Origin: an uncultured Gammaproteobacteria bacterium
GTDB taxonomy: Bacteria; Patescibacteriota; Microgenomatia; Levybacterales; UBA12049
Length of the DNA stretch: 64,000 nt
NCBI GenBank assembly: GCA_964503265.1
Contig: CAZCYO010000005.1
Span: forward strand, 39,151-103,150
Reading direction: 5' to 3'
Shown here: piece by piece, positions 1-64,000 of the stretch
Layout: every line of letters starts with the position of its first letter
Numbering within the stretch: the stretch's first letter is position 1
The notes under the pieces: model-generated
Databases searched by the model: none
Told to the model about the DNA's origin: nothing
What the model saw: only the letters and a program-made list of their open reading frames with translations
Translations under genes and position numbers: made by a program

Positions 1-1757
1 TTATGACTCGCGTTATATGTCATATACAGATAATTTGTCTGTGCGGGAAACTCACCAGCCAACGTGTCGATTTGCATAATTCCCGGATATATTCCGAATT
101 TTCCCCGAAGCGTGCGTATTTCAAGCCCAGTTCTCCCTATTAATTTTCCGATTCGCTTGTCTGAGAAACCAAGTTGTTTGAGACGAAGAAGTTGCCCCTC
201 CTGCCAAAAACTGTCATCCTGAACTTGTTTCAGGATCTTTTTATTTTTCTTTTGAGATGCTGAACTAAATTCAGCATGACTATTTTTTAGTTTTTCTTCT
301 TCCTTCACAATATTCTCCACTCGATACAAAAACCATGGATCAATCCCTGTGAGCTTGTGGAGTTCTGCCACGTTCATCCCCTTTTGAAATGCTTTCGCTA
401 TGGCAAACATCCGCTGTGGAGTGGGATGAGTAAGCAGATCTTTAAGATCTCGCCCCTGTAGCTTTCCCCTCGTGAATAATTCATCTGAAACAGCCCCTTC
501 AAAGTCTAAGTCAAGCATACGAATCGCTTTCTGATATGCCTCTTCAAATGTTCTCCCAATTCCCATCACTTCTCCAACCGACTTCATGCTGCTTCCAATC
601 GTGTCCACAGCATTTTTAAATTTGTCCATATCCCACCGTGGAATCTTCACCGTGACGTAATCAAGTGCGGGTTCGAAACAAAATTGTGTTTTCTTCGTTA
701 CTTTATTCGTTAACTCAGTTAAATTCTTACCCAGTGCGAGTTTCGCAGCCACGTAGGCAAGCGGATAGCCCGTGGCTTTACTCGCCAAGGCTGATGAACG
801 TGAAAGCCGAGCGTTTACCTCAATGACGTAGTAATCCAAAGGAGCTTTCCCCTCGCCCTTTGGGAGAGGGTCGGGGTGAGGGTTGAGTGCATACTGAATA
901 TTACATTCCCCGATAATACCGAGACTTCGAACTACTTTTAACGTAATTGAGCGTAACTCGTGGTATTCAAAATTTGTGAGGGTTTGACTTGGAGCAATGA
1001 CGATCGACTCTCCTGTATGAATTCCCAGCGGATCCATATTTTCCATATTACAGACAGTAATACAGTTATCGTCCGCGTCACGCACAACTTCATACTCAAT
1101 TTCTTTATAGTGATGAAGATATTTCTCAACTAACACCTGTGTGACGAAAGAAAATGCATGTGTGATAAGTTCGTGTAATTCTTTTGCATTTCGCGCAACT
1201 CCCGATCCTTGGCCACCAAGTGCAAATCCGGCTCGAACCATCACAGGAAATCCAATTTCCTGTGCAATCTGTTCTGCTTGCCTGACTGTTTTAGCAGCTT
1301 TACTCGGAGGTGTAGACACATCAAGCTTTCGTAAATGATGAGCAAATGAACGGCGGTCTTCAGTGAGTAGTACAGCTGACATAGGAGTACCCAGTATCGT
1401 GACGTTATGTTTTTCTAATATTTTTTTCTTATAGAGTTCAATACCACAATTTAAGGCTGTTTGGCCTCCAAAGGAGAGAGCGATGGCATCTGGTTTTTCC
1501 TTTTCAATCACTCGCTCGACAAAATACGGAGTCACTGGCAAGAAATACACACGATCTGCCATCTGCTTTGAGGTTTGGATCGTTGCGATATTCGGATTGA
1601 TTAGAACCGTTTCTGTGCCTTCTTCTTTAAACGCCTTAATTGCCTGAGATCCTGAATAGTCAAACTCTCCAGCCTCCCCGATTTTGAGAGCACCACTTCC
1701 GAGTATTAGTATCTTTCTATATTCTTGTTTACTGCTCTGTTTTTGTTGCTCTTTCAT
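1..1757 (-). CDS. carB: carbamoyl-phosphate synthase large subunit (N-terminal ~585 aa; the gene continues beyond the window start)
   Basis: My own translation of the minus strand from the ATG at 1757-1755 gives [42 protein letters not shown]..., with the ATP-grasp and CPSase L-chain motifs ([23 protein letters not shown]). It is absent from the ORF track because there is no in-window stop codon. Confidence 0.9.
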   Translation of the reverse strand, partial: [585 protein letters not shown]

Positions 1758-1769
1758 ATGAATCAAGAA

Positions 1770-2159
1770 TTATGAATCATGAATTAAGGTTTTTGATTTT
1801 TTAATTAACCCATTGAGTAACTTGTTTACGACAATAGTCTTTTCAGCACTTTCATTAAATGCTTGCTTTGCAATATAGCCAAGGTCTCTAGCGATAAGAA
1901 GTTGGTTTTGTACTTCTGTTATGGAACCGAGTGACATCGCGTAAAATTGTGCTTTCTCTTTATAGGAATTTCTACTAAATCCTTCTGCAATGTTGGAAGT
2001 CACCGATACTATTGCACGTCTGATTTGATTAGTCAGCCCAAACATCTCTTCTTTAGGGAAATCCTGAGTTAGTTTATAAACTAACAACACTAATTCATGT
2101 GCTTCTCTCCATGCGTTTAGATCAGTAAAGGATTTTATTTTTCGTGATTCTTGATTCAT
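1770..2159 (-). CDS. four-helix-bundle protein (TIGR02436 / '23S rRNA intervening-sequence protein' family)
   Basis: 129 aa with the characteristic TNQIRRAxVSVxSNIAEGxSR...KEKAQFYAMSLGSITEVQNQLLIARDLGYI signature. Its ATG overlaps the carA TGA (ATGA). Confidence 0.8.
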   Translation of the reverse strand: MNQESRKIKSFTDLNAWREAHELVLLVYKLTQDFPKEEMFGLTNQIRRAIVSVTSNIAEGFSRNSYKEKAQFYAMSLGSITEVQNQLLIARDLGYIAKQAFNESAEKTIVVNKLLNGLIKKSKTLIHDS

Positions 2160-3217
2160 GATTCTTGATTCATCCTCTCTAAGAAATAATCAAATATCCA
2201 CTCTGCATCTGTCGGTCCTGGTGTTGCCTCTGGATGGAACTGAACAGACATAATTGGTTTCGTCTTATGGATAATCCCTTCATTTGTACCATCATTTGCA
2301 TTCGTAAACCAGGGATTAAACCCATCTGGGATACGATTAACAGCAAACCCGTGGTTTTGCGTCGTGATATAACACCGCTTCGTTCCTTCCATAGTACACG
2401 GCTGATTCTGGCTTCGGTGACCATAAGGGAGTTTTTTCGTATCTCCTCCTGCTGCAAGTGAGAGAATTTGATGCCCTAAACAAATGCCCAGAATTGGAAT
2501 ATTTTTTGTAAGGAGTTTTTTTACGTGTAGTATCGTTTCTTTTACTAATTTAGGATCTCCAGGTCCATTTGAAATAAGCACGCCATCAAATTTCTCTTTA
2601 AGAGAAAGTGGATCCATATCCCAAGGAATCGTAATTACTCGGTACCCACGTTCAAGAAGTGCCCGCTCAATATTTCTCTTCGCACCACAATCGACAAGCA
2701 CAATTGTCTTTTTTTTCTTTTTTTTAGTCGGTTCTTGTATTATCACTTTTTTCGTAGAGACTTGAGCGACAAGATTATCAGTATTGGGATCATACCAGGG
2801 TATATCATTTCCACATATAATTTTGCCAAGGAGCGCTCCTTGTTCTCTAATTCGTTGGGTGAGTGCACGAGTGTCTTTAATCTGAAGCAAAGGAACACCT
2901 TCGTCTTTAAACCACTGTGCGAGGGTTTGTTTACTTTGAAAGTGAGATGGCGTATCGATGTACTCACTGACAATCAGCCCTGATACCATGAGATGATCTG
3001 CTTCCCATAACGTTTTATCTGGCACGCCATAATTTCCAATCAGTGGATAGGTAAGGACTAACATTTGCCCTTTATAGGATGGGTCAGTTAAACTTTCTGG
3101 ATATCCCATCATGCCTGTTGAGAACACTACTTCCCCAGCTACTGATGTGTCAGCTCCAAAACTAGTTCCTTCTATTGTTGTTTTATCGTTAAGTACTAGT
3201 GTGGCAGTTTTTTGCAT
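2156..3217 (-). CDS. carA: carbamoyl-phosphate synthase small subunit (glutamine amidotransferase)
   Basis: 353 aa with a CPSase small-chain N-domain and a class-I GATase domain (GICLGHQILSLAAGG catalytic Cys motif; FHPEATPGP). Confidence 0.9.
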   Translation of the reverse strand: MQKTATLVLNDKTTIEGTSFGADTSVAGEVVFSTGMMGYPESLTDPSYKGQMLVLTYPLIGNYGVPDKTLWEADHLMVSGLIVSEYIDTPSHFQSKQTLAQWFKDEGVPLLQIKDTRALTQRIREQGALLGKIICGNDIPWYDPNTDNLVAQVSTKKVIIQEPTKKKKKKTIVLVDCGAKRNIERALLERGYRVITIPWDMDPLSLKEKFDGVLISNGPGDPKLVKETILHVKKLLTKNIPILGICLGHQILSLAAGGDTKKLPYGHRSQNQPCTMEGTKRCYITTQNHGFAVNRIPDGFNPWFTNANDGTNEGIIHKTKPIMSVQFHPEATPGPTDAEWIFDYFLERMNQES

Positions 3218-3223
3218 AAAAAA

Positions 3224-3242
3224 AGAGCGCTTAACGCGCTCT
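3224..3242 (-). terminator. intrinsic-terminator-like hairpin (AGAGCGC-ttaac-GCGCTCT) followed on the minus strand by a 7-T run that directly abuts the carA ATG
   Basis: Perfect 7-bp GC-rich stem with a 5-nt loop. The A-run 3218-3224 on the plus strand is a T-run on the minus strand. It lies 3 nt upstream of the carA start codon (3217). Confidence 0.45.
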
Positions 3243-3612
3243 ACACATGAGTGAACAAATGAAATCTTGGTAAATCTTTCCAGTCATCTTCTGGGATTAA
3301 ACTCTATCAGAAAGAAAAAAACTGGTCAAGAGTGAGAATTTATAATTTCTAATGTAAAATTTGAAATCAAATCTAAATGCTTCAATCATTTAATTTTTAA
3401 AAATTGATTTTAAATTACATATATCTTCTTGCATTGTCTCCCCTCTTTTACCCGTTTCTTACCTCTTTTTCTTTTTATTCTCACAAAAAATCACTAGCAT
3501 ATGAGTATGCTAACAAGCTAAGACAAGCCTACTCGAGTACCATTCTTCACTATACAAAGCGAAAGCTACTAAAAGAAAACGAAGGGTACTAAACGATAGG
3601 CTTTTGTCGTAT

Positions 3613-4653
3613 TTATATCAATTTTTGCTGTTCTTTGTTTTTTAATGGATAATGTAACCCGAGATGGAGATAGGCCGTTTCTGTCGCGACTCTTCCCCGC
3701 GGGCTTCGCTGGAGAAATCCAATCTGCATCAAATACGGTTCAATTACATCTTCAAGCGTGCCGATATCTTCTGAAATCGTAGATGCAATCGTCTCAATCC
3801 CCACAGGCCCACCTCGATGTTTATCAATAATTGCTAGCAAAAATCGCTTATCAAGCGTGTCAAGCCCCATACTATCTACCTCTAGGAGTGCAAGTGCTTC
3901 ATGCGTGATGAGTGGTGTAATATGCCCTTCCCCTTTTACCTGAGCATAATCTCGTACTCTTTTAAGAAGCTTTAGTGCAATTCGAGGAGTTCCCCGACCA
4001 CGAGCTGCAATTTCTTCGACACTTGCATGATCGATAAGAACTGCTAATTTTTCAGCTGCACTATGAATAATGGTCCCCAACTCTTCTGGGCCATAAAAAT
4101 TTAGCCTATGTACGACCCCAAAACGGTCTCTAAGCGGTCCTGATAGCATTCCGGCACGTGTGGTAGCTCCTATAATAGTAAAAGGCGGCAAATCAAGTCG
4201 TAGCGTCCTAGCCGAAGGTCCTTTGCCAATCACGATATCCAGCGCATAATCCTCCATCGCAGGATACAGTGTTTCTTCAACGACTTTATTAAGGCGGTGA
4301 ATCTCGTCGATAAATAATATGTCCCCTTTTTCAAGGTTCGTTAGAATTGATGCCAAATCTCCAGCACGTTCAATAGCTGGACCTGAGGTGACTTTAATAT
4401 TTGCATCCATCTCACGCGCGATAATATGAGAAAGTGTGGTTTTTCCAAGCCCAGGAGGGCCGTAAAGGAGCACGTGCTCAATTGCTTCATTTCGCTTACG
4501 TGCAGCTTCAATGGAAATTTGAAGAGACGCTTTAACATTCTCCTGCCCTTTGAATTCATCCCACGAACGTGCACGAACAGATGTAAGTAATACTTCTTCT
4601 TCAGGCGTACTTTCTTCTTCTTTTTCTACTGTTTTGATGTGTTTATCACTCAT
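3613..4653 (-). CDS. ruvB: Holliday junction branch-migration helicase RuvB
   Basis: 346 aa; AAA+ Walker [14 protein letters not shown] and RuvB N/C domains. Confidence 0.95.
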
Positions 4654-4715
4654 AAGAAATTAAAAACGAAAAAGTTAAAAGGCAAAAGCACAATTCAAAA
4701 GTAAAAAAGTTTGTC

Positions 4716-4736
4716 ATCCCAGACCTGATCTGGGAT
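4716..4736. repeat. palindromic hairpin ATCCCAGA-cctga-TCTGGGAT preceded by TTGTCATCCCAGAC; same motif family as the MITE-like element at 58205-58424
   Basis: 8-bp perfect stem between ruvA and ruvB. It shares the 14-mer TTGTCATCCCAGAC with 58210-58223 and the hairpin with 58397-58417. Confidence 0.6.
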
Positions 4737-4761
4737 CCAGTGTTTAATTCTTACTTTTACC

Positions 4762-5343
4762 TTATTTTCCTAACTGTTTCAGCGCCAATCGTATTTTTTC
4801 AGCCGTAGATAATCCATCTTCTTTCACATCCCGAAGTGCTGCATGTGCTTCAGCTCTACTAAACCCAAATGTTTGCAGTGCTGCGATCACCTCATCACTA
4901 TCTGATTCTCCATCTCCAGACAAATCCAGATCTGCACCCACAGCTCCACCGATCTTACTTTTCAGATCAATAATAATTTTCTGAGCATTTTTTTTACCAA
5001 GACGCGGAACTCCGGTAAAAAAAGAGACATCTCCCGTGCTGATAGCCTGCATAATCTCGCTTCGCGAACCAATTGAGAAGACCCCAACAGCAGATTTAGG
5101 CCCCACCCCTGAAACACCAATCAAAAGCTCAAAAAGTTTTAAGTCTTGTGGCTCTGAAAAACCATAGAGTTCAAGAAGATCCTCTCTGACATGTGTGTAG
5201 GTATAAACAGTTAACTCAGATCCAACACTTGCTTTGGATAAAAGAGTGTTATTCACTAAGACTTTATAGCCAACACCGTGAACATTTAAAATGATATGTG
5301 GATCTGAACGATAGGCCACAAGCCCTGTTAACATAGCTATCAT
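4762..5343 (-). CDS. ruvA: Holliday junction DNA helicase RuvA
   Basis: 193 aa; N-terminal OB fold (MIAMLTGLVAYRSDPHIILNVHGVGYKV), tandem HhH motifs and a C-terminal RuvB-interaction domain. Confidence 0.9.
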   Translation of the reverse strand: MIAMLTGLVAYRSDPHIILNVHGVGYKVLVNNTLLSKASVGSELTVYTYTHVREDLLELYGFSEPQDLKLFELLIGVSGVGPKSAVGVFSIGSRSEIMQAISTGDVSFFTGVPRLGKKNAQKIIIDLKSKIGGAVGADLDLSGDGESDSDEVIAALQTFGFSRAEAHAALRDVKEDGLSTAEKIRLALKQLGK

Positions 5344-5429
5344 AGGAAGAATTCAGGATCAGTATAGCATAGGTGGGAGGGCGAAGATAAATGATAGAAA
5401 TATTTTATTTATTCTTTAACTAATAACCG

Positions 5430-5918
5430 TTATCTTCTAGATTCATTACTTTTTCTCGAGAACGCATGTGTAATCGCGATTGCTAATGCATCGGCTGTAT
5501 CATCAGGTTTTGGGATGGTTTTGAGCTTTAATAATAATTTAACCATCTCACCTACTTGTTTCTTCTCAGCACGACCATAGCCAGTTACTGCCATTTTGAC
5601 CTGTAACGGAGTGTAGATACCAATTGGTATGTGTGCCTGTTCTGCAGCAAGTAACATAACGCCTCGTGCCTGCCCGACGGTAAAGGCTGTCGTCACATTT
5701 GTATTAAAAAATAATTCTTCTATTCCAAGTGCTTCTGGATGGTATTCTTCAATAAGTGTGGATAGTTGGTCATAGATTTTAACGAGTCGCTCAGGAGTCG
5801 GACTATTTGGAGTCGTTTCAAAGCAATCATATGCAATAACTGTTAGTTTACCCGCGGTATCATCAATAACTCCCCACCCAGTTCTTCCGATTCCGGGATC
5901 AATTCCAAGTATTCTCAT
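5430..5918 (-). CDS. ruvC: crossover junction endodeoxyribonuclease RuvC
   Basis: 162 aa; MRILGIDPGIGRTGWGVID RNase-H-fold N-terminus typical of RuvC. Confidence 0.9.
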   Translation of the reverse strand: MRILGIDPGIGRTGWGVIDDTAGKLTVIAYDCFETTPNSPTPERLVKIYDQLSTLIEEYHPEALGIEELFFNTNVTTAFTVGQARGVMLLAAEQAHIPIGIYTPLQVKMAVTGYGRAEKKQVGEMVKLLLKLKTIPKPDDTADALAIAITHAFSRKSNESRR

Positions 5919-6028
5919 GGGACAAGCCTACACTTTTTCACACTGTAAGAAAAGCCTTATAGTCATACCCTCTTGCAACGATATGCTATACTTATTGTCA
6001 AGACAGTCTAAGTACTGTACAATACTTT

Positions 6029-6721
6029 TTGATGAAGCATCCAAAACTAGCAACAGAAGTCCGAACAGTGTTCGGAAAGCAAGTAAAAAAACTCCGCCGC
6101 GACGGTATAATGCCTGCAAGTATTTATGGTAAAGGTATCCCTTCCGTCTCTTTTCAAGTAAAAACTGCTGATTTTCAAGCTCTTTATAAAGAAGTTGGAG
6201 AAACAGGACTCGTCGATGTGGAGATTGAAGGAAAAGCTCGCCCAGCCCTCGTTAAAAATATTCACTGGGATTATCGCACACGCACCCCAATGCATGCAGA
6301 TTTTTATCAAGTTAACTTAAAAGAAAAAGTTAAAACCATGGTTCCAGTTACTATTATCGATGAAGCGCAAGCTGTCACAGAAGAACTTGGCATGATGATG
6401 AATCAGGTATCTGAAGTTGAGGTTGAAGCACTTCCTGAAAATCTCCCAGACCAGCTTGAAGTGTCCGTAATTCACCTAGGGGCAGTTGATGATCAAATTA
6501 CTGTCGCTGATCTTAAAGCACCTGAAGGTGTTACTATTTTAACTGAACCGACACAAATTATCGTTAAGATTGCTGAATTAGTTGCTCCAGAGCCTGAACC
6601 AGAAGCTGAAGAAGCAACTGAAGGTGAAACACCTACTGAGGGTGAACCAACAGAAGGCACTAATGAGGACGGGACAACTGAAGAATCTGATAAACCGGCT
6701 GAAGAAGAATCAAAGGAATAA
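6029..6721 (+). CDS. rplY: 50S ribosomal protein L25 / general stress protein Ctc, with an acidic C-terminal tail
   Basis: 230 aa; the N-terminus (VRTVFGKQVKKLRRDGIMPASIYGKG) matches the L25/Ctc family. The C-terminal ~40 aa are E/P/T-rich. Confidence 0.7.
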   Translation: MMKHPKLATEVRTVFGKQVKKLRRDGIMPASIYGKGIPSVSFQVKTADFQALYKEVGETGLVDVEIEGKARPALVKNIHWDYRTRTPMHADFYQVNLKEKVKTMVPVTIIDEAQAVTEELGMMMNQVSEVEVEALPENLPDQLEVSVIHLGAVDDQITVADLKAPEGVTILTEPTQIIVKIAELVAPEPEPEAEEATEGETPTEGEPTEGTNEDGTTEESDKPAEEESKE

Positions 6722-6724
6722 TTA

Positions 6725-7189
6725 TTATTTAATTATTTTTGCAAACGCTATCCCCTGTTCAAATCTCGGATCAATACTTAACACTTTATCTAAATTCTCT
6801 TTTGCTTTCACATCATTTCCCAACCGATAATACAACACTGCTAGACTGAAGTAACCATCTCTATAGTTTGAGAACTTTCTCGTAATATCCTGCCAATACG
6901 TCACTTCCTGATAAATTTGAGCTTCTTCTTTTTGGATTAATGAAAATGTTTGCCACGTAGTAAACAGCGTATTCCCCTGATAGAGGATTGCCACAAAGAT
7001 ACCAACAGAGAGGATATGGAAAAAGAATGCTGGAGTACCTATGGTCTTACGAAATGAAATGTGAGAAAAGCGTTCGGTAATAGATCGTGGAATGTTCGGG
7101 AATTTTAGCTTCTCCGTCTTTGGTTTCGTAGAGAAGACAGTTACTGATGGATATGGCGATTTTTTAACTGGTACTTTTTTCTTAATCAT
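6725..7189 (-). CDS. membrane-anchored hypothetical protein with a C-terminal TPR-like repeat
   Basis: 154 aa; one TM segment (FFFHILSVGIFVAILY); the C-terminus YYRLGNDVKAKENLDKVLSIDP is TPR-like. Confidence 0.4.
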   Translation of the reverse strand: MIKKKVPVKKSPYPSVTVFSTKPKTEKLKFPNIPRSITERFSHISFRKTIGTPAFFFHILSVGIFVAILYQGNTLFTTWQTFSLIQKEEAQIYQEVTYWQDITRKFSNYRDGYFSLAVLYYRLGNDVKAKENLDKVLSIDPRFEQGIAFAKIIK

Positions 7190-7207
7190 GTGACTGGGGC
7201 ATTTATC

Positions 7208-9286
7208 TTAACTAACCTCAGGCCATTTTGCAATCATGAGAGACTCTGTATGTTCAGGCAGCTTCTGATAAATTTCCTCTGTAATAAACGGCATAAACGG
7301 ATGAAGTAACTTCAAGATAGTTACATAAATCGTGACCAACACAGTATAAGAATCATTTGTAATTCTATTTTTTACATCTTCGATATAGTTATCCGCAAAT
7401 TCGTGCCATGCAAATTCATACAATCGTTCAGCCGCTAAGTTAAATTGATAACTATCAAGATATCGAGTTATTTCAGCTGATAGCTGGTTCGTTTTCTCAA
7501 GCCATTGTATATCTATTTCTGTTCTCTCCTCATCAGCTGTCGCTATTTCTTGCACCTTTTCTCTATTCATCTCAATAAACCTCGCCATATTCCAGAGTTT
7601 GTTCGCAAATTTCCGTGCAGAATCAAGTTTTGTATAGGAAAGGGCCTGATCATTTCCCGTCGCGTTGCCATAGATAAGAGCAAAGCGTACAGCATCAGCA
7701 CCGTACTGATCTGCTAACTCCAAAGGATTGACCACATTCCCTTTTGATTTACTCATCTTTTTCCCATATGGGTCATTAACAATTCCATGAAAAATAACGT
7801 CTCGGAAAGGGACTTCTCCAGTGAGATAAATGCCAAGCATCGCCATACGCACAACCCACGCTTTCAAAATATCATATGCAGTTTCCATTACGCTCGTTGG
7901 ATAGAACTTTTCAAAATCTCCAGGAGTTGTTTTAAGTGTTACGATTGGCCATTGACCGCTCGAAAACCAGGTATCAAATGTGTCGGTATCCTGTTCCCAC
8001 TCTTCGTCTTTTGGCGTCTCTCCTGCAGTTACAATCCATTCCCCTGTTTTCTTATTCTTCCAGGCGGGGATTCGAATACCCCAAACGATTTGTCGTGAGA
8101 TATTCCAATCTCGTAAATTCTCAAGCCACTGAAAATAGGTTGTTTCAAAGTTCTTTGGATAGATCGTGATATCACCATTCTTTACAGCAGAAATTGCCTT
8201 TTCAGCCAATGGCTTCACTTTCATAAACCATTGTTCTTTAGGAAGCGGCTCTAAAACACCTTTGCATTTATAGCAAAGATTTAAGCGTGTAACATATGTT
8301 TCATCAACTTTTTCGATTAACCCTTTTTGCTGCATTTCCTCAACAATTGCTTTACGCGCATCTTTAACATACATTCCAGCAAATTTTCCAGCATACTCAT
8401 TCAGTTTCCCATCAAATCCTATGACCTGCTTCATCGGCAGATTATGCCGTTTTCCTGTTTCAAAATCAGCAAAATCATGCGCAGGAGTAATTTTAACCAC
8501 ACCAGTTCCAAAGGAAGCATCGACACTCTCATCAGCGATGACTTTTATTTTCGCAGGTCCAAGGACTGTCTCAATCTCAAGCTCTGTCCCAATATACTCT
8601 TGATATCGTTTGTCATCCGGATGAACCGCAACCGCTGTATCTCCAAACTTTGTTTCAGGACGAGTTGTAGCAAGAACTAGCGGTCCATATTTTATATAAT
8701 AGAGAGGTCTTTCTCTTTCTTCATGGACAACTTCTAAATCTGAAAATGATGTTCCATCGAATGTACAGTAGTTGACAAGGCGGTAATCTCGATAAATAAG
8801 TCCTTCATCAAACATTTTCTTAAATGTCTGGTGAACAAGTGAAATAACATCTGGATCAAGGGTGTATTTCGAGCGACTCCAATCTAGAGAAAAGCCAAGA
8901 CGTCGAAGTTGTTTTTCTATTCCTCCACGATGTTCCTGTACATTCTCGTGAATCATTTTATAAAGAGTTTCTTGATCGTAATCGAGACGTGACTTGCCTT
9001 CTGCTTTCAATTTTTTTTCAAACACAAATTGCGTTTCAATACCTGCATGATCTGTTCCAGGAAGCCACAGCGCTTGATCTCCTTTCATTCGGTGATATCT
9101 GATAAGAATGTCTTCAATCGTAAACATTGCATGCCCAAAGTGCAGCGCTCCATTAGCATTTGGTGGTGGAAGAATGATGGAATATGGCTTCCCGTCCGGA
9201 TTTACCTCGGGCTTAAAATATCCTTGTTTTTCCCACCATTCATAGAGTTTTTCTTCTACGTTTTTGTGGTCATATACTTTGTCCAT
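7208..9286 (-). CDS. valS: class I aminoacyl-tRNA synthetase, most likely valine--tRNA ligase (short form, 692 aa)
   Basis: HIGH motif (PPPNANGALHFGHA) and KMSKS motif (KKMSKSKGNVVNP). The architecture resembles ValRS but it is shorter than the canonical ~880 aa and lacks the C-terminal coiled coil. Confidence 0.65.
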   Translation of the reverse strand: MDKVYDHKNVEEKLYEWWEKQGYFKPEVNPDGKPYSIILPPPNANGALHFGHAMFTIEDILIRYHRMKGDQALWLPGTDHAGIETQFVFEKKLKAEGKSRLDYDQETLYKMIHENVQEHRGGIEKQLRRLGFSLDWSRSKYTLDPDVISLVHQTFKKMFDEGLIYRDYRLVNYCTFDGTSFSDLEVVHEERERPLYYIKYGPLVLATTRPETKFGDTAVAVHPDDKRYQEYIGTELEIETVLGPAKIKVIADESVDASFGTGVVKITPAHDFADFETGKRHNLPMKQVIGFDGKLNEYAGKFAGMYVKDARKAIVEEMQQKGLIEKVDETYVTRLNLCYKCKGVLEPLPKEQWFMKVKPLAEKAISAVKNGDITIYPKNFETTYFQWLENLRDWNISRQIVWGIRIPAWKNKKTGEWIVTAGETPKDEEWEQDTDTFDTWFSSGQWPIVTLKTTPGDFEKFYPTSVMETAYDILKAWVVRMAMLGIYLTGEVPFRDVIFHGIVNDPYGKKMSKSKGNVVNPLELADQYGADAVRFALIYGNATGNDQALSYTKLDSARKFANKLWNMARFIEMNREKVQEIATADEERTEIDIQWLEKTNQLSAEITRYLDSYQFNLAAERLYEFAWHEFADNYIEDVKNRITNDSYTVLVTIYVTILKLLHPFMPFITEEIYQKLPEHTESLMIAKWPEVS

Positions 9287-9388
9287 ATGTGCCTGATTGT
9301 AGCATAGAAGCTAGAGACTGAACAGACATGACTCCCTTAGAATTCTACTTGCGTATCGTTTCTGAACGTTGTTATACTGGTTTTAGCC

Positions 9389-10717
9389 ATGCTGTATTCC
9401 ACCGAAGAATTAGACCGTCTCCTTACGACTTGCCTTACAGAAACCTCAGAAAGTGTGACTGTTACGAATGAAGCAGTTCTTAAAGAGACTGTTATTGATT
9501 TTCTTCACGGCGCAGCCCTTTTTAGTAAAGAAGATGCACTCAAAGAGCGTGCTCGAACCCTTATTCAGCGCATCGCAGATTCACTTCACATAGTTTCCGT
9601 CCCAACGACTAACCTCTATCATGCTTTCCAGACTGGTGAAGTGTCAGGATTTACTGTCCCAGCTATCAATCTTCGTATTATGCCGTATGAGGTTGGCTGC
9701 GAAATTTTTAAACTGATGAAGAAGCATGACATTGGTATCGTCATTTTCGAACTTGCAAGATCTGAGATGGGATATTCGGCCCAAACACCTGGGGATTTAG
9801 CTATTATCGTTTTAGCGGCGGCGATTAAATCCGGGTATAACGGAACGGTATTTATGCAGGGAGATCACTACCAGGTGAATAAAGAAGCATTTATAACTGA
9901 TGCAGTAGGTGAACTCAATAAACTCAAACAGCTTATCATCGATTCGATCAAGGCACAACTTTATAATATTGATATTGATGCCTCAACAATAGTTGATTTA
10001 TCACAACCAACGCTCCTGAAACAACAAGAACAAAATAGTACCATTACCTCAGAACTCACCAACTTTATTCGTATGCATCAGCCAGAGGGCGTCGATATTA
10101 TGATTGGAGGGGAAATTGGCCATATAGGGGACAAAAACAGCACAAAAGAAGACATGGATGCATTTATGCAGCAATATCTTCCTAAATTATATGGCAAAGG
10201 TCTTGGGAAAATGAGTATACAGACAGGGACAGAACATGGAGGGTCAATCGATGCACAAGGAAAGGTGCAAGAAATGGCAGTTGATATGGAGCTCATTGAG
10301 GCACTTGGTGAACATGCACGGTCCGTCTATTCCCTTTCAGGAGTCGTCCAACACGGCGCATCAACACTTCCCAAAAGCATGTTCTCCGAATTCCCTAAGC
10401 ATCATGCTGTTGAAATTCACCTTTCTACAGGCATTCAAAATATTGTATATGACTCTCTGCCAGAAACCTTGCGTAATACGATCTATACATGGCTCACTAT
10501 TAATTGTGATAAAGAAAGAAAAGCTGAATGGACTGACGAGCAGTTTTACTATCGAACACGCAAGAAAGCAGCTGCTGAATTTAAGGAGCAAATGTGGGAA
10601 TTATCAGAATCAGACAAACAGCCAATTGTAACTAATATCTCCTCTTACCTAGAAGAGCTATTCCTTTCTCTCGGAATGAAAGACACAAAAGCTACTGTTT
10701 CTCGCTACTATGCCTAG
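9389..10717 (+). CDS. class II fructose-bisphosphate aldolase family protein
   Basis: 442 aa; motifs align with the FbaA Zn-binding regions (VFMQGDHYQ vs ILHTDHCAK; GGEIGHIG; VVQHGAST). It is adjacent to pgk. Confidence 0.55.
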   Translation: MLYSTEELDRLLTTCLTETSESVTVTNEAVLKETVIDFLHGAALFSKEDALKERARTLIQRIADSLHIVSVPTTNLYHAFQTGEVSGFTVPAINLRIMPYEVGCEIFKLMKKHDIGIVIFELARSEMGYSAQTPGDLAIIVLAAAIKSGYNGTVFMQGDHYQVNKEAFITDAVGELNKLKQLIIDSIKAQLYNIDIDASTIVDLSQPTLLKQQEQNSTITSELTNFIRMHQPEGVDIMIGGEIGHIGDKNSTKEDMDAFMQQYLPKLYGKGLGKMSIQTGTEHGGSIDAQGKVQEMAVDMELIEALGEHARSVYSLSGVVQHGASTLPKSMFSEFPKHHAVEIHLSTGIQNIVYDSLPETLRNTIYTWLTINCDKERKAEWTDEQFYYRTRKKAAAEFKEQMWELSESDKQPIVTNISSYLEELFLSLGMKDTKATVSRYYA

Positions 10718-11888
10718 TCATATCCATTATATTGACGATGAGAATATTGAGCACAAACGAGTTATAATCCGTGTTGATTATAATGTCTCACTCAATTCTG
10801 ACCACTCAATAGGAAATGATGAACGAATCAGACAATCTATCCCAACCCTTCTCTCCCTTCTAAAACAGCACAACAAACTCATTCTACTCGCACATTTAGG
10901 CAGTCCAAAAGGGATTGACCCAACACTTTCACTTCGTCGTGTCGCAAATGATTTACAAAAATTAATCCCAGATTACGAAGTAAAGCTCGTTAAGGATTTT
11001 CATGATGCCGATGTCTTTGCATCACAAACAGAAAAACAAGTTTTTCTTATAGAAAACATTCGGTTCTTCACAGGTGAACAGGAAAACTACCCCGCATTTG
11101 CAAAAGAACTAGCCTCACTTGGAGATATCTATGTGAATGATGCGTTTAGCGTCTCGCATCGAGAAGCTTCTTCAGTTGTCGGTCTGCCGCTTCTCCTCCC
11201 GTCCTACGGAGGCTTACTCCTTAAAAAAGAGGTAGAAACACTAACGACTGCTCTTAAAGAGCCCAAACACCCTTTTGTCGCAGTTCTTGGTGGTGCTAAG
11301 GTATCGAGTAAAATTCACTTAATTAAACGGCTAATTGAAGTTGCAGATACTATTTTAATTGGTGGTGGCATGGCTAATACATTTTTTAGAGCCGCAGGAC
11401 TTGAAGTTGGAAAAAGTTTTTATGAACCTTCGGCACTTGCGGAGGCGAAAAAACTACTTGTCTATGCTGAACAAAAGAAAACGAAGTTGCTTCTTCCACA
11501 GGATGTAACCACAGGTGAAGAAGTTACGGGAAATATCAGTCAGACGAAACGGCTTAATGACATTACAAAGAAAGATCAAATCCTTGATATCGGACCGGAG
11601 ACAGAAGCACTATTCGGGAGTATCATCGCTGAAGCCAAAACCATTATTTGGAATGGTCCTGTTGGGTATTTTGAGAATCCGCATTTCAGACACGGGACAG
11701 ATTTTCTTTATTACGCAATTTCTGAGAATGAACATGCCTTATCAATTATCGGAGGTGGCGAAACCCTCGCAGCTGTTTCAAACAAGGAACATGTAGATAA
11801 AATTAGTCACATTTCAACTGGTGGTGGAGCAATGCTTGAATTTATCGAAAAAGGAACACTACCAGGGATTGAAGCGCTCAAGAGGTAG
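10710..11888 (+). CDS. pgk: phosphoglycerate kinase
   Basis: 392 aa; RVDYNV N-terminal motif, GGGMANTF and STGGGAMLEF hinge/C-domain motifs. Confidence 0.95.
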   Translation: MPSHIHYIDDENIEHKRVIIRVDYNVSLNSDHSIGNDERIRQSIPTLLSLLKQHNKLILLAHLGSPKGIDPTLSLRRVANDLQKLIPDYEVKLVKDFHDADVFASQTEKQVFLIENIRFFTGEQENYPAFAKELASLGDIYVNDAFSVSHREASSVVGLPLLLPSYGGLLLKKEVETLTTALKEPKHPFVAVLGGAKVSSKIHLIKRLIEVADTILIGGGMANTFFRAAGLEVGKSFYEPSALAEAKKLLVYAEQKKTKLLLPQDVTTGEEVTGNISQTKRLNDITKKDQILDIGPETEALFGSIIAEAKTIIWNGPVGYFENPHFRHGTDFLYYAISENEHALSIIGGGETLAAVSNKEHVDKISHISTGGGAMLEFIEKGTLPGIEALKR

Positions 11889-11933
11889 GATATTTACATC
11901 GTCTTCTTTTTTCCCCTATACTTAAAAAACACT

Positions 11934-13151
11934 ATGCAACACGGGTTAATTACTGAGGGGTTTGAGCGTGCGCTCTCTGATCTTAAACAGAATACGACAC
12001 CTCATGGATTACTGGCAGCTTCTCCCCACACGCTTGAGGCTAAGAAGAAAAACTACACCTCTCTTTTTAGTCGAGATATTGGTGTTTCTTCACTTGGAAT
12101 CTTATTATCCGAAGACGAACAACTTATTAAAACACTAAAGGTGTCACTTGAGAACTTAGTTCTCGCACAATCTGATCGTGGCCAATTCCCTTTTTATTAC
12201 AAACCAGAGGTACAAAAAGTTCAATGGTTTAATCCAGGCTCAATTGATAGTACGCTGTGGTGGTGCATTGCCTTTCTCCACTATAAAAAACATGTCAATG
12301 ACACAGCTTTTTACGAAAAGTACCTGCCTAATCTTGAGAAGGCATTTGCCTGGCTCTCCTACCAGGACACAAATAACGACACATTGCTTGAACAAGGTGA
12401 AGCGTCTGATTGGGCAGATGAGATGCCTCGAATAGGAACGGTCCTTTATACAAACACACTTTGGTATTGGTTAGTCAAACTTCGCTGCGAGGTCGAGAAC
12501 AAAGAAGAACTTGAGAAGCTCCGAGATGAAATACATGACGCGTTTAATTCACTCTTTTGGATTCATAAACAAACAAGTAGTAATATGGAATACATTCCTA
12601 AAAACAGCTATACAGAGAAGAATGTGTTTGCGCCAGCACTACTTGAGTATATTAACTCGAAAGTGGTATTTCTCCCGTATTATTTAGGCTATGTCTCACA
12701 TAAAACATACGAGATGCGTTGTGAAGTATATGGAAATCTCTTAGCCTGCATCACCGGACTTGCAGATAAAGAAAAAGCTGCTCAAATTACTGATTTTCTG
12801 TTTCGTTCTGCAACCAATCTCCCCTATCCAGTTAAAGCGCTCTATCCTCCTATTTATCCAGGTGAGCCAGACTGGCGAGACTACATGGCAAAAGGGAGAC
12901 AAAACTATCCATGGCAATACCATAACGGCGGCATTTGGCCATATATCGGTGGTTTTTGGGTGATGTGGTTAGCAAAACAACATCCTGAGAGAGCTGAAGA
13001 AGAACTCCATAATCTATCACGCGCAAACAGTGTTAGTAACTGGGAGTTTAATGAATATCTCCATGGAGAATATGGAACACCTATGGGTGTAGCGAAGCAA
13101 TCCTGGAATATGAGTATGTATATTGCGGCATACAAAACTCTTTTTTCCTAG
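11934..13151 (+). CDS. six-hairpin (alpha/alpha)6 glycoside-hydrolase-like protein (GH63 / amylo-alpha-1,6-glucosidase-like)
   Basis: 405 aa; W/Y-rich with GEASDWADEM and YHNGGIWP motifs typical of (alpha/alpha)6-barrel glycosidases. Confidence 0.4.
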   Translation: MQHGLITEGFERALSDLKQNTTPHGLLAASPHTLEAKKKNYTSLFSRDIGVSSLGILLSEDEQLIKTLKVSLENLVLAQSDRGQFPFYYKPEVQKVQWFNPGSIDSTLWWCIAFLHYKKHVNDTAFYEKYLPNLEKAFAWLSYQDTNNDTLLEQGEASDWADEMPRIGTVLYTNTLWYWLVKLRCEVENKEELEKLRDEIHDAFNSLFWIHKQTSSNMEYIPKNSYTEKNVFAPALLEYINSKVVFLPYYLGYVSHKTYEMRCEVYGNLLACITGLADKEKAAQITDFLFRSATNLPYPVKALYPPIYPGEPDWRDYMAKGRQNYPWQYHNGGIWPYIGGFWVMWLAKQHPERAEEELHNLSRANSVSNWEFNEYLHGEYGTPMGVAKQSWNMSMYIAAYKTLFS

Positions 13152-13262
13152 AAGTTTCCGAGTACTTCTCGCTAATGCGCTGAGTATAACGTATGTGAAA
13201 CAACCCCGCGATTGAAGTCTTATTCGCTATTCAGTTCCTCCCCACTATGATACAATAGATCT

Positions 13263-13952
13263 ATGGAATTAGTGGATTTTATCCTACACTTCGATGAGCA
13301 CCTGGTCAACATTATTAACTCCTTAGGCTCTGTTTCCTATATAATTCTTTTTTTTATTGTTTTCGCTGAAACAGGACTCGTTGTCACACCATTTCTCCCC
13401 GGAGATTCTCTTCTATTTGCTGTAGGCGCAGTCTCCACAAGTACGAATCTTAATTTTTGGATTGCCTATGTTGTGTTATTACTCGCTGCAATACTCGGTG
13501 ATACGGTTAACTATTGGATCGGACATTTTATTGGCCCCCGTGTCTTTGCGAAAGGGGATTCAAAGATTTTTCGCAAAGAGTATTTAGAAAAAACAGCTGC
13601 TTTTTATGATAAATATGGAGGAAAGACCATTATCCTTGCTCGGTTTGTGCCAATTGTTCGGACCTTTGCTCCATTTGTGGCTGGGGTCGGAAGAATGAAA
13701 TATCGTACCTTTATTACCTACAATATCGTCGGGGGGGTTATCTGGGTCACATCACTTATGGTACTTGGTCGTTTATTTGGTAGTATTCCAGTTGTTGAGA
13801 AGAACTTTGAATATGTCGTAATTGCTATCGTTCTTTTTTCACTTTTGCCTATGGTGTATGAATATATTAGCCACAAGAGAAGCACAAAGAGCAGTAAAAA
13901 GACCACCCAGCTTGATTATCAGGCTGTTAAAGAATCAGTTAAAAAAGAGTAA
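13263..13952 (+). CDS. DedA/SNARE-associated family membrane protein
   Basis: 229 aa; ETGLVVTPFLPGDSLLFAVGA DedA signature; multi-TM. Confidence 0.8.
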   Translation: MELVDFILHFDEHLVNIINSLGSVSYIILFFIVFAETGLVVTPFLPGDSLLFAVGAVSTSTNLNFWIAYVVLLLAAILGDTVNYWIGHFIGPRVFAKGDSKIFRKEYLEKTAAFYDKYGGKTIILARFVPIVRTFAPFVAGVGRMKYRTFITYNIVGGVIWVTSLMVLGRLFGSIPVVEKNFEYVVIAIVLFSLLPMVYEYISHKRSTKSSKKTTQLDYQAVKESVKKE

Positions 13953-14005
13953 CTAAAAGCCTTACAGCTTGATTCGTACCTCATCCATCGCATATAATAC
14001 TCTCT

Positions 14006-14983
14006 ATGGGATGGGTATTTATTCTTCTTACGATTGTAGGACTCGCACTATTTGAGATCATCACCAGTATTGATAATGCCATTATTAATGCTGAGGTACT
14101 TTCTACGATGAGTGCAAAAGCACGTCGATGGTTTCTCACGTGGGGTATTTTCTTTGCAGTGTTTTTAATGCGAGGACTTCTCCCCTTTCTTATCCTTTTT
14201 GCAGCCACACCGGAACTAGGGGTAGTTGGCACATTGACGGCAGCGTTTTCTAATGACCCACACATAGCCGAAGTCGTTAAAGAGTCATCCCATGTTCTTC
14301 TTATTGCTGGGGGTGTTTTCCTTATTTTCCTCTTTTTTCATTGGCTCTTTTTAGAACCTAAAAATTTCGGCCTTAAAGGAGAAAGATTCTTCCAAAAACA
14401 AGGGGCTTGGTTTTATGCAGTAATCTCTGTTCTATTGACTGCTATCGTCTGGCTGGCATTTCGAGACAATCATCCATTACTTCAATTTGGTGCTGTTGTA
14501 GGCTCCACAGCGTTCTTTATTATTCATGGGTTCCGTTCCTTTGCCGAAGAGCAGGAAAAGAAATTACTCTCAGGCGGCATGTCTGATGTAGCAAAAATCG
14601 CATATCTTGAAGTATTAGACGGAAGTTTCTCGATTGACGGTGTTATTGGAGCTTTTGCTTTTACCTTTGCTATTCCGCTTATTCTTATAGGTAATGGTAT
14701 TGGAGCGATTGTACTAAGGCAGTTAACAATTCGAAATATTGAGCGAATTAAGCAATATAAATACTTAAAGAACGGAGCCATGTACTCCATTCTTGTCCTT
14801 GGTGTGGTCATGCTCCTTCATAGTTTTGGCATTGAAGTACCAGAATGGATCTCGCCTGTTGTCACTTTTGCTACTGTTGGCTATTTCTATTATAAATCAC
14901 GAATTAATATGGACCACGTCCAAGAAGCACTGGTATTAACAAAACATACGACGAGTAATCCTACTAAGAAGAAAAAGAAATAA
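14006..14983 (+). CDS. TerC/DUF475-family integral membrane protein
   Basis: 325 aa; about 8 TM segments; N-terminal SIDNAIINA motif reminiscent of TerC-family transporters. Confidence 0.45.
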   Translation: MGWVFILLTIVGLALFEIITSIDNAIINAEVLSTMSAKARRWFLTWGIFFAVFLMRGLLPFLILFAATPELGVVGTLTAAFSNDPHIAEVVKESSHVLLIAGGVFLIFLFFHWLFLEPKNFGLKGERFFQKQGAWFYAVISVLLTAIVWLAFRDNHPLLQFGAVVGSTAFFIIHGFRSFAEEQEKKLLSGGMSDVAKIAYLEVLDGSFSIDGVIGAFAFTFAIPLILIGNGIGAIVLRQLTIRNIERIKQYKYLKNGAMYSILVLGVVMLLHSFGIEVPEWISPVVTFATVGYFYYKSRINMDHVQEALVLTKHTTSNPTKKKKK

Positions 14984-14984
14984 G

Positions 14985-17645
14985 CTATTGTTTCCTCGCA
15001 AACGCTGCAGAAAAAACATCATCTTTTATAAACTCACCCTGATAACTTGCAACCCCTTGCTGCTTTACCACATCTGGCGAGGCCTGAAGCAGCATAAAAG
15101 ACGGCGGGAAGGTAACAGACACACTCAATGGATCCTTCAACGTTCCCGGCTGCTTAAACAGTGTTAGCTGATAGGTAAAGGATTTATCATTTTTATCTCC
15201 AGGCAGTGCATACGTCAGCGTAAGTTTCTTCTCAGTCCCACTCGGAACAGTAAGATGAACACCATACAGCGTCCTCCCTTTTTCTTCTGTTTTTTCAAGC
15301 TCAATGTCTTTTGGTTGTTTAAATGATCTACTTGTATAAATAGCAGCGTTCGTTTCTGCAGGAATGGTAGACTGTTCAATATTATTTACAGCAAGCGAAA
15401 TGAACTGGCTTTGGAGTGGTGTAATGAAACGAATGTACACATCATAATCTCCCCCATAGAGTGACTGGGGTGTGCTCTCATTTTTTAACGTGACTGAGGT
15501 TCCCGCCATGAGAACACCTTTTTCATCAATTTTAACAGTATGATCAAGCGCTCTCGTGACGTAATTATTTACTTTGTTCTGCCCTAGATTCATTTCATTA
15601 ACCCCCATGAAGTCTTCAATCACCGATGGGTCACCTAGTACTGCTGGAACTGACGATGAGAGGTTATTTGTCGCAAGAACTTTTTCGAGCGCCTCATCAT
15701 TTACAGTAAACATGATGTGTTTTTCTTTCAGTCCTTGACTTATAAATTGCAAAAACTTGCCTGCATTCTGTTTCTCTGAGAAAACCTTTTCCCTAATTGC
15801 GGTATATGTCGCCGAGAGAATGGTTTTTTTCTGTGAGGAGCCAGGGAAGAATTTATCTTGTGTTTTTGTTTCAAGTAGTGTGAATGCGTTCTCTGACGTA
15901 ATTGACTGGTTGTAATCAGGAAGCGGAATTGGACCAGTAATGGCTAATAACGCTTCAAGCGCCGTCGCATCAATACTAAGCACCCCAGACACGGTATCTC
16001 CTGTTTCTTTTTGTAGAAAAAATTGTGCTCGTTCTGCATTCTTTGGGAAATCGATAGAATAGTTGCTGTCACGCAAATACCAGTGTGATGCACCTAAGTA
16101 TCGTCTCAGGGCAAATGGTGGCTCTACATGACCTTTTAATTGACCGTCTGCATCATAGACATCGTGCAGTGTTAACGATTCAATTTTCCCTTTGTGAAAG
16201 GTGAGCAGTCCATATGACCCAATGAACCCCCCACCTGCACGTAATTCTTTGTTGTTTTGAAAAAGGACTAAGTAGGTCTTTTTTTGTGGAAATCCCGTTA
16301 ACGACGGGAGTGCGTCAACGGTAGCTGACAGGACGCCCAGCGATGTTTTATAGGGAGCTAATTGTGATGAAATCAGCGTCGGCAATGAATCCTCGGCTTC
16401 AAGTCGTTGGAATACTGTAATGCCACGTTTAAGTCTATCTGTGACAAGTAATATATCTTTATCGGGATTACGACTCTGACCATTTGTGATTTGCTCATAC
16501 GTTTTTCCAGCTTGAACAAACAACAATCCAGCAGTACTAATATCATCCCCTGCCCCAACAATACTATGGAAAAATGATGAAGGAGATGTGATGGCTACTG
16601 ATTCAAGCAGTGAAAGCGGGAAAGAAACTGTTTCTGAAAAAGCAAACAATTGCTTTGCATATCGGAAATCCCTTTCGCCATTTGCAAATGATGCATGAGA
16701 CAGTTCAGACACTGCCTGTTTCAAAAACAATCCTCCAGCAAGAGCTGTTGACACACTCACTGAAAACGGAAGAATTGTTAAAAAAAAGAAAAGAAACGCG
16801 AGCCATCTCCATTCAAACGAAATATGGAAAGAGGAGAACCGTGATTGTTTTTTTTGAGTAACGTGCTCTGACGGAAGAACAGTTGGAAATGGCAGTGTTC
16901 GAATCCATTCGCGTAATGGAGGAAAGGATAGATATTCTCCATTTTCAGGAATAACATACGTAAGACTCTCCCCTTTTCCTGATATAAAATCTAATCGAAC
17001 ATCAGGATAGATATTTTTTAATTCTCGCGCAAAAGAAAGCATCGTGACGGGATGTTTCGAAAAAAGAAAATATGTTTGGCCTTTTTCCGCTTTGCCAAAC
17101 ACGACACCAATGACTCCACCTAAAAGATAAGGAAGGGGCGTCGGATATAACGAAGACAATCCGTTATTATGTAGTTTGAGAGAACCATATGTTAACGCTT
17201 CTAAAAAAAGAGTATTAACTTGTGAGACTATTTCTCCCCCACCGATATCTCCGTATAAGAAGAGGAGAGAATCCGGAGCCAGACGTTTTATCGCTGCGAT
17301 TTTTTCTTTATTCATACAATAAATGGAGGTAAGTAACACAAGTGGGGAACCGACTGATTGTGCTTTTCTAGAAAACTGGGGGAGAAGATTAATAAGCTCA
17401 TTTTCACCTTCGAAAAGGAGAAAGATGTGGGAGAAGGAATCGTCGGGTATCCTCGGTATTTTAGCTTTAAAGGGGATATGAAGATAGGGAAGAGAGTCCT
17501 GAAGGTGAGCGTTTGTAACGAGTGCGACAGAGAAATCCCCTAGAAGTGAGCGTGCAAGAGCATCTCCGATGATGCCTCGTTTATCGATAATCAAGATTTT
17601 AGAATCTGGCGTTGTTTCTTGAGACATCAAGAAGGGAGAAGTCAT
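14985..17645 (-). CDS. large membrane-anchored hypothetical protein (cytoplasmic Rossmann-like N-domain, one TM, ~580-aa extracytoplasmic domain; DUF4012-like?)
   Basis: 886 aa; TM around residues 270-300 (WRWLAFLFFFLTILPFSV); adjacent to an O-antigen-ligase-like gene. No catalytic motif recognised. Confidence 0.3.
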   Translation of the reverse strand: MTSPFLMSQETTPDSKILIIDKRGIIGDALARSLLGDFSVALVTNAHLQDSLPYLHIPFKAKIPRIPDDSFSHIFLLFEGENELINLLPQFSRKAQSVGSPLVLLTSIYCMNKEKIAAIKRLAPDSLLFLYGDIGGGEIVSQVNTLFLEALTYGSLKLHNNGLSSLYPTPLPYLLGGVIGVVFGKAEKGQTYFLFSKHPVTMLSFARELKNIYPDVRLDFISGKGESLTYVIPENGEYLSFPPLREWIRTLPFPTVLPSEHVTQKKQSRFSSFHISFEWRWLAFLFFFLTILPFSVSVSTALAGGLFLKQAVSELSHASFANGERDFRYAKQLFAFSETVSFPLSLLESVAITSPSSFFHSIVGAGDDISTAGLLFVQAGKTYEQITNGQSRNPDKDILLVTDRLKRGITVFQRLEAEDSLPTLISSQLAPYKTSLGVLSATVDALPSLTGFPQKKTYLVLFQNNKELRAGGGFIGSYGLLTFHKGKIESLTLHDVYDADGQLKGHVEPPFALRRYLGASHWYLRDSNYSIDFPKNAERAQFFLQKETGDTVSGVLSIDATALEALLAITGPIPLPDYNQSITSENAFTLLETKTQDKFFPGSSQKKTILSATYTAIREKVFSEKQNAGKFLQFISQGLKEKHIMFTVNDEALEKVLATNNLSSSVPAVLGDPSVIEDFMGVNEMNLGQNKVNNYVTRALDHTVKIDEKGVLMAGTSVTLKNESTPQSLYGGDYDVYIRFITPLQSQFISLAVNNIEQSTIPAETNAAIYTSRSFKQPKDIELEKTEEKGRTLYGVHLTVPSGTEKKLTLTYALPGDKNDKSFTYQLTLFKQPGTLKDPLSVSVTFPPSFMLLQASPDVVKQQGVASYQGEFIKDDVFSAAFARKQ

Positions 17646-17715
17646 ATACCTATTGTAGAAGAAGGAGAAAGTAATGTCTAGGAAGTGAGGTTTGGGTTGT
17701 TTTAGAGCGCTGTTC

Positions 17716-19122
17716 CTATATTTTTCGTTTCTTTGCTTTCAAAATAGTTGAATTAGCAAGCTGATTACTACTTTTCAAAGCAAAATGAATAATGATTGCA
17801 ACACTAAATCCAAGGAGTAATTGTCCCTGTTGTAGCGTCCAAAAATAATGATCTGTTGCACCGAGCATGATGACAAGCAGCAGAAGCATAAGCGACACAA
17901 TAGCGTTTCGCTTGATACACAAGATACTAAGGTAAAGGGTTGTTGCCGTAATACACATGGCGAAAGGAACACCCAATTCTGCTGCGATGAGAAGAATGAG
18001 AACATGTACTGGTTGTAGCAGATCAAAAGGAAGCGTGGGAAATGTTTTCCCGAGCACTGGAAGAAACCCATATAACCCTGTGCCAAAAAACTGATGTGTG
18101 CGTATAATCTCGAGGCTTGCATGAAATAAGAATTCGCGACTCGTCACTGCGTCATTTGTTCGGGTAATCGTTTCAAACCTCCCGATAAGTGAGGGAAGAA
18201 AAATAAGAATAGGTAGAACACTCGCGACAAGTATTCCTATGGCTTTTCGCTTCGAGAAGATCTTGCTGAGAAAAATAAAGAGCATCACTGGAAAGAGGAG
18301 AAGCGCAGTTCGGCTAAACGTCATAAATAATGTACACGTGAATAAAAAAAACAGACCTACAGACAAAAACCTTCCATACTTCCAGGAGAAAAGTTTTGGG
18401 ACGAATAACAGGAAGGCTAAAGCGATAAGTAAATAGGCGGCTAATACATTTGGGTGAGGGAGGGTGCCATACGGGCGGAGAACAAGTTCTCCAAAAATTG
18501 ATGCATTCGCAATTCCGGGCGTGTCACCGTGGAACATCCTCTCTCCAATATAATACCAAAACCCACCAAGTGATCCTCCCGATACGAACTGAGAGATCCC
18601 AAGTACCGCTTGAAGAGTCACTCCAAGAAGAAAGATACGAATGGCGCGATACATATCCAGCTCTGACTTACACAGATAAAAGGCGTAACAAGAAAAAAAG
18701 ATTATTTCGCTAGCCTTGACCCATCCGTAAAGAGTAGCCAAAGGAGTTACAGCAAAATAGCAATTGAGTCCAATAAAAAGACTGCCAAGAAGCAAAAAGA
18801 CAAGTCGAGGAAGTCGGCGGTCGAGAAACGGAACAGGAACGGAAGCCCAAAGGACATCACGGATAGACAATCGTTTTTTAACTACAGTAACAACAGAATG
18901 TAGGAAAAGGAGCAGAAGAAGGACATCGGATACATAAACAGTTGGGGAAAGATAATCTAACCGAAGACCATGAATATAAGAAAATGGGAACCAAAAATGA
19001 CGACCAAATTGGGTGGGGAGTAAGAATAACAGTAGATAAAAAATGAGGGAACTAAACTCGTGGTCTGATAACCAGAACGCGATCTTTACCTTCTCCCATT
19101 GATTCAGATTCAACCTCTTCAT
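17716..19122 (-). CDS. O-antigen ligase/polymerase (Wzy_C)-family polytopic membrane protein
   Basis: The ORF runs to 19197 but overlaps jag; an internal Met at ~19122 is a more likely start. At least 10 TM segments and a FSRTALLLF motif typical of the Wzy_C domain. Confidence 0.5.
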   Translation of the reverse strand: MKRLNLNQWEKVKIAFWLSDHEFSSLIFYLLLFLLPTQFGRHFWFPFSYIHGLRLDYLSPTVYVSDVLLLLLFLHSVVTVVKKRLSIRDVLWASVPVPFLDRRLPRLVFLLLGSLFIGLNCYFAVTPLATLYGWVKASEIIFFSCYAFYLCKSELDMYRAIRIFLLGVTLQAVLGISQFVSGGSLGGFWYYIGERMFHGDTPGIANASIFGELVLRPYGTLPHPNVLAAYLLIALAFLLFVPKLFSWKYGRFLSVGLFFLFTCTLFMTFSRTALLLFPVMLFIFLSKIFSKRKAIGILVASVLPILIFLPSLIGRFETITRTNDAVTSREFLFHASLEIIRTHQFFGTGLYGFLPVLGKTFPTLPFDLLQPVHVLILLIAAELGVPFAMCITATTLYLSILCIKRNAIVSLMLLLLVIMLGATDHYFWTLQQGQLLLGFSVAIIIHFALKSSNQLANSTILKAKKRKI

Positions 19123-19531
19123 CAGCTTGGAGAAGCATGTGGATAACGCGTCGCTCCCATGACTTAAGATCTGAAAGAACAACTTCTCGTTGTTCACTAA
19201 CGACTCTCTCTCGTGTTTGAGATGCTAATTTCTCAAGATATTCTTGTCTATTCTTTTTATAGTCTCCTACCTCAACAGAGACACGGATAAATCTTCCAAT
19301 TTTCTTCGCAACCATGAGTGAGAGAACAAGTTGGATTGCTTCAAGGGTTTCGCCATGATACCCAATAACCATACCGCCATCTTCTGTTTCTAAAACAACG
19401 TGAATCATTTCGTTTTGTTCTTCAACAGTTGCACTTCCTGAGATATCAAGCGTTGCAAATAAATCATCAACCAGGGTTTGAACCTGTGATAATTCTTCGG
19501 TTGTTAGTGGTGTATATGTATTATTTTCCAT
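19052..19531 (-). CDS. jag: Jag/KhpB-like KH + R3H RNA-binding protein
   Basis: 159 aa; conserved position after yidC; R3H-like C-terminus (VVLSDLKSWERRVIHMLLQADEEVESESMGEGKDRVLVIRPR). Confidence 0.8.
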   Translation of the reverse strand: MENNTYTPLTTEELSQVQTLVDDLFATLDISGSATVEEQNEMIHVVLETEDGGMVIGYHGETLEAIQLVLSLMVAKKIGRFIRVSVEVGDYKKNRQEYLEKLASQTRERVVSEQREVVLSDLKSWERRVIHMLLQADEEVESESMGEGKDRVLVIRPRV

Positions 19532-20420
19532 GTTTCTTTTTTGTTTTAGTTTTTACTGTTTTCTTTTCAACGACTACTGGTGTGCTCACTGGAGTTTCTT
19601 TTTTAATCTTTGCGATCCATGGCTCAAGTCCGCCCCAGCCCTGTAATTTGTACTGCTGTATCATACCAAAAATTGTAAAAGTATTCCAGTAGAAAGATAG
19701 ACCGAGTGAGAAGCTAAATGAGAGGAAGGCGAGCATAGCTGGGAAGAGATATAATGATTGAGATTGAAATGCTGTCGCAAAGTCTGGCTCAGTTGGTTTT
19801 TTAGGTGCGGGAGCGAGATCAACTGCAGGAGCTGCAAACATCATTTTTGATTGAAGGAATTGAAGGAGTCCGGTGACGATTGGGATTAAGATAATAAGGT
19901 ATCCATAGTTCTGGAGTAACTCTTTTGGCGCAAGTCCAAGGGGTAATCCGAAAAACGTCGTGTCCCATGAATGACTAAGCTTAAGAAACGGCGCATAGGC
20001 GAGCGCATTAACTGTTTTAACAACCTGGTCTGGCTTTAATGTAATAATATGCTGCAAGACATTATAGAGGCCAAGAAGAACAGGGAGTTGAATGATCATC
20101 GGCAGACATCCAGCTGCTGGATTAACGCCATGCTCCTTATAGAGCGCCATAGTGGCTGATTGAAGCTTTTGAGAATCACCTTTATGTTGCTCTTTTAACC
20201 GAGTTAGATGAGGTGAGAGCTGTGACATTTTTTTAGAAGTCTTCAGTTGAGACGCCATAATTGGATAAAGAAGAAAGCGAATGACAATTGTCATAATCAC
20301 AATTGAAAAGCCAAGCGCTGATGGAACATGAAAGTACGCAAGGAGCTGATATATCGCAAGCAGCACATTTGTTAGCGGGGTAACGATGAGTAATTGGAAA
20401 ATGTCTGCGATGTTTTGCAT
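19521..20420 (-). CDS. yidC: membrane protein insertase YidC (short Gram-positive type)
   Basis: 299 aa; 60-kDa inner-membrane insertase core (LLYPIMASQLKTSKKMSQLSPHL...LYKEHGVNPAAGCLPMIIQLPVL). Confidence 0.9.
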   Translation of the reverse strand: MQNIADIFQLLIVTPLTNVLLAIYQLLAYFHVPSALGFSIVIMTIVIRFLLYPIMASQLKTSKKMSQLSPHLTRLKEQHKGDSQKLQSATMALYKEHGVNPAAGCLPMIIQLPVLLGLYNVLQHIITLKPDQVVKTVNALAYAPFLKLSHSWDTTFFGLPLGLAPKELLQNYGYLIILIPIVTGLLQFLQSKMMFAAPAVDLAPAPKKPTEPDFATAFQSQSLYLFPAMLAFLSFSFSLGLSFYWNTFTIFGMIQQYKLQGWGGLEPWIAKIKKETPVSTPVVVEKKTVKTKTKKKHGK

Positions 20421-20462
20421 GTAGACAGTATTATAGCACGAGTTTTCGTGGATGCAAAAAAT

Positions 20463-20786
20463 TTAGAGAGAAAGTTTTTGCAAATAGGTTGTTATTTCTT
20501 GTCTAAGAGCGTCGCTAGTGACTGACTTTGCGGCAGGATTAATAATAACCAAAAGATCATGTGAAGACTTCCAGTGGGGAAGAGAGAGATATAAGCAGGT
20601 ATGAATTTGTCGTTTTATGCGATTTCGTTCAACTGCGGAGGGAGATACACGCCGAGACACGACAACGCTTGCACGAGAGAGTGGGGAAGAGGCTACTTGC
20701 TGTTTAATAGTAACAAGAGGAAACCGTGTTGTGCGAGCTGAGGTAAAACGAACAAAAGAAGGAAGTCGATTGGCACGCTTAAGCAT
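20463..20786 (-). CDS. rnpA: ribonuclease P protein component
   Basis: 107 aa; N-terminal KRANRL motif and basic composition; located between rpmH and yidC. Confidence 0.85.
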   Translation of the reverse strand: MLKRANRLPSFVRFTSARTTRFPLVTIKQQVASSPLSRASVVVSRRVSPSAVERNRIKRQIHTCLYLSLPHWKSSHDLLVIINPAAKSVTSDALRQEITTYLQKLSL

Positions 20787-20925
20787 TGCTTACAATTGTT
20801 AAACTCTTTCGGCCTTTGTCACGTCGACGTTTTAAAACAAGCTTTCCTGCATGTGTAGACATTCTATTCATAAATCCATGTTTACGAATTCGCTTTACTT
20901 TTTTGAGTGTGATGAATTTTTCCAT
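20779..20925 (-). CDS. rpmH: 50S ribosomal protein L34
   Basis: My own translation gives MEKFITLKKVKRIRKHGFMNRMSTHAGKLVLKRRRDKGRKSLTIVSNA (48 aa), the canonical L34 pattern. It overlaps rnpA by 8 nt. It is not in the ORF track because it is under 60 aa. Confidence 0.9.
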   Translation of the reverse strand: MEKFITLKKVKRIRKHGFMNRMSTHAGKLVLKRRRDKGRKSLTIVSNA

Positions 20926-21130
20926 GTCTGTATTATAGCAAAGGAGATCTAGAATGTAAACGAAGCGAAAAATGTTTTTTCCACAAACGAGAGTTGTTTA
21001 TTGCTCATTTATGGATTTTTCATTTTTTTATTCTTTTTTAAGGCCAGGTGTTGCTAAATCACTAACTTAAGACTGAGTACAATTTCATCACTTGACACGA
21101 CTTATCCACATTACTACACTGATAGTTCGT
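20926..21130. promoter_or_regulatory. rpmH-dnaA intergenic region: candidate oriC/dnaA promoter with DnaA boxes
   Basis: Perfect DnaA box TTATCCACA at 21102-21110; a 1-mismatch box TTTTCCACA at 20977-20985; an AT-rich tract at 21001-21060. Confidence 0.6.
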
Positions 21131-22492
21131 ATGGAACAAACGAATAAACTTCTCTGGTCAACAGTTCTTAAAGAGATTGAAAAACAAACATCCCGTGCTA
21201 ACTTCTTAACCCTTTTTAAAAACACGTCTCTTGTCTCACTTGAAGAGAATATCGCAACTATCGCTGCGCCTTCAACAATGGTGATTGATTTACTCCAAAA
21301 ACGCTTTCTTCCCGTGATTAAAGAAGGAATAGACAAAAATTCTGGGGCAGATAATGATATTCTTTTTATAGTCCAAGCACCTGTGGCAAAAGAAGCACCA
21401 GAGAAATCTTCTTCAGATTCGCCGACACTTTTTACAGGGGGAGAAGAAGCACCAGTCAAAGCATCTGTCGGACATTTACCACGAGTTCGCGCAGATTACA
21501 CGTTTGCGACATTTGCGGTGTCGGGAAGTAACCAGCTTGCTTTTGAATCAGCAAAAACCGTCGCAGCAAGAATCGGGCAAACATATAATCCTTTTTTTAT
21601 CTATGGTCCAGTCGGAGTCGGCAAAACACATTTAATGCACGCTATTGCAAATGACGTCTATCAAAAAACTCCCGATAAGAAAATTATCTATATTACGAGT
21701 GAGGAATTTACCAACGAAGTTATTGACGCGATACGGACGAATAATACTGCACAAATGAAAAAGCGTTTTCGCGGTGCATTCTTACTTCTCATCGATGACA
21801 TTCAGTTCATCGAAGGAAAAGAGCGTGTTCAGGAGGAGTTGTTTCATACCTTTAATATATTAATTGACCAAGGATCTCAAATCGCACTATCTTCAGATCG
21901 TCCTCCTCAAGAAATTAAAAAACTTGAAAAAAGACTCTCATCCCGCTTTGCTGGAGGACTAACTGTCGATATTAGTAAACCAGACTTTGAGTTAAAAACT
22001 GCTATCTTACAAAAAAAATCGGAGAAGTATGGCTTTGAACTTCCAATAGACGTTGCCAAACTTATTGCTGAGAATGCAGAAGACACACGCACGCTTGAGG
22101 GGTTACTCCTAAGGACGATTACGCAAGCGACATCGAGTGGGGGAGCAATAACGATAGAGCTTGCACAAAAAGCACTGGGGGGAATGGTTGAGGAGAAATC
22201 AAATAAGCTCTATGCAGATGATGTTATCACAGCGGTCTGTGAACACTTTAACGTTAAGCCAACATTACTCAAAGGCCCAAAGCGTGATGCGTCAATTGTC
22301 AAAGCACGACAGATCACGATGTATTTACTGAAAGAAGAATTGGGCCTGACACTTGTTGAGATTGGGAATATATTAGGTGGTCGTGATCACACCACAGTCA
22401 TGCATGGTGTGGAAAAGATGGAGGGTCTTGTGGAGAACAAGGCTCGGGTGACTGAGGACATCATGGGGATAACACGGGGGCTGCGTGGGTAA
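21131..22492 (+). CDS. dnaA: chromosomal replication initiator DnaA
   Basis: AAA+ Walker A GPVGVGKTHL and a C-terminal DnaA-box-binding HTH domain. The start is taken at ATG 21131 (MEQTNKLLW...) rather than the TTG at 21092, because the TTATCCACA box lies between them. Confidence 0.95.
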   Translation: MEQTNKLLWSTVLKEIEKQTSRANFLTLFKNTSLVSLEENIATIAAPSTMVIDLLQKRFLPVIKEGIDKNSGADNDILFIVQAPVAKEAPEKSSSDSPTLFTGGEEAPVKASVGHLPRVRADYTFATFAVSGSNQLAFESAKTVAARIGQTYNPFFIYGPVGVGKTHLMHAIANDVYQKTPDKKIIYITSEEFTNEVIDAIRTNNTAQMKKRFRGAFLLLIDDIQFIEGKERVQEELFHTFNILIDQGSQIALSSDRPPQEIKKLEKRLSSRFAGGLTVDISKPDFELKTAILQKKSEKYGFELPIDVAKLIAENAEDTRTLEGLLLRTITQATSSGGAITIELAQKALGGMVEEKSNKLYADDVITAVCEHFNVKPTLLKGPKRDASIVKARQITMYLLKEELGLTLVEIGNILGGRDHTTVMHGVEKMEGLVENKARVTEDIMGITRGLRG

Positions 22493-22746
22493 AGAATTGG
22501 GATAACCCACGTGGTTTCAGATACACACATTTCATCCCAAAATTTATCAACAACATATCCACATTTATCCACAGCTGTCTTCATGTTTTGCAACAACTAT
22601 TATATTGATATTCTTCAATTCGCGAAACAGTAACTTAGCCATAAAAAGAAAGCTTTAGTGATCTGTCAAAACTTTTTATAGGATTACATCGTCTTGCATT
22701 TTTCCACTTTTCCATATACACTACTACGGCTACTAGAATATATATT
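22493..22746. promoter_or_regulatory. dnaA-dnaN intergenic region with DnaA boxes (alternative or additional oriC element)
   Basis: TTATCCACA at 22565-22573 and ATATCCACA at 22552-22560, followed by an AT-rich segment. Confidence 0.55.
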
Positions 22747-23868
22747 ATGAAGGTATCTCTTCTCTCGGATTTACTCCAGAAAAAACTCTCCTTTGTTAAC
22801 CATGCGGTCTCTGCAAAGTCACAACTTCCTGTACTTCTCAATATTTTGTTTGAAACTCGTGGTGGCGAACTCGTCTTAAGCAGTACAGATCTGGAGATAG
22901 GAATTGAAACAACAATTGCTGCACAAATTGAAGAAGAAGGAAGTATCACCATACCAGCCAGAACATTTACAGAACTTGTATCTAGTCTGCAACACGCAGA
23001 AATAACGATTGAAACAAAAGGTGATACTGTTCTGGTTAAAAGTGCAAAAACAAAAAGCACATTCCAAACCTTACCTCGCGAAGAATTCCCACGAATATAT
23101 GAAGATAAAGGTAAACAAATTGCTGTTGTAAATACGAAACAATTTCGTTCAGATATCCAAACAGTGGTTTTTGCGGCAGGGACCGATGCAGCTCGTCCTG
23201 CGCTCTCTGGTGTACTTGTTCGTAAGGATGCTACAGGTGGATTATTACTTGTTGCAACAGATGGATATCGACTCTCTCTAAAGCAACACATCTTAGAATC
23301 AGATAAAACGCATACGCTTTCTGAAGGAGAATCATTAATTGTTCCAGCTCGAGTTTTTCGCGAAACAGCAATGCTAAAAGATGAAGCAGAACACATGAGC
23401 ATATTTGTTACAGAACAAAGTAATCAAATTATGTTTGAAGGGGGAGAGACGTTACTTCTTGGGAGGCTTATCTCAGGTGAGTTTCCAAGCTACGAACGAA
23501 TTATTCCATCAGATTTTTCTGCAACAGCGACATTTGATCGAGAAGAAATGCTTAAAGCGGTTAAAATTTGTTCTATCTTTGCTCGTGATAGTGCGAATAT
23601 TATTAAATTCTCACTTCGAAGCAATAAAATTATCGTCTCATCAACCACAGCTTCAACTGAAGATAATACCGTTGAAATAGAATCAACACTCAAAGGTGAA
23701 GAAAACGAAATTGCGTTTAATGCGAGATATCTCCTTGAGTTTCTAAGTAATATCGAAGCAACGACGCTGACATTTGAAATGGTCGGGCCTCTTAATCCAG
23801 GAGTGTTTAAAGTAGAAAACGATGCTTCTTATTTGCATCTCATCATGCCAATTCGAATTCAAGAGTAA
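22747..23868 (+). CDS. dnaN: DNA polymerase III beta sliding clamp
   Basis: 373 aa; three-domain beta-clamp; the N-terminus MKVSLLSDLLQKKLSFVNHAVSAKSQLPVLLNILFE is typical. Confidence 0.95.
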   Translation: MKVSLLSDLLQKKLSFVNHAVSAKSQLPVLLNILFETRGGELVLSSTDLEIGIETTIAAQIEEEGSITIPARTFTELVSSLQHAEITIETKGDTVLVKSAKTKSTFQTLPREEFPRIYEDKGKQIAVVNTKQFRSDIQTVVFAAGTDAARPALSGVLVRKDATGGLLLVATDGYRLSLKQHILESDKTHTLSEGESLIVPARVFRETAMLKDEAEHMSIFVTEQSNQIMFEGGETLLLGRLISGEFPSYERIIPSDFSATATFDREEMLKAVKICSIFARDSANIIKFSLRSNKIIVSSTTASTEDNTVEIESTLKGEENEIAFNARYLLEFLSNIEATTLTFEMVGPLNPGVFKVENDASYLHLIMPIRIQE

Positions 23869-24507
23869 TTATTCTCCGGCAGGTGCAGCGTTTGTTGAAA
23901 TATCTTCTCCATATGTTGATATATATCGTTCTATCGTCATAGGTGTGTATTTATGGAATTCATAGATTTCATCAGTGTTAGGATTTCCGATAAAGGTAAA
24001 GCCTTGTGACGCATAGATGTATGTCTGTGCGTACCAGCCATAAAACGTAGAACCGCGAATTGTTCTCTCAGGTTTTCCAAACTGATTCATATAATCCGTA
24101 ATCGTTGCATATCCCTCGTCGGATGCATATTCTGGCGTGAGAACACGCTCAAAGATAACAACATTTTGACTATTAGTTATTAGTTGATCTGATCTGGCTG
24201 CAACAAGTGAAGAAAACGTATATACGGTGGAACCATTATCAAGCACTTTTTTTTCTTGAATGAGATCATATATTTCATCTGGTTCTTTCGTAAGTTTTTT
24301 CCCAGTCTCTGCGATTTGCAAAGGAGAAATAAAGGTGCTTGAAACTGGTCTTTGTGATTGAACGGTAGTTGGAATAGGAATAAAAGTAGGGGCAGATTGT
24401 TTAGAAGATGGAAAAAACGAAAATAAGAATAATGAAAAAAAGAATATCAGCAAAAACCCTGCGATAACAAAAAGTCTGTATTTAATAAGTAGTAACATGA
24501 TACTCAT
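23869..24507 (-). CDS. membrane-anchored hypothetical protein (first gene of the T4SS-like locus)
   Basis: 212 aa; N-terminal TM (LFVIAGFLLIFFFSLFLFSFF), the rest predicted extracytoplasmic; no recognised domain. Confidence 0.4.
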   Translation of the reverse strand: MSIMLLLIKYRLFVIAGFLLIFFFSLFLFSFFPSSKQSAPTFIPIPTTVQSQRPVSSTFISPLQIAETGKKLTKEPDEIYDLIQEKKVLDNGSTVYTFSSLVAARSDQLITNSQNVVIFERVLTPEYASDEGYATITDYMNQFGKPERTIRGSTFYGWYAQTYIYASQGFTFIGNPNTDEIYEFHKYTPMTIERYISTYGEDISTNAAPAGE

Positions 24508-24511
24508 ATGG

Positions 24512-25927
24512 TTAATTTAGTATAGATTTAGCGATTTCAAAATGAAAAGGTTTTAATACAGGAGTACTAAAAAATGGATTAGGAGGAGCTGCTGGAGCTT
24601 TCCCATCACAACTAGTTGTTGAAATACCAGCGTCAGGATTTAAATAGTATGCTACCATATCTGCGAAGTCTTCATCCTCATTCTTAGAACCCTCAATACA
24701 CGAACTTGCATTCGAACCATAGTAACTTACTCCTCCTTCCGACTGTCCAGCGATGATCGTATCATTCCAACGAATTTTCTCTCTATCATTACACATACGA
24801 ATGACGTGTCCAAGTTCATGAGTGAATATATATTTGAAAAATGCTTCCCCATACGGATATGCAATTAAACGAACTGATTCGTCCCCACCGTTTATATTCT
24901 TTTTGCCAGGACACCCAACTTGCGAAGAAGTCTCTCCACTGACTTTTTTAACGATTGCTCCTTTGACAAGTGAAGAGAAGTTAGTCCCTTTAATATCCCA
25001 CAGTTTCTCCCAAATCCATTTCATATAGTCAGAATTATTATCAAAGCCTTCGATGGTAATTCCAAATTGTTCTTTTATCGCACTGGCAAGATCAGTTGGA
25101 TAATTTGGTGGCTTCTGTCCGCGAGGACTTCCATCTCCTGTTTTCCCTCCACAATTAGGTGGGAGGACAGGTGATACGGAAGGATTTCCGACTTTCGTTA
25201 TGACACAAGGACTTTGTCCATCACTAGAACCATTTGCACTAATAGATGGTTTAGAAGAAGTATCTACATTTTTCGCAACATCGATAAGAAATTCTTTAAA
25301 AAAACCAACTCCCGGATCTGATCTGTTTGTGGGATTGAGTTGGTAATGACCAAATACCCCATCGCCTGATACCGGGTTATATTCATCAAATTTACTCGTC
25401 CAATCGTAAGAGAGTCCACTTACAGGAATATCATACTGTTTCATGAGTTGATTCACCAGCGTGACAGCAGCTGTATACTGGACTGGTGGAACAGATACTT
25501 TGTCGTGGAAGACACCGTTATATGTCATTTCAATTGAAATTGCTTCTTGGTTATAGCCTGCCACGGCGTATGCAACTTCTGTCGTTTTATCAAGGAGCTC
25601 AACTGTCTGAAGCATCTTCCCATCAGCACCGATGATAAAATGAGCATCTACACCTCGTCCCTCAGAGCCTGAAGCAAAGTAATTATATGTATCAAGAGCA
25701 TTCATACTTGAAGCAGTTGTATGCATCACTACTTTTCTGGGTATAACGCAGTCTCCTGGTCTTCCGTAATCCTCACCAAGAGGCACAAAGAGTTTTTGGA
25801 CATTCGGAAATGAAATAGGTGTTCCAGGACATGTGGTTGGCTGGTTTGCAGCCAACACAGGTGGAGATATTAGAAGTAGAAAGAAAATTAGATTAATAAG
25901 TAAGATTGCATATTTCATAATTAACAC
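24512..25927 (-). CDS. secreted two-domain cell-wall hydrolase: N-acetylmuramoyl-L-alanine amidase (Amidase_2/PGRP) + HExxH zinc metallopeptidase
   Basis: 471 aa; signal peptide; Amidase_2 motifs (VVMHTTASS...AHFIIGADG...AYAVAGYNQEAISIEMTY); a C-terminal HELGH motif (IFTHELGHVIRMCN). Confidence 0.7.
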   Translation of the reverse strand: MLIMKYAILLINLIFFLLLISPPVLAANQPTTCPGTPISFPNVQKLFVPLGEDYGRPGDCVIPRKVVMHTTASSMNALDTYNYFASGSEGRGVDAHFIIGADGKMLQTVELLDKTTEVAYAVAGYNQEAISIEMTYNGVFHDKVSVPPVQYTAAVTLVNQLMKQYDIPVSGLSYDWTSKFDEYNPVSGDGVFGHYQLNPTNRSDPGVGFFKEFLIDVAKNVDTSSKPSISANGSSDGQSPCVITKVGNPSVSPVLPPNCGGKTGDGSPRGQKPPNYPTDLASAIKEQFGITIEGFDNNSDYMKWIWEKLWDIKGTNFSSLVKGAIVKKVSGETSSQVGCPGKKNINGGDESVRLIAYPYGEAFFKYIFTHELGHVIRMCNDREKIRWNDTIIAGQSEGGVSYYGSNASSCIEGSKNEDEDFADMVAYYLNPDAGISTTSCDGKAPAAPPNPFFSTPVLKPFHFEIAKSILN

Positions 25928-26454
25928 CCTTTAGGCAATGCAGAGAATGTTTTCCCTTGTGCTTTTAGTTGTGTTAGAAGATCGTAGGAAGGGAAGTAGG
26001 AGATGGGAAGTGAGCAAATTGCTGACACACTTATTCCTTGATCGATAAACCAATTGAATGAAGCGTCTCGTGCAGTGTTCTCATCTTCTTTGATTTCAAC
26101 CTGAAATACATCAGGGGTTTTTAAATAAGAGATTGTATACGAGTCAGTCGATTGTAACACGCCCGATTCTCCTTGAAGACGAGCGACGAGGGCTGCTCGC
26201 TTTATCGCATCTTGTTCTGTCAAAGATGGTCTGTCAGTGATTTTATTGAGTAGTTTATCTGCACTTGATTCTCTTACTGTTGATTGGTCACTTGGTTGCT
26301 GTGTGTTTTGTCTGTTTTCTTGAACTGAGGTTATCGTTGGTGTCACTGATTGTATCGGAGAGGTTGGGCGACTGATAAAAAAGAGGACCATAATGCTAAT
26401 ATAAAATAGTATTAGTATTCCAGCGCCAATATAGAACAGTGTTACTCTACTCAT
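25921..26454 (-). CDS. membrane-anchored hypothetical protein
   Basis: 177 aa; N-terminal TM (LFYIGAGILILFYISIMVLFFI); Q/S/T-rich linker; no recognised domain. Confidence 0.4.
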   Translation of the reverse strand: MSRVTLFYIGAGILILFYISIMVLFFISRPTSPIQSVTPTITSVQENRQNTQQPSDQSTVRESSADKLLNKITDRPSLTEQDAIKRAALVARLQGESGVLQSTDSYTISYLKTPDVFQVEIKEDENTARDASFNWFIDQGISVSAICSLPISYFPSYDLLTQLKAQGKTFSALPKGC

Positions 26455-26481
26455 ACTACTAGTATAAATTGTTTTAGCAGT

Positions 26482-29400
26482 CTATTGCCAGAACGACTTC
26501 GCACACTCCCAATAGTGGAAACTAAGATTTATGGATTGTAATGAATTATTATAATTAATCGCATTTGTCACCTGGTTCCCCCACGCGACATCACCATGAT
26601 CATATTCTCCATTTTTCCCTTGCCCCATTTGGAATAGTCCCCAAGCCCCACCGGAATCTGGAGTCCCGACAGCAATAGGATCAGCCCACGCATTAGGATT
26701 ATAGCCACTCTCACAGGAGATAATAGTAAAGAACCATTTATCTGCATTTGCTGCATCTTTTTGTTTTAATAATGCATAGAGATTATCTCTCTCTTTCACC
26801 TCATCAAGTGTACATGAAGGATCTCCGAAGTTCTTATTCAAAGGATTTTTACTAATTGCACCTGCATATGTTCCATTACAATTATTTTCATTTGCTGCTT
26901 CATTCTCAGTTGACGGGATAGTCGTCTGTGTCGAAGTCGTTGCCTCGACTCCTACTGCCTGTGCAGTCGCTTGGTTAATGATATAGGTATCTTTAATTTC
27001 TTGGTTTGCTTTGACGACAAGTGTATATATTTGAGGTGTGAATGTTCTCGCAGATGATTGACTACCTGCTGTATAGGTTGTCGCTAACGTCTGCATCTTA
27101 TTTGAGAAGCTTTGCATATTTGAGACATAATATGGGCCCCAGCCCTCCATTGTCCCTCTCCAGTTGTCATTTGCTGAGATGTCTTTTGCTACTTCTTGTG
27201 CGATTGCAACCGCCCCAATTTCAGGGTCCATCAGAAGAATTGCGAGAGCTTGCTGGGCCTGTATATCTCCAGCCGTTGCTTTCGTCACAAGAGACGTAAC
27301 TGTTTCAGCTGGGAATGTCGCGGGATTTTTTATTTTGCCTCCTTTTACAGCCGTTGAGTTTTCAATCACGTTGTTTCCTACTTCCTGTACTTTTTCAGGA
27401 GAATCAGTTTTATAAACTTCCACAAAGTCTGCCGCAAGATGATTTGCTGCTTGAGCGACTTGATTCCCATATCCGACCTGCCATCCTCCAGAAGTAAACC
27501 CTCCACTACATCCTTCATTTATCGTTCCGGGTTTATCTAAGCAGTTCCATGAATACGGATTTCCTCCTGTTCCTTCGATCGCACCTGCCCAAATAACAGA
27601 GACAAAAGGATCGACGTATTTCTTGTCACTATTTTTTACTTTTGCTTGCAGGTACGATTGGTGTGCTGCGACAAATCCCCCAAGTGTGTTAAGACGAGAA
27701 ATTGCGTCTTCGGAAAAGGATTCTTGTGATTGTGTGGGTGAAGGAAGTAAATAGGGAGGTTTTGTGTATGTGTCAACGACAACTGCCGGTGTCTCTGCGT
27801 TTTCTAATCCAGACGCGCCTACGTTGTTTGTCGTCCAGACAATTTTTTTTATAGAACCTGCTTGTTTTACTGGGTCGGTAATAATAGTATTTGTATTATC
27901 GTATGCGATAAACGTTCCTGATGCGCTTGCAAACGTTGTTCCGTCGGGAACGTACTCAGTAGTCTCAAGAGATCGAGCTTTTCCTGCGTACGAGGTTGAA
28001 ATCGTATAGGTGAGTAGCTTTTCCTCATCAGTTAATTCGGATGGATTTTTAATCTCAGCTTTATTAACCGTTTTGCTAACGATAACGGGAATTGTCTCAG
28101 TTAGTTCAGAATTCTCCTGTGCTGTTTGTCCTGCCATGCCAAGTAACATAAAGATAAAGATGATTAGCAGAATAATGATGATAACGACTACTAATACAGG
28201 CACCCAGTACTCAGATGTTGCCGCAAGTCCTTTCTGGACAAGTTGTTTTGCCCCTTCTTTTATGGCTTGTTTTGTCTCTTTTTTCAATGCATTTCCAACC
28301 GCATTCCCGATTTTCTTCGCACCTTTTTGTGCGAGGTCTCTCGCTTTTTTCTTCCCACGGGAGAACGGACCATCAGTGTTATTGTTAGAAGACTGACTAT
28401 TAGTTGTTTGCTGGGCTCCTGGTTGATTTCCTGCATCCTGTCTCTCATCGCGAGTATGACTTCTCGCAATATCTCTTTCCTCCGCTTCTTCCCGTTCTTC
28501 CCGCGGTGCGTAGTGGGGAATCGAAAGCGGGGGAATGAGTGGTGGTAGTTCTGGCACATCTTGATCCTCTTCTTCGATTCTCTCTACTTCAATTTCCTGG
28601 ATTGCCTGTTGTATTGAACTATCTTGTTGCGCATATACCTCTGCTTTTTCAGGAAACTGCTCCACAAACTGCCGAGTATATACAGCACGTCCAATAGCAC
28701 CAACCTGCGCTTCTCCTAATTGCGAGACTGCATCTGAGTAATATGAAGGGGTTGGTGTTGTTAATTTTGCATATGCTTCCTGAAGCGACGTATATGATGC
28801 TTCCCACATTGGATCTTCTCGTTTATCTTGATGTATTTCTTTTCGCTCTTTCTGATAGTACTCCTGGAGAGCCCCCGTATGATATGCAAAGAAACGCTCA
28901 CGCGCGCTATTACTAGTAGCCGTAGTATGTGAATCGCCAAGCTCTCCACGAGGAGTGGTTTGTTCGAGATTTCTATCTTGAGCGATTTGGGTAAATCGTG
29001 GATCATGCGGTAGGTATTTCCTCTCAAGTGCTCGGCGATAGTTTACAGGATTCTCTTTAAAAAATCTGCGAATGATTTTTTCTGCTGCTGCTTTTTTTTC
29101 ACGTTCACGTATTTGTTCGGGTGTGTCTTCAGGTTGTAAAGCCTTGTTTTTCCTTAGTATATCTTCTGCTGCATCGACCGCTTTTTTTTCATCGCCTGGT
29201 TTTATAGGCGATGTCGCGTGTGCTCCTCCATGTCCACCTGTTGGGTGAGATGTCGTATGTTCTTTCTCTTCAGTTCGCATGTATGCGAGAGCATCATAGC
29301 CACCCAGTTCATCAAAATCATTTTTAAATTGAAGTAACTTGTCAGAAACGGATGCTCGCACATCAGGTTCAAGTCGTTGTTTCCATGTTACCCATGACGA

Positions 29401-29505
29401 ATAATCTTTTACATCGTTTTCTGAGGGATGGTATTGTCTGAGGAATGCTTCCCATTGCGAGGCTCGCTGTTTCTTAAGCGGATCGATGCGAGTATTTGTA
29501 GCCAT
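26482..29505 (-). CDS. VirB1-like large bitopic cell-wall hydrolase (cytoplasmic N-domain, one TM, extracellular domain with a C-terminal SLT lytic-transglycosylase-like motif)
   Basis: 1007 aa; TM VPVLVVVIIIILLIIFIFMLLGMAG; C-terminal ISCESGYNPNAWADPIAVGTPDSGGAWGLFQM matches the SLT catalytic E-S...GLxQ signature. Comparable to PrgK/TcpG/TraG-type hydrolases of Gram-positive T4SS. Confidence 0.6.
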   Translation of the reverse strand: MATNTRIDPLKKQRASQWEAFLRQYHPSENDVKDYSSWVTWKQRLEPDVRASVSDKLLQFKNDFDELGGYDALAYMRTEEKEHTTSHPTGGHGGAHATSPIKPGDEKKAVDAAEDILRKNKALQPEDTPEQIREREKKAAAEKIIRRFFKENPVNYRRALERKYLPHDPRFTQIAQDRNLEQTTPRGELGDSHTTATSNSARERFFAYHTGALQEYYQKERKEIHQDKREDPMWEASYTSLQEAYAKLTTPTPSYYSDAVSQLGEAQVGAIGRAVYTRQFVEQFPEKAEVYAQQDSSIQQAIQEIEVERIEEEDQDVPELPPLIPPLSIPHYAPREEREEAEERDIARSHTRDERQDAGNQPGAQQTTNSQSSNNNTDGPFSRGKKKARDLAQKGAKKIGNAVGNALKKETKQAIKEGAKQLVQKGLAATSEYWVPVLVVVIIIILLIIFIFMLLGMAGQTAQENSELTETIPVIVSKTVNKAEIKNPSELTDEEKLLTYTISTSYAGKARSLETTEYVPDGTTFASASGTFIAYDNTNTIITDPVKQAGSIKKIVWTTNNVGASGLENAETPAVVVDTYTKPPYLLPSPTQSQESFSEDAISRLNTLGGFVAAHQSYLQAKVKNSDKKYVDPFVSVIWAGAIEGTGGNPYSWNCLDKPGTINEGCSGGFTSGGWQVGYGNQVAQAANHLAADFVEVYKTDSPEKVQEVGNNVIENSTAVKGGKIKNPATFPAETVTSLVTKATAGDIQAQQALAILLMDPEIGAVAIAQEVAKDISANDNWRGTMEGWGPYYVSNMQSFSNKMQTLATTYTAGSQSSARTFTPQIYTLVVKANQEIKDTYIINQATAQAVGVEATTSTQTTIPSTENEAANENNCNGTYAGAISKNPLNKNFGDPSCTLDEVKERDNLYALLKQKDAANADKWFFTIISCESGYNPNAWADPIAVGTPDSGGAWGLFQMGQGKNGEYDHGDVAWGNQVTNAINYNNSLQSINLSFHYWECAKSFWQ

Positions 29506-29540
29506 ATACTAATCGTAGCAAGTTTCGTTTCATTTGACGA

Positions 29541-31940
29541 CTAAGATTGCTGGGGAGTCGTCGGTGGGAGTGGATTTGTCACAGGAATTGTTCCCGTTTG
29601 AGGCTGTGGTGTCGGAGTCATAGTCATAGTTGTTGTTGGTATTTGTGTTGGTTGCACGGTTGGCGTTTGTTGTGGCGCTGTAGGTGTCATAACAGGAGGA
29701 GCACTCGGTTCCTCAACGGTAACCATAATTGGTGCCGTTGGTGCCGTTGGTGCCGTTGGTGCTGCTGTCGGTAGTGGCATAACAGGGGTAACAACTGGAA
29801 CTGGTTGTGGCGTGACTTGCGATAACGGAGGAAGTGGCTGTGCTCCAGGAACAGGGCCGCTATTTAGTGAGGATTGTGTCGGCTGAAATTCTGTCGGTTG
29901 GGTCGGCATAGAGACAGGAGGAGGTGCCTGTTGTATGACTGGTGGTTGTTCGCTTAAAGTAGGTGTTGGCATAACAACTGGCGGTGGTGTTTGCTCAATC
30001 GGTACTGGTGGTGTCTCTGGAACTTGCTCAACAGGCTCAGGGAGTGGTTGTTCAAGTGGTGTATCAAGCGCTGTCTGATCGTCAAGTGTCTGTTGTGCAA
30101 GCTGTTGCTGTTTCATGACCTCCTCTGGATTTGAAGTAATAAGATCGTGCTCAAATGGTGCGCCAAGTACTTTCATCGCGACGTGATTTTGTCCGGCGAA
30201 AAATAATCCTTCTCCGATATCTGCAGTTAATAATAACTCTTTTTCACCTTCAGATAGATAGAAAATTTCTGTCGCCAAATCGACTTCGGCAGTACCTTGT
30301 TTAAGGAGAATCTGAATAGACGAGTTGGTAAGAACTGCTTTACCGTATTCTGTTTTCAAGAAGTCCTCTACGTCTTGTGTGGCGGTTGTTAATCCCAGAT
30401 AGTATTTTCGCGCACGCTTTGCGATTGAATAGACGAATGAGGCTGAATCTTCGTATTTCATCATATACCACGCTTCATCTAAGATCAGGAGTCTTTTTTT
30501 AAGTGATTTTTTAACTTTTGTCCACACGAAATCCAGAATAATATGCATCGCAATTGGACGCAGTTCATCTTCTAGGTTTTTAATATCAAAGATCGTCAGT
30601 GGATTTGTCAGATCAAAATTAGATTTCTGGTTAAAAATACCTGCAGCAGATCCTTTAATGAATTTCTCAAGTCGAAACGCCATCTCTCTTGCATTCGCAT
30701 CCTCATAGCCCATGAGTGTTTTGTATAAATCTTCCATAATTGGTGCTTCTTTGTTCTGGGTAGATGGATCAGGTGTAATGCCTTTTTGACCGTATGTTTC
30801 AATAAGTGCTTTATCTAAAAGCGCGTCATGTTCTGCATCGAGTGTTCCAAGCACGATCTTAAGGAGCCCGTGAAGAGAAAGAATCTTGAGGCCAAGCTCA
30901 TTTTCTCCTGCTTCAAACAGGTTTGCCAAATCAAACGGATTAATTTTAACGGGAGCATTATTTGAGAATTCGACGACTTCACCACCAAGTGTTTGAGTAA
31001 GTGTTCCGTATTCTCCCTCGGGATCTACGACGATTACTTCTGTTCCAAGCATGAATTGCCGCATAATCTCAAGTTTGATCAAATACGATTTCCCTGATCC
31101 TGATTTTCCTAGAACCATCTCGTTCGCATTTTCAAGTGAGAACCTGTCGAAGATAATGAGGGAACCGTTTTGCTGGTTCATCCCATACATGATGCCTTTG
31201 TTCTGTGTAAGCATAGCGCTCGTAAAAGGGAAAGTTGATGCAAGTGATGTCGTATCCATGTTACGAGTGATAAATAGTCGATCACTTGCTATTGGAAGTG
31301 TGGATTTAAATCCTTCTTCCATTTGAAGCGTTGCTGGTTTCGCTGAGAGGAGAAGAGACGCCAGGGTTGTTTGTAGCTGTTTTGATGCTGAGAGCAGATC
31401 TCCAAGCGAATCGCTTGTAATGGTTAGATAAAAAGAAAATTGGAAGAATCTCTCTATGCCTTTTGCTAGTTCTTCCTGAAGTCCAAGTGCATCTTCAAGT
31501 GCTGCTTCAATTTTCGGGTCAACTGGTTTTCCGTTCTCAGCATCTGACGCAATTGTCGCTTCCATTTCCCCGATTTTTCGTCGTAAGTCATTTAATACAT
31601 CATTTGAAGACGTTGGGTAAATAAACATGGAAATATCAATGGTGTGATCGTAATCGACGACTGGTTGTAGCCAACTTGGAGAGACATAACGTGGGTATCC
31701 GACGACAAAGAGGGTGGAGTAATACTTTTCCCCGACACGTACATATTTGAAATCAACTTCAACAGAAGATGGAGAGATAAGATCAACCATCGACACCGTT
31801 CCCTTTTCTAGATTTTGAAGTGCTTTAGATGTAGGTGATGGTGGTGGCGTTTTCCCTTTTGCTGCTGGTTGAGGTGCTTGTGCACCAGCTTGTGTCTGGA
31901 CGGGTGGTTGCGCCACCTTTTTATTTCCAAAAAGTCCCAT
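29541..31940 (-). CDS. VirB4/TraC/CagE-family T4SS ATPase (ATPase body, with a Pro/Thr/Gln-rich ~190-aa C-terminal tail)
   Basis: 799 aa; Walker A GKSGSGKS and Walker B LLILDEAW. The region after the Pro-rich N-terminus (VDFKYVRVGEKYYSTLFVVGYPRYVSPSWL) matches the VirB4 central domain. Confidence 0.85.
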   Translation of the reverse strand: MGLFGNKKVAQPPVQTQAGAQAPQPAAKGKTPPPSPTSKALQNLEKGTVSMVDLISPSSVEVDFKYVRVGEKYYSTLFVVGYPRYVSPSWLQPVVDYDHTIDISMFIYPTSSNDVLNDLRRKIGEMEATIASDAENGKPVDPKIEAALEDALGLQEELAKGIERFFQFSFYLTITSDSLGDLLSASKQLQTTLASLLLSAKPATLQMEEGFKSTLPIASDRLFITRNMDTTSLASTFPFTSAMLTQNKGIMYGMNQQNGSLIIFDRFSLENANEMVLGKSGSGKSYLIKLEIMRQFMLGTEVIVVDPEGEYGTLTQTLGGEVVEFSNNAPVKINPFDLANLFEAGENELGLKILSLHGLLKIVLGTLDAEHDALLDKALIETYGQKGITPDPSTQNKEAPIMEDLYKTLMGYEDANAREMAFRLEKFIKGSAAGIFNQKSNFDLTNPLTIFDIKNLEDELRPIAMHIILDFVWTKVKKSLKKRLLILDEAWYMMKYEDSASFVYSIAKRARKYYLGLTTATQDVEDFLKTEYGKAVLTNSSIQILLKQGTAEVDLATEIFYLSEGEKELLLTADIGEGLFFAGQNHVAMKVLGAPFEHDLITSNPEEVMKQQQLAQQTLDDQTALDTPLEQPLPEPVEQVPETPPVPIEQTPPPVVMPTPTLSEQPPVIQQAPPPVSMPTQPTEFQPTQSSLNSGPVPGAQPLPPLSQVTPQPVPVVTPVMPLPTAAPTAPTAPTAPIMVTVEEPSAPPVMTPTAPQQTPTVQPTQIPTTTMTMTPTPQPQTGTIPVTNPLPPTTPQQS

Positions 31941-32605
31941 TATGCTGCTCCTCCTTCTCGAACGAATGCACCATGAACACTTGTATCAACTTCACTCATA
32001 GAATAGGTGCTATCGTTATAGATTTCATAGAAGAGTTTGGCTAATTCATCTTTTTCAAGGAGTTTTGCCGAGGAAGAGAGTTTTCGAAGTTGGCCAAGTA
32101 ACGATTCGGCTTTCGCGAGAATTGCTTCTTGTGCTTTCGCTGCAAACGCGTCTGGGACATCTCCTTTTTTACTTACAGCTTGAGTTGCTCCAGCTGCTCC
32201 AAGTTCCATTGAAGAGAAAGGAACGACCATATAGAATTGTTTACTTAAGACCACATTTACTTTCGTCATTTCCTGAACAAAGTCTTTATAGAGTTCAATT
32301 TGCTTTGAAAGGAGTGCGTTTGTGGTTTTTTGTGCTTGTTCTTCAAGCTGTTTGGTGTAGATCGAGATATCCATTCGTTTGTTACGAACCAGAATCTGCA
32401 CAGGGAATGTTAATGAATTAAGAAGAGACGCATAGGAGTAGATACGAGCATCCTGTTCAGCTCGTGAGAGAAGTGAGAAGTTACTTGCGGTAATTTCGAT
32501 GATGCCACAGGCATTCCCACTTTCAAGCAGGACTGTGTTTCCGATGATATCCTTTATTTCGGTAAATTTTTGGGTAGATGAATGTACTTGGGCAGATTTA
32601 CTCAT
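31940..32605 (-). CDS. VirB4 N-terminal domain encoded as a separate ORF (split VirB4)
   Basis: 221 aa; EIKDIIGNTVLLESGNACGIIEITASNFSLLSRAEQDARIYSYASLLNSLTFPVQILV matches the conserved extreme N-terminus of Gram-positive VirB4 homologs. Its TAA overlaps the ATG of the ATPase ORF (TAATG). Confidence 0.6.
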   Translation of the reverse strand: MSKSAQVHSSTQKFTEIKDIIGNTVLLESGNACGIIEITASNFSLLSRAEQDARIYSYASLLNSLTFPVQILVRNKRMDISIYTKQLEEQAQKTTNALLSKQIELYKDFVQEMTKVNVVLSKQFYMVVPFSSMELGAAGATQAVSKKGDVPDAFAAKAQEAILAKAESLLGQLRKLSSSAKLLEKDELAKLFYEIYNDSTYSMSEVDTSVHGAFVREGGAA

Positions 32606-32607
32606 AG

Positions 32608-33864
32608 TTAGCTAAACAGTGCTTTTCTTAATTCTTCTCGTTCGTCATGGGACGTAATATCAAGCGGGTGAAGGATGTCTCCATTCACTATTACTTCAAT
32701 TGTATCAAAGCGCGCGATACTTTTGGGATCCTCAAGCGTTAATGTATAAACTCCGTTAGGGAGTGCTGTTGCTGATGCAAATTGTCCGAGTTCATTTGTT
32801 TTAAATGCCCGAACCGGAGTGCCTTCTTTATCGGTTAATTCAACTAAAATATTTGAGAGAATATTCCCTCGTGGATCGTGGACCACTCCAAGAAGGACGT
32901 TTGGTGTGTCTGAAGGGGTTAATATCCCTCGACTTTTTGCTTCGGCCGGTGTCATAAGTTTTTTTACATGAGGCTCGTAAGCTAAGTCTACAGGCGTTTC
33001 ATTTGGAGCAGGTGGTTTTAATTCCTCGACTGTATACGTGCTCGTCAGTTGTGGGGCAGCTGCCGATGTTTCTGCTTGGTGCATTTTTTGTAGTTCTTGC
33101 TCGAGCTGCTCTTTTTGTTTGAGAAGCGCTTGCAGTTGATGTTCAAGTGACATTGTATGATCATGCGCAGCTTGAGTCTGTGCAGCCTGTGCATGCATTT
33201 CTTCATCTTTTGCCTTATTAAGTTCTGCCTGCATCTTCGTCACTGTATCGATAATTTCTTTGTCTTTTTCTTCAAGTGATGTTGGTGCAGTGGATTGTGT
33301 TGTTATTTGGGGAATGATAATTCCGCCATCAATTGCCACAGGAGGAGTGGTTGGGTGCTGAAGCGGTAGAGGCGCTGGGGCTTGAGGATTAAATAAATGC
33401 TGCAGGAAGGCTGATTCACGAGTATCCATGTCAGATTGCTTTTGGGTTGCTGTACTGGCGAGAAATGTCGTAAATGCTTTTTTCTTTTCTTCTTCTTGTG
33501 CCTTTTTTTCCGGTTGATGAGTCGCGTTTTGATTTACGTGAGTTGAAATGGAGAAGTCTGTAAACGCATAGTGATTACCCATCTTTTGATACACATATTG
33601 GTTCGGTGAAATAAGTGCTTTAAGGAGTTGTGTAACCATAACATCAAGTGGGCGTCCGTCAATTGGTAAGAATGCAAGGGCTGCACCACTTCCGGCAAAT
33701 AGCGGGATGAAGATAAGTTTTAGTAAGAGAAAGACAGGAGCATAGTAAAGAATAATTGCACTTACACAGCCGGTCGCGAGATAGGCAAATTGCTTCACTG
33801 TCATGTTTCCGATGAGTTTAAATTGAAATCCGGTGACGTCTTGTGGGATAGGATGGTTTTCCAT
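32608..33864 (-). CDS. VirB3-like (PrgI/TcpE-family) membrane protein fused to a coiled coil and a C-terminal carboxypeptidase-regulatory-like beta-sandwich domain
   Basis: 418 aa; N-terminus FQFKLIGNMTVKQFAYLATGCVSAIILYYAPVFLLL with two TM segments (VirB3/PrgI-like); central Q/E-rich coiled coil; C-terminus LLGVVHDPRGNILSNILVELTDKEGTPVRAFKTNELGQFA (CarboxypepD_reg-like). Confidence 0.5.
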   Translation of the reverse strand: MENHPIPQDVTGFQFKLIGNMTVKQFAYLATGCVSAIILYYAPVFLLLKLIFIPLFAGSGAALAFLPIDGRPLDVMVTQLLKALISPNQYVYQKMGNHYAFTDFSISTHVNQNATHQPEKKAQEEEKKKAFTTFLASTATQKQSDMDTRESAFLQHLFNPQAPAPLPLQHPTTPPVAIDGGIIIPQITTQSTAPTSLEEKDKEIIDTVTKMQAELNKAKDEEMHAQAAQTQAAHDHTMSLEHQLQALLKQKEQLEQELQKMHQAETSAAAPQLTSTYTVEELKPPAPNETPVDLAYEPHVKKLMTPAEAKSRGILTPSDTPNVLLGVVHDPRGNILSNILVELTDKEGTPVRAFKTNELGQFASATALPNGVYTLTLEDPKSIARFDTIEVIVNGDILHPLDITSHDEREELRKALFS

Positions 33865-34027
33865 AGGCAGGAAAAGTGATTAGAGAATCACTATCATACA
33901 AACAGTGTATAACGTGAAAAATTTGCAATCAAGAGTATCGCAATGGATCAAAAGAGGACTAAAATAGGGTGGTTTTGTGAAAAATCTGGACGAGAGTTCA
34001 ACAGTTCTTCTACTCGCTTAATGGACA

Positions 34028-37000
34028 CTAGGCTGCTTTGGCATGCGTGTCATCGTGCGCGGAATCAGGTTTTCGTCCACGTCCTCTTATTCGATTCATG
34101 AAGCTTCTAACTTTCCCAGGTTCTTTTGCATGACTATCTTCATGATGATTATCATCGTGCTTTGCATGGTCAGCTTCTTCTTCTGGTGCTTTCTTTTTCT
34201 CGTCTATAGCATATTGTGTTTCTGCTTCTAGTTTTGCAAATACGTCTTCTGCTTTTGAAAGAATTGCACTTTGTGCTTTATCCTCCGGCGATGTTTTATC
34301 TTTGAGTGCAGCAATTCGCGCATGAATATTCTCTTTAGCTGCTTTATGTGCCGCAAGTTTATCATCTTCTGTCATACCCGTTGTATATCGTTGGTTCAGT
34401 CCCGCGCGGAGATCAGCTGGGAACGCAGCGTCTTCAATAAAGGGCTTTGCTTTATCAGGAATATCTCCAGGCTTTTTTTCTTCAGTTTTTGTTTCGGCTG
34501 GTTTTGTGCCTGAACCCGTTGGAGCAGCTGCAGGCGTGTCTGTTTGTGTTTTATGTTCATCAGATTTTCCTGTATGAGGTGTTTTGTGTTCTTCTTTCTT
34601 CTTTTCTGGGACGACTCCTGTGGCTTCAAGTTCGCGTCGTGGATCAAAAGGAAGTGGGATCGCAGGCCACGGCTCAGTCACGGTCGGCGGCGTAATGAGC
34701 ATATCTTTTGGAAGAGTGAGCGTCATGGTTGCATTAATACTCGTGTCTGGTGGAGCTAGTGCGATCACATCGCCTGTTAATGGAAGGCCATAATTACCAG
34801 GTCCTGGAACTGGGTTAAATCCTTGACCAGTAAACCCAGCTTCACCGAGATTGTGTAGAAAATCAGGATTCTTCGCTTTGAGTTCACTAACTTTTCTAAT
34901 ATCAAATCTAAAGTTCACTAAATCACCGCGTGCTCCGCCTGGGCGAGGGAAGTTCGTTGGATTCGTTTCAGTATCCATATAATATTCACCTTCAAGTACT
35001 GGTTGTCCGTTAAGACTCATGTCTTGAATTGTAATATGCTTGTTCGCATCATATGTGATCTTAATTCGTCCTTCATCTGTGGTTATATCGCCACCAGTTG
35101 GATTTGCTTTAATGAGAGCTGTGATTCTGTCGTGGAGAGGCACTTTGTTTTCAATGACGACATTTCCGACTGAGAGACCCGCTTTATCGAGTGCTGCATG
35201 GAGTCCTTGCATCTCTTGTGGTTGGCCGGTGAATTTGACTGATCCATCGGGTTGAATTTCCCCCATGACATGCTTTGTACTTGGTAGCCAGAATTTACCT
35301 CCTGGAAGTACTTTTATGCGATCGACACTTTGAGTGACTGGATTTGGCATGTCGAAGAATGCTGCCTGACTTCCTCCGTTTACAGCAGCAAGTGCTTGTT
35401 TCATTTGTACTACTTGCATTGAATCGACACTAGTATGTGGAAGTCCGCTTAGCATAGCTTTTACTTCCGTTGGGAGATCAGGTGCTTTGGCGATATCTCC
35501 ATGTACCACGATTGATCCATCCTGTTTTACAAACATAGGGAGGTTGAGTGCTTTTCCCTTCTGGTCAAGAACGGGAACTCCTTGTTTATCAAGCAGCCAG
35601 AGGTGTCGTTCTGTGCCTGAAAAAGCAGTTTCTGGATGGACACGAAATCCGTTGGGGAGTGATACGTCATGTCCAGTTTTAAATGCATCTTTAAATGCAT
35701 CAATACTTGGCGGAACACTGAACTTATTCTCAATCCATGCGCCAGCGCCTGTTCCTCTAAGGCCTCTGGTCTGTTCCATAGCGCCTTTGCCCATTCGGTC
35801 AAAGAGGGTAGGACCGACGTACTGTGGTTGGCCAGTTCTCAGCTCTGTTATGGTTGCACGGGCACTTGAGGCGATCTTTTGTCCGATAACTCCACCCACC
35901 ATACCTGTGCCAAAGCTGATCGCACCAGCAGTAAGGGAGCGACGGAATCGGTAGTTTCTCATTCGTCGATCAGCAGCTCGCTGTCCTGGAGTGAGTTCTT
36001 GTGCCCATTTGGAGAGTTCTGTTACTAGATCTTGTTGCATTTCTTGATATTTTGCTTGAGTTGAAATATCGAAATGTAACAGTTCTGCTAAATCTTTCTC
36101 GTCCTTGGTGAGATTCGCGCTTTCATCACCATAGGCGGTGGCACTCTCAAAGGTAATAAGGTTCTTACGATTGTCGACTGACATTTCTTCTCTTTTTATA
36201 ATTTCAGCAATTCTACTTCTCGCTTCATTAACTGCTCGAGTCATGCGATTTGCATCTCCACTGGTCATGTCTGCTTTAATTTCAGCCACACTTCGTCTCG
36301 TGCGTCCGGTTATGATATCGACAGTTGTTCCTCCTCCTTCATGGAGTACTTTTGCTGAAATTGCTTTTCTGAGTTCAAATATTTGTTCAAGTTCGTGACG
36401 ATTTCGTGCGTCTGGTCCGGTGGATCGTCTGTTATACGCGACGTCTTTATTCACTGTCCAGTAATCACGATTTGCTTCCTGCCATTTTCTCGCTCCCGCT
36501 GCGACTCCTGCTGCAGCTGAGGCAACGCCAAGTGGCGTAAATGGAGAGAGAGGGGCCGCAATTCTTCCGATCAATCTAACCGGTCCTGCCCATCCTCGTC
36601 CGGCGATTGCGACAATTGCTCCGACAGTCATCGGGTGGAGTAGGGTATTTCCAATTACCGCAAGAATCGGTCCGCCTTCACGCAGTACCCGAGCTCTCGC
36701 ATTTACTCTATAAAGAAGACTTTCTTCCCAGCCTCGACCATTTTCATAAGCAGCAGCACGTTCATTCCCTAAGATAAAGACAACTTTTTTATTAACCCTA
36801 TCAAGAGCTGCGAGACGATCTGCTTCGGGGATGAGTTTACCATCTTTATCGACAATAGTTTTTAGATACCTTTCTCGTGCGACTTTCGCCATCTGCGTTA
36901 TGTCTGAAGCAAATTCTTGGGCGCGATCTCCATAGCGATTGGGTGCGTTGAGGATTGCTTGCGCATCAGGGTCGCGTGGATTGGCACGAATGATATCTCG

Positions 37001-39496
37001 AAGTTCTGTGCGTATTTGTTCAGGTGTCCACGTCCTGTCATCGACCACCATCGATCGAAGCATTCGATCCCAAATTCGTGTATGAAGCTCACTTCCATTT
37101 CGTACTTCCCTAATTGTTTCTCCACGTCGTCGCGCTTGTTCGGACGTCATGTTCTTTATACGATCGACAGTTCCAGCTGCCGAGGCATTTAATTCTGCAC
37201 GAACAGCAGCAGCAGTCGCTTCCATATTTGCACGACCAAGCATTTGGCGCTGTCTTCCGTCTAAGATGTTCATGACACCTTCACGCTGTCTAAAGCTCGT
37301 TGGAACTTCAGCAATTCTTCTCATCCAGTTGGTAAAGCGTGACCATCCACGACGGCGAAGCCCTTCGTTAACACTTTCTTTCGTTCGAATATCACCTAAC
37401 TGTGCCGCAGCTTCTGTCCTGTTCGCGATACCGATTTCAATATCCTCAGGTTCGACTGGGCCAGGGGGACCTTCTATAGTGGGCTTCGAATCATTAGTAG
37501 TAGGCTCTTTTCCTACGGGTGCAGTTGGTGGGGAAGCAACTTTGTTTTCTTGTTGATTACTTTCAGTACCAGTTATAACTGGAGCTGCTGGTGGGTCTCC
37601 ATCAAGCGTATCTGGTTTTTTTGTAGGGTTGTTATCTCCAGAGGTGCCATCCGTATCTTTCCCAGTACCTGATGCATTTCCGTTTGGCCCTTGGACGAAG
37701 TCTTTTCGTTTTATTCGTATTGACGATGCTTTTTTCTCTGGAGTAGCTGTTTTATTTCGTCTGATGAGTAATTCTGCTCCTTTTCGCCCGAAGTCGAGGA
37801 GTAAGTCATTATCATTTTCGTTAAACAGTGTTTTCATTCGTGCAATTGCTGTTTGCTTCGGTGTTCTTTCCTCAGCAAGCTTTTTTCCGTCAACTGTCAT
37901 TGGTGTAAGTGTGAGGTCTCGAGTTAATTTATTCCCTTCATTATCTTTTCCGACCCCTTCATATTGTGCGATCAGCTCGCTAATCTTCATATTCTTGGCT
38001 TCATTGAGCTTTACTCGCATTTGCTCAAGTACGGTGTCAGCTTTTGGCGTTGGTTCATTAAGAGAGGTCATGGCATCAAAAACTCGCTGATAGAACTGAC
38101 CTCTGAGTTCACTTAATTTCTTTGCAGCCTCTGTGTAGGCAGGAGTGCCACGTTTAGATTTGTCTTGAAGAATGACCTCATGTGCGCGCATTTGCTCACG
38201 ATATGTTTTATCTTTATCCTTTGTAAGCTGCTCGTCTTTTACATCAAGAAGTCGATCAGAGAGAAGGGCCATGGCGTAGAGATCTTTTTGTGGATTTGCA
38301 TTGGCAGCTTCAGGTCCACCGACCCGAGTGCCATCAGGTTTCTGCTTAAAATACGATTCCATATTCCCAGCAACTGTTTCATTCGGGGTTTTATGCCCCA
38401 CGACTGTATACACTTCTTGGCGGCGATATGGGTCAAGGAGTGTATTATTACTTGCTTCCACGGCTATTGCGTGTTGTGCTTCAAGTGCCATAAGGATTTG
38501 AAATCCTTCGCCTTTTCGGGCGACAGCATTCAGCGCTTTCGTGAGCGAATCGTCTTTTCCGGCATAATCTCCTCGAAAACGAATACGGTCTTCAATTTGT
38601 TTATATAATGCATCAGTATTTTTCTCAGCAGGGAGGGCAATTCTTGCTGCTTTGAAAAGTTCACCTGCTGTATCCCATGCGTCTTTTGATTGTTTCTGTA
38701 CCTCTTCAATGCTTAGTCCCGTATCTCCCGGTTCGTCAGTGAAGTAGGGGAATGCGTGTGTAGTCTCCTCTCCTTCTTTTATTTCTGTTAACGCTTTAGC
38801 TAATGTTGGTAGATCTCCACTTTTTCTAGCTGCTTCTAACCTCGGATCGTTTGTAAATTTTCCACTTGCATCTCTTTCTGGAGCAGGTTTATCTGATGAT
38901 CGAGGAACTTTAGGGAGTTCGAGAACACGAAGTGTTTGTATCTCATTTTGCGCAAGTTTAATGTCTGCTTCAACGGGTGTGTCATTTCCCGATATAATTC
39001 GTGCACGTTCTTTAATTTTTATTTCCCCTTCTTCATGGGAGAATAAATTATCATATGTTCTTCCTCCTGCCTCTAATGTGTCCTTAATCTTTTTGAGCTT
39101 GTTTTTCTCGTCATCCGTAGAAGCTAATACTAGCTCATCATCTAGAAATTTAAGTACTCCATTAACAGGAAGTCCCTCTCTGACTGTATGTGTTTTTCCA
39201 TCACTAATAACAGGCCTGTCATAACTATCTCTTAAGTCGATGACCTGCTTTCCTGGTTTGCCATCTATTACGATGTCTGCTAATGGTTTTCGTTCAGATA
39301 GTTTTTTGAGTGCACTAGAAAAAGTATCATATGCCGCAAAGGTAGCCGCATCTTTCGGATCTAGTGTTTTGGGGTCTTTGCCACGAAAAGGTTCGGCTTT
39401 TTTTGCCCAAAGCCGTTGTGCTTCATGTACGACATTAACGACAACTTTACGTTCTTGACCAGCGTCTTTCTCAGCTGTTACTCCTGTTTCGGCCAT
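34028..39496 (-). CDS. giant hypothetical protein (1822 aa) with central hydrophobic segments and a His/Lys/Asp-rich C-terminus; candidate T4SS structural protein or substrate
   Basis: Single uninterrupted ORF; no NTP-binding motif; putative TM segments around residues 940-990 (ILAVIGNTLLHPMTVGAIVAIAG; RLIGRIAAPLSPFTPLGVASAAAGVAAGA); low-complexity P/T/K linker regions. Confidence 0.5.
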   Translation of the reverse strand: MAETGVTAEKDAGQERKVVVNVVHEAQRLWAKKAEPFRGKDPKTLDPKDAATFAAYDTFSSALKKLSERKPLADIVIDGKPGKQVIDLRDSYDRPVISDGKTHTVREGLPVNGVLKFLDDELVLASTDDEKNKLKKIKDTLEAGGRTYDNLFSHEEGEIKIKERARIISGNDTPVEADIKLAQNEIQTLRVLELPKVPRSSDKPAPERDASGKFTNDPRLEAARKSGDLPTLAKALTEIKEGEETTHAFPYFTDEPGDTGLSIEEVQKQSKDAWDTAGELFKAARIALPAEKNTDALYKQIEDRIRFRGDYAGKDDSLTKALNAVARKGEGFQILMALEAQHAIAVEASNNTLLDPYRRQEVYTVVGHKTPNETVAGNMESYFKQKPDGTRVGGPEAANANPQKDLYAMALLSDRLLDVKDEQLTKDKDKTYREQMRAHEVILQDKSKRGTPAYTEAAKKLSELRGQFYQRVFDAMTSLNEPTPKADTVLEQMRVKLNEAKNMKISELIAQYEGVGKDNEGNKLTRDLTLTPMTVDGKKLAEERTPKQTAIARMKTLFNENDNDLLLDFGRKGAELLIRRNKTATPEKKASSIRIKRKDFVQGPNGNASGTGKDTDGTSGDNNPTKKPDTLDGDPPAAPVITGTESNQQENKVASPPTAPVGKEPTTNDSKPTIEGPPGPVEPEDIEIGIANRTEAAAQLGDIRTKESVNEGLRRRGWSRFTNWMRRIAEVPTSFRQREGVMNILDGRQRQMLGRANMEATAAAVRAELNASAAGTVDRIKNMTSEQARRRGETIREVRNGSELHTRIWDRMLRSMVVDDRTWTPEQIRTELRDIIRANPRDPDAQAILNAPNRYGDRAQEFASDITQMAKVARERYLKTIVDKDGKLIPEADRLAALDRVNKKVVFILGNERAAAYENGRGWEESLLYRVNARARVLREGGPILAVIGNTLLHPMTVGAIVAIAGRGWAGPVRLIGRIAAPLSPFTPLGVASAAAGVAAGARKWQEANRDYWTVNKDVAYNRRSTGPDARNRHELEQIFELRKAISAKVLHEGGGTTVDIITGRTRRSVAEIKADMTSGDANRMTRAVNEARSRIAEIIKREEMSVDNRKNLITFESATAYGDESANLTKDEKDLAELLHFDISTQAKYQEMQQDLVTELSKWAQELTPGQRAADRRMRNYRFRRSLTAGAISFGTGMVGGVIGQKIASSARATITELRTGQPQYVGPTLFDRMGKGAMEQTRGLRGTGAGAWIENKFSVPPSIDAFKDAFKTGHDVSLPNGFRVHPETAFSGTERHLWLLDKQGVPVLDQKGKALNLPMFVKQDGSIVVHGDIAKAPDLPTEVKAMLSGLPHTSVDSMQVVQMKQALAAVNGGSQAAFFDMPNPVTQSVDRIKVLPGGKFWLPSTKHVMGEIQPDGSVKFTGQPQEMQGLHAALDKAGLSVGNVVIENKVPLHDRITALIKANPTGGDITTDEGRIKITYDANKHITIQDMSLNGQPVLEGEYYMDTETNPTNFPRPGGARGDLVNFRFDIRKVSELKAKNPDFLHNLGEAGFTGQGFNPVPGPGNYGLPLTGDVIALAPPDTSINATMTLTLPKDMLITPPTVTEPWPAIPLPFDPRRELEATGVVPEKKKEEHKTPHTGKSDEHKTQTDTPAAAPTGSGTKPAETKTEEKKPGDIPDKAKPFIEDAAFPADLRAGLNQRYTTGMTEDDKLAAHKAAKENIHARIAALKDKTSPEDKAQSAILSKAEDVFAKLEAETQYAIDEKKKAPEEEADHAKHDDNHHEDSHAKEPGKVRSFMNRIRGRGRKPDSAHDDTHAKAA

Positions 39497-39511
39497 ATAA
39501 GGTTATGTAGA

Positions 39512-40096
39512 TCAATTACTCATAGAACCTGATCCATTGTGTTCGTCCTCTGATGGCGTGAAAGGAACAGGTGCTGGAGGAGGTGGTGGGACATCCTCTG
39601 GCATGGACATGTTCATATCCTGTGTTGACATAGCTGCTGGTTCACTCATGACAGGTGAAGCTGGTTGTACTTCTTCAATCGGTGCTGTGACTGGTTGTAT
39701 GGTATCTGCAGGAGCTGATACTTCTTGCTGTTGTTCATCAGCTATCATCTCGCGTCCTGCGCCTACATAAAGATCGTGAAATTCTAAGAATGCATCTTTA
39801 AAAAGATCCTGGGCCTGAGGAACCTTTTCCATGATAAATGCTTCAACCTCTTCACGAGATTTTCCCTGTTCATTCATTTGAGTGAATGCATCTAAATCTG
39901 CTTCTGGAATAGCATCAATAATCTTTGCTGTTAAGAAGTAATCTAGTCGAGCATAGAGCTGGACCAACATTTCTTCTTTTTGGGTATCGTCAACTGCTTC
40001 CATGTGTACTTCTTCGAGTAATGATTCTAAAAATGCACGCGTTTCTGGTGGAATTTGATCCTGTTCGTTTGATTGTGGATTGTTTTGATCGTTCAT
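39512..40096 (-). CDS. acidic hypothetical protein with a Pro-rich C-terminus
   Basis: 194 aa; D/E-rich (EQDQIPPETRAFLESLLEEVHMEAVDD); a PPPPAP tract; directly upstream of the giant gene. Confidence 0.4.
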   Translation of the reverse strand: MNDQNNPQSNEQDQIPPETRAFLESLLEEVHMEAVDDTQKEEMLVQLYARLDYFLTAKIIDAIPEADLDAFTQMNEQGKSREEVEAFIMEKVPQAQDLFKDAFLEFHDLYVGAGREMIADEQQQEVSAPADTIQPVTAPIEEVQPASPVMSEPAAMSTQDMNMSMPEDVPPPPPAPVPFTPSEDEHNGSGSMSN

Positions 40097-40308
40097 AACC
40101 TCACCTCCCCTCAGTAAAAAATCTAATATCGAATCACGAAGTTCGAAAACTACATATTATTTACGTTGAACTTGTTATAAAATTTCAAAGATATTTTCGT
40201 ATTTCGAGATTTGTGCTTCGATTTTTTTATTTTTGGATATATTCAGTATTCCAGAAAGCGAAATATGATGTCAATAGAGGTGGGTATAGAACATGCACAT
40301 TAGAGATC

Positions 40309-42063
40309 TTATGCTTTTTCTATTCGGTTGTACGTAAATGGAATAGTTGTCATCAGTTTGCGCTCTATCTTTCCGTCTTTATCTTTGGTGCTTTCAAAGA
40401 AGGACATTCTTAGAGAACCATCTTCCATTTTTGTGGCAATTCCCCAGTAAAACCTCTGACCTACCACATAATCATCTAAGATTTTTTTCTCTGCCTGCAA
40501 ATCAGTCTCTGATGGTGTGTCTATGTTTTTCCCATGAAGGCCTAATTGATGAATATGTACCTGTATAAGATGATTTCTTCCGTCTCCAGGCGATGGTTCC
40601 TTTCCATATGCTTCTTTTAACCCAGTTTTTTCTTCAAGTTCTGTAAAGCGCTTTGTGTGCTTTGGCATATCGGGTATAGTACTATCATTAATTGCTTTAC
40701 TATAGTCATTATCTGGAATAGCTACTGCTCCTAGCATGGCATAATTCTCTCCCTGTTTTGTCGCAGTCCCACGTATCGAAAATCCTAGCTCTTTATTAAC
40801 TTCATTTGCTCGCGCGGCAATTTGATCAATCATTTGAAGGAGTGCCGGGGTGAGTATGAGAGCGGATGCTTTTTTTGTGAGCTCTTTACTCCGTACGTCA
40901 GCTAGTTGTGTTTTCAAGTATGCTAATTCTTTTTGGAAATCTTCTTTTAGCGATATTCCTTCAGTTCTGAAGTCTCCAGTAGTTAGATCTAATAATTGAT
41001 CCACGACCTCTTTATAGGTTAATCTTTTACCTTCAGGCGTTTTTATTTGTGAAGGAAGGTTGGCATATTGATCAATGTCTTTTTGGGATACCGGAATAAC
41101 GCTATTTTTCTCTTCTGTTTTTTCCGGTGGAGCAGGGGTATTTTCTGTCACAGGAGAGATATCAAAAAGGAGCTTGAGTAGTGGTTTTTCCTTGTCGTTT
41201 GGGTTATTGACTCTTGTTGTAGTATCCCCGGATTTCTTTTCGTTAGCTTTTCTAATGAGTTCATCTTTTAGCTCTTTATTATTACTACTAATGAGATCTG
41301 CTTCTATAAGAGAGGGGATAAGTTTGCTCGTGTTGGCCCCAAAAACATTAGAAAACCAGGAAATAATCTCCATATCTTTTTGTAATGCGGCATAATCTAC
41401 TTTCTCATTTTCATCGACATATTCAGTCGCGACATATAAATAAAATTTTTTAATATCAGAGCTCTTATTAGGTCCAACAAAATATGTATCATAGAAATGT
41501 AGTAGTTTATCTGTCGTGATCTCTCCCTCAATCCCCATTTTTTTATAAACGTTCTTTACTTCTTCACGTTTATTTTCGGCTGTCACTTCAAGTTTCTTTA
41601 TAAGCGATGCTTTTACTTGTTCAGCCCACGCTGCTTTTTGTTTGTCAAATTCCTTTTCTGGCTGTTTTTTCCAATAATCAGTACGCTCTGTATCAGAAAG
41701 TTTTTTTACTTTATTTACCGTATCATCTGATAGGGTGAGTTGTTCATTTTTAATTTCTCCAATATCAGTTTTCTGTGGGTTAAGTGCATCACTACCCAGA
41801 AGTAATCGGGTTGTTAAGGCGACACGTTCTGATGAAACGCGTTCTATTTCCTTTGGTTTAACTGTCTCTGCTTGGGATGGGGAAGCTCCTTCGTGTTCTG
41901 ACATAGATTTAGTGTAATCAGTATAAAAAATCTTTGCAAATTTTGCTTTATAGGAACTTAACAAAATGATTGTCATATTGCTCAATTGTTTTGTTGCTGG
42001 AACAATCGTTAGCAATGAAGCAATGAAGCAATGAAGCAATGAAGCAATGAAGCAATGAAGCAA
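40309..42063 (-). CDS. hypothetical protein (584 aa as called). The N-terminus encoded by the 8-bp repeat is probably 5' leader, with the true start likely downstream (MTIIL... or MSEHEG...)
   Basis: Long ORF with a K/E-rich soluble body; the first 16 codons (HCFIASLL x2) are an artefact of translating the GCAATGAA repeats. Confidence 0.45.
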   Translation of the reverse strand: MLHCFIASLLHCFIASLLTIVPATKQLSNMTIILLSSYKAKFAKIFYTDYTKSMSEHEGASPSQAETVKPKEIERVSSERVALTTRLLLGSDALNPQKTDIGEIKNEQLTLSDDTVNKVKKLSDTERTDYWKKQPEKEFDKQKAAWAEQVKASLIKKLEVTAENKREEVKNVYKKMGIEGEITTDKLLHFYDTYFVGPNKSSDIKKFYLYVATEYVDENEKVDYAALQKDMEIISWFSNVFGANTSKLIPSLIEADLISSNNKELKDELIRKANEKKSGDTTTRVNNPNDKEKPLLKLLFDISPVTENTPAPPEKTEEKNSVIPVSQKDIDQYANLPSQIKTPEGKRLTYKEVVDQLLDLTTGDFRTEGISLKEDFQKELAYLKTQLADVRSKELTKKASALILTPALLQMIDQIAARANEVNKELGFSIRGTATKQGENYAMLGAVAIPDNDYSKAINDSTIPDMPKHTKRFTELEEKTGLKEAYGKEPSPGDGRNHLIQVHIHQLGLHGKNIDTPSETDLQAEKKILDDYVVGQRFYWGIATKMEDGSLRMSFFESTKDKDGKIERKLMTTIPFTYNRIEKA

Positions 42064-42067
42064 TGTA
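42012..42067. repeat. simple-sequence repeat: 8-bp unit GCAATGAA x6 perfect + 1 degenerate copy
   Basis: Seen directly (agcaatgaagcaatgaag...caatgtaac). It lies in the divergent region between gene 40309-42063 (-) and gene 42084-42773 (+). Confidence 0.9.
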
Positions 42068-42083
42068 ACAATCTAACATTTGG

Positions 42084-42773
42084 TTGTATACTATTTCTAT
42101 GCTCTTTGTGGGATTATTCTTTCTTTTTCTTATTCTCTTATTTATCTCATCATATTTACTTACTCAATCTCTTTCAACTCTTTTTTATCGGATCACGAGA
42201 AGTGAGAGATGGACTATTACTATTCTGGCCCTTCTTTTTTTTCCAGGTGTGCTCATTCACGAGTTGGCACACTTCTTAATGGCAACGATATTATTTGTTC
42301 CGACAGGGGAGATAGAGTTTATCCCACAGATTATGGAAGACAGGGTGAAATTAGGGAGTGTTCAGATCGGGCAGACAGATCCATTCAGACGGGCGATTAT
42401 CGGGATTGCACCAGTTATCGTTGGGGCGAGTGTATTAATTGGGGTATTATATTACTTTACAACTTCGACCTTCGCATTTACTACACCACTAGATATTCTT
42501 AAAGTACTAGGGATACTCTATATAGTGTTTGAAATTAGTAATACGATGTTTTCGAGTAAGCGTGATGTTGAAGGTACGCTTGAACTACTTGTAGCCATAG
42601 TGGTTATCGGAGGGGTACTCTACTTTGCTGGAGTACGACTCCCTGAATCGTTTATCGAAGTGATTACTTCAGACAAAGTATTATCATTCTTTGAACAAAC
42701 AAGTAAACTTCTCATTCTCCCGCTGCTTCTTAACTATTCCTTGTGGGCAGTAAGTAAACTCCTCGGAAAATAA
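42084..42773 (+). CDS. polytopic membrane protein with an HExxH motif (putative membrane zinc metalloprotease)
   Basis: 229 aa; about 5 TM segments; LIHELAHFLMA motif at the end of TM2. Confidence 0.4.
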   Translation: MYTISMLFVGLFFLFLILLFISSYLLTQSLSTLFYRITRSERWTITILALLFFPGVLIHELAHFLMATILFVPTGEIEFIPQIMEDRVKLGSVQIGQTDPFRRAIIGIAPVIVGASVLIGVLYYFTTSTFAFTTPLDILKVLGILYIVFEISNTMFSSKRDVEGTLELLVAIVVIGGVLYFAGVRLPESFIEVITSDKVLSFFEQTSKLLILPLLLNYSLWAVSKLLGK

Positions 42774-42777
42774 CTCT

Positions 42778-43143
42778 TTACGTACATGTGTCAAATCCAA
42801 AGTTCTTAATGCATGAGGCACCTGTTATATATGCGATTGTATTGACGATACCTATCGCTAAGAGAATCAATACAAGTCCGATCAGTGCATAGGTGATGAT
42901 TTGTTTTGCTGCACCTGCTTGTTTCGGATCTCCACCAGACATAATATATTTAATACCACCCAAAATGATAAACACGAGTGCGGTAAATCCAGCAAAGAAG
43001 AGGGAATAGTTAAGGAGTTGCTTAAAGAGCGCCGGGATACATGCTAGTGTTGCGATATCAGCAGTCCCATCTGGTGCAGTCCCTTTAAGACAGCCTGCCT
43101 TTGCCCAGAAAGATTCAGCGAGAATGAATAAGTGAATGAACAT
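42778..43143 (-). CDS. VirB2/TrbC-like T4SS pilin paralog 1
   Basis: 121 aa; signal sequence + TM-loop-TM core GFTALVFIILGGIKYIMSGGDPKQAGAAKQIITYALIGLVLILLAIGIVN, shared with the four downstream paralogs. Confidence 0.6.
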   Translation of the reverse strand: MFIHLFILAESFWAKAGCLKGTAPDGTADIATLACIPALFKQLLNYSLFFAGFTALVFIILGGIKYIMSGGDPKQAGAAKQIITYALIGLVLILLAIGIVNTIAYITGASCIKNFGFDTCT

Positions 43144-43212
43144 ATATCTAGCCTAACAAATGCCAAAAAAAAAGACAAGCATATGCTTGTCTTAGTCTAA
43201 AAAAGACGGTAA

Positions 43213-43644
43213 TTAGTTAACGAGTTTCGGAAGAGAAAGATTACTAACACTAAGACCAAATAATCCGAGAACGATATTAAGAATGAAGTAGGCAAGGAAG
43301 GTAATAATAAGACCAACAAGAGCAGCAACGATAGTCCCACGTGCTTCTCCAACTTTGGCTTTATCACCACCTGAAAGAATCCATTTAATACCACCAAAGA
43401 TTAGAAAGAAGAGAGAAATAACAGCAGCAATTACAAGAACTCCAATAATTATATTTCGAAGAACATCGCCAGTTGAACTGCCTTGAAGCTTACATAGTTG
43501 ATCTTGGATTTGTCCTGCTGATCCACCCGTAACACCTGACTTAGCACAAGGATTAAGATCTACTTCGCCAGCTGCCATTGCAGTAGATACGACTGAGGCC
43601 ATAAAAAGTGAAGATGTAGAGATTGTTGTGAGCAGTTTTTTCAT
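43213..43644 (-). CDS. VirB2/TrbC-like T4SS pilin paralog 2
   Basis: 143 aa; signal peptide (MKKLLTTISTSSLFMASVVSTAMA); core LFFLIFGGIKWILSGGDKAKVGEARGTIVAALVGLIITFLAYFILNIVLGLFGL. Confidence 0.65.
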   Translation of the reverse strand: MKKLLTTISTSSLFMASVVSTAMAAGEVDLNPCAKSGVTGGSAGQIQDQLCKLQGSSTGDVLRNIIIGVLVIAAVISLFFLIFGGIKWILSGGDKAKVGEARGTIVAALVGLIITFLAYFILNIVLGLFGLSVSNLSLPKLVN

Positions 43645-43784
43645 GTTTTTTAGATAAGTTATTGTTATCTGTATTTATTATTGAACTATTGTTTATGTGT
43701 TGTCAATAGATCAAAATGAATTACTTTTTTGTGCCCTTTTGAGGCTAAATGTATTCATTTGCTATAACGGCGCATCATCCAAAA

Positions 43785-44198
43785 TTAGTTATTCACCAAT
43801 CGAGGAATTTTAAAGATAGTGTTTGAATCGAGTCCGAAAATTCCAAGAACAATATTTAAAATAAAGAAGGAGAGAAAGGTGATGATTAGTCCGACGACTG
43901 CTGCAGTTAACGTCGCACGTGCTTCGCCAACTTTTGCCTTGTCCCCGCCAGAGAGAATCCATCTAATACCACCATAAATAAGAAAGAATAACGAAGCGAT
44001 CGCTGCTAAAACGAGTAAGATTGAAACGATATTAAAAATAAGTGAATTACCGCTACTTTCTGGATTTATATCGCAGAGAGATTTAAACCCACCATCAGGA
44101 CACAGTGTTACCGATGATGCAGCGATAGTGTATGTAGCAGACAGAATAACAGTACCGATAGAGGAGAGTGCGCTAATAGGAAGAAAATATCGTTTCAT
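43785..44198 (-). CDS. VirB2/TrbC-like T4SS pilin paralog 3
   Basis: 137 aa; core LFFLIYGGIRWILSGGDKAKVGEARATLTAAVVGLIITFLSFFILNIVLGIFGL, about 80% identical to paralog 2 in the core. Confidence 0.65.
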   Translation of the reverse strand: MKRYFLPISALSSIGTVILSATYTIAASSVTLCPDGGFKSLCDINPESSGNSLIFNIVSILLVLAAIASLFFLIYGGIRWILSGGDKAKVGEARATLTAAVVGLIITFLSFFILNIVLGIFGLDSNTIFKIPRLVNN

Positions 44199-44237
44199 AG
44201 ATATATCGTAGAAACTCTCACAAAAAAAGTCAATTGA

Positions 44238-44567
44238 TTAGGTGTTTGGTAGATCAAGAGACAAGAGATTTATATTAAACATGTATCCAACGATATTAAC
44301 TATCCCAAAGGAGAGAAAGACGATGAGTACCCCAACTACTGCAAAGATGATTCTATTTCGCGCAGCTTGGATTTTCGCTTTATCGCCACCAGAGGTTATC
44401 CATAAAATCCCACCCCAAATAATAAAAAAAAGCGTAATCACTACGCCAATGACTATAAAGAGTGTTATCGCATTTTGAATAAGTTTCTGGTTCTCAGCTA
44501 TACCACCTGTTGGAATACCTGATGGGACTGGGACTGATTGTCCATTAATAGTGAATCCTGCTGCCAT
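44238..44567 (-). CDS. VirB2/TrbC-like T4SS pilin paralog 4
   Basis: 109 aa; core LFFIIWGGILWITSGGDKAKIQAARNRIIFAVVGVLIVFLSFGIVNIVG. Confidence 0.6.
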   Translation of the reverse strand: MAAGFTINGQSVPVPSGIPTGGIAENQKLIQNAITLFIVIGVVITLFFIIWGGILWITSGGDKAKIQAARNRIIFAVVGVLIVFLSFGIVNIVGYMFNINLLSLDLPNT

Positions 44568-44611
44568 AGTATTAGCATAGTGAATACTCTAATCATTTTG
44601 CAAGATAGGTA

Positions 44612-45997
44612 TTATTTGAGATTACCTGCGTTGCCGCCGACTTGAACACTCGCTTTTAGTCCTGGAAGCTGGATGATATCTACACCGATGACTTGGAGCA
44701 TGACCATAGAGAAAACGAGGAAGAGTAACCCAACGATCGCTGATGTGATCTGTTCCTGTGCTGCTTTCACTGCTTCTGCGTTACCCTGAGAGGTCATATA
44801 GCGGTATCCGGCTGCGATAATGGCCAGAAGTGCGATACCACCTGAAATACTTAATAGGATTCTAAATAACCAGAGAATAAACCCCTGGGGGTCAGTGCTG
44901 ATCGCTCCAAGAGCAGAGTCTACTTTCGTACACTTTTTAATTTGTGTAAGTGCTGTTTTTATCGTTTCTGCATTCGTGTTCCCTGGAGCAAGGGTTGGAA
45001 TGGCAATAATTTTACCCGAAGAATCTTTTCCTTCGATACATGGTGGGAGAATGGGGGTCGGGATAGGGGTGGGTGTTGGATCTGATGATTTTCCGGAATT
45101 TCCTGTACTTACTGGTCCTTGTTCACCACTGATGTTACTTTGTGCGGCCTTACATGTTTTTTGATCTACAACATCGTCAACTAGTTCAAAAGGCAAGCTC
45201 CACCGGCATGTTACTCCGGCTGTCGTTCCAAGAAAGCTGTTGTTAGTGGCTTCCATACACAATTTTTTCTTTCCAGTTGTCCATGCTTTATTCGTTTTAA
45301 AATCCCACGGAATTTTACTGCGTGTGGTTTGAGAGCCACTTAGCGTATCAGTAAAGGGTTCTGTATCATTAAATGTTTTTTTATCTAAGAAAGATCCTCC
45401 ACCATCTAGCCAAAATGAATACGTAACGTTGGGTTGCGGATTTATGACATATACTTGCGTAGATGTACCTTTTTGGATCTGTGTGCAAGACATATAGAGT
45501 GCAATGTCACCACCCTTATAAATCACGCGATATGCGCCTTGGGCTAGAAGTGAGTTATTTTTGTCGTTGATATTACTATAAACTTGACTAGACTTGCTAT
45601 CATAGAGGCTAAATTTATGTACACCAGGTTCTTGTACATCTCTTCCAGTATTCGGAAATTGAAAAACTAATTTATTTTTTTCAACAGATGTTGGATCTTT
45701 CGTATCTTGATTTCCTCCAATAAGTTGTAATGTTGTCTGCACTTCTTTTCCTGCGCTACTTACAAGAAGTGTATATCCTTTGTTTTTATCGAAAATATAT
45801 GTTGTTGAGGTGAATGTGATAGTAAAGTTTGCTTGTCCGGATTCAATGGTGAACCCATCGTTCTTATCCGTTTTCGGTACAATAGGTGCTGTCACAATAT
45901 CTGGATTAATCGCAAATATAACTTGTGGAGCGAATATATGAGAAGAAATGATTAACGTGAAGATAAAGCACTGGGCAAGGAGTCTTTTCATGCTCAT
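44612..45997 (-). CDS. large secreted protein: ~330-aa extracellular N-domain fused to a C-terminal VirB2-like pilin module (candidate minor/tip pilin or adhesin)
   Basis: 461 aa; signal peptide; C-terminus LFRILLSISGGIALLAIIAAGYRYMTSQGNAEAVKAAQEQITSAIVGLLFLVFSMVMLQVIG is homologous to the pilin cores above. Confidence 0.55.
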   Translation of the reverse strand: MSMKRLLAQCFIFTLIISSHIFAPQVIFAINPDIVTAPIVPKTDKNDGFTIESGQANFTITFTSTTYIFDKNKGYTLLVSSAGKEVQTTLQLIGGNQDTKDPTSVEKNKLVFQFPNTGRDVQEPGVHKFSLYDSKSSQVYSNINDKNNSLLAQGAYRVIYKGGDIALYMSCTQIQKGTSTQVYVINPQPNVTYSFWLDGGGSFLDKKTFNDTEPFTDTLSGSQTTRSKIPWDFKTNKAWTTGKKKLCMEATNNSFLGTTAGVTCRWSLPFELVDDVVDQKTCKAAQSNISGEQGPVSTGNSGKSSDPTPTPIPTPILPPCIEGKDSSGKIIAIPTLAPGNTNAETIKTALTQIKKCTKVDSALGAISTDPQGFILWLFRILLSISGGIALLAIIAAGYRYMTSQGNAEAVKAAQEQITSAIVGLLFLVFSMVMLQVIGVDIIQLPGLKASVQVGGNAGNLK

Positions 45998-46071
45998 TCT
46001 ATCGTAGATGAGAGGGAAAATGTTTGCAAGTTCATACTTCTTCTTTTATGACTGAGTGGTACAATTAGTAT

Positions 46072-47409
46072 ATGAAAGAGAAACATTTCGATTCGTTATA
46101 TCCGGCTGATTCGTATTCTGATGAAATTGCCAAGATTGGCGTATCTATTAAAGAAGGGAACTCTAGTCAGCTCATCGGACTTCCTGGTGTAGGAAGAGCA
46201 AATGTATTAAGTCTGCTTGCACATAACAAGTCTGTTCGAGAGAAACATTTTGGAGAGAATCAGAAATGGCAACATTTCGTACTCGTTAATTTCTCTGAAG
46301 TAAAAGATCGAACACTTTTTGATGTCACTAAGTTTCTTTTTCTCTCACTCATGGAATCATTAAAAGAACGTTCGATGACTGAAGAGTATGAAATGGTTCA
46401 GGCTGAATTTAAAGAAGCACTCTCATTTAACGATGAATTAGTACTTTTTCAAGCCTTGAAATCAACTATCGACTATTTGTGCCTAGAGAAAGAACTAACT
46501 GTCATTTTTCTTTTTGACAGGTTTGCAGAATATTTACAGCAATTAACTTCAACGTTTTTTGCTAACCTTCGTGTGCTTCGAAATCATGCCAAATATCGTT
46601 TTAGTATCGTTTTTTCTTTAGAACGACCCCTTGAAGATATCATTGAGCCGTCGCTGCTATCAGATTTTTATGAATTTGTGGGTGGACACTATGTGTTTAT
46701 GCGCATATATGATCCTGTAAGCGCGGCATTTAGGCTCTCATATCTAGAGAAAGTTACCGGGCGAAAGCTGGATAACGCATGTATGGATGAAATACACCGA
46801 TTAACAGGTGGATTGTGGAGGCTTACGAAGATTTGCGCTGAAGCGATGCTTGCTGAGGAGAAACATGCAGATGAGCTGTTACCGTTTCTTCTTTCACGCA
46901 AAACAGTAAAAGAAGCATTATGTAAAATCTGGGATTCATTTTCACCTGATGAACAAACCGCACTGCGGACCTATATGGATGGAAAGATAGATCCAGATGT
47001 AGAGATGCAAGAATACCTTTCAAAGATTGGAATTATTAAAGATAACGTCCTTCAGATACCATTTCTTAAAGAGGTAATTGGACAAAAAGAAGTAACTACA
47101 CAACTGGACGAACATATTATTTATGACATAGATACAAATATGATCATGAAAGGGGATGTGGAGATTTCAGATAGATTAACTGCTGCCGAATACCGCTTAT
47201 TACTTTTCTGCCTCCAGAACACCGAGCGAATTCTTGAGCGTGATGAAATTATTACAGCAGTTTGGAGAGATAGTGCGACGACTGCAGGGGTTACCGATCA
47301 AGCGCTTGACCAGCTCATTTTCCGGGTTAGAAAAAAGATTGAAGCAGATCCAAATAACCCCCTCCATCTCCAGACGGTCAAGGGCAGAGGGTTTAAATTC
47401 AGTTCCTGA
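46072..47409 (+). CDS. transcriptional regulator: N-terminal ATPase-like domain (degenerate P-loop) + C-terminal OmpR/PhoB-type winged-helix DNA-binding domain
   Basis: 445 aa; LIGLPGVGRANVLSLL P-loop-like segment; C-terminus LTAAEYRLLLFCLQNTERILERDEIITAVW...LIFRVRKKIE...LQTVKGRGFKF matches the trans_reg_C winged helix. Confidence 0.55.
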   Translation: MKEKHFDSLYPADSYSDEIAKIGVSIKEGNSSQLIGLPGVGRANVLSLLAHNKSVREKHFGENQKWQHFVLVNFSEVKDRTLFDVTKFLFLSLMESLKERSMTEEYEMVQAEFKEALSFNDELVLFQALKSTIDYLCLEKELTVIFLFDRFAEYLQQLTSTFFANLRVLRNHAKYRFSIVFSLERPLEDIIEPSLLSDFYEFVGGHYVFMRIYDPVSAAFRLSYLEKVTGRKLDNACMDEIHRLTGGLWRLTKICAEAMLAEEKHADELLPFLLSRKTVKEALCKIWDSFSPDEQTALRTYMDGKIDPDVEMQEYLSKIGIIKDNVLQIPFLKEVIGQKEVTTQLDEHIIYDIDTNMIMKGDVEISDRLTAAEYRLLLFCLQNTERILERDEIITAVWRDSATTAGVTDQALDQLIFRVRKKIEADPNNPLHLQTVKGRGFKFSS

Positions 47410-47433
47410 TAAAGTCAAAAATCAAAAGGTAAA

Positions 47434-47811
47434 ATGCAAAATCACAGTTCAAAATTCAAAAGTGATTTAAAAGTGAGATGCTATCACTTTAGTTTAGAGC
47501 TTATTACTGTTATTGACTCCTTACCTAAAGAGCGAAGTTGCTGGATCATTGGAGACCAGGTATTAAGAAGTGGGACAAGTATTGGCGCGAATCTTACAGA
47601 AGCAACAGCCTCAAGCTCCAAACTAGAATTTAAGAAATTTCATGAGATAGCTTTGAAAAGTGCAAACGAAACAAAATACTGGCTTAATTTACTCTTAGAT
47701 AGCGGTAAAGGAGAAAAATACCGTCTTGAACAGCTTTTACAAGAAGTTACGGAGTTATCAAATATGATAGCGGCAGGAATTATGAAAATGAAAGGTAAAA
47801 CGACCTTTTAA
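47434..47811 (+). CDS. four-helix-bundle protein (TIGR02436 family), second copy
   Basis: 125 aa; GDQVLRSGTSIGANLTEA...ALKSANETKYWLNLL signature; flanked by imperfect inverted repeats (47413-47430 / 47812-47833). Confidence 0.75.
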   Translation: MQNHSSKFKSDLKVRCYHFSLELITVIDSLPKERSCWIIGDQVLRSGTSIGANLTEATASSSKLEFKKFHEIALKSANETKYWLNLLLDSGKGEKYRLEQLLQEVTELSNMIAAGIMKMKGKTTF

Positions 47812-47928
47812 CTTTTGATTTGTGTTTTTGACTTGATACTTTTCATTTTTTACTTCTCCCTCACACTTATCATTGTTTTATAAGTATTTTATCAAGAAGA
47901 ATGTTAGCTATGAAGATATACTCTCCTC

Positions 47929-50900
47929 ATGAAACAAAACGAATTTTATGTGAACGAGGATCAGCTTAGATTGACAGAAAAGCAGCATCAAAGCTATGCT
48001 AGATCTATGCACGAACCTGCCCTGGACACGAAAGAAGACAAAGCATTAGATACTGCTGTCAGTAAATTTGTAGTTAGAATTCAGTCTGCTTTTAGAAGGC
48101 AGGATGATGCTGAGAAGAAAAAACAGGAAGAAGAAAAGAAAAATCTTGAGAAGAACGCGGATAAAGATACCAAACCTGATTCTCCGATTAATAAAACGCC
48201 GGTAACAAATGAGCATGATACTCTTCAAGAACCGAAAGTATCACTCCTCTCAAAACTTTTTGGTGCACTCGTATCAGGTATATCAAATGAAAAATTACTT
48301 GTAAAAGCTGAATCGTTCACGCAGTCTTACAAAACCCTTAATACCGCAAAGCCTGAAGAGTTAAAAGATCTTTTTTTATCATGGGAACCTGACACGAAAG
48401 ATCGAACAGAGATCATGCTGTCTAAAACTGCGCAGCGAATGATTTTAGAGATCGTTAAAGATAAAGGGATTAGCACTGCTATCTTCCTCCAGGCTGTCAA
48501 TAGTGGCTCAACTGTTAAAGCACAGGAAGCTGCATCTACCATACAACACACAGCTGGTGTTTCAGAACCTATGCAAAAAGCAATTCAAGACATCCTCGAT
48601 ACGATGGAGGTTCATCCGGTCGATGAATGGAAAACGGAAGACTATGCGAAACAATTCGTAAAACTACATAAAGCAGTAGAGAAGAGTAGTGATAGTGGTA
48701 CTCCACAGAGTGCTGTAGATCTTCAAGTTGCGCAAGTCGTAGAGAATTTTCTTATTGACGAAGTAACAGCAGATAATGTCTCGGAAAATTCATTTGTACA
48801 AGCAGTAACGACAGTCGTGACGAACAGTGAAGAAGCAGATGGGAATGCTTCGTTTCATGCACACCCTGAACCTATTCAAAAAAACGATGAACAGAAAGCT
48901 GTTTTAGAAGCAGAAAGAATTCTTAAAGAAAACCAGACAGCTACTCCTACTGCAGATGCAGCTGATGCCTATCTAAAAAATCAACCAGCAGCATCTCCTG
49001 AGACAATTCACACTTTTTCTAACATACCTAAAAAACTTTCTGGAGGACATAGTGTTGAGACAGCATATGCTGTATGGAAAGCCTTTAACAGAGGACAAGA
49101 GCTAAGTGAAGAACAGCGACTGCTTGCTGAACGTGGATTAATCCCTACTCTTGAAGGTGGTAGTCCTCTAACACGAGCAGATGATGGAGAACAGGTACAT
49201 AACCGCCTTCCAATGCAAGAAGTCAGGATGGGAGCATCTCCAGATACGACTACGTTCGAAGAATTTCTTGATACTCTTGACCCTGAAGCGAAAAAAAATC
49301 TTCTAGAATCGCTTGCAGAAGCAGACAAAGAAGCGGTAAAAAAACCTGAAGTACGAGCATTAGAGCGAGCAGAAAATTTAAAGGATCGTATTGATCGATG
49401 GGGGACAAGTTATGACCCCAAAAAAAGGCAAGAAGACTTAAAAAAACTGCGTGGACTTGTTCAACCAAACGGAGAGCTGACTACCAGACGTGGTAGTATT
49501 CTCAGTGCCATTAAGCGTGCGAAGTTTGATCCTGATGAGCCTCCTGTTGATGATCCAGAAGATACGACAGGAAGAAAGAAAGTCGCACGAGGGATAAGTC
49601 CAGAAAAAATTAAAAAAGAGCGTGATTATGTCCAGAAAATTTTTGAAGCAGCGCGTGCCAGTGTTAATGATGCATTATTAAGAGGAGATATCGATGCTGT
49701 GAAAATAACAGAAAAGGGGTTACTTGATCAACTCCTTATCTATGAAAAAAAGTATCCGAGTGAACGCCGGGGCAAAGGAAAAGAAGGATATGACACAGTT
49801 GAGAATATTAATGACTTGTGTGAACAAATCAGTCGAAGTGACGATAGATTCGATATCGGTGGAGACTATCAACTGATAGATGATAAAACACAGAGTGTAA
49901 ATGAGCAAAACTTCATGATTTGGATTCGAGAACAAATGGTGTATTGGCATGGACAAGATCCTGATAGTGAAGTAAAGTTCTTCTCCCAAATTGCTGTTGA
50001 TAATAACGACCTTTTTCGTCCAATTAATTTAGGATCGATGATTGCAAATAAGAGTCTGTACTTTAAAACTCGTGATAATAATACCCTTGAAGATCTGTAT
50101 AACGAAGTAACGAATCTCGCATGGTTAATTGGAGGAATTCGCAACATGGATATTTCATATCGTTTACAGATGACCCCTGAGGAAAAAAACGGAGAACTGA
50201 TGGCAAGTTTACTTGCAAATAACATGCTTACCAAAAAAAGTGCTAATGGAAAGAATACCTTAGAGGCTATTCTCACGATGGCTGGTCGTTTCTACGATAA
50301 AGCAAATCACGGCGATGCTGGCGATGATTTTATGGAAAAACATCGAGATATGGATTTGGGGGACGGAATAGCCACCGGACTTGCCATTTACTACAACATT
50401 ACCGACAAAGAAAAATTACAATCGTTAATTGGTGCTGATACGCATTTCTTTAAACGAAGTGGTTTTAAAATGGCACTGGAGAAGATGGCTGGAGTGGATA
50501 AATTAGATCTTCCTGAGGTCGCCGAAAGGAAAATGCACGCATATTTAAAAAGAGCAAAACTTCTTACGAAAGATGATGATGACGTTGATGATACATTCGA
50601 AGCATTCATGGATAAATGGTTTGGCAAAGAGGAGGACGGAGAGCTCCAGGAAAAAGGACGAACTGACTTTATGAAAATGCTCAATGTGTTTGTGCCAGAA
50701 CCACACCCACAACAAGTAGACCTAGCCAATCAATTGATTCGTCAAGCTATTACTGAGCTGTCAAATAAACATAAGGAGCCTCGGGTTAGAGGGAAACCAA
50801 ATGATTTTGCGCAAGCTGATGTGGCAGATGACGCCACAGCAAACTTCGCTCAATTAACTGCAAGTCTTATGAGCTGGTGGGGTGGTGCGGCTGCGAAAGC

Positions 50901-52212
50901 TGATACAGGAGTGGCTGCGGTAAATGGTATGTCGAAATACAAATGGGTAAGAAGCTATAAGTATAAACAGGCTGATTCTGGACGTGCCGGTCCGGTAGGT
51001 AATTTGTATGGTATGGGTACAGTTCAAGAAGTATACGTCGATGTATTTACTGGTATGTTAACGATTGGGAAGAAATCTATCATGGAAGTGGTCGAGCGGA
51101 AAATAAAAGACTTGAAAGATAAAAAATCATTTGAAGAAAAAGAAAAAACAGCACAAGAGCTTAACTTTAACCTTAATACAGCAAAACAATATGGAGCTAA
51201 TACGTCTAATGCGGCAAAGATTTATTTATCAGAAGGTGGTGCCGATATGCCACATTTCCATGATTTCATCGAGGTGAATCAGTGGGGAACAGTCAGAATC
51301 AATGCAGATAAAATGGCCGAGGCATTTCAAGATAAAATTATTAAACCTGCTCGTTATAACTGGAGAACCAACCCCATGCCATTTCATAAAGATGTCAGAA
51401 AATTACTCGATGATCCTAAACTACCTAAAAAGATTAAGCTTAAAGATGGAAGAGAAATACCGGTTCGAGACACCTATATGACTGTCACTCAGCTGGAAAA
51501 TACTTTTAGTAGACAAGCGATTAGTAATATTCAAAAGATTTTCCAGCATGATATGCATCATAAATTTAATATGGATAAAGATGATAAGAAGTCTGTTGAT
51601 TATTTTACTGCTAATGCACATGCAAAGTTTTTTGACGAAAAAGCTGGGCGAGTGTATCGATTTAAAGTGAACGAAAAAGGAGACTATGTCGATAAAAAGG
51701 GAAAAGCGATTCATATGCCACATCATGAGGGCGGACATCATCAAAGTGAAGTAGACTGGCTATTAAAACGTGGTGTTGTTGATTGGGATACGAATAAGAC
51801 AACTGTGGGTCTTGAAAGTAAATTACCTAAAGAAATAGCTGACTTAATGGATAATAGTATTTTTCGAAGTATTGTGGTGAGAAGTTATTTGGTAACACGA
51901 TTTGGAGGATTGTTATACGGAAATTCTGTCAGAAACAGTCCATATAAGTTCTTAGATATTTTATCTCGTGAACATGCAGTTGAAGGACTTGAAAGTATCC
52001 CGACGAACGCTGTCGCAGATGAAGATGATCTGCATGCGAATAATATGCATGGACACTATTTTTCTCACTTTGATATCCAACTTATTCGAAAATTATCAAA
52101 TAATCAGCGTTGGAAGAATTATAGTAAAGCAGTAGGCGAGTCGTTTAGTTCAGGAACATTTGAGGGACTGAAAGAACTTTGGAGCTTCTTCTGGAAAAAC
52201 GCATTTAGTTAA
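47929..52212 (+). CDS. giant hypothetical protein (1427 aa), soluble, K/E/D-rich; candidate secreted substrate/effector or structural protein of the T4SS-like locus
   Basis: Uninterrupted 4.3-kb ORF with no TM segments or nucleotide-binding motifs. It lies between the regulator/4HB genes and the VirB6-like gene (its 3' end overlaps by 4 nt). Confidence 0.5.
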   Translation: MKQNEFYVNEDQLRLTEKQHQSYARSMHEPALDTKEDKALDTAVSKFVVRIQSAFRRQDDAEKKKQEEEKKNLEKNADKDTKPDSPINKTPVTNEHDTLQEPKVSLLSKLFGALVSGISNEKLLVKAESFTQSYKTLNTAKPEELKDLFLSWEPDTKDRTEIMLSKTAQRMILEIVKDKGISTAIFLQAVNSGSTVKAQEAASTIQHTAGVSEPMQKAIQDILDTMEVHPVDEWKTEDYAKQFVKLHKAVEKSSDSGTPQSAVDLQVAQVVENFLIDEVTADNVSENSFVQAVTTVVTNSEEADGNASFHAHPEPIQKNDEQKAVLEAERILKENQTATPTADAADAYLKNQPAASPETIHTFSNIPKKLSGGHSVETAYAVWKAFNRGQELSEEQRLLAERGLIPTLEGGSPLTRADDGEQVHNRLPMQEVRMGASPDTTTFEEFLDTLDPEAKKNLLESLAEADKEAVKKPEVRALERAENLKDRIDRWGTSYDPKKRQEDLKKLRGLVQPNGELTTRRGSILSAIKRAKFDPDEPPVDDPEDTTGRKKVARGISPEKIKKERDYVQKIFEAARASVNDALLRGDIDAVKITEKGLLDQLLIYEKKYPSERRGKGKEGYDTVENINDLCEQISRSDDRFDIGGDYQLIDDKTQSVNEQNFMIWIREQMVYWHGQDPDSEVKFFSQIAVDNNDLFRPINLGSMIANKSLYFKTRDNNTLEDLYNEVTNLAWLIGGIRNMDISYRLQMTPEEKNGELMASLLANNMLTKKSANGKNTLEAILTMAGRFYDKANHGDAGDDFMEKHRDMDLGDGIATGLAIYYNITDKEKLQSLIGADTHFFKRSGFKMALEKMAGVDKLDLPEVAERKMHAYLKRAKLLTKDDDDVDDTFEAFMDKWFGKEEDGELQEKGRTDFMKMLNVFVPEPHPQQVDLANQLIRQAITELSNKHKEPRVRGKPNDFAQADVADDATANFAQLTASLMSWWGGAAAKADTGVAAVNGMSKYKWVRSYKYKQADSGRAGPVGNLYGMGTVQEVYVDVFTGMLTIGKKSIMEVVERKIKDLKDKKSFEEKEKTAQELNFNLNTAKQYGANTSNAAKIYLSEGGADMPHFHDFIEVNQWGTVRINADKMAEAFQDKIIKPARYNWRTNPMPFHKDVRKLLDDPKLPKKIKLKDGREIPVRDTYMTVTQLENTFSRQAISNIQKIFQHDMHHKFNMDKDDKKSVDYFTANAHAKFFDEKAGRVYRFKVNEKGDYVDKKGKAIHMPHHEGGHHQSEVDWLLKRGVVDWDTNKTTVGLESKLPKEIADLMDNSIFRSIVVRSYLVTRFGGLLYGNSVRNSPYKFLDILSREHAVEGLESIPTNAVADEDDLHANNMHGHYFSHFDIQLIRKLSNNQRWKNYSKAVGESFSSGTFEGLKELWSFFWKNAFS

Positions 52213-53939
52213 TCAGAAGGTAGCTCTTGTCTGGCAGTGACTTGACCTGTTGTCGTTTGTACTGGAGTAGATGGTCGATCTCTTCGTACACCACCTGTTA
52301 GGATACGTATGCCACTTGATACTTTGCCCCATGTTCCTTTTGCTGCATTTGCTCCGGTTCCTGTTAGGAATTGTCCAGCTGCATATTTATATGAACCATC
52401 AGATTTCTTCTCAAATGTTTTCTTACCTATCCATTTAGGAATCATCGTCGTACCAGCAGCGCCTTTCTGGAATCCACCAAGGATAGCTGGAGCGATGTAT
52501 TTATTTGGACTGGACTTGAGTGCTTCTCGAACCATCGTTAACATGTCTGGGAGGATGAGGAGGAAAGAAAATCCGATGATGTAGCCTAGTCCGCTAACAC
52601 CTGTCGCTGGGGTGCCGATAAGTGGGGGATTAAAGCTGAGTGTTTTATCGTTTCCAGATGTCATGAGAATACGTCCAGCGAGCATCACTGCGACACAGAC
52701 AGGATAGATCATGAGATTTGAGATAAGTCCTCTGATCCACGGGCTAAAGCCAAATGTGCTTTCAGGGAAAATGCCTGCAAATAAATAGAGTGGACCAAGT
52801 GCGGTATAGATAATGACGTAGGCAAAGGAGCGAAGTAACATAAACCAAATACGAAACAAGGTAATCATAATCGCGATGATGACGACGAGAGTGACGAATA
52901 CATCGACGACCCATTTGAGTACTGAATTAAACATCCCAGCAGCACAGTTGCCGATATTTCCACCATCATCTCCTGCTTGCCACGGGCCTATTTTAAATCC
53001 GCATGGACTGTTATTTGGAAAAATTGTAAGCGATCCTGCAACGTCTCCAAATGTCTCAGCAACACGACGTGAAATTGCGACTGGGCCAGCAGCGACATCA
53101 CCAGGAGTGTTTAGCGAATATTCATCTTTTAAGTTGTCCGTGATTGCACCATAAAATCCGTAGGGACTTTTGATGAGGTTCTGGATAACTTTTCCATTAT
53201 CTATTTGTCCTGCATCTTCGACAGATTCAAACAGATTAATCGCCAGATATGTCGTCGCCCACATCGCATCGACTAAAATGCCGACAATCGCATAAGAAAA
53301 AGTGATGAGGAGCATTGTTATGACAATTTTAGGAAGCTGGTTTTGAATCGTCATTACTGTTCGGGGATCGATTTTGACTCGCAGCATGATCGCAAGTCCG
53401 ATAATGACAAAGGCAATTACAAATCCCATATATGCAATATCTCGAAATATTCTCCAGAAACGAAGCATATAATCGAGCTGTTCAAATCCAGTACTTTGGG
53501 CATATGTTGATGTCACAACGCCGAAGTTATTTGCCATATATGAGACATAATTTCCTGTATGAATTGGCATGGCGTACATATCACCCATAGAGGAGGTAAG
53601 TGCTCCGATTAGTCCACCTGGTTGATTGGTCTGCGAGGGCGTAGCATAGCCTATTTTATTTGTCTCACGATTAATTGTTAGACATGGCTTTTGTGTTATC
53701 ACATCAGTACCGGATAATTGACAGATCATCGAAGCGAGTACTTCGATCATCATGGACTGGACAAATGTATGCTGATTTTGGGGAACATTCGCGTCGGTAT
53801 TAGGTGTCACATATTGGTTATATCCTTGTGCATGGGACGTGGGGACAATAGCTAAGACTGAACCAGATATAAGAACGAGAAAAAGAAAAAAAGAAAAAAT
53901 TTTTGAAGGAGAAAACTTCACCAAGGCAGGCAGATGCAT
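52209..53939 (-). CDS. VirB6/TrbL-like polytopic membrane protein
   Basis: 576 aa; signal peptide, ~130-aa extracytoplasmic N-domain, then at least 6 TM segments and a hydrophilic C-terminus. The topology and its position in a T4SS-like locus fit VirB6/TrbL. Confidence 0.5.
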   Translation of the reverse strand: MHLPALVKFSPSKIFSFFLFLVLISGSVLAIVPTSHAQGYNQYVTPNTDANVPQNQHTFVQSMMIEVLASMICQLSGTDVITQKPCLTINRETNKIGYATPSQTNQPGGLIGALTSSMGDMYAMPIHTGNYVSYMANNFGVVTSTYAQSTGFEQLDYMLRFWRIFRDIAYMGFVIAFVIIGLAIMLRVKIDPRTVMTIQNQLPKIVITMLLITFSYAIVGILVDAMWATTYLAINLFESVEDAGQIDNGKVIQNLIKSPYGFYGAITDNLKDEYSLNTPGDVAAGPVAISRRVAETFGDVAGSLTIFPNNSPCGFKIGPWQAGDDGGNIGNCAAGMFNSVLKWVVDVFVTLVVIIAIMITLFRIWFMLLRSFAYVIIYTALGPLYLFAGIFPESTFGFSPWIRGLISNLMIYPVCVAVMLAGRILMTSGNDKTLSFNPPLIGTPATGVSGLGYIIGFSFLLILPDMLTMVREALKSSPNKYIAPAILGGFQKGAAGTTMIPKWIGKKTFEKKSDGSYKYAAGQFLTGTGANAAKGTWGKVSSGIRILTGGVRRDRPSTPVQTTTGQVTARQELPSD

Positions 53940-54018
53940 ACGTATAGTGTGCTACATTCTTATATATGTGTCAAGATCAATAGGCAGGAAATAACATCTC
54001 TCTATACTATAATAGTCG

Positions 54019-55074
54019 TTGAAAGTAGGCCTTGTGTTTTTACAGGGTGATCTTTATGATGAATGTATGGCGCGCATAGTATTTTTTGAAACAGAAGAGT
54101 GGGAAGAGAAATTCTTTACCGAACATTTTCCTTCAGAAGACGTTCATTTTTGCCCACATACACTCGTTCCTAATCACGAATTTGATCAATCTCTGTTTGA
54201 TGCTGAACTTATTTCCGTTTTCGCATTCTCCAAAGTAACAAAAGAAATACTTGAGAAATTTGGAAATCTCAAATATATTACCACTCGTTCAACGGGATTT
54301 GATCATATTGATCTTGAATACTGTAAAGAAAAAGGAATAGTCGTAAGTAATGTTCCTGCGTACGGAGTTCATAGTGTTGCAGAACATACAATTGGACTCA
54401 TGCTCGCTCTCTCTCGAAAAATTATTCCTTCAGTTGAAAGAACACGAAAAGGAGATTTTCGTGTGGAAGGACTTCGTGGATTTGATTTGGCCGGCAAAAC
54501 ACTAGGAGTTGTAGGCACAGGGAACATAGGGAAAGTTGTTATTCAAATCGCACTAGGAATGGGTATGAATGTGATAGCGTATAACCGTCATAGTGACGAT
54601 GAATTAGTGGCACTGGGTGTAACGTTTACTGATCTTGATTCTGTATTGTCTCAGGCAGATGTTGTATCGCTCCATTTGCCATACATGAAAGAAACACATC
54701 ATATTATTAATATGGACAATATTACTAAATTTAAAAAAGGAGCGATTCTTATTAATGCTGCACGTGGAGGATTAGTTGAAACTCAAGCAATCTTAGAAGG
54801 GCTAAATAAGCAAATTCTGTCTGGAGCAGGACTTGACGTACTAGAAGAGGAAGTTAATATCCGAGAAGAAAGCGAATTGCTTTCAACATCACTTACAGAA
54901 AGCGTGGACTTAAAAACCCAACTCCTCGATCATATTTTACTTAATCGAGAAGACGTGATTGTGACTCCACATAACGCCTTTAACAGTAAGGAGTCAGTGC
55001 AGCAAATCTTAGATACCACAGTTAAAAATATTCAACAATACCTCACGGGAACTCCAGAAAATGTTGTTTCATAA
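54019..55074 (+). CDS. D-isomer-specific 2-hydroxyacid dehydrogenase (NAD-binding)
   Basis: 351 aa; GVVGTGNIGKVV Rossmann motif and a catalytic R/E/H arrangement. The start is probably at the internal MARIVFF. Confidence 0.8.
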   Translation: MKVGLVFLQGDLYDECMARIVFFETEEWEEKFFTEHFPSEDVHFCPHTLVPNHEFDQSLFDAELISVFAFSKVTKEILEKFGNLKYITTRSTGFDHIDLEYCKEKGIVVSNVPAYGVHSVAEHTIGLMLALSRKIIPSVERTRKGDFRVEGLRGFDLAGKTLGVVGTGNIGKVVIQIALGMGMNVIAYNRHSDDELVALGVTFTDLDSVLSQADVVSLHLPYMKETHHIINMDNITKFKKGAILINAARGGLVETQAILEGLNKQILSGAGLDVLEEEVNIREESELLSTSLTESVDLKTQLLDHILLNREDVIVTPHNAFNSKESVQQILDTTVKNIQQYLTGTPENVVS

Positions 55075-55214
55075 CTATATACCAGGTACGTAATGGGAAA
55101 AAAACGCCTCATCATAAAAGATAAAAAACTCAAAGAACGTATAAAAAAAGATGGGAAAAAGAATGCGAAGAGAGATTTTTTAGAATTACTCAGAAGATCT
55201 GCACGAACACTTGA

Positions 55215-55682
55215 TCATGCTTGATCTTTTTTCTCCACAAAACGGAATTCGAGTTTCTTAAAGAACGTAAAAGCAAATATTTTCTCTGAATCTTGTAATA
55301 AGTCTCCGTTATTCTGCTCCATAAGTGTGTGAATTCGTTTTGTAATTCTCCATGCCGTTTTGTATGTTACCCCGAGTTCTTTTTGTAACTTTCTCGCAGA
55401 GATAGAACCCTTGGTATGTGTCATTAAAAACATTGCATAGAACCATATGCGAAGGGGAGTAGATGATTTTTCAAAAATAGTTCCAGCGAGTGGATACACA
55501 TGAGATCGACAGTACTCACATGTGTATGCAGTCCTATTCTGAAGCTTGTAATGTTTTGTTATTTTGTCACATTTGTTACAAGTTATTCCTTTTGGAAAAC
55601 GTAATTTTTTAATTTCTTCAAGACATGCATCGTTTGATGGGAATTGTTTTATCAGTTCTGAGAGAGGGAAATTTTGATTCAT
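55215..55682 (-). pseudogene. IS1595-family transposase N-terminal fragment (zinc-ribbon + HTH only; DDE catalytic domain absent)
   Basis: 155 aa; LSELIKQFPSNDACLEEIKKLRFPKGITCNKCDK...YTCEYCRSH...AGTIFEKSSTPLRIWFYAMFLMTHTKGSISARKLQKELGVTYKTAWRITKRIH matches the IS1595 N-terminus. No DDE domain follows. Confidence 0.55.
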
Positions 55683-55788
55683 AAATATATGATATTAAGC
55701 CTATCTACGTGTTGTCAAGGGATATATATAAAAAATACCTATTGACGAGTAATATCCTTTTTGTCTAGCATAGATATATACCAATAAA

Positions 55789-58146
55789 TTGGTAACAAAA
55801 CATTACATGAAACATATTCTTTCATCGGTAGTCGATAATTCGATTACATTACTTCTTTTTATTGTTGCAGGACTAACGCCGCTTCTTTTTGTGACGCAAA
55901 CCACAGAGTTTTTTGAAATTCCAAAAACAATCTTTTTAATTGTTTCGACTGTTGTACTTCTCGGACTTTGGATTGTTTCCTGGATATTAAAAGGGAAGGT
56001 ATCAGTTACAAGAACACCCCTTGATATACCATTAATTGCGCTCCTTATTGTTGTTGGAATTTCTACCTATTTTAGTATTACAAAATATCCATCAATTTAT
56101 GGTAATTTTCCTCGTCTTCATGGATCAACAGTTACCTGGGTTACATATATTATTCTCTATTTCGTCACGGCATCACATTTGCGTTCTCTTGCAAAAGTAA
56201 AAACATTTCTTTATGTACTGTTTGGTAGTGCGCTTGTTGTTTCATTAGTTACGTTACTTTCATTCTTCCACGTGTTCTTACCATTTGATTTTGCAAAAGC
56301 AGTTAACTTTACTCCAACTGGTTCTACCTTCTCAACTATTGCAATGTTACTTCTTTTATTACCATTACCACTGCTTTCACTTATTCGTCCTAATTTGTAT
56401 ATGCCACTTCCACTGGCACTTGTGTTATCAGTCCTCTTTAGTATCGTTGTTGTCTTGACTGGATCTATTGGAAGTTATGTTATCTTGGCAGCAATTTATG
56501 CAGCTACTGCACTTGCTGGTCGAATTGATCAACACAAGAAAATGGCTATGTTCTTTGTAATGCCACTTGCGATCACTGCATTAACGTTCGTGTTAGCATA
56601 TCTCCCAATTCCTGGTGTTAATAGTATCCAAACACTTGAAGCAAATTTTCCAAAGGAAATTCAATTACCATTTAACGCTTCATGGAAAGTTAGTGCATCA
56701 GTATTCCGTGATGCACCATTCTTCGGCACTGGTCCTTCAACATACCTGTTTAACTTCACATCATACAAACCAGCAGAATTTAACCTTCTTAACTTCTGGA
56801 ACTTCACGTTTGATACTGCACACAACGAATTCTTAAACGTCCTTGGAACAATTGGAGCAGTCGGAGTCGGAGCACTTGCACTTCTGTGTGTCGTAGTCGC
56901 ATTCATGAGTTGGAAAAATATCTTTACACGAGAACATGAAGAAGGGGAAGAAGCAAGTGAGTCCTCACACACATTCCTTGCAGGACTTGGGATTAGTGGG
57001 ATAGTAGCAATTGCACTTCTTGGGATTCACGCTACAACTACAGTGTCATTTGTTTTGACCCTCTTTATCTTTGCAGCTCTTGCAATGTCTCAGAAATCTA
57101 TTCGTGAGAAAGTTTCTGAATTCTCAATTGGACTTAAAGCTTCTGCTCATAATGATCGACAATTTGATTTATTCCCAATCTTACTCTTCATAGTATTCGT
57201 AGTCGGCGCAGTACCAGTTCTTTATAAGACATACACTGCAACTATGGCTGACTTCTATCACAGACTTGCACTCTCTCAAGCTAACAAAAATGGTACATTA
57301 ACATACCAATATCTCCAAAGAGCAGAATCATTAAACCCAACTGTTGATCTCTATAGAGTTGATATGGCTCAGACTAATTTCGCACTCTCTAATGCACTTG
57401 CAATCCAGAAAGGTCCTACGAAAGAGAATCCACAAGGAACACTGACTGATCAAGATAAGAAGACAATTCAAACACTTCTTTCTCAAGCAATTAGTGAAGG
57501 CCGAGTAGCTGTAGCATTGAGTCCTCGTTCTGCTCGAAATTGGGAAGTACTAGGTTCAATTTATCGAAACATCACAGGTGTTGCACAAAACGCACTTGCA
57601 TTCTCACTTGATGCATATGGCCGAGCAATTCAACGAGATCCACTTAATCCAGCTCTGAGAATCAGTGTCGGTGGCATCTATTACTCAGCTAAAAGTTATG
57701 ACTTGGCTATTAGATTCTTCTCTGATGCAGCTAACTTAAAACCTGATTATGCAAATGCATACTTCAATCTTTCAATCGCTCTTAAAGATAAAGGCGATAT
57801 CCAAAACGCAGCAGTTGTTGCACAGCAATTAGTAACACTTCTTAAGAAAGATACGAATAGTGCTGATTATAAACTCGCATCTAAGTATCTTGAAGACTTA
57901 AAAGTTCAGTTAGCAGCAGCAGCAAAAGCAGATAAAGAAACAACAGATGGTACAACACCAGCTCCAACACCTGCAGCTAATAACCAAACAGCTCCAGCAG
58001 CTCAAACAAATAGTGCTCTTCAGCAGAATACATCAGGAGTCAAAGTATCGAACCTTAACAACGCACCATCTGTTACACCAGTTCCATCAGTAAAGCCAAA
58101 TCCTAACGCTAATCTTCCAAAAACCACACCAGCTCCTAAACAGTAA
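55789..58146 (+). CDS. O-antigen-ligase-like polytopic membrane protein with C-terminal TPR repeats and an A/P/T-rich tail
   Basis: 785 aa; at least 10 TM segments in the N-terminal ~430 aa; TPR-like repeats in the region YANAYFNLSIALKDKGDIQNA; low-complexity C-terminus. Confidence 0.5.
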   Translation: MVTKHYMKHILSSVVDNSITLLLFIVAGLTPLLFVTQTTEFFEIPKTIFLIVSTVVLLGLWIVSWILKGKVSVTRTPLDIPLIALLIVVGISTYFSITKYPSIYGNFPRLHGSTVTWVTYIILYFVTASHLRSLAKVKTFLYVLFGSALVVSLVTLLSFFHVFLPFDFAKAVNFTPTGSTFSTIAMLLLLLPLPLLSLIRPNLYMPLPLALVLSVLFSIVVVLTGSIGSYVILAAIYAATALAGRIDQHKKMAMFFVMPLAITALTFVLAYLPIPGVNSIQTLEANFPKEIQLPFNASWKVSASVFRDAPFFGTGPSTYLFNFTSYKPAEFNLLNFWNFTFDTAHNEFLNVLGTIGAVGVGALALLCVVVAFMSWKNIFTREHEEGEEASESSHTFLAGLGISGIVAIALLGIHATTTVSFVLTLFIFAALAMSQKSIREKVSEFSIGLKASAHNDRQFDLFPILLFIVFVVGAVPVLYKTYTATMADFYHRLALSQANKNGTLTYQYLQRAESLNPTVDLYRVDMAQTNFALSNALAIQKGPTKENPQGTLTDQDKKTIQTLLSQAISEGRVAVALSPRSARNWEVLGSIYRNITGVAQNALAFSLDAYGRAIQRDPLNPALRISVGGIYYSAKSYDLAIRFFSDAANLKPDYANAYFNLSIALKDKGDIQNAAVVAQQLVTLLKKDTNSADYKLASKYLEDLKVQLAAAAKADKETTDGTTPAPTPAANNQTAPAAQTNSALQQNTSGVKVSNLNNAPSVTPVPSVKPNPNANLPKTTPAPKQ

Positions 58147-58204
58147 GTAATAAGTATTGTTGATTGTTTCATTGGATTACTAACATTGTTCTATTGCTAT
58201 GCTT

Positions 58205-58424
58205 CTTTGTCATCCCAGACTCGTGATTTATCAATAGTATTACTAAATTAAATCATCCTTTAGAGCTCTGGGATCTAGAGATACTTTTGTAACTCCCTAA
58301 TTAGAATAGCCGCTCGTATAGTGAGCATCTATTGTTCTTCGTAACTCTTTTTCGGGTACGAGCTTAGTACAGTAAACTGCAAACATTTTATTCTGGATCC
58401 CAGATCGAGTCTGGGATGACAAAG
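58205..58424. mobile_element. MITE-like element: 220 bp bounded by perfect 19-bp terminal inverted repeats (CTTTGTCATCCCAGACTCG ... CGAGTCTGGGATGACAAAG) with an internal ATCCCAGA/TCTGGGAT hairpin
   Basis: Seen directly. No ORF inside; it lies between convergent genes; related sequence at 4711-4736. Confidence 0.55.
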
Positions 58425-58512
58425 AATTTTGGGAAAAAGAAGAAGAATTTATATTACAAATTACATAACGTAATATGAAATGAAATAAGGGAGCAATGTA
58501 ACAATATACTTA

Positions 58513-60150
58513 TTACAACTGACTCTCTGTACTAAAGATGTCTTCTGAGGTCATAGGATCTCCTCCAATATGTTTCATAATCGCGTTAGCAGTGATTAGT
58601 ATTTGTGTCGGATTTGACGCGTACTGAAGGGTTGTAAAAAGAATTGCATTGTTCTTATAAAAATTTTCTCCGTATACACTATTTAATACCTTCTCTAGTC
58701 GGGCTTGGTCTTTTGTGAAATAGATTTCTTCTAAGTCACTTTCAGGAATCGCATTAGTGATTTGTGTGATAATCTTGGCGAAAATAGGATAGCCTAGATT
58801 TGTACTCGTGTTGAGTCCGTTTGTGATAACTTTTCTGGTAAAGTATTCTGTTAATCCTTCTTCAAAAAAGAGAATAGAAAAACTTTTCTTCTCATTGTGG
58901 CTTGCGTAATGAAGATATTCATGAACACTAGTCGCAAAGTAATCAGCCAGAGCATGAGAGCTTTTGGTATCAATTAAAATTCTGATCGTACTTGGAGGTT
59001 TATAGACACCTAATTCGTGAGGGATGTTTTTATCAAGTACAGCATTTAGTTTTCGTTGTGATGAAAAGAATGTTTTATATTGTTTATAGAGATCTAATTG
59101 AGATTGAACGATAGGGAGTTGTTTTGTATTTTCATCAATTTCTTTATTTGCCGTGTCGACGATAGTATCAAATGCGATAGCGTCTTTCTGGCAGAACTCA
59201 GGCGTATTATCATGCTTAAAAATACCTTTTTCGTAGTGACCACTTGCATTACATTTCTTCATCTTGTCGTCTTTTTGTGCAAATGTTGTTGGGATCAATG
59301 CTTTATTTGTGTCAATGGATGTTTTCATCTTTGAAAGTGAAGCAGCACTTGAGCTCATTTCTTTCTCAAGTGTAGCGAGCTGGCTGTCAAGGGTTTTAAT
59401 TTTTTCTTTTGAATCGACAAATCTATATGATTCATATTCTTTGTCATCAATCACAACAATTTTTGGATAGAAACGAATTGCTCTTTGGGGGAAGTAGTGC
59501 TTAATAAACATATAGCCCACGATAGGCGATAGCGTCTCTAATTCCTTTTTGTTTACATTAGCAATAATGAGCGTGTTATCAAGAAGAATACTTGCGCCCA
59601 ATTCTTTGATCGGAAGGACTAAAAAAGAAGGAACAGAAGGGAGAATGGTGTTACCATAGAAACTATTCGTTCCAGAAATTGTTGAAGCGATAGCAATAAG
59701 TTTACTATATGAATCATCATCAGAAGCAATTATCTGTGGGGGAGTATCATTTCCCTTAAGCGTTTTGACCAGTTCTTTTTTATCAGTAATAATGCCTAGA
59801 GATTTGGCATTACTATTAATCATAACTGCCATGACCGTTAGTTGAACCCATGCTATTGTTAGTAAGATAAGATAGGAAAGAAAAATACTAATAACAGTGA
59901 TTGATGACAGGTGAACAGCTGTGAGTAGTGATTTTTTATGAAGTGAATGTGATTTTTCAAATCGTATCGTGCGTAAAAAAACGATCACGATTCCTATACT
60001 GAGAATGCCAAAGAGAATACTATGACTAAGCATGATTTGGATCTGATACATAAAAAATCCTAGGAATGAATGCGAAGAGCGAAGGGGAACGTTGATAAGA
60101 AAGGCGGTAGTTGTGAAGAGGGTAGCTATTAGGAAAATGAGAAATTGCAT
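58513..60150 (-). CDS. membrane protein with an N-terminal multi-TM region and an extracytoplasmic domain carrying an HExxH motif (putative metalloprotease)
   Basis: 545 aa; TM segments in the first ~120 aa; SVHEYLHYASHNE motif. Confidence 0.35.
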   Translation of the reverse strand: MQFLIFLIATLFTTTAFLINVPLRSSHSFLGFFMYQIQIMLSHSILFGILSIGIVIVFLRTIRFEKSHSLHKKSLLTAVHLSSITVISIFLSYLILLTIAWVQLTVMAVMINSNAKSLGIITDKKELVKTLKGNDTPPQIIASDDDSYSKLIAIASTISGTNSFYGNTILPSVPSFLVLPIKELGASILLDNTLIIANVNKKELETLSPIVGYMFIKHYFPQRAIRFYPKIVVIDDKEYESYRFVDSKEKIKTLDSQLATLEKEMSSSAASLSKMKTSIDTNKALIPTTFAQKDDKMKKCNASGHYEKGIFKHDNTPEFCQKDAIAFDTIVDTANKEIDENTKQLPIVQSQLDLYKQYKTFFSSQRKLNAVLDKNIPHELGVYKPPSTIRILIDTKSSHALADYFATSVHEYLHYASHNEKKSFSILFFEEGLTEYFTRKVITNGLNTSTNLGYPIFAKIITQITNAIPESDLEEIYFTKDQARLEKVLNSVYGENFYKNNAILFTTLQYASNPTQILITANAIMKHIGGDPMTSEDIFSTESQL

Positions 60151-60211
60151 GACCTGTGGATATATGTATCGTACTAACAGTTTAGGCTAAAAGCAAGGAA
60201 GGAGGGGACTA

Positions 60212-62686
60212 TTATTTACCTAATTTCTCTTCTAGTTCTTTTAGTTTGAGTGATGTTTTAAGAACACTATCAGGTTGTAAGCTGATCGAATCAATCCCTT
60301 CCTCAACTAAAAATTCAGCAAAGTCAGTAAAGTCAGATGGTCCTTGTCCACAAATACCTACAGGTAAACCAAAGGTGTGAGCGTGAGTAATGAGTGTTTT
60401 GACGAGCTTTTTAACTGATGGACTTCGCTCATTTCCAATATGTGCGACGAGCTTTGAATCTCGATCTAGTCCGAGTGCCAACTGTGTTAAATCATTTGAA
60501 CCGATTGAGAAGCCGTCAAAAATTCCTGCAAATTCTTCAACTTGTAAAATATTTGAGGGGATTTCAGCCATAACCCAGACACGTAATCTTTCATCAATAT
60601 CATCATGTGCTGCAACGGCGCGTGGATGAGGATGTTTTTCATGATGTAACCCATGCTTGGCCATTACATCAAGTACTTTTTGACCTTCTTCAGGAGTTCG
60701 ACAGAAGGGAATCATGACCTGCAGATTATACAGTCCCATCTCTTCACGAACTCGTTTAACTGCTTTACATTCTAGTGAAAATGCTTCTTCAAAAGCCGGA
60801 TCATAATATCTGCTTGCACCACGCCAGCCAAGCATAGGGTTTTCTTCATTTGGTTCATAGAGGCTTCCTCCAAGAAGGCTCGCATATTCGTTGCTCTTAA
60901 AGTCACTAAAGCGCAGAAGTACCTCATTTGGGTAAAATGCTGCTGCGATAATACTAATACCATAAGCCAATTTCTGTATATAGTATTCAATCCGATCCTC
61001 ATATCCCATAGTCAATATATCAATCTGTTTTTTTAGTGTTTCATCTGTTAATTCATCGTAGTGGATCAGTGCATTTGGATGGACTTTTATGAAGTTTGAA
61101 ATAATAAATTCTTCACGTGCGAGACCGACACCGTGATTTGGAATAAATGAATAGGTGAAGACAAATTCTGGATCAGCGACAATCATTTTAATTTTTGTTT
61201 TAGGAGGAGTGAAATCGGTTAAATCTGTTTTATGGATCGCGAATTTGATGAGTCCTGCGTATACTTTGCCGCTTTCACCCTCAGCACAACTCACAGTAAT
61301 TTCTGTGCCTGTTTTAATCTCTTTTGTAGCATTTCCCGTGCCTACGACTGCCGGAATACCAAGTTCTCGTGAGACGATGGCAGCGTGTGAGGTACGTCCA
61401 CCAGAGTTAGTGACGATGGCACTGGCTTTTTTCATGATAGGTTCCCAGTCCGGATCGGTAATTTCAGCGACTAATACTTCGCCTTCTTCAAATTCATCAA
61501 GTTGACTTGCTTCTTTAATAAATCTGGCTTTTCCGTGTCCGATTTTAGCTCCGACTGCAGCTCCCTGGACGAGTACCTTCCCGTGCTCTTCAAGTTTATA
61601 TTCCTCAAGCACCGTCATATCTTTTCGGGCTTGAACTGTTTCAGGACGAGCTTGAACGATGTATAGTTCTTTACCATCATATGCCCATTCTGTATCCATG
61701 GGTTTTTGGTAATGATCTTCAATAATCATTCCCCAGCGTGCGAGTGTTAGAACTTGTTCATCATTGAGCACAAATCGATTCCGATCTTCTTCGTGGACGA
61801 GGAGTTCTTTGGTTGGATTTGTACCGTCCTGAGCGTAAATAAGTTTTTTTTCTTTACTGCCTAATTTTTTATTAAGTATGGCTTTTTTCCCAAGCGCGAG
61901 CGTTGGTTTAAATACCATGAATTCATCAGGCGTGACGATGCCTTTGACGATAAATTCACCCAGTCCCCACGAACCGTTAATCAGTACGACATTACGAAAC
62001 CCACTATCAGTATCGAGTGTAAACATGACGCCGCTACATCCCTTATCACTTCTGACCATTTTCTGTACACTACACGAAAGTGCGATCTTAAAATGATCGA
62101 AATGCTGATCAACGCGATATGAAATAGCACGATTGGTGAAGAGTGAAGAGAAGGCTTTTTTAATGGAATCTAGTAAGTTATGTGTTCCGTGGACGTTTAA
62201 ATATGATTCTTGCTGGCCGGCAAAAGAGGCATTAGGCAAATCTTCAGCAGTTGCTGAACTTCGAACGGCCACATCAAGTTCTGTTTCCTCCAGATGGAGT
62301 TTCTCAGCGAGCTGTTTGTAGGAAGAAACGATTTCTTCTTCCATCTCGGGTGGAAATTTCGCTGCCATGATCATTTCTCGAATCTTTGATCCAGCAGTTT
62401 CAAGCACGTGCATATTTCCGGTATCTAAATGATCTAAGATGTCGGCAATTTTTTTATCAAGTTCGTTTTTCTCGATGAAATACCGATATGCGTATGCTGT
62501 TACGGCAAAGCCGTAGGGTACTTTAATGTGTTCTTCAGGGAATGTTTTGTTTGTTGCTGAAACGAGGTTTTGATACATCTCACCTAAGTTCGCATTTTTC
62601 CCGCCCACAAGAGGAATATCATCTTTGGAGATTTCATCGAACCACAGAACAAATCGTTGATCTTTAGGCAGCATAGTAAAAAACAA
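60212..62686 (-). CDS. ppsA: phosphoenolpyruvate synthase (PEP-utilising enzyme family)
   Basis: 824 aa; N-terminus VLWFDEISKDDIPLVGGKNANLGEM; phospho-His motif GGRTSHAAIVSRELGIPAVVG; C-terminal PEP-utilising TIM-barrel domain. Confidence 0.85.
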   Translation of the reverse strand: MFFTMLPKDQRFVLWFDEISKDDIPLVGGKNANLGEMYQNLVSATNKTFPEEHIKVPYGFAVTAYAYRYFIEKNELDKKIADILDHLDTGNMHVLETAGSKIREMIMAAKFPPEMEEEIVSSYKQLAEKLHLEETELDVAVRSSATAEDLPNASFAGQQESYLNVHGTHNLLDSIKKAFSSLFTNRAISYRVDQHFDHFKIALSCSVQKMVRSDKGCSGVMFTLDTDSGFRNVVLINGSWGLGEFIVKGIVTPDEFMVFKPTLALGKKAILNKKLGSKEKKLIYAQDGTNPTKELLVHEEDRNRFVLNDEQVLTLARWGMIIEDHYQKPMDTEWAYDGKELYIVQARPETVQARKDMTVLEEYKLEEHGKVLVQGAAVGAKIGHGKARFIKEASQLDEFEEGEVLVAEITDPDWEPIMKKASAIVTNSGGRTSHAAIVSRELGIPAVVGTGNATKEIKTGTEITVSCAEGESGKVYAGLIKFAIHKTDLTDFTPPKTKIKMIVADPEFVFTYSFIPNHGVGLAREEFIISNFIKVHPNALIHYDELTDETLKKQIDILTMGYEDRIEYYIQKLAYGISIIAAAFYPNEVLLRFSDFKSNEYASLLGGSLYEPNEENPMLGWRGASRYYDPAFEEAFSLECKAVKRVREEMGLYNLQVMIPFCRTPEEGQKVLDVMAKHGLHHEKHPHPRAVAAHDDIDERLRVWVMAEIPSNILQVEEFAGIFDGFSIGSNDLTQLALGLDRDSKLVAHIGNERSPSVKKLVKTLITHAHTFGLPVGICGQGPSDFTDFAEFLVEEGIDSISLQPDSVLKTSLKLKELEEKLGK

Positions 62687-62778
62687 TAGCTTATTAATAA
62701 TAGCAATGCTGTGGTAAATTACAAGCGATTACATCACTGATTCTTTTGCTATAATAGGTATGTTAGTCTCCTTTTTCT

Positions 62779-64000
62779 ATGAAACTGCAAACTGTCTCTT
62801 GGATCGTTAGTATTTGTCTTATATGTATTATCGCAATTGGTATTTTTTTACTAACTCGGCAGGAAGCTGTTATCGATCAACTAGGTTTTACTCCACAAGA
62901 AAAGCAGGTCTATGAAATTGGGAACGGAACTACTACGCCAATCAATGTCTTAGCAACTACCCTGCCTGAATTTGCTATAAAATTGGTTGATGAAAAATTT
63001 AATAATCTTTGGAAAGCACATGCACAAGAACGTGCAGAAGCTGTTGAAGCACTCGTGACAAATGAAAAAAAAGATACGAGTTTACTGGTGGACACACAAT
63101 TTAACGATACTGATAAGCAGATAACTGTTACTCCGAAAAAAGCCAATCAAATGAAGCCAGGGTTGTATCATCTGGATGTAAAAATTAAAACTGTTCACGG
63201 AGTTGACGTTACAATTACCCAAGATTTTACCTGGGGAGTTCTTGCGATTAATACGAGTAAGGCTGTGTATAAACCTGGAGATACAGTGAAAATTGGGATG
63301 GGAGTTCTAGATGATTTGGGACACACGAAGTGTATCGCAACTGGTGATGTGACATTCCCAACAGCAAAAGTGTGGCTCACAGTTATTAGTCCAAGTGGTC
63401 AAGAAACGACACTGGATACGGAATCTGGAACAATTAGTGGTAGTGAGGAATGTGCGCCAATTTCCATTACAAACAATCCTGACTTTCAGACGACTATGCG
63501 AGTAACTGAAGTTGGAACATATACAATGCGAATGACAGCTGAGAATATCAATGGAAAAAGGAGTATAGAAGATCATTTTAGGGTTTCAACGACTTCCCCT
63601 GCGTTTGATATTATGCGCACTTCATATCCAACTCGTATTTATCCGCATGGCCATTACCCTGTTGAGATAACAGTGGTTGCGAATAAAAACTATATAGGAG
63701 TTGTCAGCGATTATGTTCCGAATAATTTTCATATTACTAATATCTCTAACAATGGAACTGCATCAGTACAACAGGAATATCTGAATATTTCCTGGAATGT
63801 AAATTTTACTAAGGGACAAACATATGTGTTGAAATATGATATTAAGTTTCCTCTTATTTCACCCGAATTTTATTTAGTCGGACCACTGACAATTGGAACG
63901 TTTACTGAAGGAAGAAATTGGCAGATCGCATCTGATGCGATCACCCAAGCTCAATCGCCTGTATCAAATGTGTCTACTGGGTCAACAACTGTCAGTGCAA
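62779..64000 (+). CDS. hypothetical secreted/surface protein (partial; continues beyond the window end)
   Basis: My own translation from the ATG at 62779 gives MKLQTVSWIVSICLICIIAIGIFLLTRQEAV... (signal anchor), then over 380 aa T/S/N-rich with no stop before 64000. It is not in the ORF track. Confidence 0.5.
   Translation, partial: MKLQTVSWIVSICLICIIAIGIFLLTRQEAVIDQLGFTPQEKQVYEIGNGTTTPINVLATTLPEFAIKLVDEKFNNLWKAHAQERAEAVEALVTNEKKDTSLLVDTQFNDTDKQITVTPKKANQMKPGLYHLDVKIKTVHGVDVTITQDFTWGVLAINTSKAVYKPGDTVKIGMGVLDDLGHTKCIATGDVTFPTAKVWLTVISPSGQETTLDTESGTISGSEECAPISITNNPDFQTTMRVTEVGTYTMRMTAENINGKRSIEDHFRVSTTSPAFDIMRTSYPTRIYPHGHYPVEITVVANKNYIGVVSDYVPNNFHITNISNNGTASVQQEYLNISWNVNFTKGQTYVLKYDIKFPLISPEFYLVGPLTIGTFTEGRNWQIASDAITQAQSPVSNVSTGSTTVSA

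Follow-up and report, generated by a model that had tools for sequence, protein, structure and literature searches.

The question raised by this locus is whether a large soluble protein encoded beside the VirB6-like gene of a type IV secretion system (T4SS) is exported by that system, serves as one of its parts, or only shares its neighborhood. Patescibacteria cannot grow as epibionts without their T4SS, which lacks a relaxase and usually a nearby coupling protein (PMC10633639, PMC12102498, PMC12857230). The 64-kb stretch of DNA analyzed here (the window) contained a frame of 1427 codons, from ATG to TAA, on the forward strand (47929..52212, stop included), whose product the first-pass annotation had proposed as an effector or an accessory factor of the system. 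Synteny strongly supported the link to the T4SS; between the two options, fast evolution and one replacement at the same position lean towards a substrate or effector.

The open reading frame and its protein family

The frame is real. Its length is far above chance expectation at a GC content of ~40%, and 21.7 kb that include it were recovered at 100% identity in an independent assembly of run SRR12487046. The product was rich in lysine (9.7%), aspartate (8.3%), and glutamate (7.9%), and contained a single cysteine. Its highest 19-residue Kyte-Doolittle mean was 1.09, which indicates that it has no transmembrane (TM) segment, and a motif scan detected no Walker A sequence ([AG]xxxxGK[ST]); the initial description of a soluble protein that lacks both TM segments and a P-loop was thus correct. 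Among the proteins of the cluster that exceed 800 aa, it alone had no TM-like segment. Neither a Sec signal nor a recognizable T4SS signal was found in it, and to our knowledge there is no signal model for substrates of the Patescibacteria T4SS.

The protein had no match in Pfam, NCBIfam, PHROGs, or PDB sequences (a profile search against the latter returned low-complexity matches only), and a Pfam and NCBIfam scan that included 33 family members was also empty. The earlier view that it has no recognizable domains therefore stands with respect to databases, but it is misleading, since the family comprises 192 clusters and a large part of the protein is predicted with confidence to be folded. 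These 192 relatives were identified at E<=1e-3 (148 at E<=1e-10) in an exhaustive HMMER search of 1.84 billion representatives; family members span 800-1,900 aa, and the best relatives reach E 1.6e-143. A family HMM built from 102 sequences scored the window ORF at 630 bits (E 3e-190). Common to the relatives, and present in the window ORF, are a core (aa ~625-1160; 49801..51408, forward strand) and a C-terminal block (aa 1298-1427; 51820..52209, forward strand). Core positions kept in 84-100% of sequences include N661, W665, R667, R738, Y744, G811, Y821, D826, N919, G986, D992, K1003, Y1010, G1024, K1139, R1142, and Y1143, and R, K, D, N, or Y are frequent among the most conserved core residues. 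A hydropathy window of at least 1.6 occurred in only 3 of 151 family members. The named relatives belong to Levybacteria (Microgenomates group), and the taxonomic breadth of the family is poorly defined because the labels seen were limited to Levybacteria and "Patescibacteria group". The family was previously undescribed and is specific to Patescibacteria of the Microgenomates/Levybacteria type; it is a new family within an already known secretion system.

The C-terminal ~870 aa are confidently predicted to form a mainly helical folded domain (AlphaFold2 model of aa 560-1427, mean pLDDT 84.6, pTM 0.83). The pLDDT exceeded 90 over most of the core, which is mostly alpha-helical, and fell below 50 in a variable insertion with low family coverage (aa 1219-1297; 51583..51819, forward strand). 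The last element of the C-terminal block is a Gly-rich helix of slightly basic and moderately amphipathic character, and the mean net charge of +1 in the Gly-rich tail is not diagnostic for T4SS export. According to the coverage profile, the alignment, and charge-hydropathy windows, the N-terminal half (aa 1-624; 47929..49800, forward strand) is variable, contains charged, probably disordered stretches, and can be aligned with the closest relatives only; its length differs by ~800 aa across the family. Residues 1-120, 400-600, and 840-960 were rich in charge (36-44% charged residues). The low-complexity character noted at first reading does not extend to the C-terminal ~870 aa, which are folded and mostly helical.

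The structure prediction and Foldseek search suggested in the first-pass annotation thus yielded a confident fold with no relative in PDB or BFVD at E<=0.001 (best PDB E 0.49), and there was no homology to housekeeping families. Several known identities were rejected. A T4SS ATPase (VirB4, VirD4 coupling protein, or VirB11) was discarded given the absence of Walker A and of any Pfam or NCBIfam match in the target or the 33 members, and a VirB6/TrbL protein, for which at least five TM helices were expected, given the absence of TM-like segments and the presence of a neighboring gene that fills this role. A conjugative relaxase (MOB), for which an alpha/beta HUH fold was expected, found no Pfam, NCBIfam, or PDB sequence match, and the almost all-helical model had no Foldseek match to a relaxase. 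Among solved T4SS effectors (CagA, Legionella and Bartonella effectors, VirE2), CagA chains appeared at E 3.1-3.8 with TM<=0.17. Polyvalent proteins (LPD domains) gave BFVD matches at E 0.5-3 (prob<=0.13, TM<=0.18) and no match in Pfam or PHROGs, and DUF445 (PF04286) reached 18.8 bits with the core alone (cut-off 33.8 bits, E 0.0016) and had no match with the full protein.

Gene order and promoters

The convergent neighbor encodes a VirB6-like polytopic membrane protein of 576 aa (52209..53939, reverse strand) and overlaps the 3' end of the target by 4 nt, as initially reported. Its Pfam TrbL score of 24.4 bits lies under the 25.9-bit cut-off, it has ~6-7 TM-like segments, and a Foldseek comparison of its model with the PDB placed TrwI/VirB6 chains (R388 TrwI/VirB6) in all of the first six ranks (best E 0.076), so that the evidence for the label is weak but concordant. 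It has 524 homologs; those that carry a name belong to Levybacteria or "Patescibacteria group", apart from one labeled Xanthomonadales. Directly upstream of the target, as also first noted, are a four-helix-bundle gene (23S rRNA IVP / TIGR02436; 47434..47811, forward strand) and a 445-aa regulator (46072..47409, forward strand). The former occurs in some loci only, on either strand, and is therefore probably not integral, whereas the regulator, which combines a C-terminal OmpR/PhoB winged helix (Trans_reg_C) with an N-terminal AAA_16-like region and a degenerate P-loop, is the best-conserved gene in the module. Beyond it lies an array of four small T4SS pilins and a 461-aa protein that carries a pilin domain at its C terminus (42778..45997), followed at a distance by genes for a PrgI/VirB3-like protein (32608-33864), a TraC-like protein (31940-32605), and a VirB4-like ATPase (29541-31940), all on the reverse strand. 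No coupling protein (T4CP) was encoded within the 64-kb window. The T4SS region is near dnaA and dnaN among housekeeping genes.

In each of the 10 further loci (L001-L008, L011, and L013, representing ~8 distinct lineages), the family gene and a VirB6-like ortholog converged, with 3' ends from -4 to +73 nt apart. As in the window, an OmpR-type (Trans_reg_C) regulator was located 5' wherever upstream sequence was available (L001, L002, L004, L005, L007, L008, L011, L013, and P0006 contigs), pilin genes were present in 6 of 6 loci with enough upstream DNA (L002, L004, L005, L007, L011, and L013), and L007 also contained the VirB4, TraC-like, and PrgI genes. Each locus had exactly one family match, and no homolog was seen outside T4SS loci among those examined. 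The order pilin array, OmpR-type regulator, target, and convergent VirB6-like gene was invariant across the loci examined, and flanks past this slot differed (NrdR/RNR in L001, L003, and L011; a dehydrogenase in the window). The protein could in principle be unrelated to secretion, namely, a Patescibacteria-specific cytoplasmic enzyme or structural protein under the adjacent OmpR-type regulator that shares an origin-near neighborhood with T4SS genes. The constant adjacency of the regulator, the target's own conserved promoters, the many conserved R/K/D/N/Y residues suggestive of an enzyme, the position of the T4SS region near dnaA/dnaN among housekeeping genes, and the locus-specific downstream neighbors are consistent with this. 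However, the tail-to-tail pairing with the VirB6-like gene was kept in every locus despite the differing flanks, the pilin array lay beyond the regulator wherever the sequence reached far enough, and an arrangement that persists down to ~25% identity is not easily accounted for unless the genes are functionally coupled, which makes an unrelated function unlikely.

The target is probably expressed from its own conserved leaderless promoters, as judged from sequence. A promoter-like element (P1, ATCAAG-N20-TATACT; 47891..47922, forward strand), the only exact match in the window, ends 6 nt upstream of the first ATG, and its box, spacing, and -10 recur in L004, L005, L006, L008, L011, and L014. 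A second element (P2, TTGACA-N18-TATGCT-N6-ATG; 47971..48000 to the -10, forward strand) lies inside the long form and reads in frame as "LT......YA". Its TTGACA was exact in 8 of 8 in-frame loci, with codons that were used by none of 46 internal LT dipeptides, positions A2 and T6 of its -10 were invariant, and the full pattern is expected by chance 0.1 times per window. A -10 hexamer 6 nt 5' of the ATG is the usual start geometry in the window, so the conserved geometry of P1 and P2 probably marks two leaderless starts, at 47929 and 48007; the latter would give a probable short form of 1401 aa (48007..52212, forward strand), and its equivalent in L007 is the sole start. What looked like a conserved N-terminal recruitment peptide is thus the DNA of P2 read in frame, and one argument for a secretion signal was lost.

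Possible roles as substrate or component of the secretion system

Identity to the window was 27-36% for the target, compared with 47-78% for the regulator, 26-58% for the VirB6-like protein, 38-74% for pilins, and 71% for VirB4; the target evolves faster than any other gene of the module, all identified machine genes included. In Levybacteria RBG_16_35_11 (L014), a soluble protein of ~1000 aa occupied the slot, preceded by the same promoter, with the remaining module intact. This protein showed nothing in an hmmsearch with the target family and an hhalign E of 0.44. The replacement was seen in one genome, in which the slot gene is broken by a scaffold gap.

The target is a leading candidate for what the Patescibacteria T4SS transports or docks, and its identity as a dedicated T4SS substrate or effector is plausible, if still tentative. 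The protein would be made in the cytoplasm, without a Sec signal or TM segment, as a dedicated client that is most likely translocated as an effector or host-directed factor; it would be handed as cargo to the VirB4/VirB6 translocon and act on the host bacterium or inside it. The N-terminal half, charged and variable, may then serve as a leading part that is adaptable or unfolded, and a catalytic or ligand-binding site might be built from the polar residues conserved in the core. A 192-member family with T4SS-tied synteny and a fold that lacks Foldseek relatives, the fastest rate in the module, the non-homologous protein in the L014 slot, the status of sole TM-free protein above 800 aa in the cluster, and core positions rich in R, K, D, N, and Y all point to a substrate, as does a T4SS that is essential for epibiotic growth and has neither a relaxase nor a nearby coupling protein. 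On the other hand, the case for secretion is indirect, no recognizable T4SS signal was detected, and the modestly basic (+1), amphipathic tail suits membrane docking equally well. The fast rate may reflect weak constraint on a large helical protein, and the slot replacement comes from a single, gapped gene. A single copy at a fixed position would also be expected of a machine or accessory subunit, whereas well-studied T4SSs usually have many effectors encoded at dispersed sites.

It is possible, with some doubt, that the target is a cytoplasmic accessory or docking component, a large helical scaffold at the cytoplasmic face of the VirB6-like/VirB4 complex that is not exported and that could receive substrates in place of the coupling protein absent from the locus, or could act in assembly or gating. 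Its single copy and invariant place beside the VirB6-like gene in 10 of 10 further loci, its solubility without a signal peptide, and a C-terminal helix that could dock on the membrane are consistent with such a role. So are the lack of a T4CP in the window and the rarity of T4CP genes near virB4 in Patescibacteria. A helical cytoplasmic appendage of VirB6 is plausible because the Saccharibacteria VirB6 (SEML1_0013) carries a C-terminal helical, ARM-like hydrophilic domain. In contrast, the target has no NTPase motif, evolves faster than VirB4, the VirB6-like protein, the regulator, and even the pilins, which are exposed, and has a non-homologous substitute in one genome with an otherwise intact module; furthermore, a machine part of fixed stoichiometry would not usually vary by ~800 aa in the length of its N-terminal half.

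The promoters and the regulator were retained in L014 despite the differing slot protein, the regulator adjoined the slot gene in every locus in either orientation, and of the tandem promoters one has the ATCAAG box 20 nt from its -10 and the other is near the sigma-70 consensus. These features would suit a secretion-coupled regulatory partner, a T4SS substrate that is also a cytoplasmic ligand or anti-activator of the adjacent STAND-like/OmpR-type regulator and whose export would report machine activity and feed back on transcription, much as with ExsE or FlgM of type III systems. However, the reading is entirely inferential, any binding site for the regulator is hypothetical, and known secretion-coupled regulators are small proteins. 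If the unrelated L014 protein acts together with the same regulator, specific protein-protein sensing becomes less likely, and we consider this scheme improbable.

The substrate reading can be extended to a more speculative and somewhat doubtful proposal, in which the Patescibacteria T4SS, with neither relaxase nor coupling protein, would have this family as its conserved cargo. The protein, of a new fold, would be injected into the host bacterium, where it would open or sustain the feeding interface or subvert the host. The gene would then occupy an exchangeable "cargo slot" that keeps its regulator and tandem leaderless promoters when the cargo is swapped, as in Levybacteria RBG_16_35_11.

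Comparison with known systems and significance

CagA of Helicobacter pylori is the archetype of a large effector encoded in a T4SS island. Like the target, it evolves fast, is mostly helical with some disorder, and matched nothing in domain databases at the time of its discovery. However, the two have no sequence or structural similarity, no EPIYA-like repeats were seen in the target, the translocation of the target is putative, and its presumed recipient would be a bacterial rather than a eukaryotic host. Effector or cargo slots of type VI systems (such as genes downstream of vgrG/PAAR) share with the target slot a fixed place by a conserved machine gene, a fast-evolving large protein, an unrelated swap in at least one genome, and retained expression signals. 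They differ in belonging to another secretion system, and the target slot offers one replacement and no identified adjacent immunity-like gene, the four-helix-bundle gene being inconsistent and on either strand. In extended VirB6 proteins (Rickettsiales VirB6 paralogs, SEML1_0013), as here, the VirB6 channel subunit is genetically linked to a large polypeptide that is hydrophilic and helical. The target, in contrast, is encoded by a gene of its own on the other strand rather than as a fusion, its partner has only 576 aa, and any homology between the two is hypothetical.

The MPF-FATA-like T4SS of Patescibacteria (CPR), as in Southlakia epibionticum and the survey of Quinonero-Coronel et al. 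(2025), has the same VirB4, TraC-like, PrgI/VirB3, VirB2-like pilin array, and VirB6-like genes beside dnaA/dnaN, and, like the window, no relaxase or coupling protein near the locus. The descriptions of this system consulted here mention no large soluble protein among the conserved components of the locus. The cluster table of S. epibionticum lists no separate soluble protein above 1000 aa between pilins and VirB6, which itself has 1088 aa with a helical C-terminal domain. The combination of an OmpR-type regulator, slot gene, and short VirB6-like gene seems particular to the sampled Microgenomates-type loci.

The target points to a conserved, lineage-wide soluble partner of the Patescibacteria T4SS that was unannotated in every library tried, and a high-confidence model, a defined conserved surface, an expression unit, and a regulator now provide handles for proteomics, metatranscriptomics, and interaction modeling, and for genetics as soon as members of the Microgenomates group are in culture. 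The P2 element also shows that leaderless promoters in frame can mimic conserved N-terminal peptide motifs, which calls for caution in annotating such genomes. Patescibacteria are estimated to account for roughly one quarter of the bacterial domain. As an exported protein, the target would be the first candidate effector class for the Patescibacteria T4SS; if it is not exported, it would be an unrecognized structural part of a monoderm-type T4SS. Should the cargo-slot proposal be true, the family would provide the first concrete candidate substrate and the first rule of effector organization for the Patescibacteria T4SS.

The target gene and the T4SS cluster around it

The window covers the chromosomal surroundings of dnaA and dnaN, with housekeeping genes including ruvABC, LeuRS, PGK, YidC, and PPDK, and it contained a monoderm-type T4SS cluster. 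This cluster comprised a VirB4-like ATPase, a TraC-like gene, PrgI/VirB3, DUF5663, two large single-TM proteins, four small pilins with a 461-aa pilin-domain protein, and a polytopic VirB6-like gene. Its make-up and location agree with the published picture of the Patescibacteria T4SS (PMC12102498). Within it, the ORF at 47929..52212 (+) ran from ATG to TAA over 1427 codons, and its product was rich in charged residues (K 9.7%, D 8.3%, E 7.9%, a single Cys), with strongly charged stretches at residues 1-120, 400-600, and 840-960. The highest mean of any 19-residue Kyte-Doolittle window was 1.09 and no Walker A motif was found in the protein, which confirmed the first-pass annotation of a long K/E/D-rich ORF without TM segments or P-loop. 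The gene arrangement was also as first described: the last four bases of the ORF are shared with the 3′ end of the convergent VirB6-like gene (52209..53939, (-), 576 aa), and a 445-aa Trans_reg_C protein and a 125-aa four-helix-bundle protein are encoded directly 5′ of it. An independent assembly of run SRR12487046 contained the same 21.7 kb at 100% identity.

The evidence for the VirB6-like identity of the neighbor was weak but concordant. The protein contained approximately 6-7 TM-like segments and its TrbL score was 24.4 bits, below the Pfam threshold; the six best PDB matches of its AF2 model (pLDDT 77.6) were all R388 TrwI/VirB6 chains, yet at E-values of 0.076-0.4. Among its 524 homologs, the named ones were from Levybacteria (Microgenomates group of the Patescibacteria group) or simply the "Patescibacteria group," with one labeled Xanthomonadales.

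Other proteins of the cluster were also poorly characterized by domain searches. Three large ones, of 1007, 1822, and 584 aa (26482-29505, 34028-39496, and 40309-42063, all (-)), had no meaningful domain match, with only a sub-threshold RIFIN match on the 1007-aa protein. The 1007-aa and 1822-aa proteins each had one central TM-like segment, and rapid evolution was also seen for the 1822-aa and 584-aa proteins, which share 26 and 31% identity with the orthologs in the compared loci L005 and L004, respectively. A 229-aa protein with approximately seven TM segments (42084-42773, (+)), encoded in the interval that separates the pilin array from the 584-aa gene, was strongly conserved (79% in L004, 59% in L005) and had no Pfam match. 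The pilin array of another compared locus, L007, contained a TraX-family gene (PF05857), which hints at a pilin-modifying enzyme.

An undescribed protein family and its predicted fold

Pfam, NCBIfam, PHROGs, and PDB sequences (phmmer) yielded nothing meaningful for the target, nor did Pfam on pieces of it at E ≤ 10, and Pfam domains were found in 0 of 33 family members. A word-indexed homolog search with the target protein alone gave no match, and the same search with a 61-sequence profile returned a single fragment. The representative of the target's 90% cluster is a 278-aa fragment; this may partly explain the empty result, and low-complexity words are suspected of swamping the candidate list. 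In contrast, an exhaustive HMMER search with residues 228-1427 recovered 192 relatives at E ≤ 1e-3, 148 at E ≤ 1e-10, and 33 at E ≤ 1e-30, with lengths of 800-1900 aa. The family was thus visible only by exhaustive search, without which the absence of homologs would have been reported in error. Scans of a genome collection with the protein by itself as query gave no locus, and the 61-sequence alignment provided no usable conserved stretch for such a scan; scans with a 7-sequence alignment located two genome-collection loci and one metagenome locus. No viral contig matched in a scan with the VirB6-like alignment. An apparent frameshift in L009 (an ENA ERZ4216102 contig matching window 49173-52288) was rejected as a sign of a pseudogene because it was caused by a stretch of N in a scaffold gap, which splits the gene into 736-aa and 278-aa products; the 278-aa product is the fragment that stands for the 90% cluster of the target.

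Family coverage defined a conserved core at residues ~625-1160 and a second block at ~1300-1420, and the first ~600 residues of the target could be aligned with its three or four closest relatives only. A TM-like window was present in just 3 of 151 members. The best-conserved positions among 102 aligned sequences included N661, R667, R738, Y744, Y821, D826, N919, D992, K1003, Y1010, K1139, R1142, and Y1143. Many of these are polar, which is suggestive of a site for catalysis or ligand binding and not simply of packing.

The structure prediction and Foldseek comparison that the first-pass annotation had proposed gave a confident AlphaFold2 model for residues 560-1427 from a 61-sequence alignment (mean pLDDT 84.6, pTM 0.83). 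The modeled protein is mainly helical with few small sheets and a disordered insertion at residues 1219-1297. Foldseek against PDB and BFVD gave no match at E ≤ 0.001 (best E-values of 0.49 and 0.066, respectively; TM-scores ≤ 0.20), and a profile search of PDB sequences returned low-complexity noise only; the predicted fold is therefore without a relative in PDB and BFVD. The earlier statement that the protein has no recognizable domains held for the domain libraries, but not in view of the 192 relatives and the confidently modeled large domain. A C-terminal membrane-targeting or secretion signal was considered and set aside, as its support was modest and not diagnostic.

Two promoters and two probable start codons of the target gene

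The motif [EG]LTx6Y[ASP]x2-7M was found near the annotated N-terminus in 68 of 136 full-length members, compared with approximately 2% in controls, and was specific to the family gene within each locus. It was rejected as an N-terminal recruitment peptide because of its codons and spacing: LT derives from TTGACA, a -10 hexamer derives from the YA codons, and an ATG follows at leaderless distance or after GGAG. LT was encoded by TTGACA in 8 of 8 loci with the in-frame motif, compared with 0 of 46 internal LT dipeptides (P about 1e-9). The spacer between TTGACA and the -10 element was 17-18 nt, the codons for Y or H and the next residue read TATGCT, CATACT, TATGAT, or TAGAAT (A2 and T6 invariant), and the in-frame ATG lay 6 nt past the -10 element in six loci and 15-22 nt past it, with an intervening GGAG, in two. 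In L007, the same promoter was located upstream of the annotated start, outside the ORF and out of frame. The residues YAKDG, which we take to resemble motif I of MOBF relaxases, were likewise dropped as a relaxase motif; they represent promoter or leader DNA, and neither the fold nor the profiles showed a relaxase.

In the window, this internal promoter (P2, 47971-48000, (+)) would serve the ATG at 48007 and a 1401-aa product. A second element, P1 (ATCAAG-N20-TATACT-N6-ATG, 47891-47922, (+)), has leaderless-type geometry for the ATG at 47929 and was kept in L004, L005, L006, L008, L011, and the Levybacteria RBG_16_35_11 locus L014. The distance from P1 to TTGACA was invariably a multiple of three, so a long form starting at ATG 47929 is possible. 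The exact pattern TTGACA-N18-TATNNT-N6-ATG occurred twice in the window, compared with 0.1 occurrences expected with one mismatch allowed. On the basis of the conserved promoters and start geometry, the gene has its own conserved expression unit, probably with two leaderless starts. In-frame promoters of this kind can mimic conserved N-terminal peptide motifs and can make gene callers over-extend ORFs.

Leaderless-type geometry was common in the window, with a -10 hexamer (TACAAT, TATAAT, TATACT, or similar) 5-9 nt, usually 6 nt, before the ATG and no Shine-Dalgarno sequence at such starts. These starts (e.g., 47891-48009, (+), and 55680-55718, (-)) included those of dnaA, dnaN, the regulator, several pilins, and a 155-aa IS1595-like ORF. 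The latter (55215-55682, (-)) has an IS1595-type zinc ribbon according to the Pfam annotation on the identical contig L010 and a perfect TTGACA-N18-TATCAT-N6-ATG promoter, and may be what is left of a transposase, immediately beyond the T4SS module. The regulator (46072-47409, (+)) consists of a C-terminal OmpR/PhoB winged helix and an N-terminal AAA_16-like region whose P-loop is degenerate (GLPGVGRAN, without GK[ST]). A candidate operator is the ATCAAG box, which is conserved and precedes the -10 hexamer of P1 by 20 nt.

Conserved neighborhood, rapid evolution, and proposed function

Ten further family loci were compared, of which L001-L008 and L011 were located via the family and L013 via the VirB6-like protein; L001, L002, and L003 were counted as a single lineage because they share the same gene set. 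The family gene was tail-to-tail with the VirB6-like ortholog in 10 of 10 loci at a spacing of 5-73 nt, compared with the 4-nt overlap in the window, and the family HMM matched exactly one ORF per locus, with no second match in the window. A Trans_reg_C regulator was located one or two genes upstream, on either strand, in L001, L002, L004, L005, L007, L008, L011, L013, and the P0006 contigs, a count that omits L003 and L006 because their upstream sequence is too short. Pilin genes were present in all loci with sufficient upstream sequence (L002, L004, L005, L007, L011, and L013), and L007 additionally contained VirB4, TraC-like, and PrgI genes. The association with the T4SS drawn in the first-pass annotation was upheld, as no homology to a housekeeping family appeared, T4SS-type neighbors recurred in further loci, and homologs were seen in loci of this kind only. 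The target is a real soluble protein of an undescribed family with an invariant genetic link to a VirB6-like gene, a regulator, and a pilin array. Two further readings are unlikely: a regulon member unrelated to secretion and, more improbable still, a secretion-coupled regulatory partner, which would overlap with effector and accessory roles.

The T4SS module of L002 (CAYWMU010000082.1) is that of the Levyibacteriota MAG contig L001, with ORFs of equal length that score identically against the proteins of the window; L002 is nonetheless labeled "uncultured Bacteriovorax sp.," probably a binning error in the public record. The four-helix-bundle gene (23S-rRNA-IVP/TIGR02436; window 47434-47811, (+)) occupied precisely the interval that separates the regulator from the large gene in several lineages, in either orientation, with copies in L005 (9438-9803 and 5982-6368), L011 (9518-9874 and 16953-17318), and L013 (15153-15518), the extra ones within the pilin array or past the VirB6-like gene. 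It was absent from L002, L004, L007, and L008. Its inconsistent presence and orientation led us not to adopt it as a chaperone or immunity partner; it may be either a small mobile gene or a facultative partner.

The target is the fastest-evolving identified gene of the module, and the regulator is the best conserved (47-78% identity). Identities to the window orthologs in L004 were 78% for the regulator, 58% for the VirB6-like protein, 64-74% for pilins, and 29-36% for the target; the corresponding values were 64, 49, 55-59, and 36% in L005 and 53, 37, 41-53, and 27% in L007. VirB4 was 71% identical in L007 and was not on the L004 and L005 contigs. In L014 (MFNH01000064.1), the place between the regulator and the VirB6-like gene was occupied by a soluble ORF of ~1000 aa (11560-14687, (-)), broken by an N scaffold gap, with no detectable similarity to the family (hmmsearch empty, hhalign E 0.44-0.57). 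Both promoter elements preceded this ORF (ATCAAG-N20-TATACT-N9-ATG and TTGACA-N17-TAGACT-N19-ATG).

The lineages that carry the gene are uncultured, and the function that we infer for the target is that of a T4SS client. Of the two roles first proposed, we tentatively favor a translocated substrate or effector, which would be exported by the T4SS, because even the exposed pilins evolve more slowly than this protein, the N-terminal half of the protein is hypervariable, and an unrelated protein can take its place without loss of the regulator, the promoters, and the VirB6-like gene. The main rival, a cytoplasmic accessory or docking factor, is somewhat less likely; it is supported by the single copy per locus, the fixed position, and the Gly-rich, slightly basic, and moderately amphipathic C-terminal helix. 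An analogy for this role is the extended VirB6 of Saccharibacteria, which has a helical cytoplasmic domain.

The target did not qualify as a member of any known T4SS family with which it was compared (ATPases, VirB6, relaxases, solved effectors, and polyvalent proteins), and the papers on the Patescibacteria T4SS that were consulted, including PMC12102498, contain no description of it. Its behavior is closest to that of large effectors encoded in islands (e.g., CagA) or of a cargo slot next to a machine gene, with homology to neither. It is a genuine, previously unrecognized conserved component of the known Patescibacteria T4SS, and represents a concrete, testable candidate for the question of what this essential system does.
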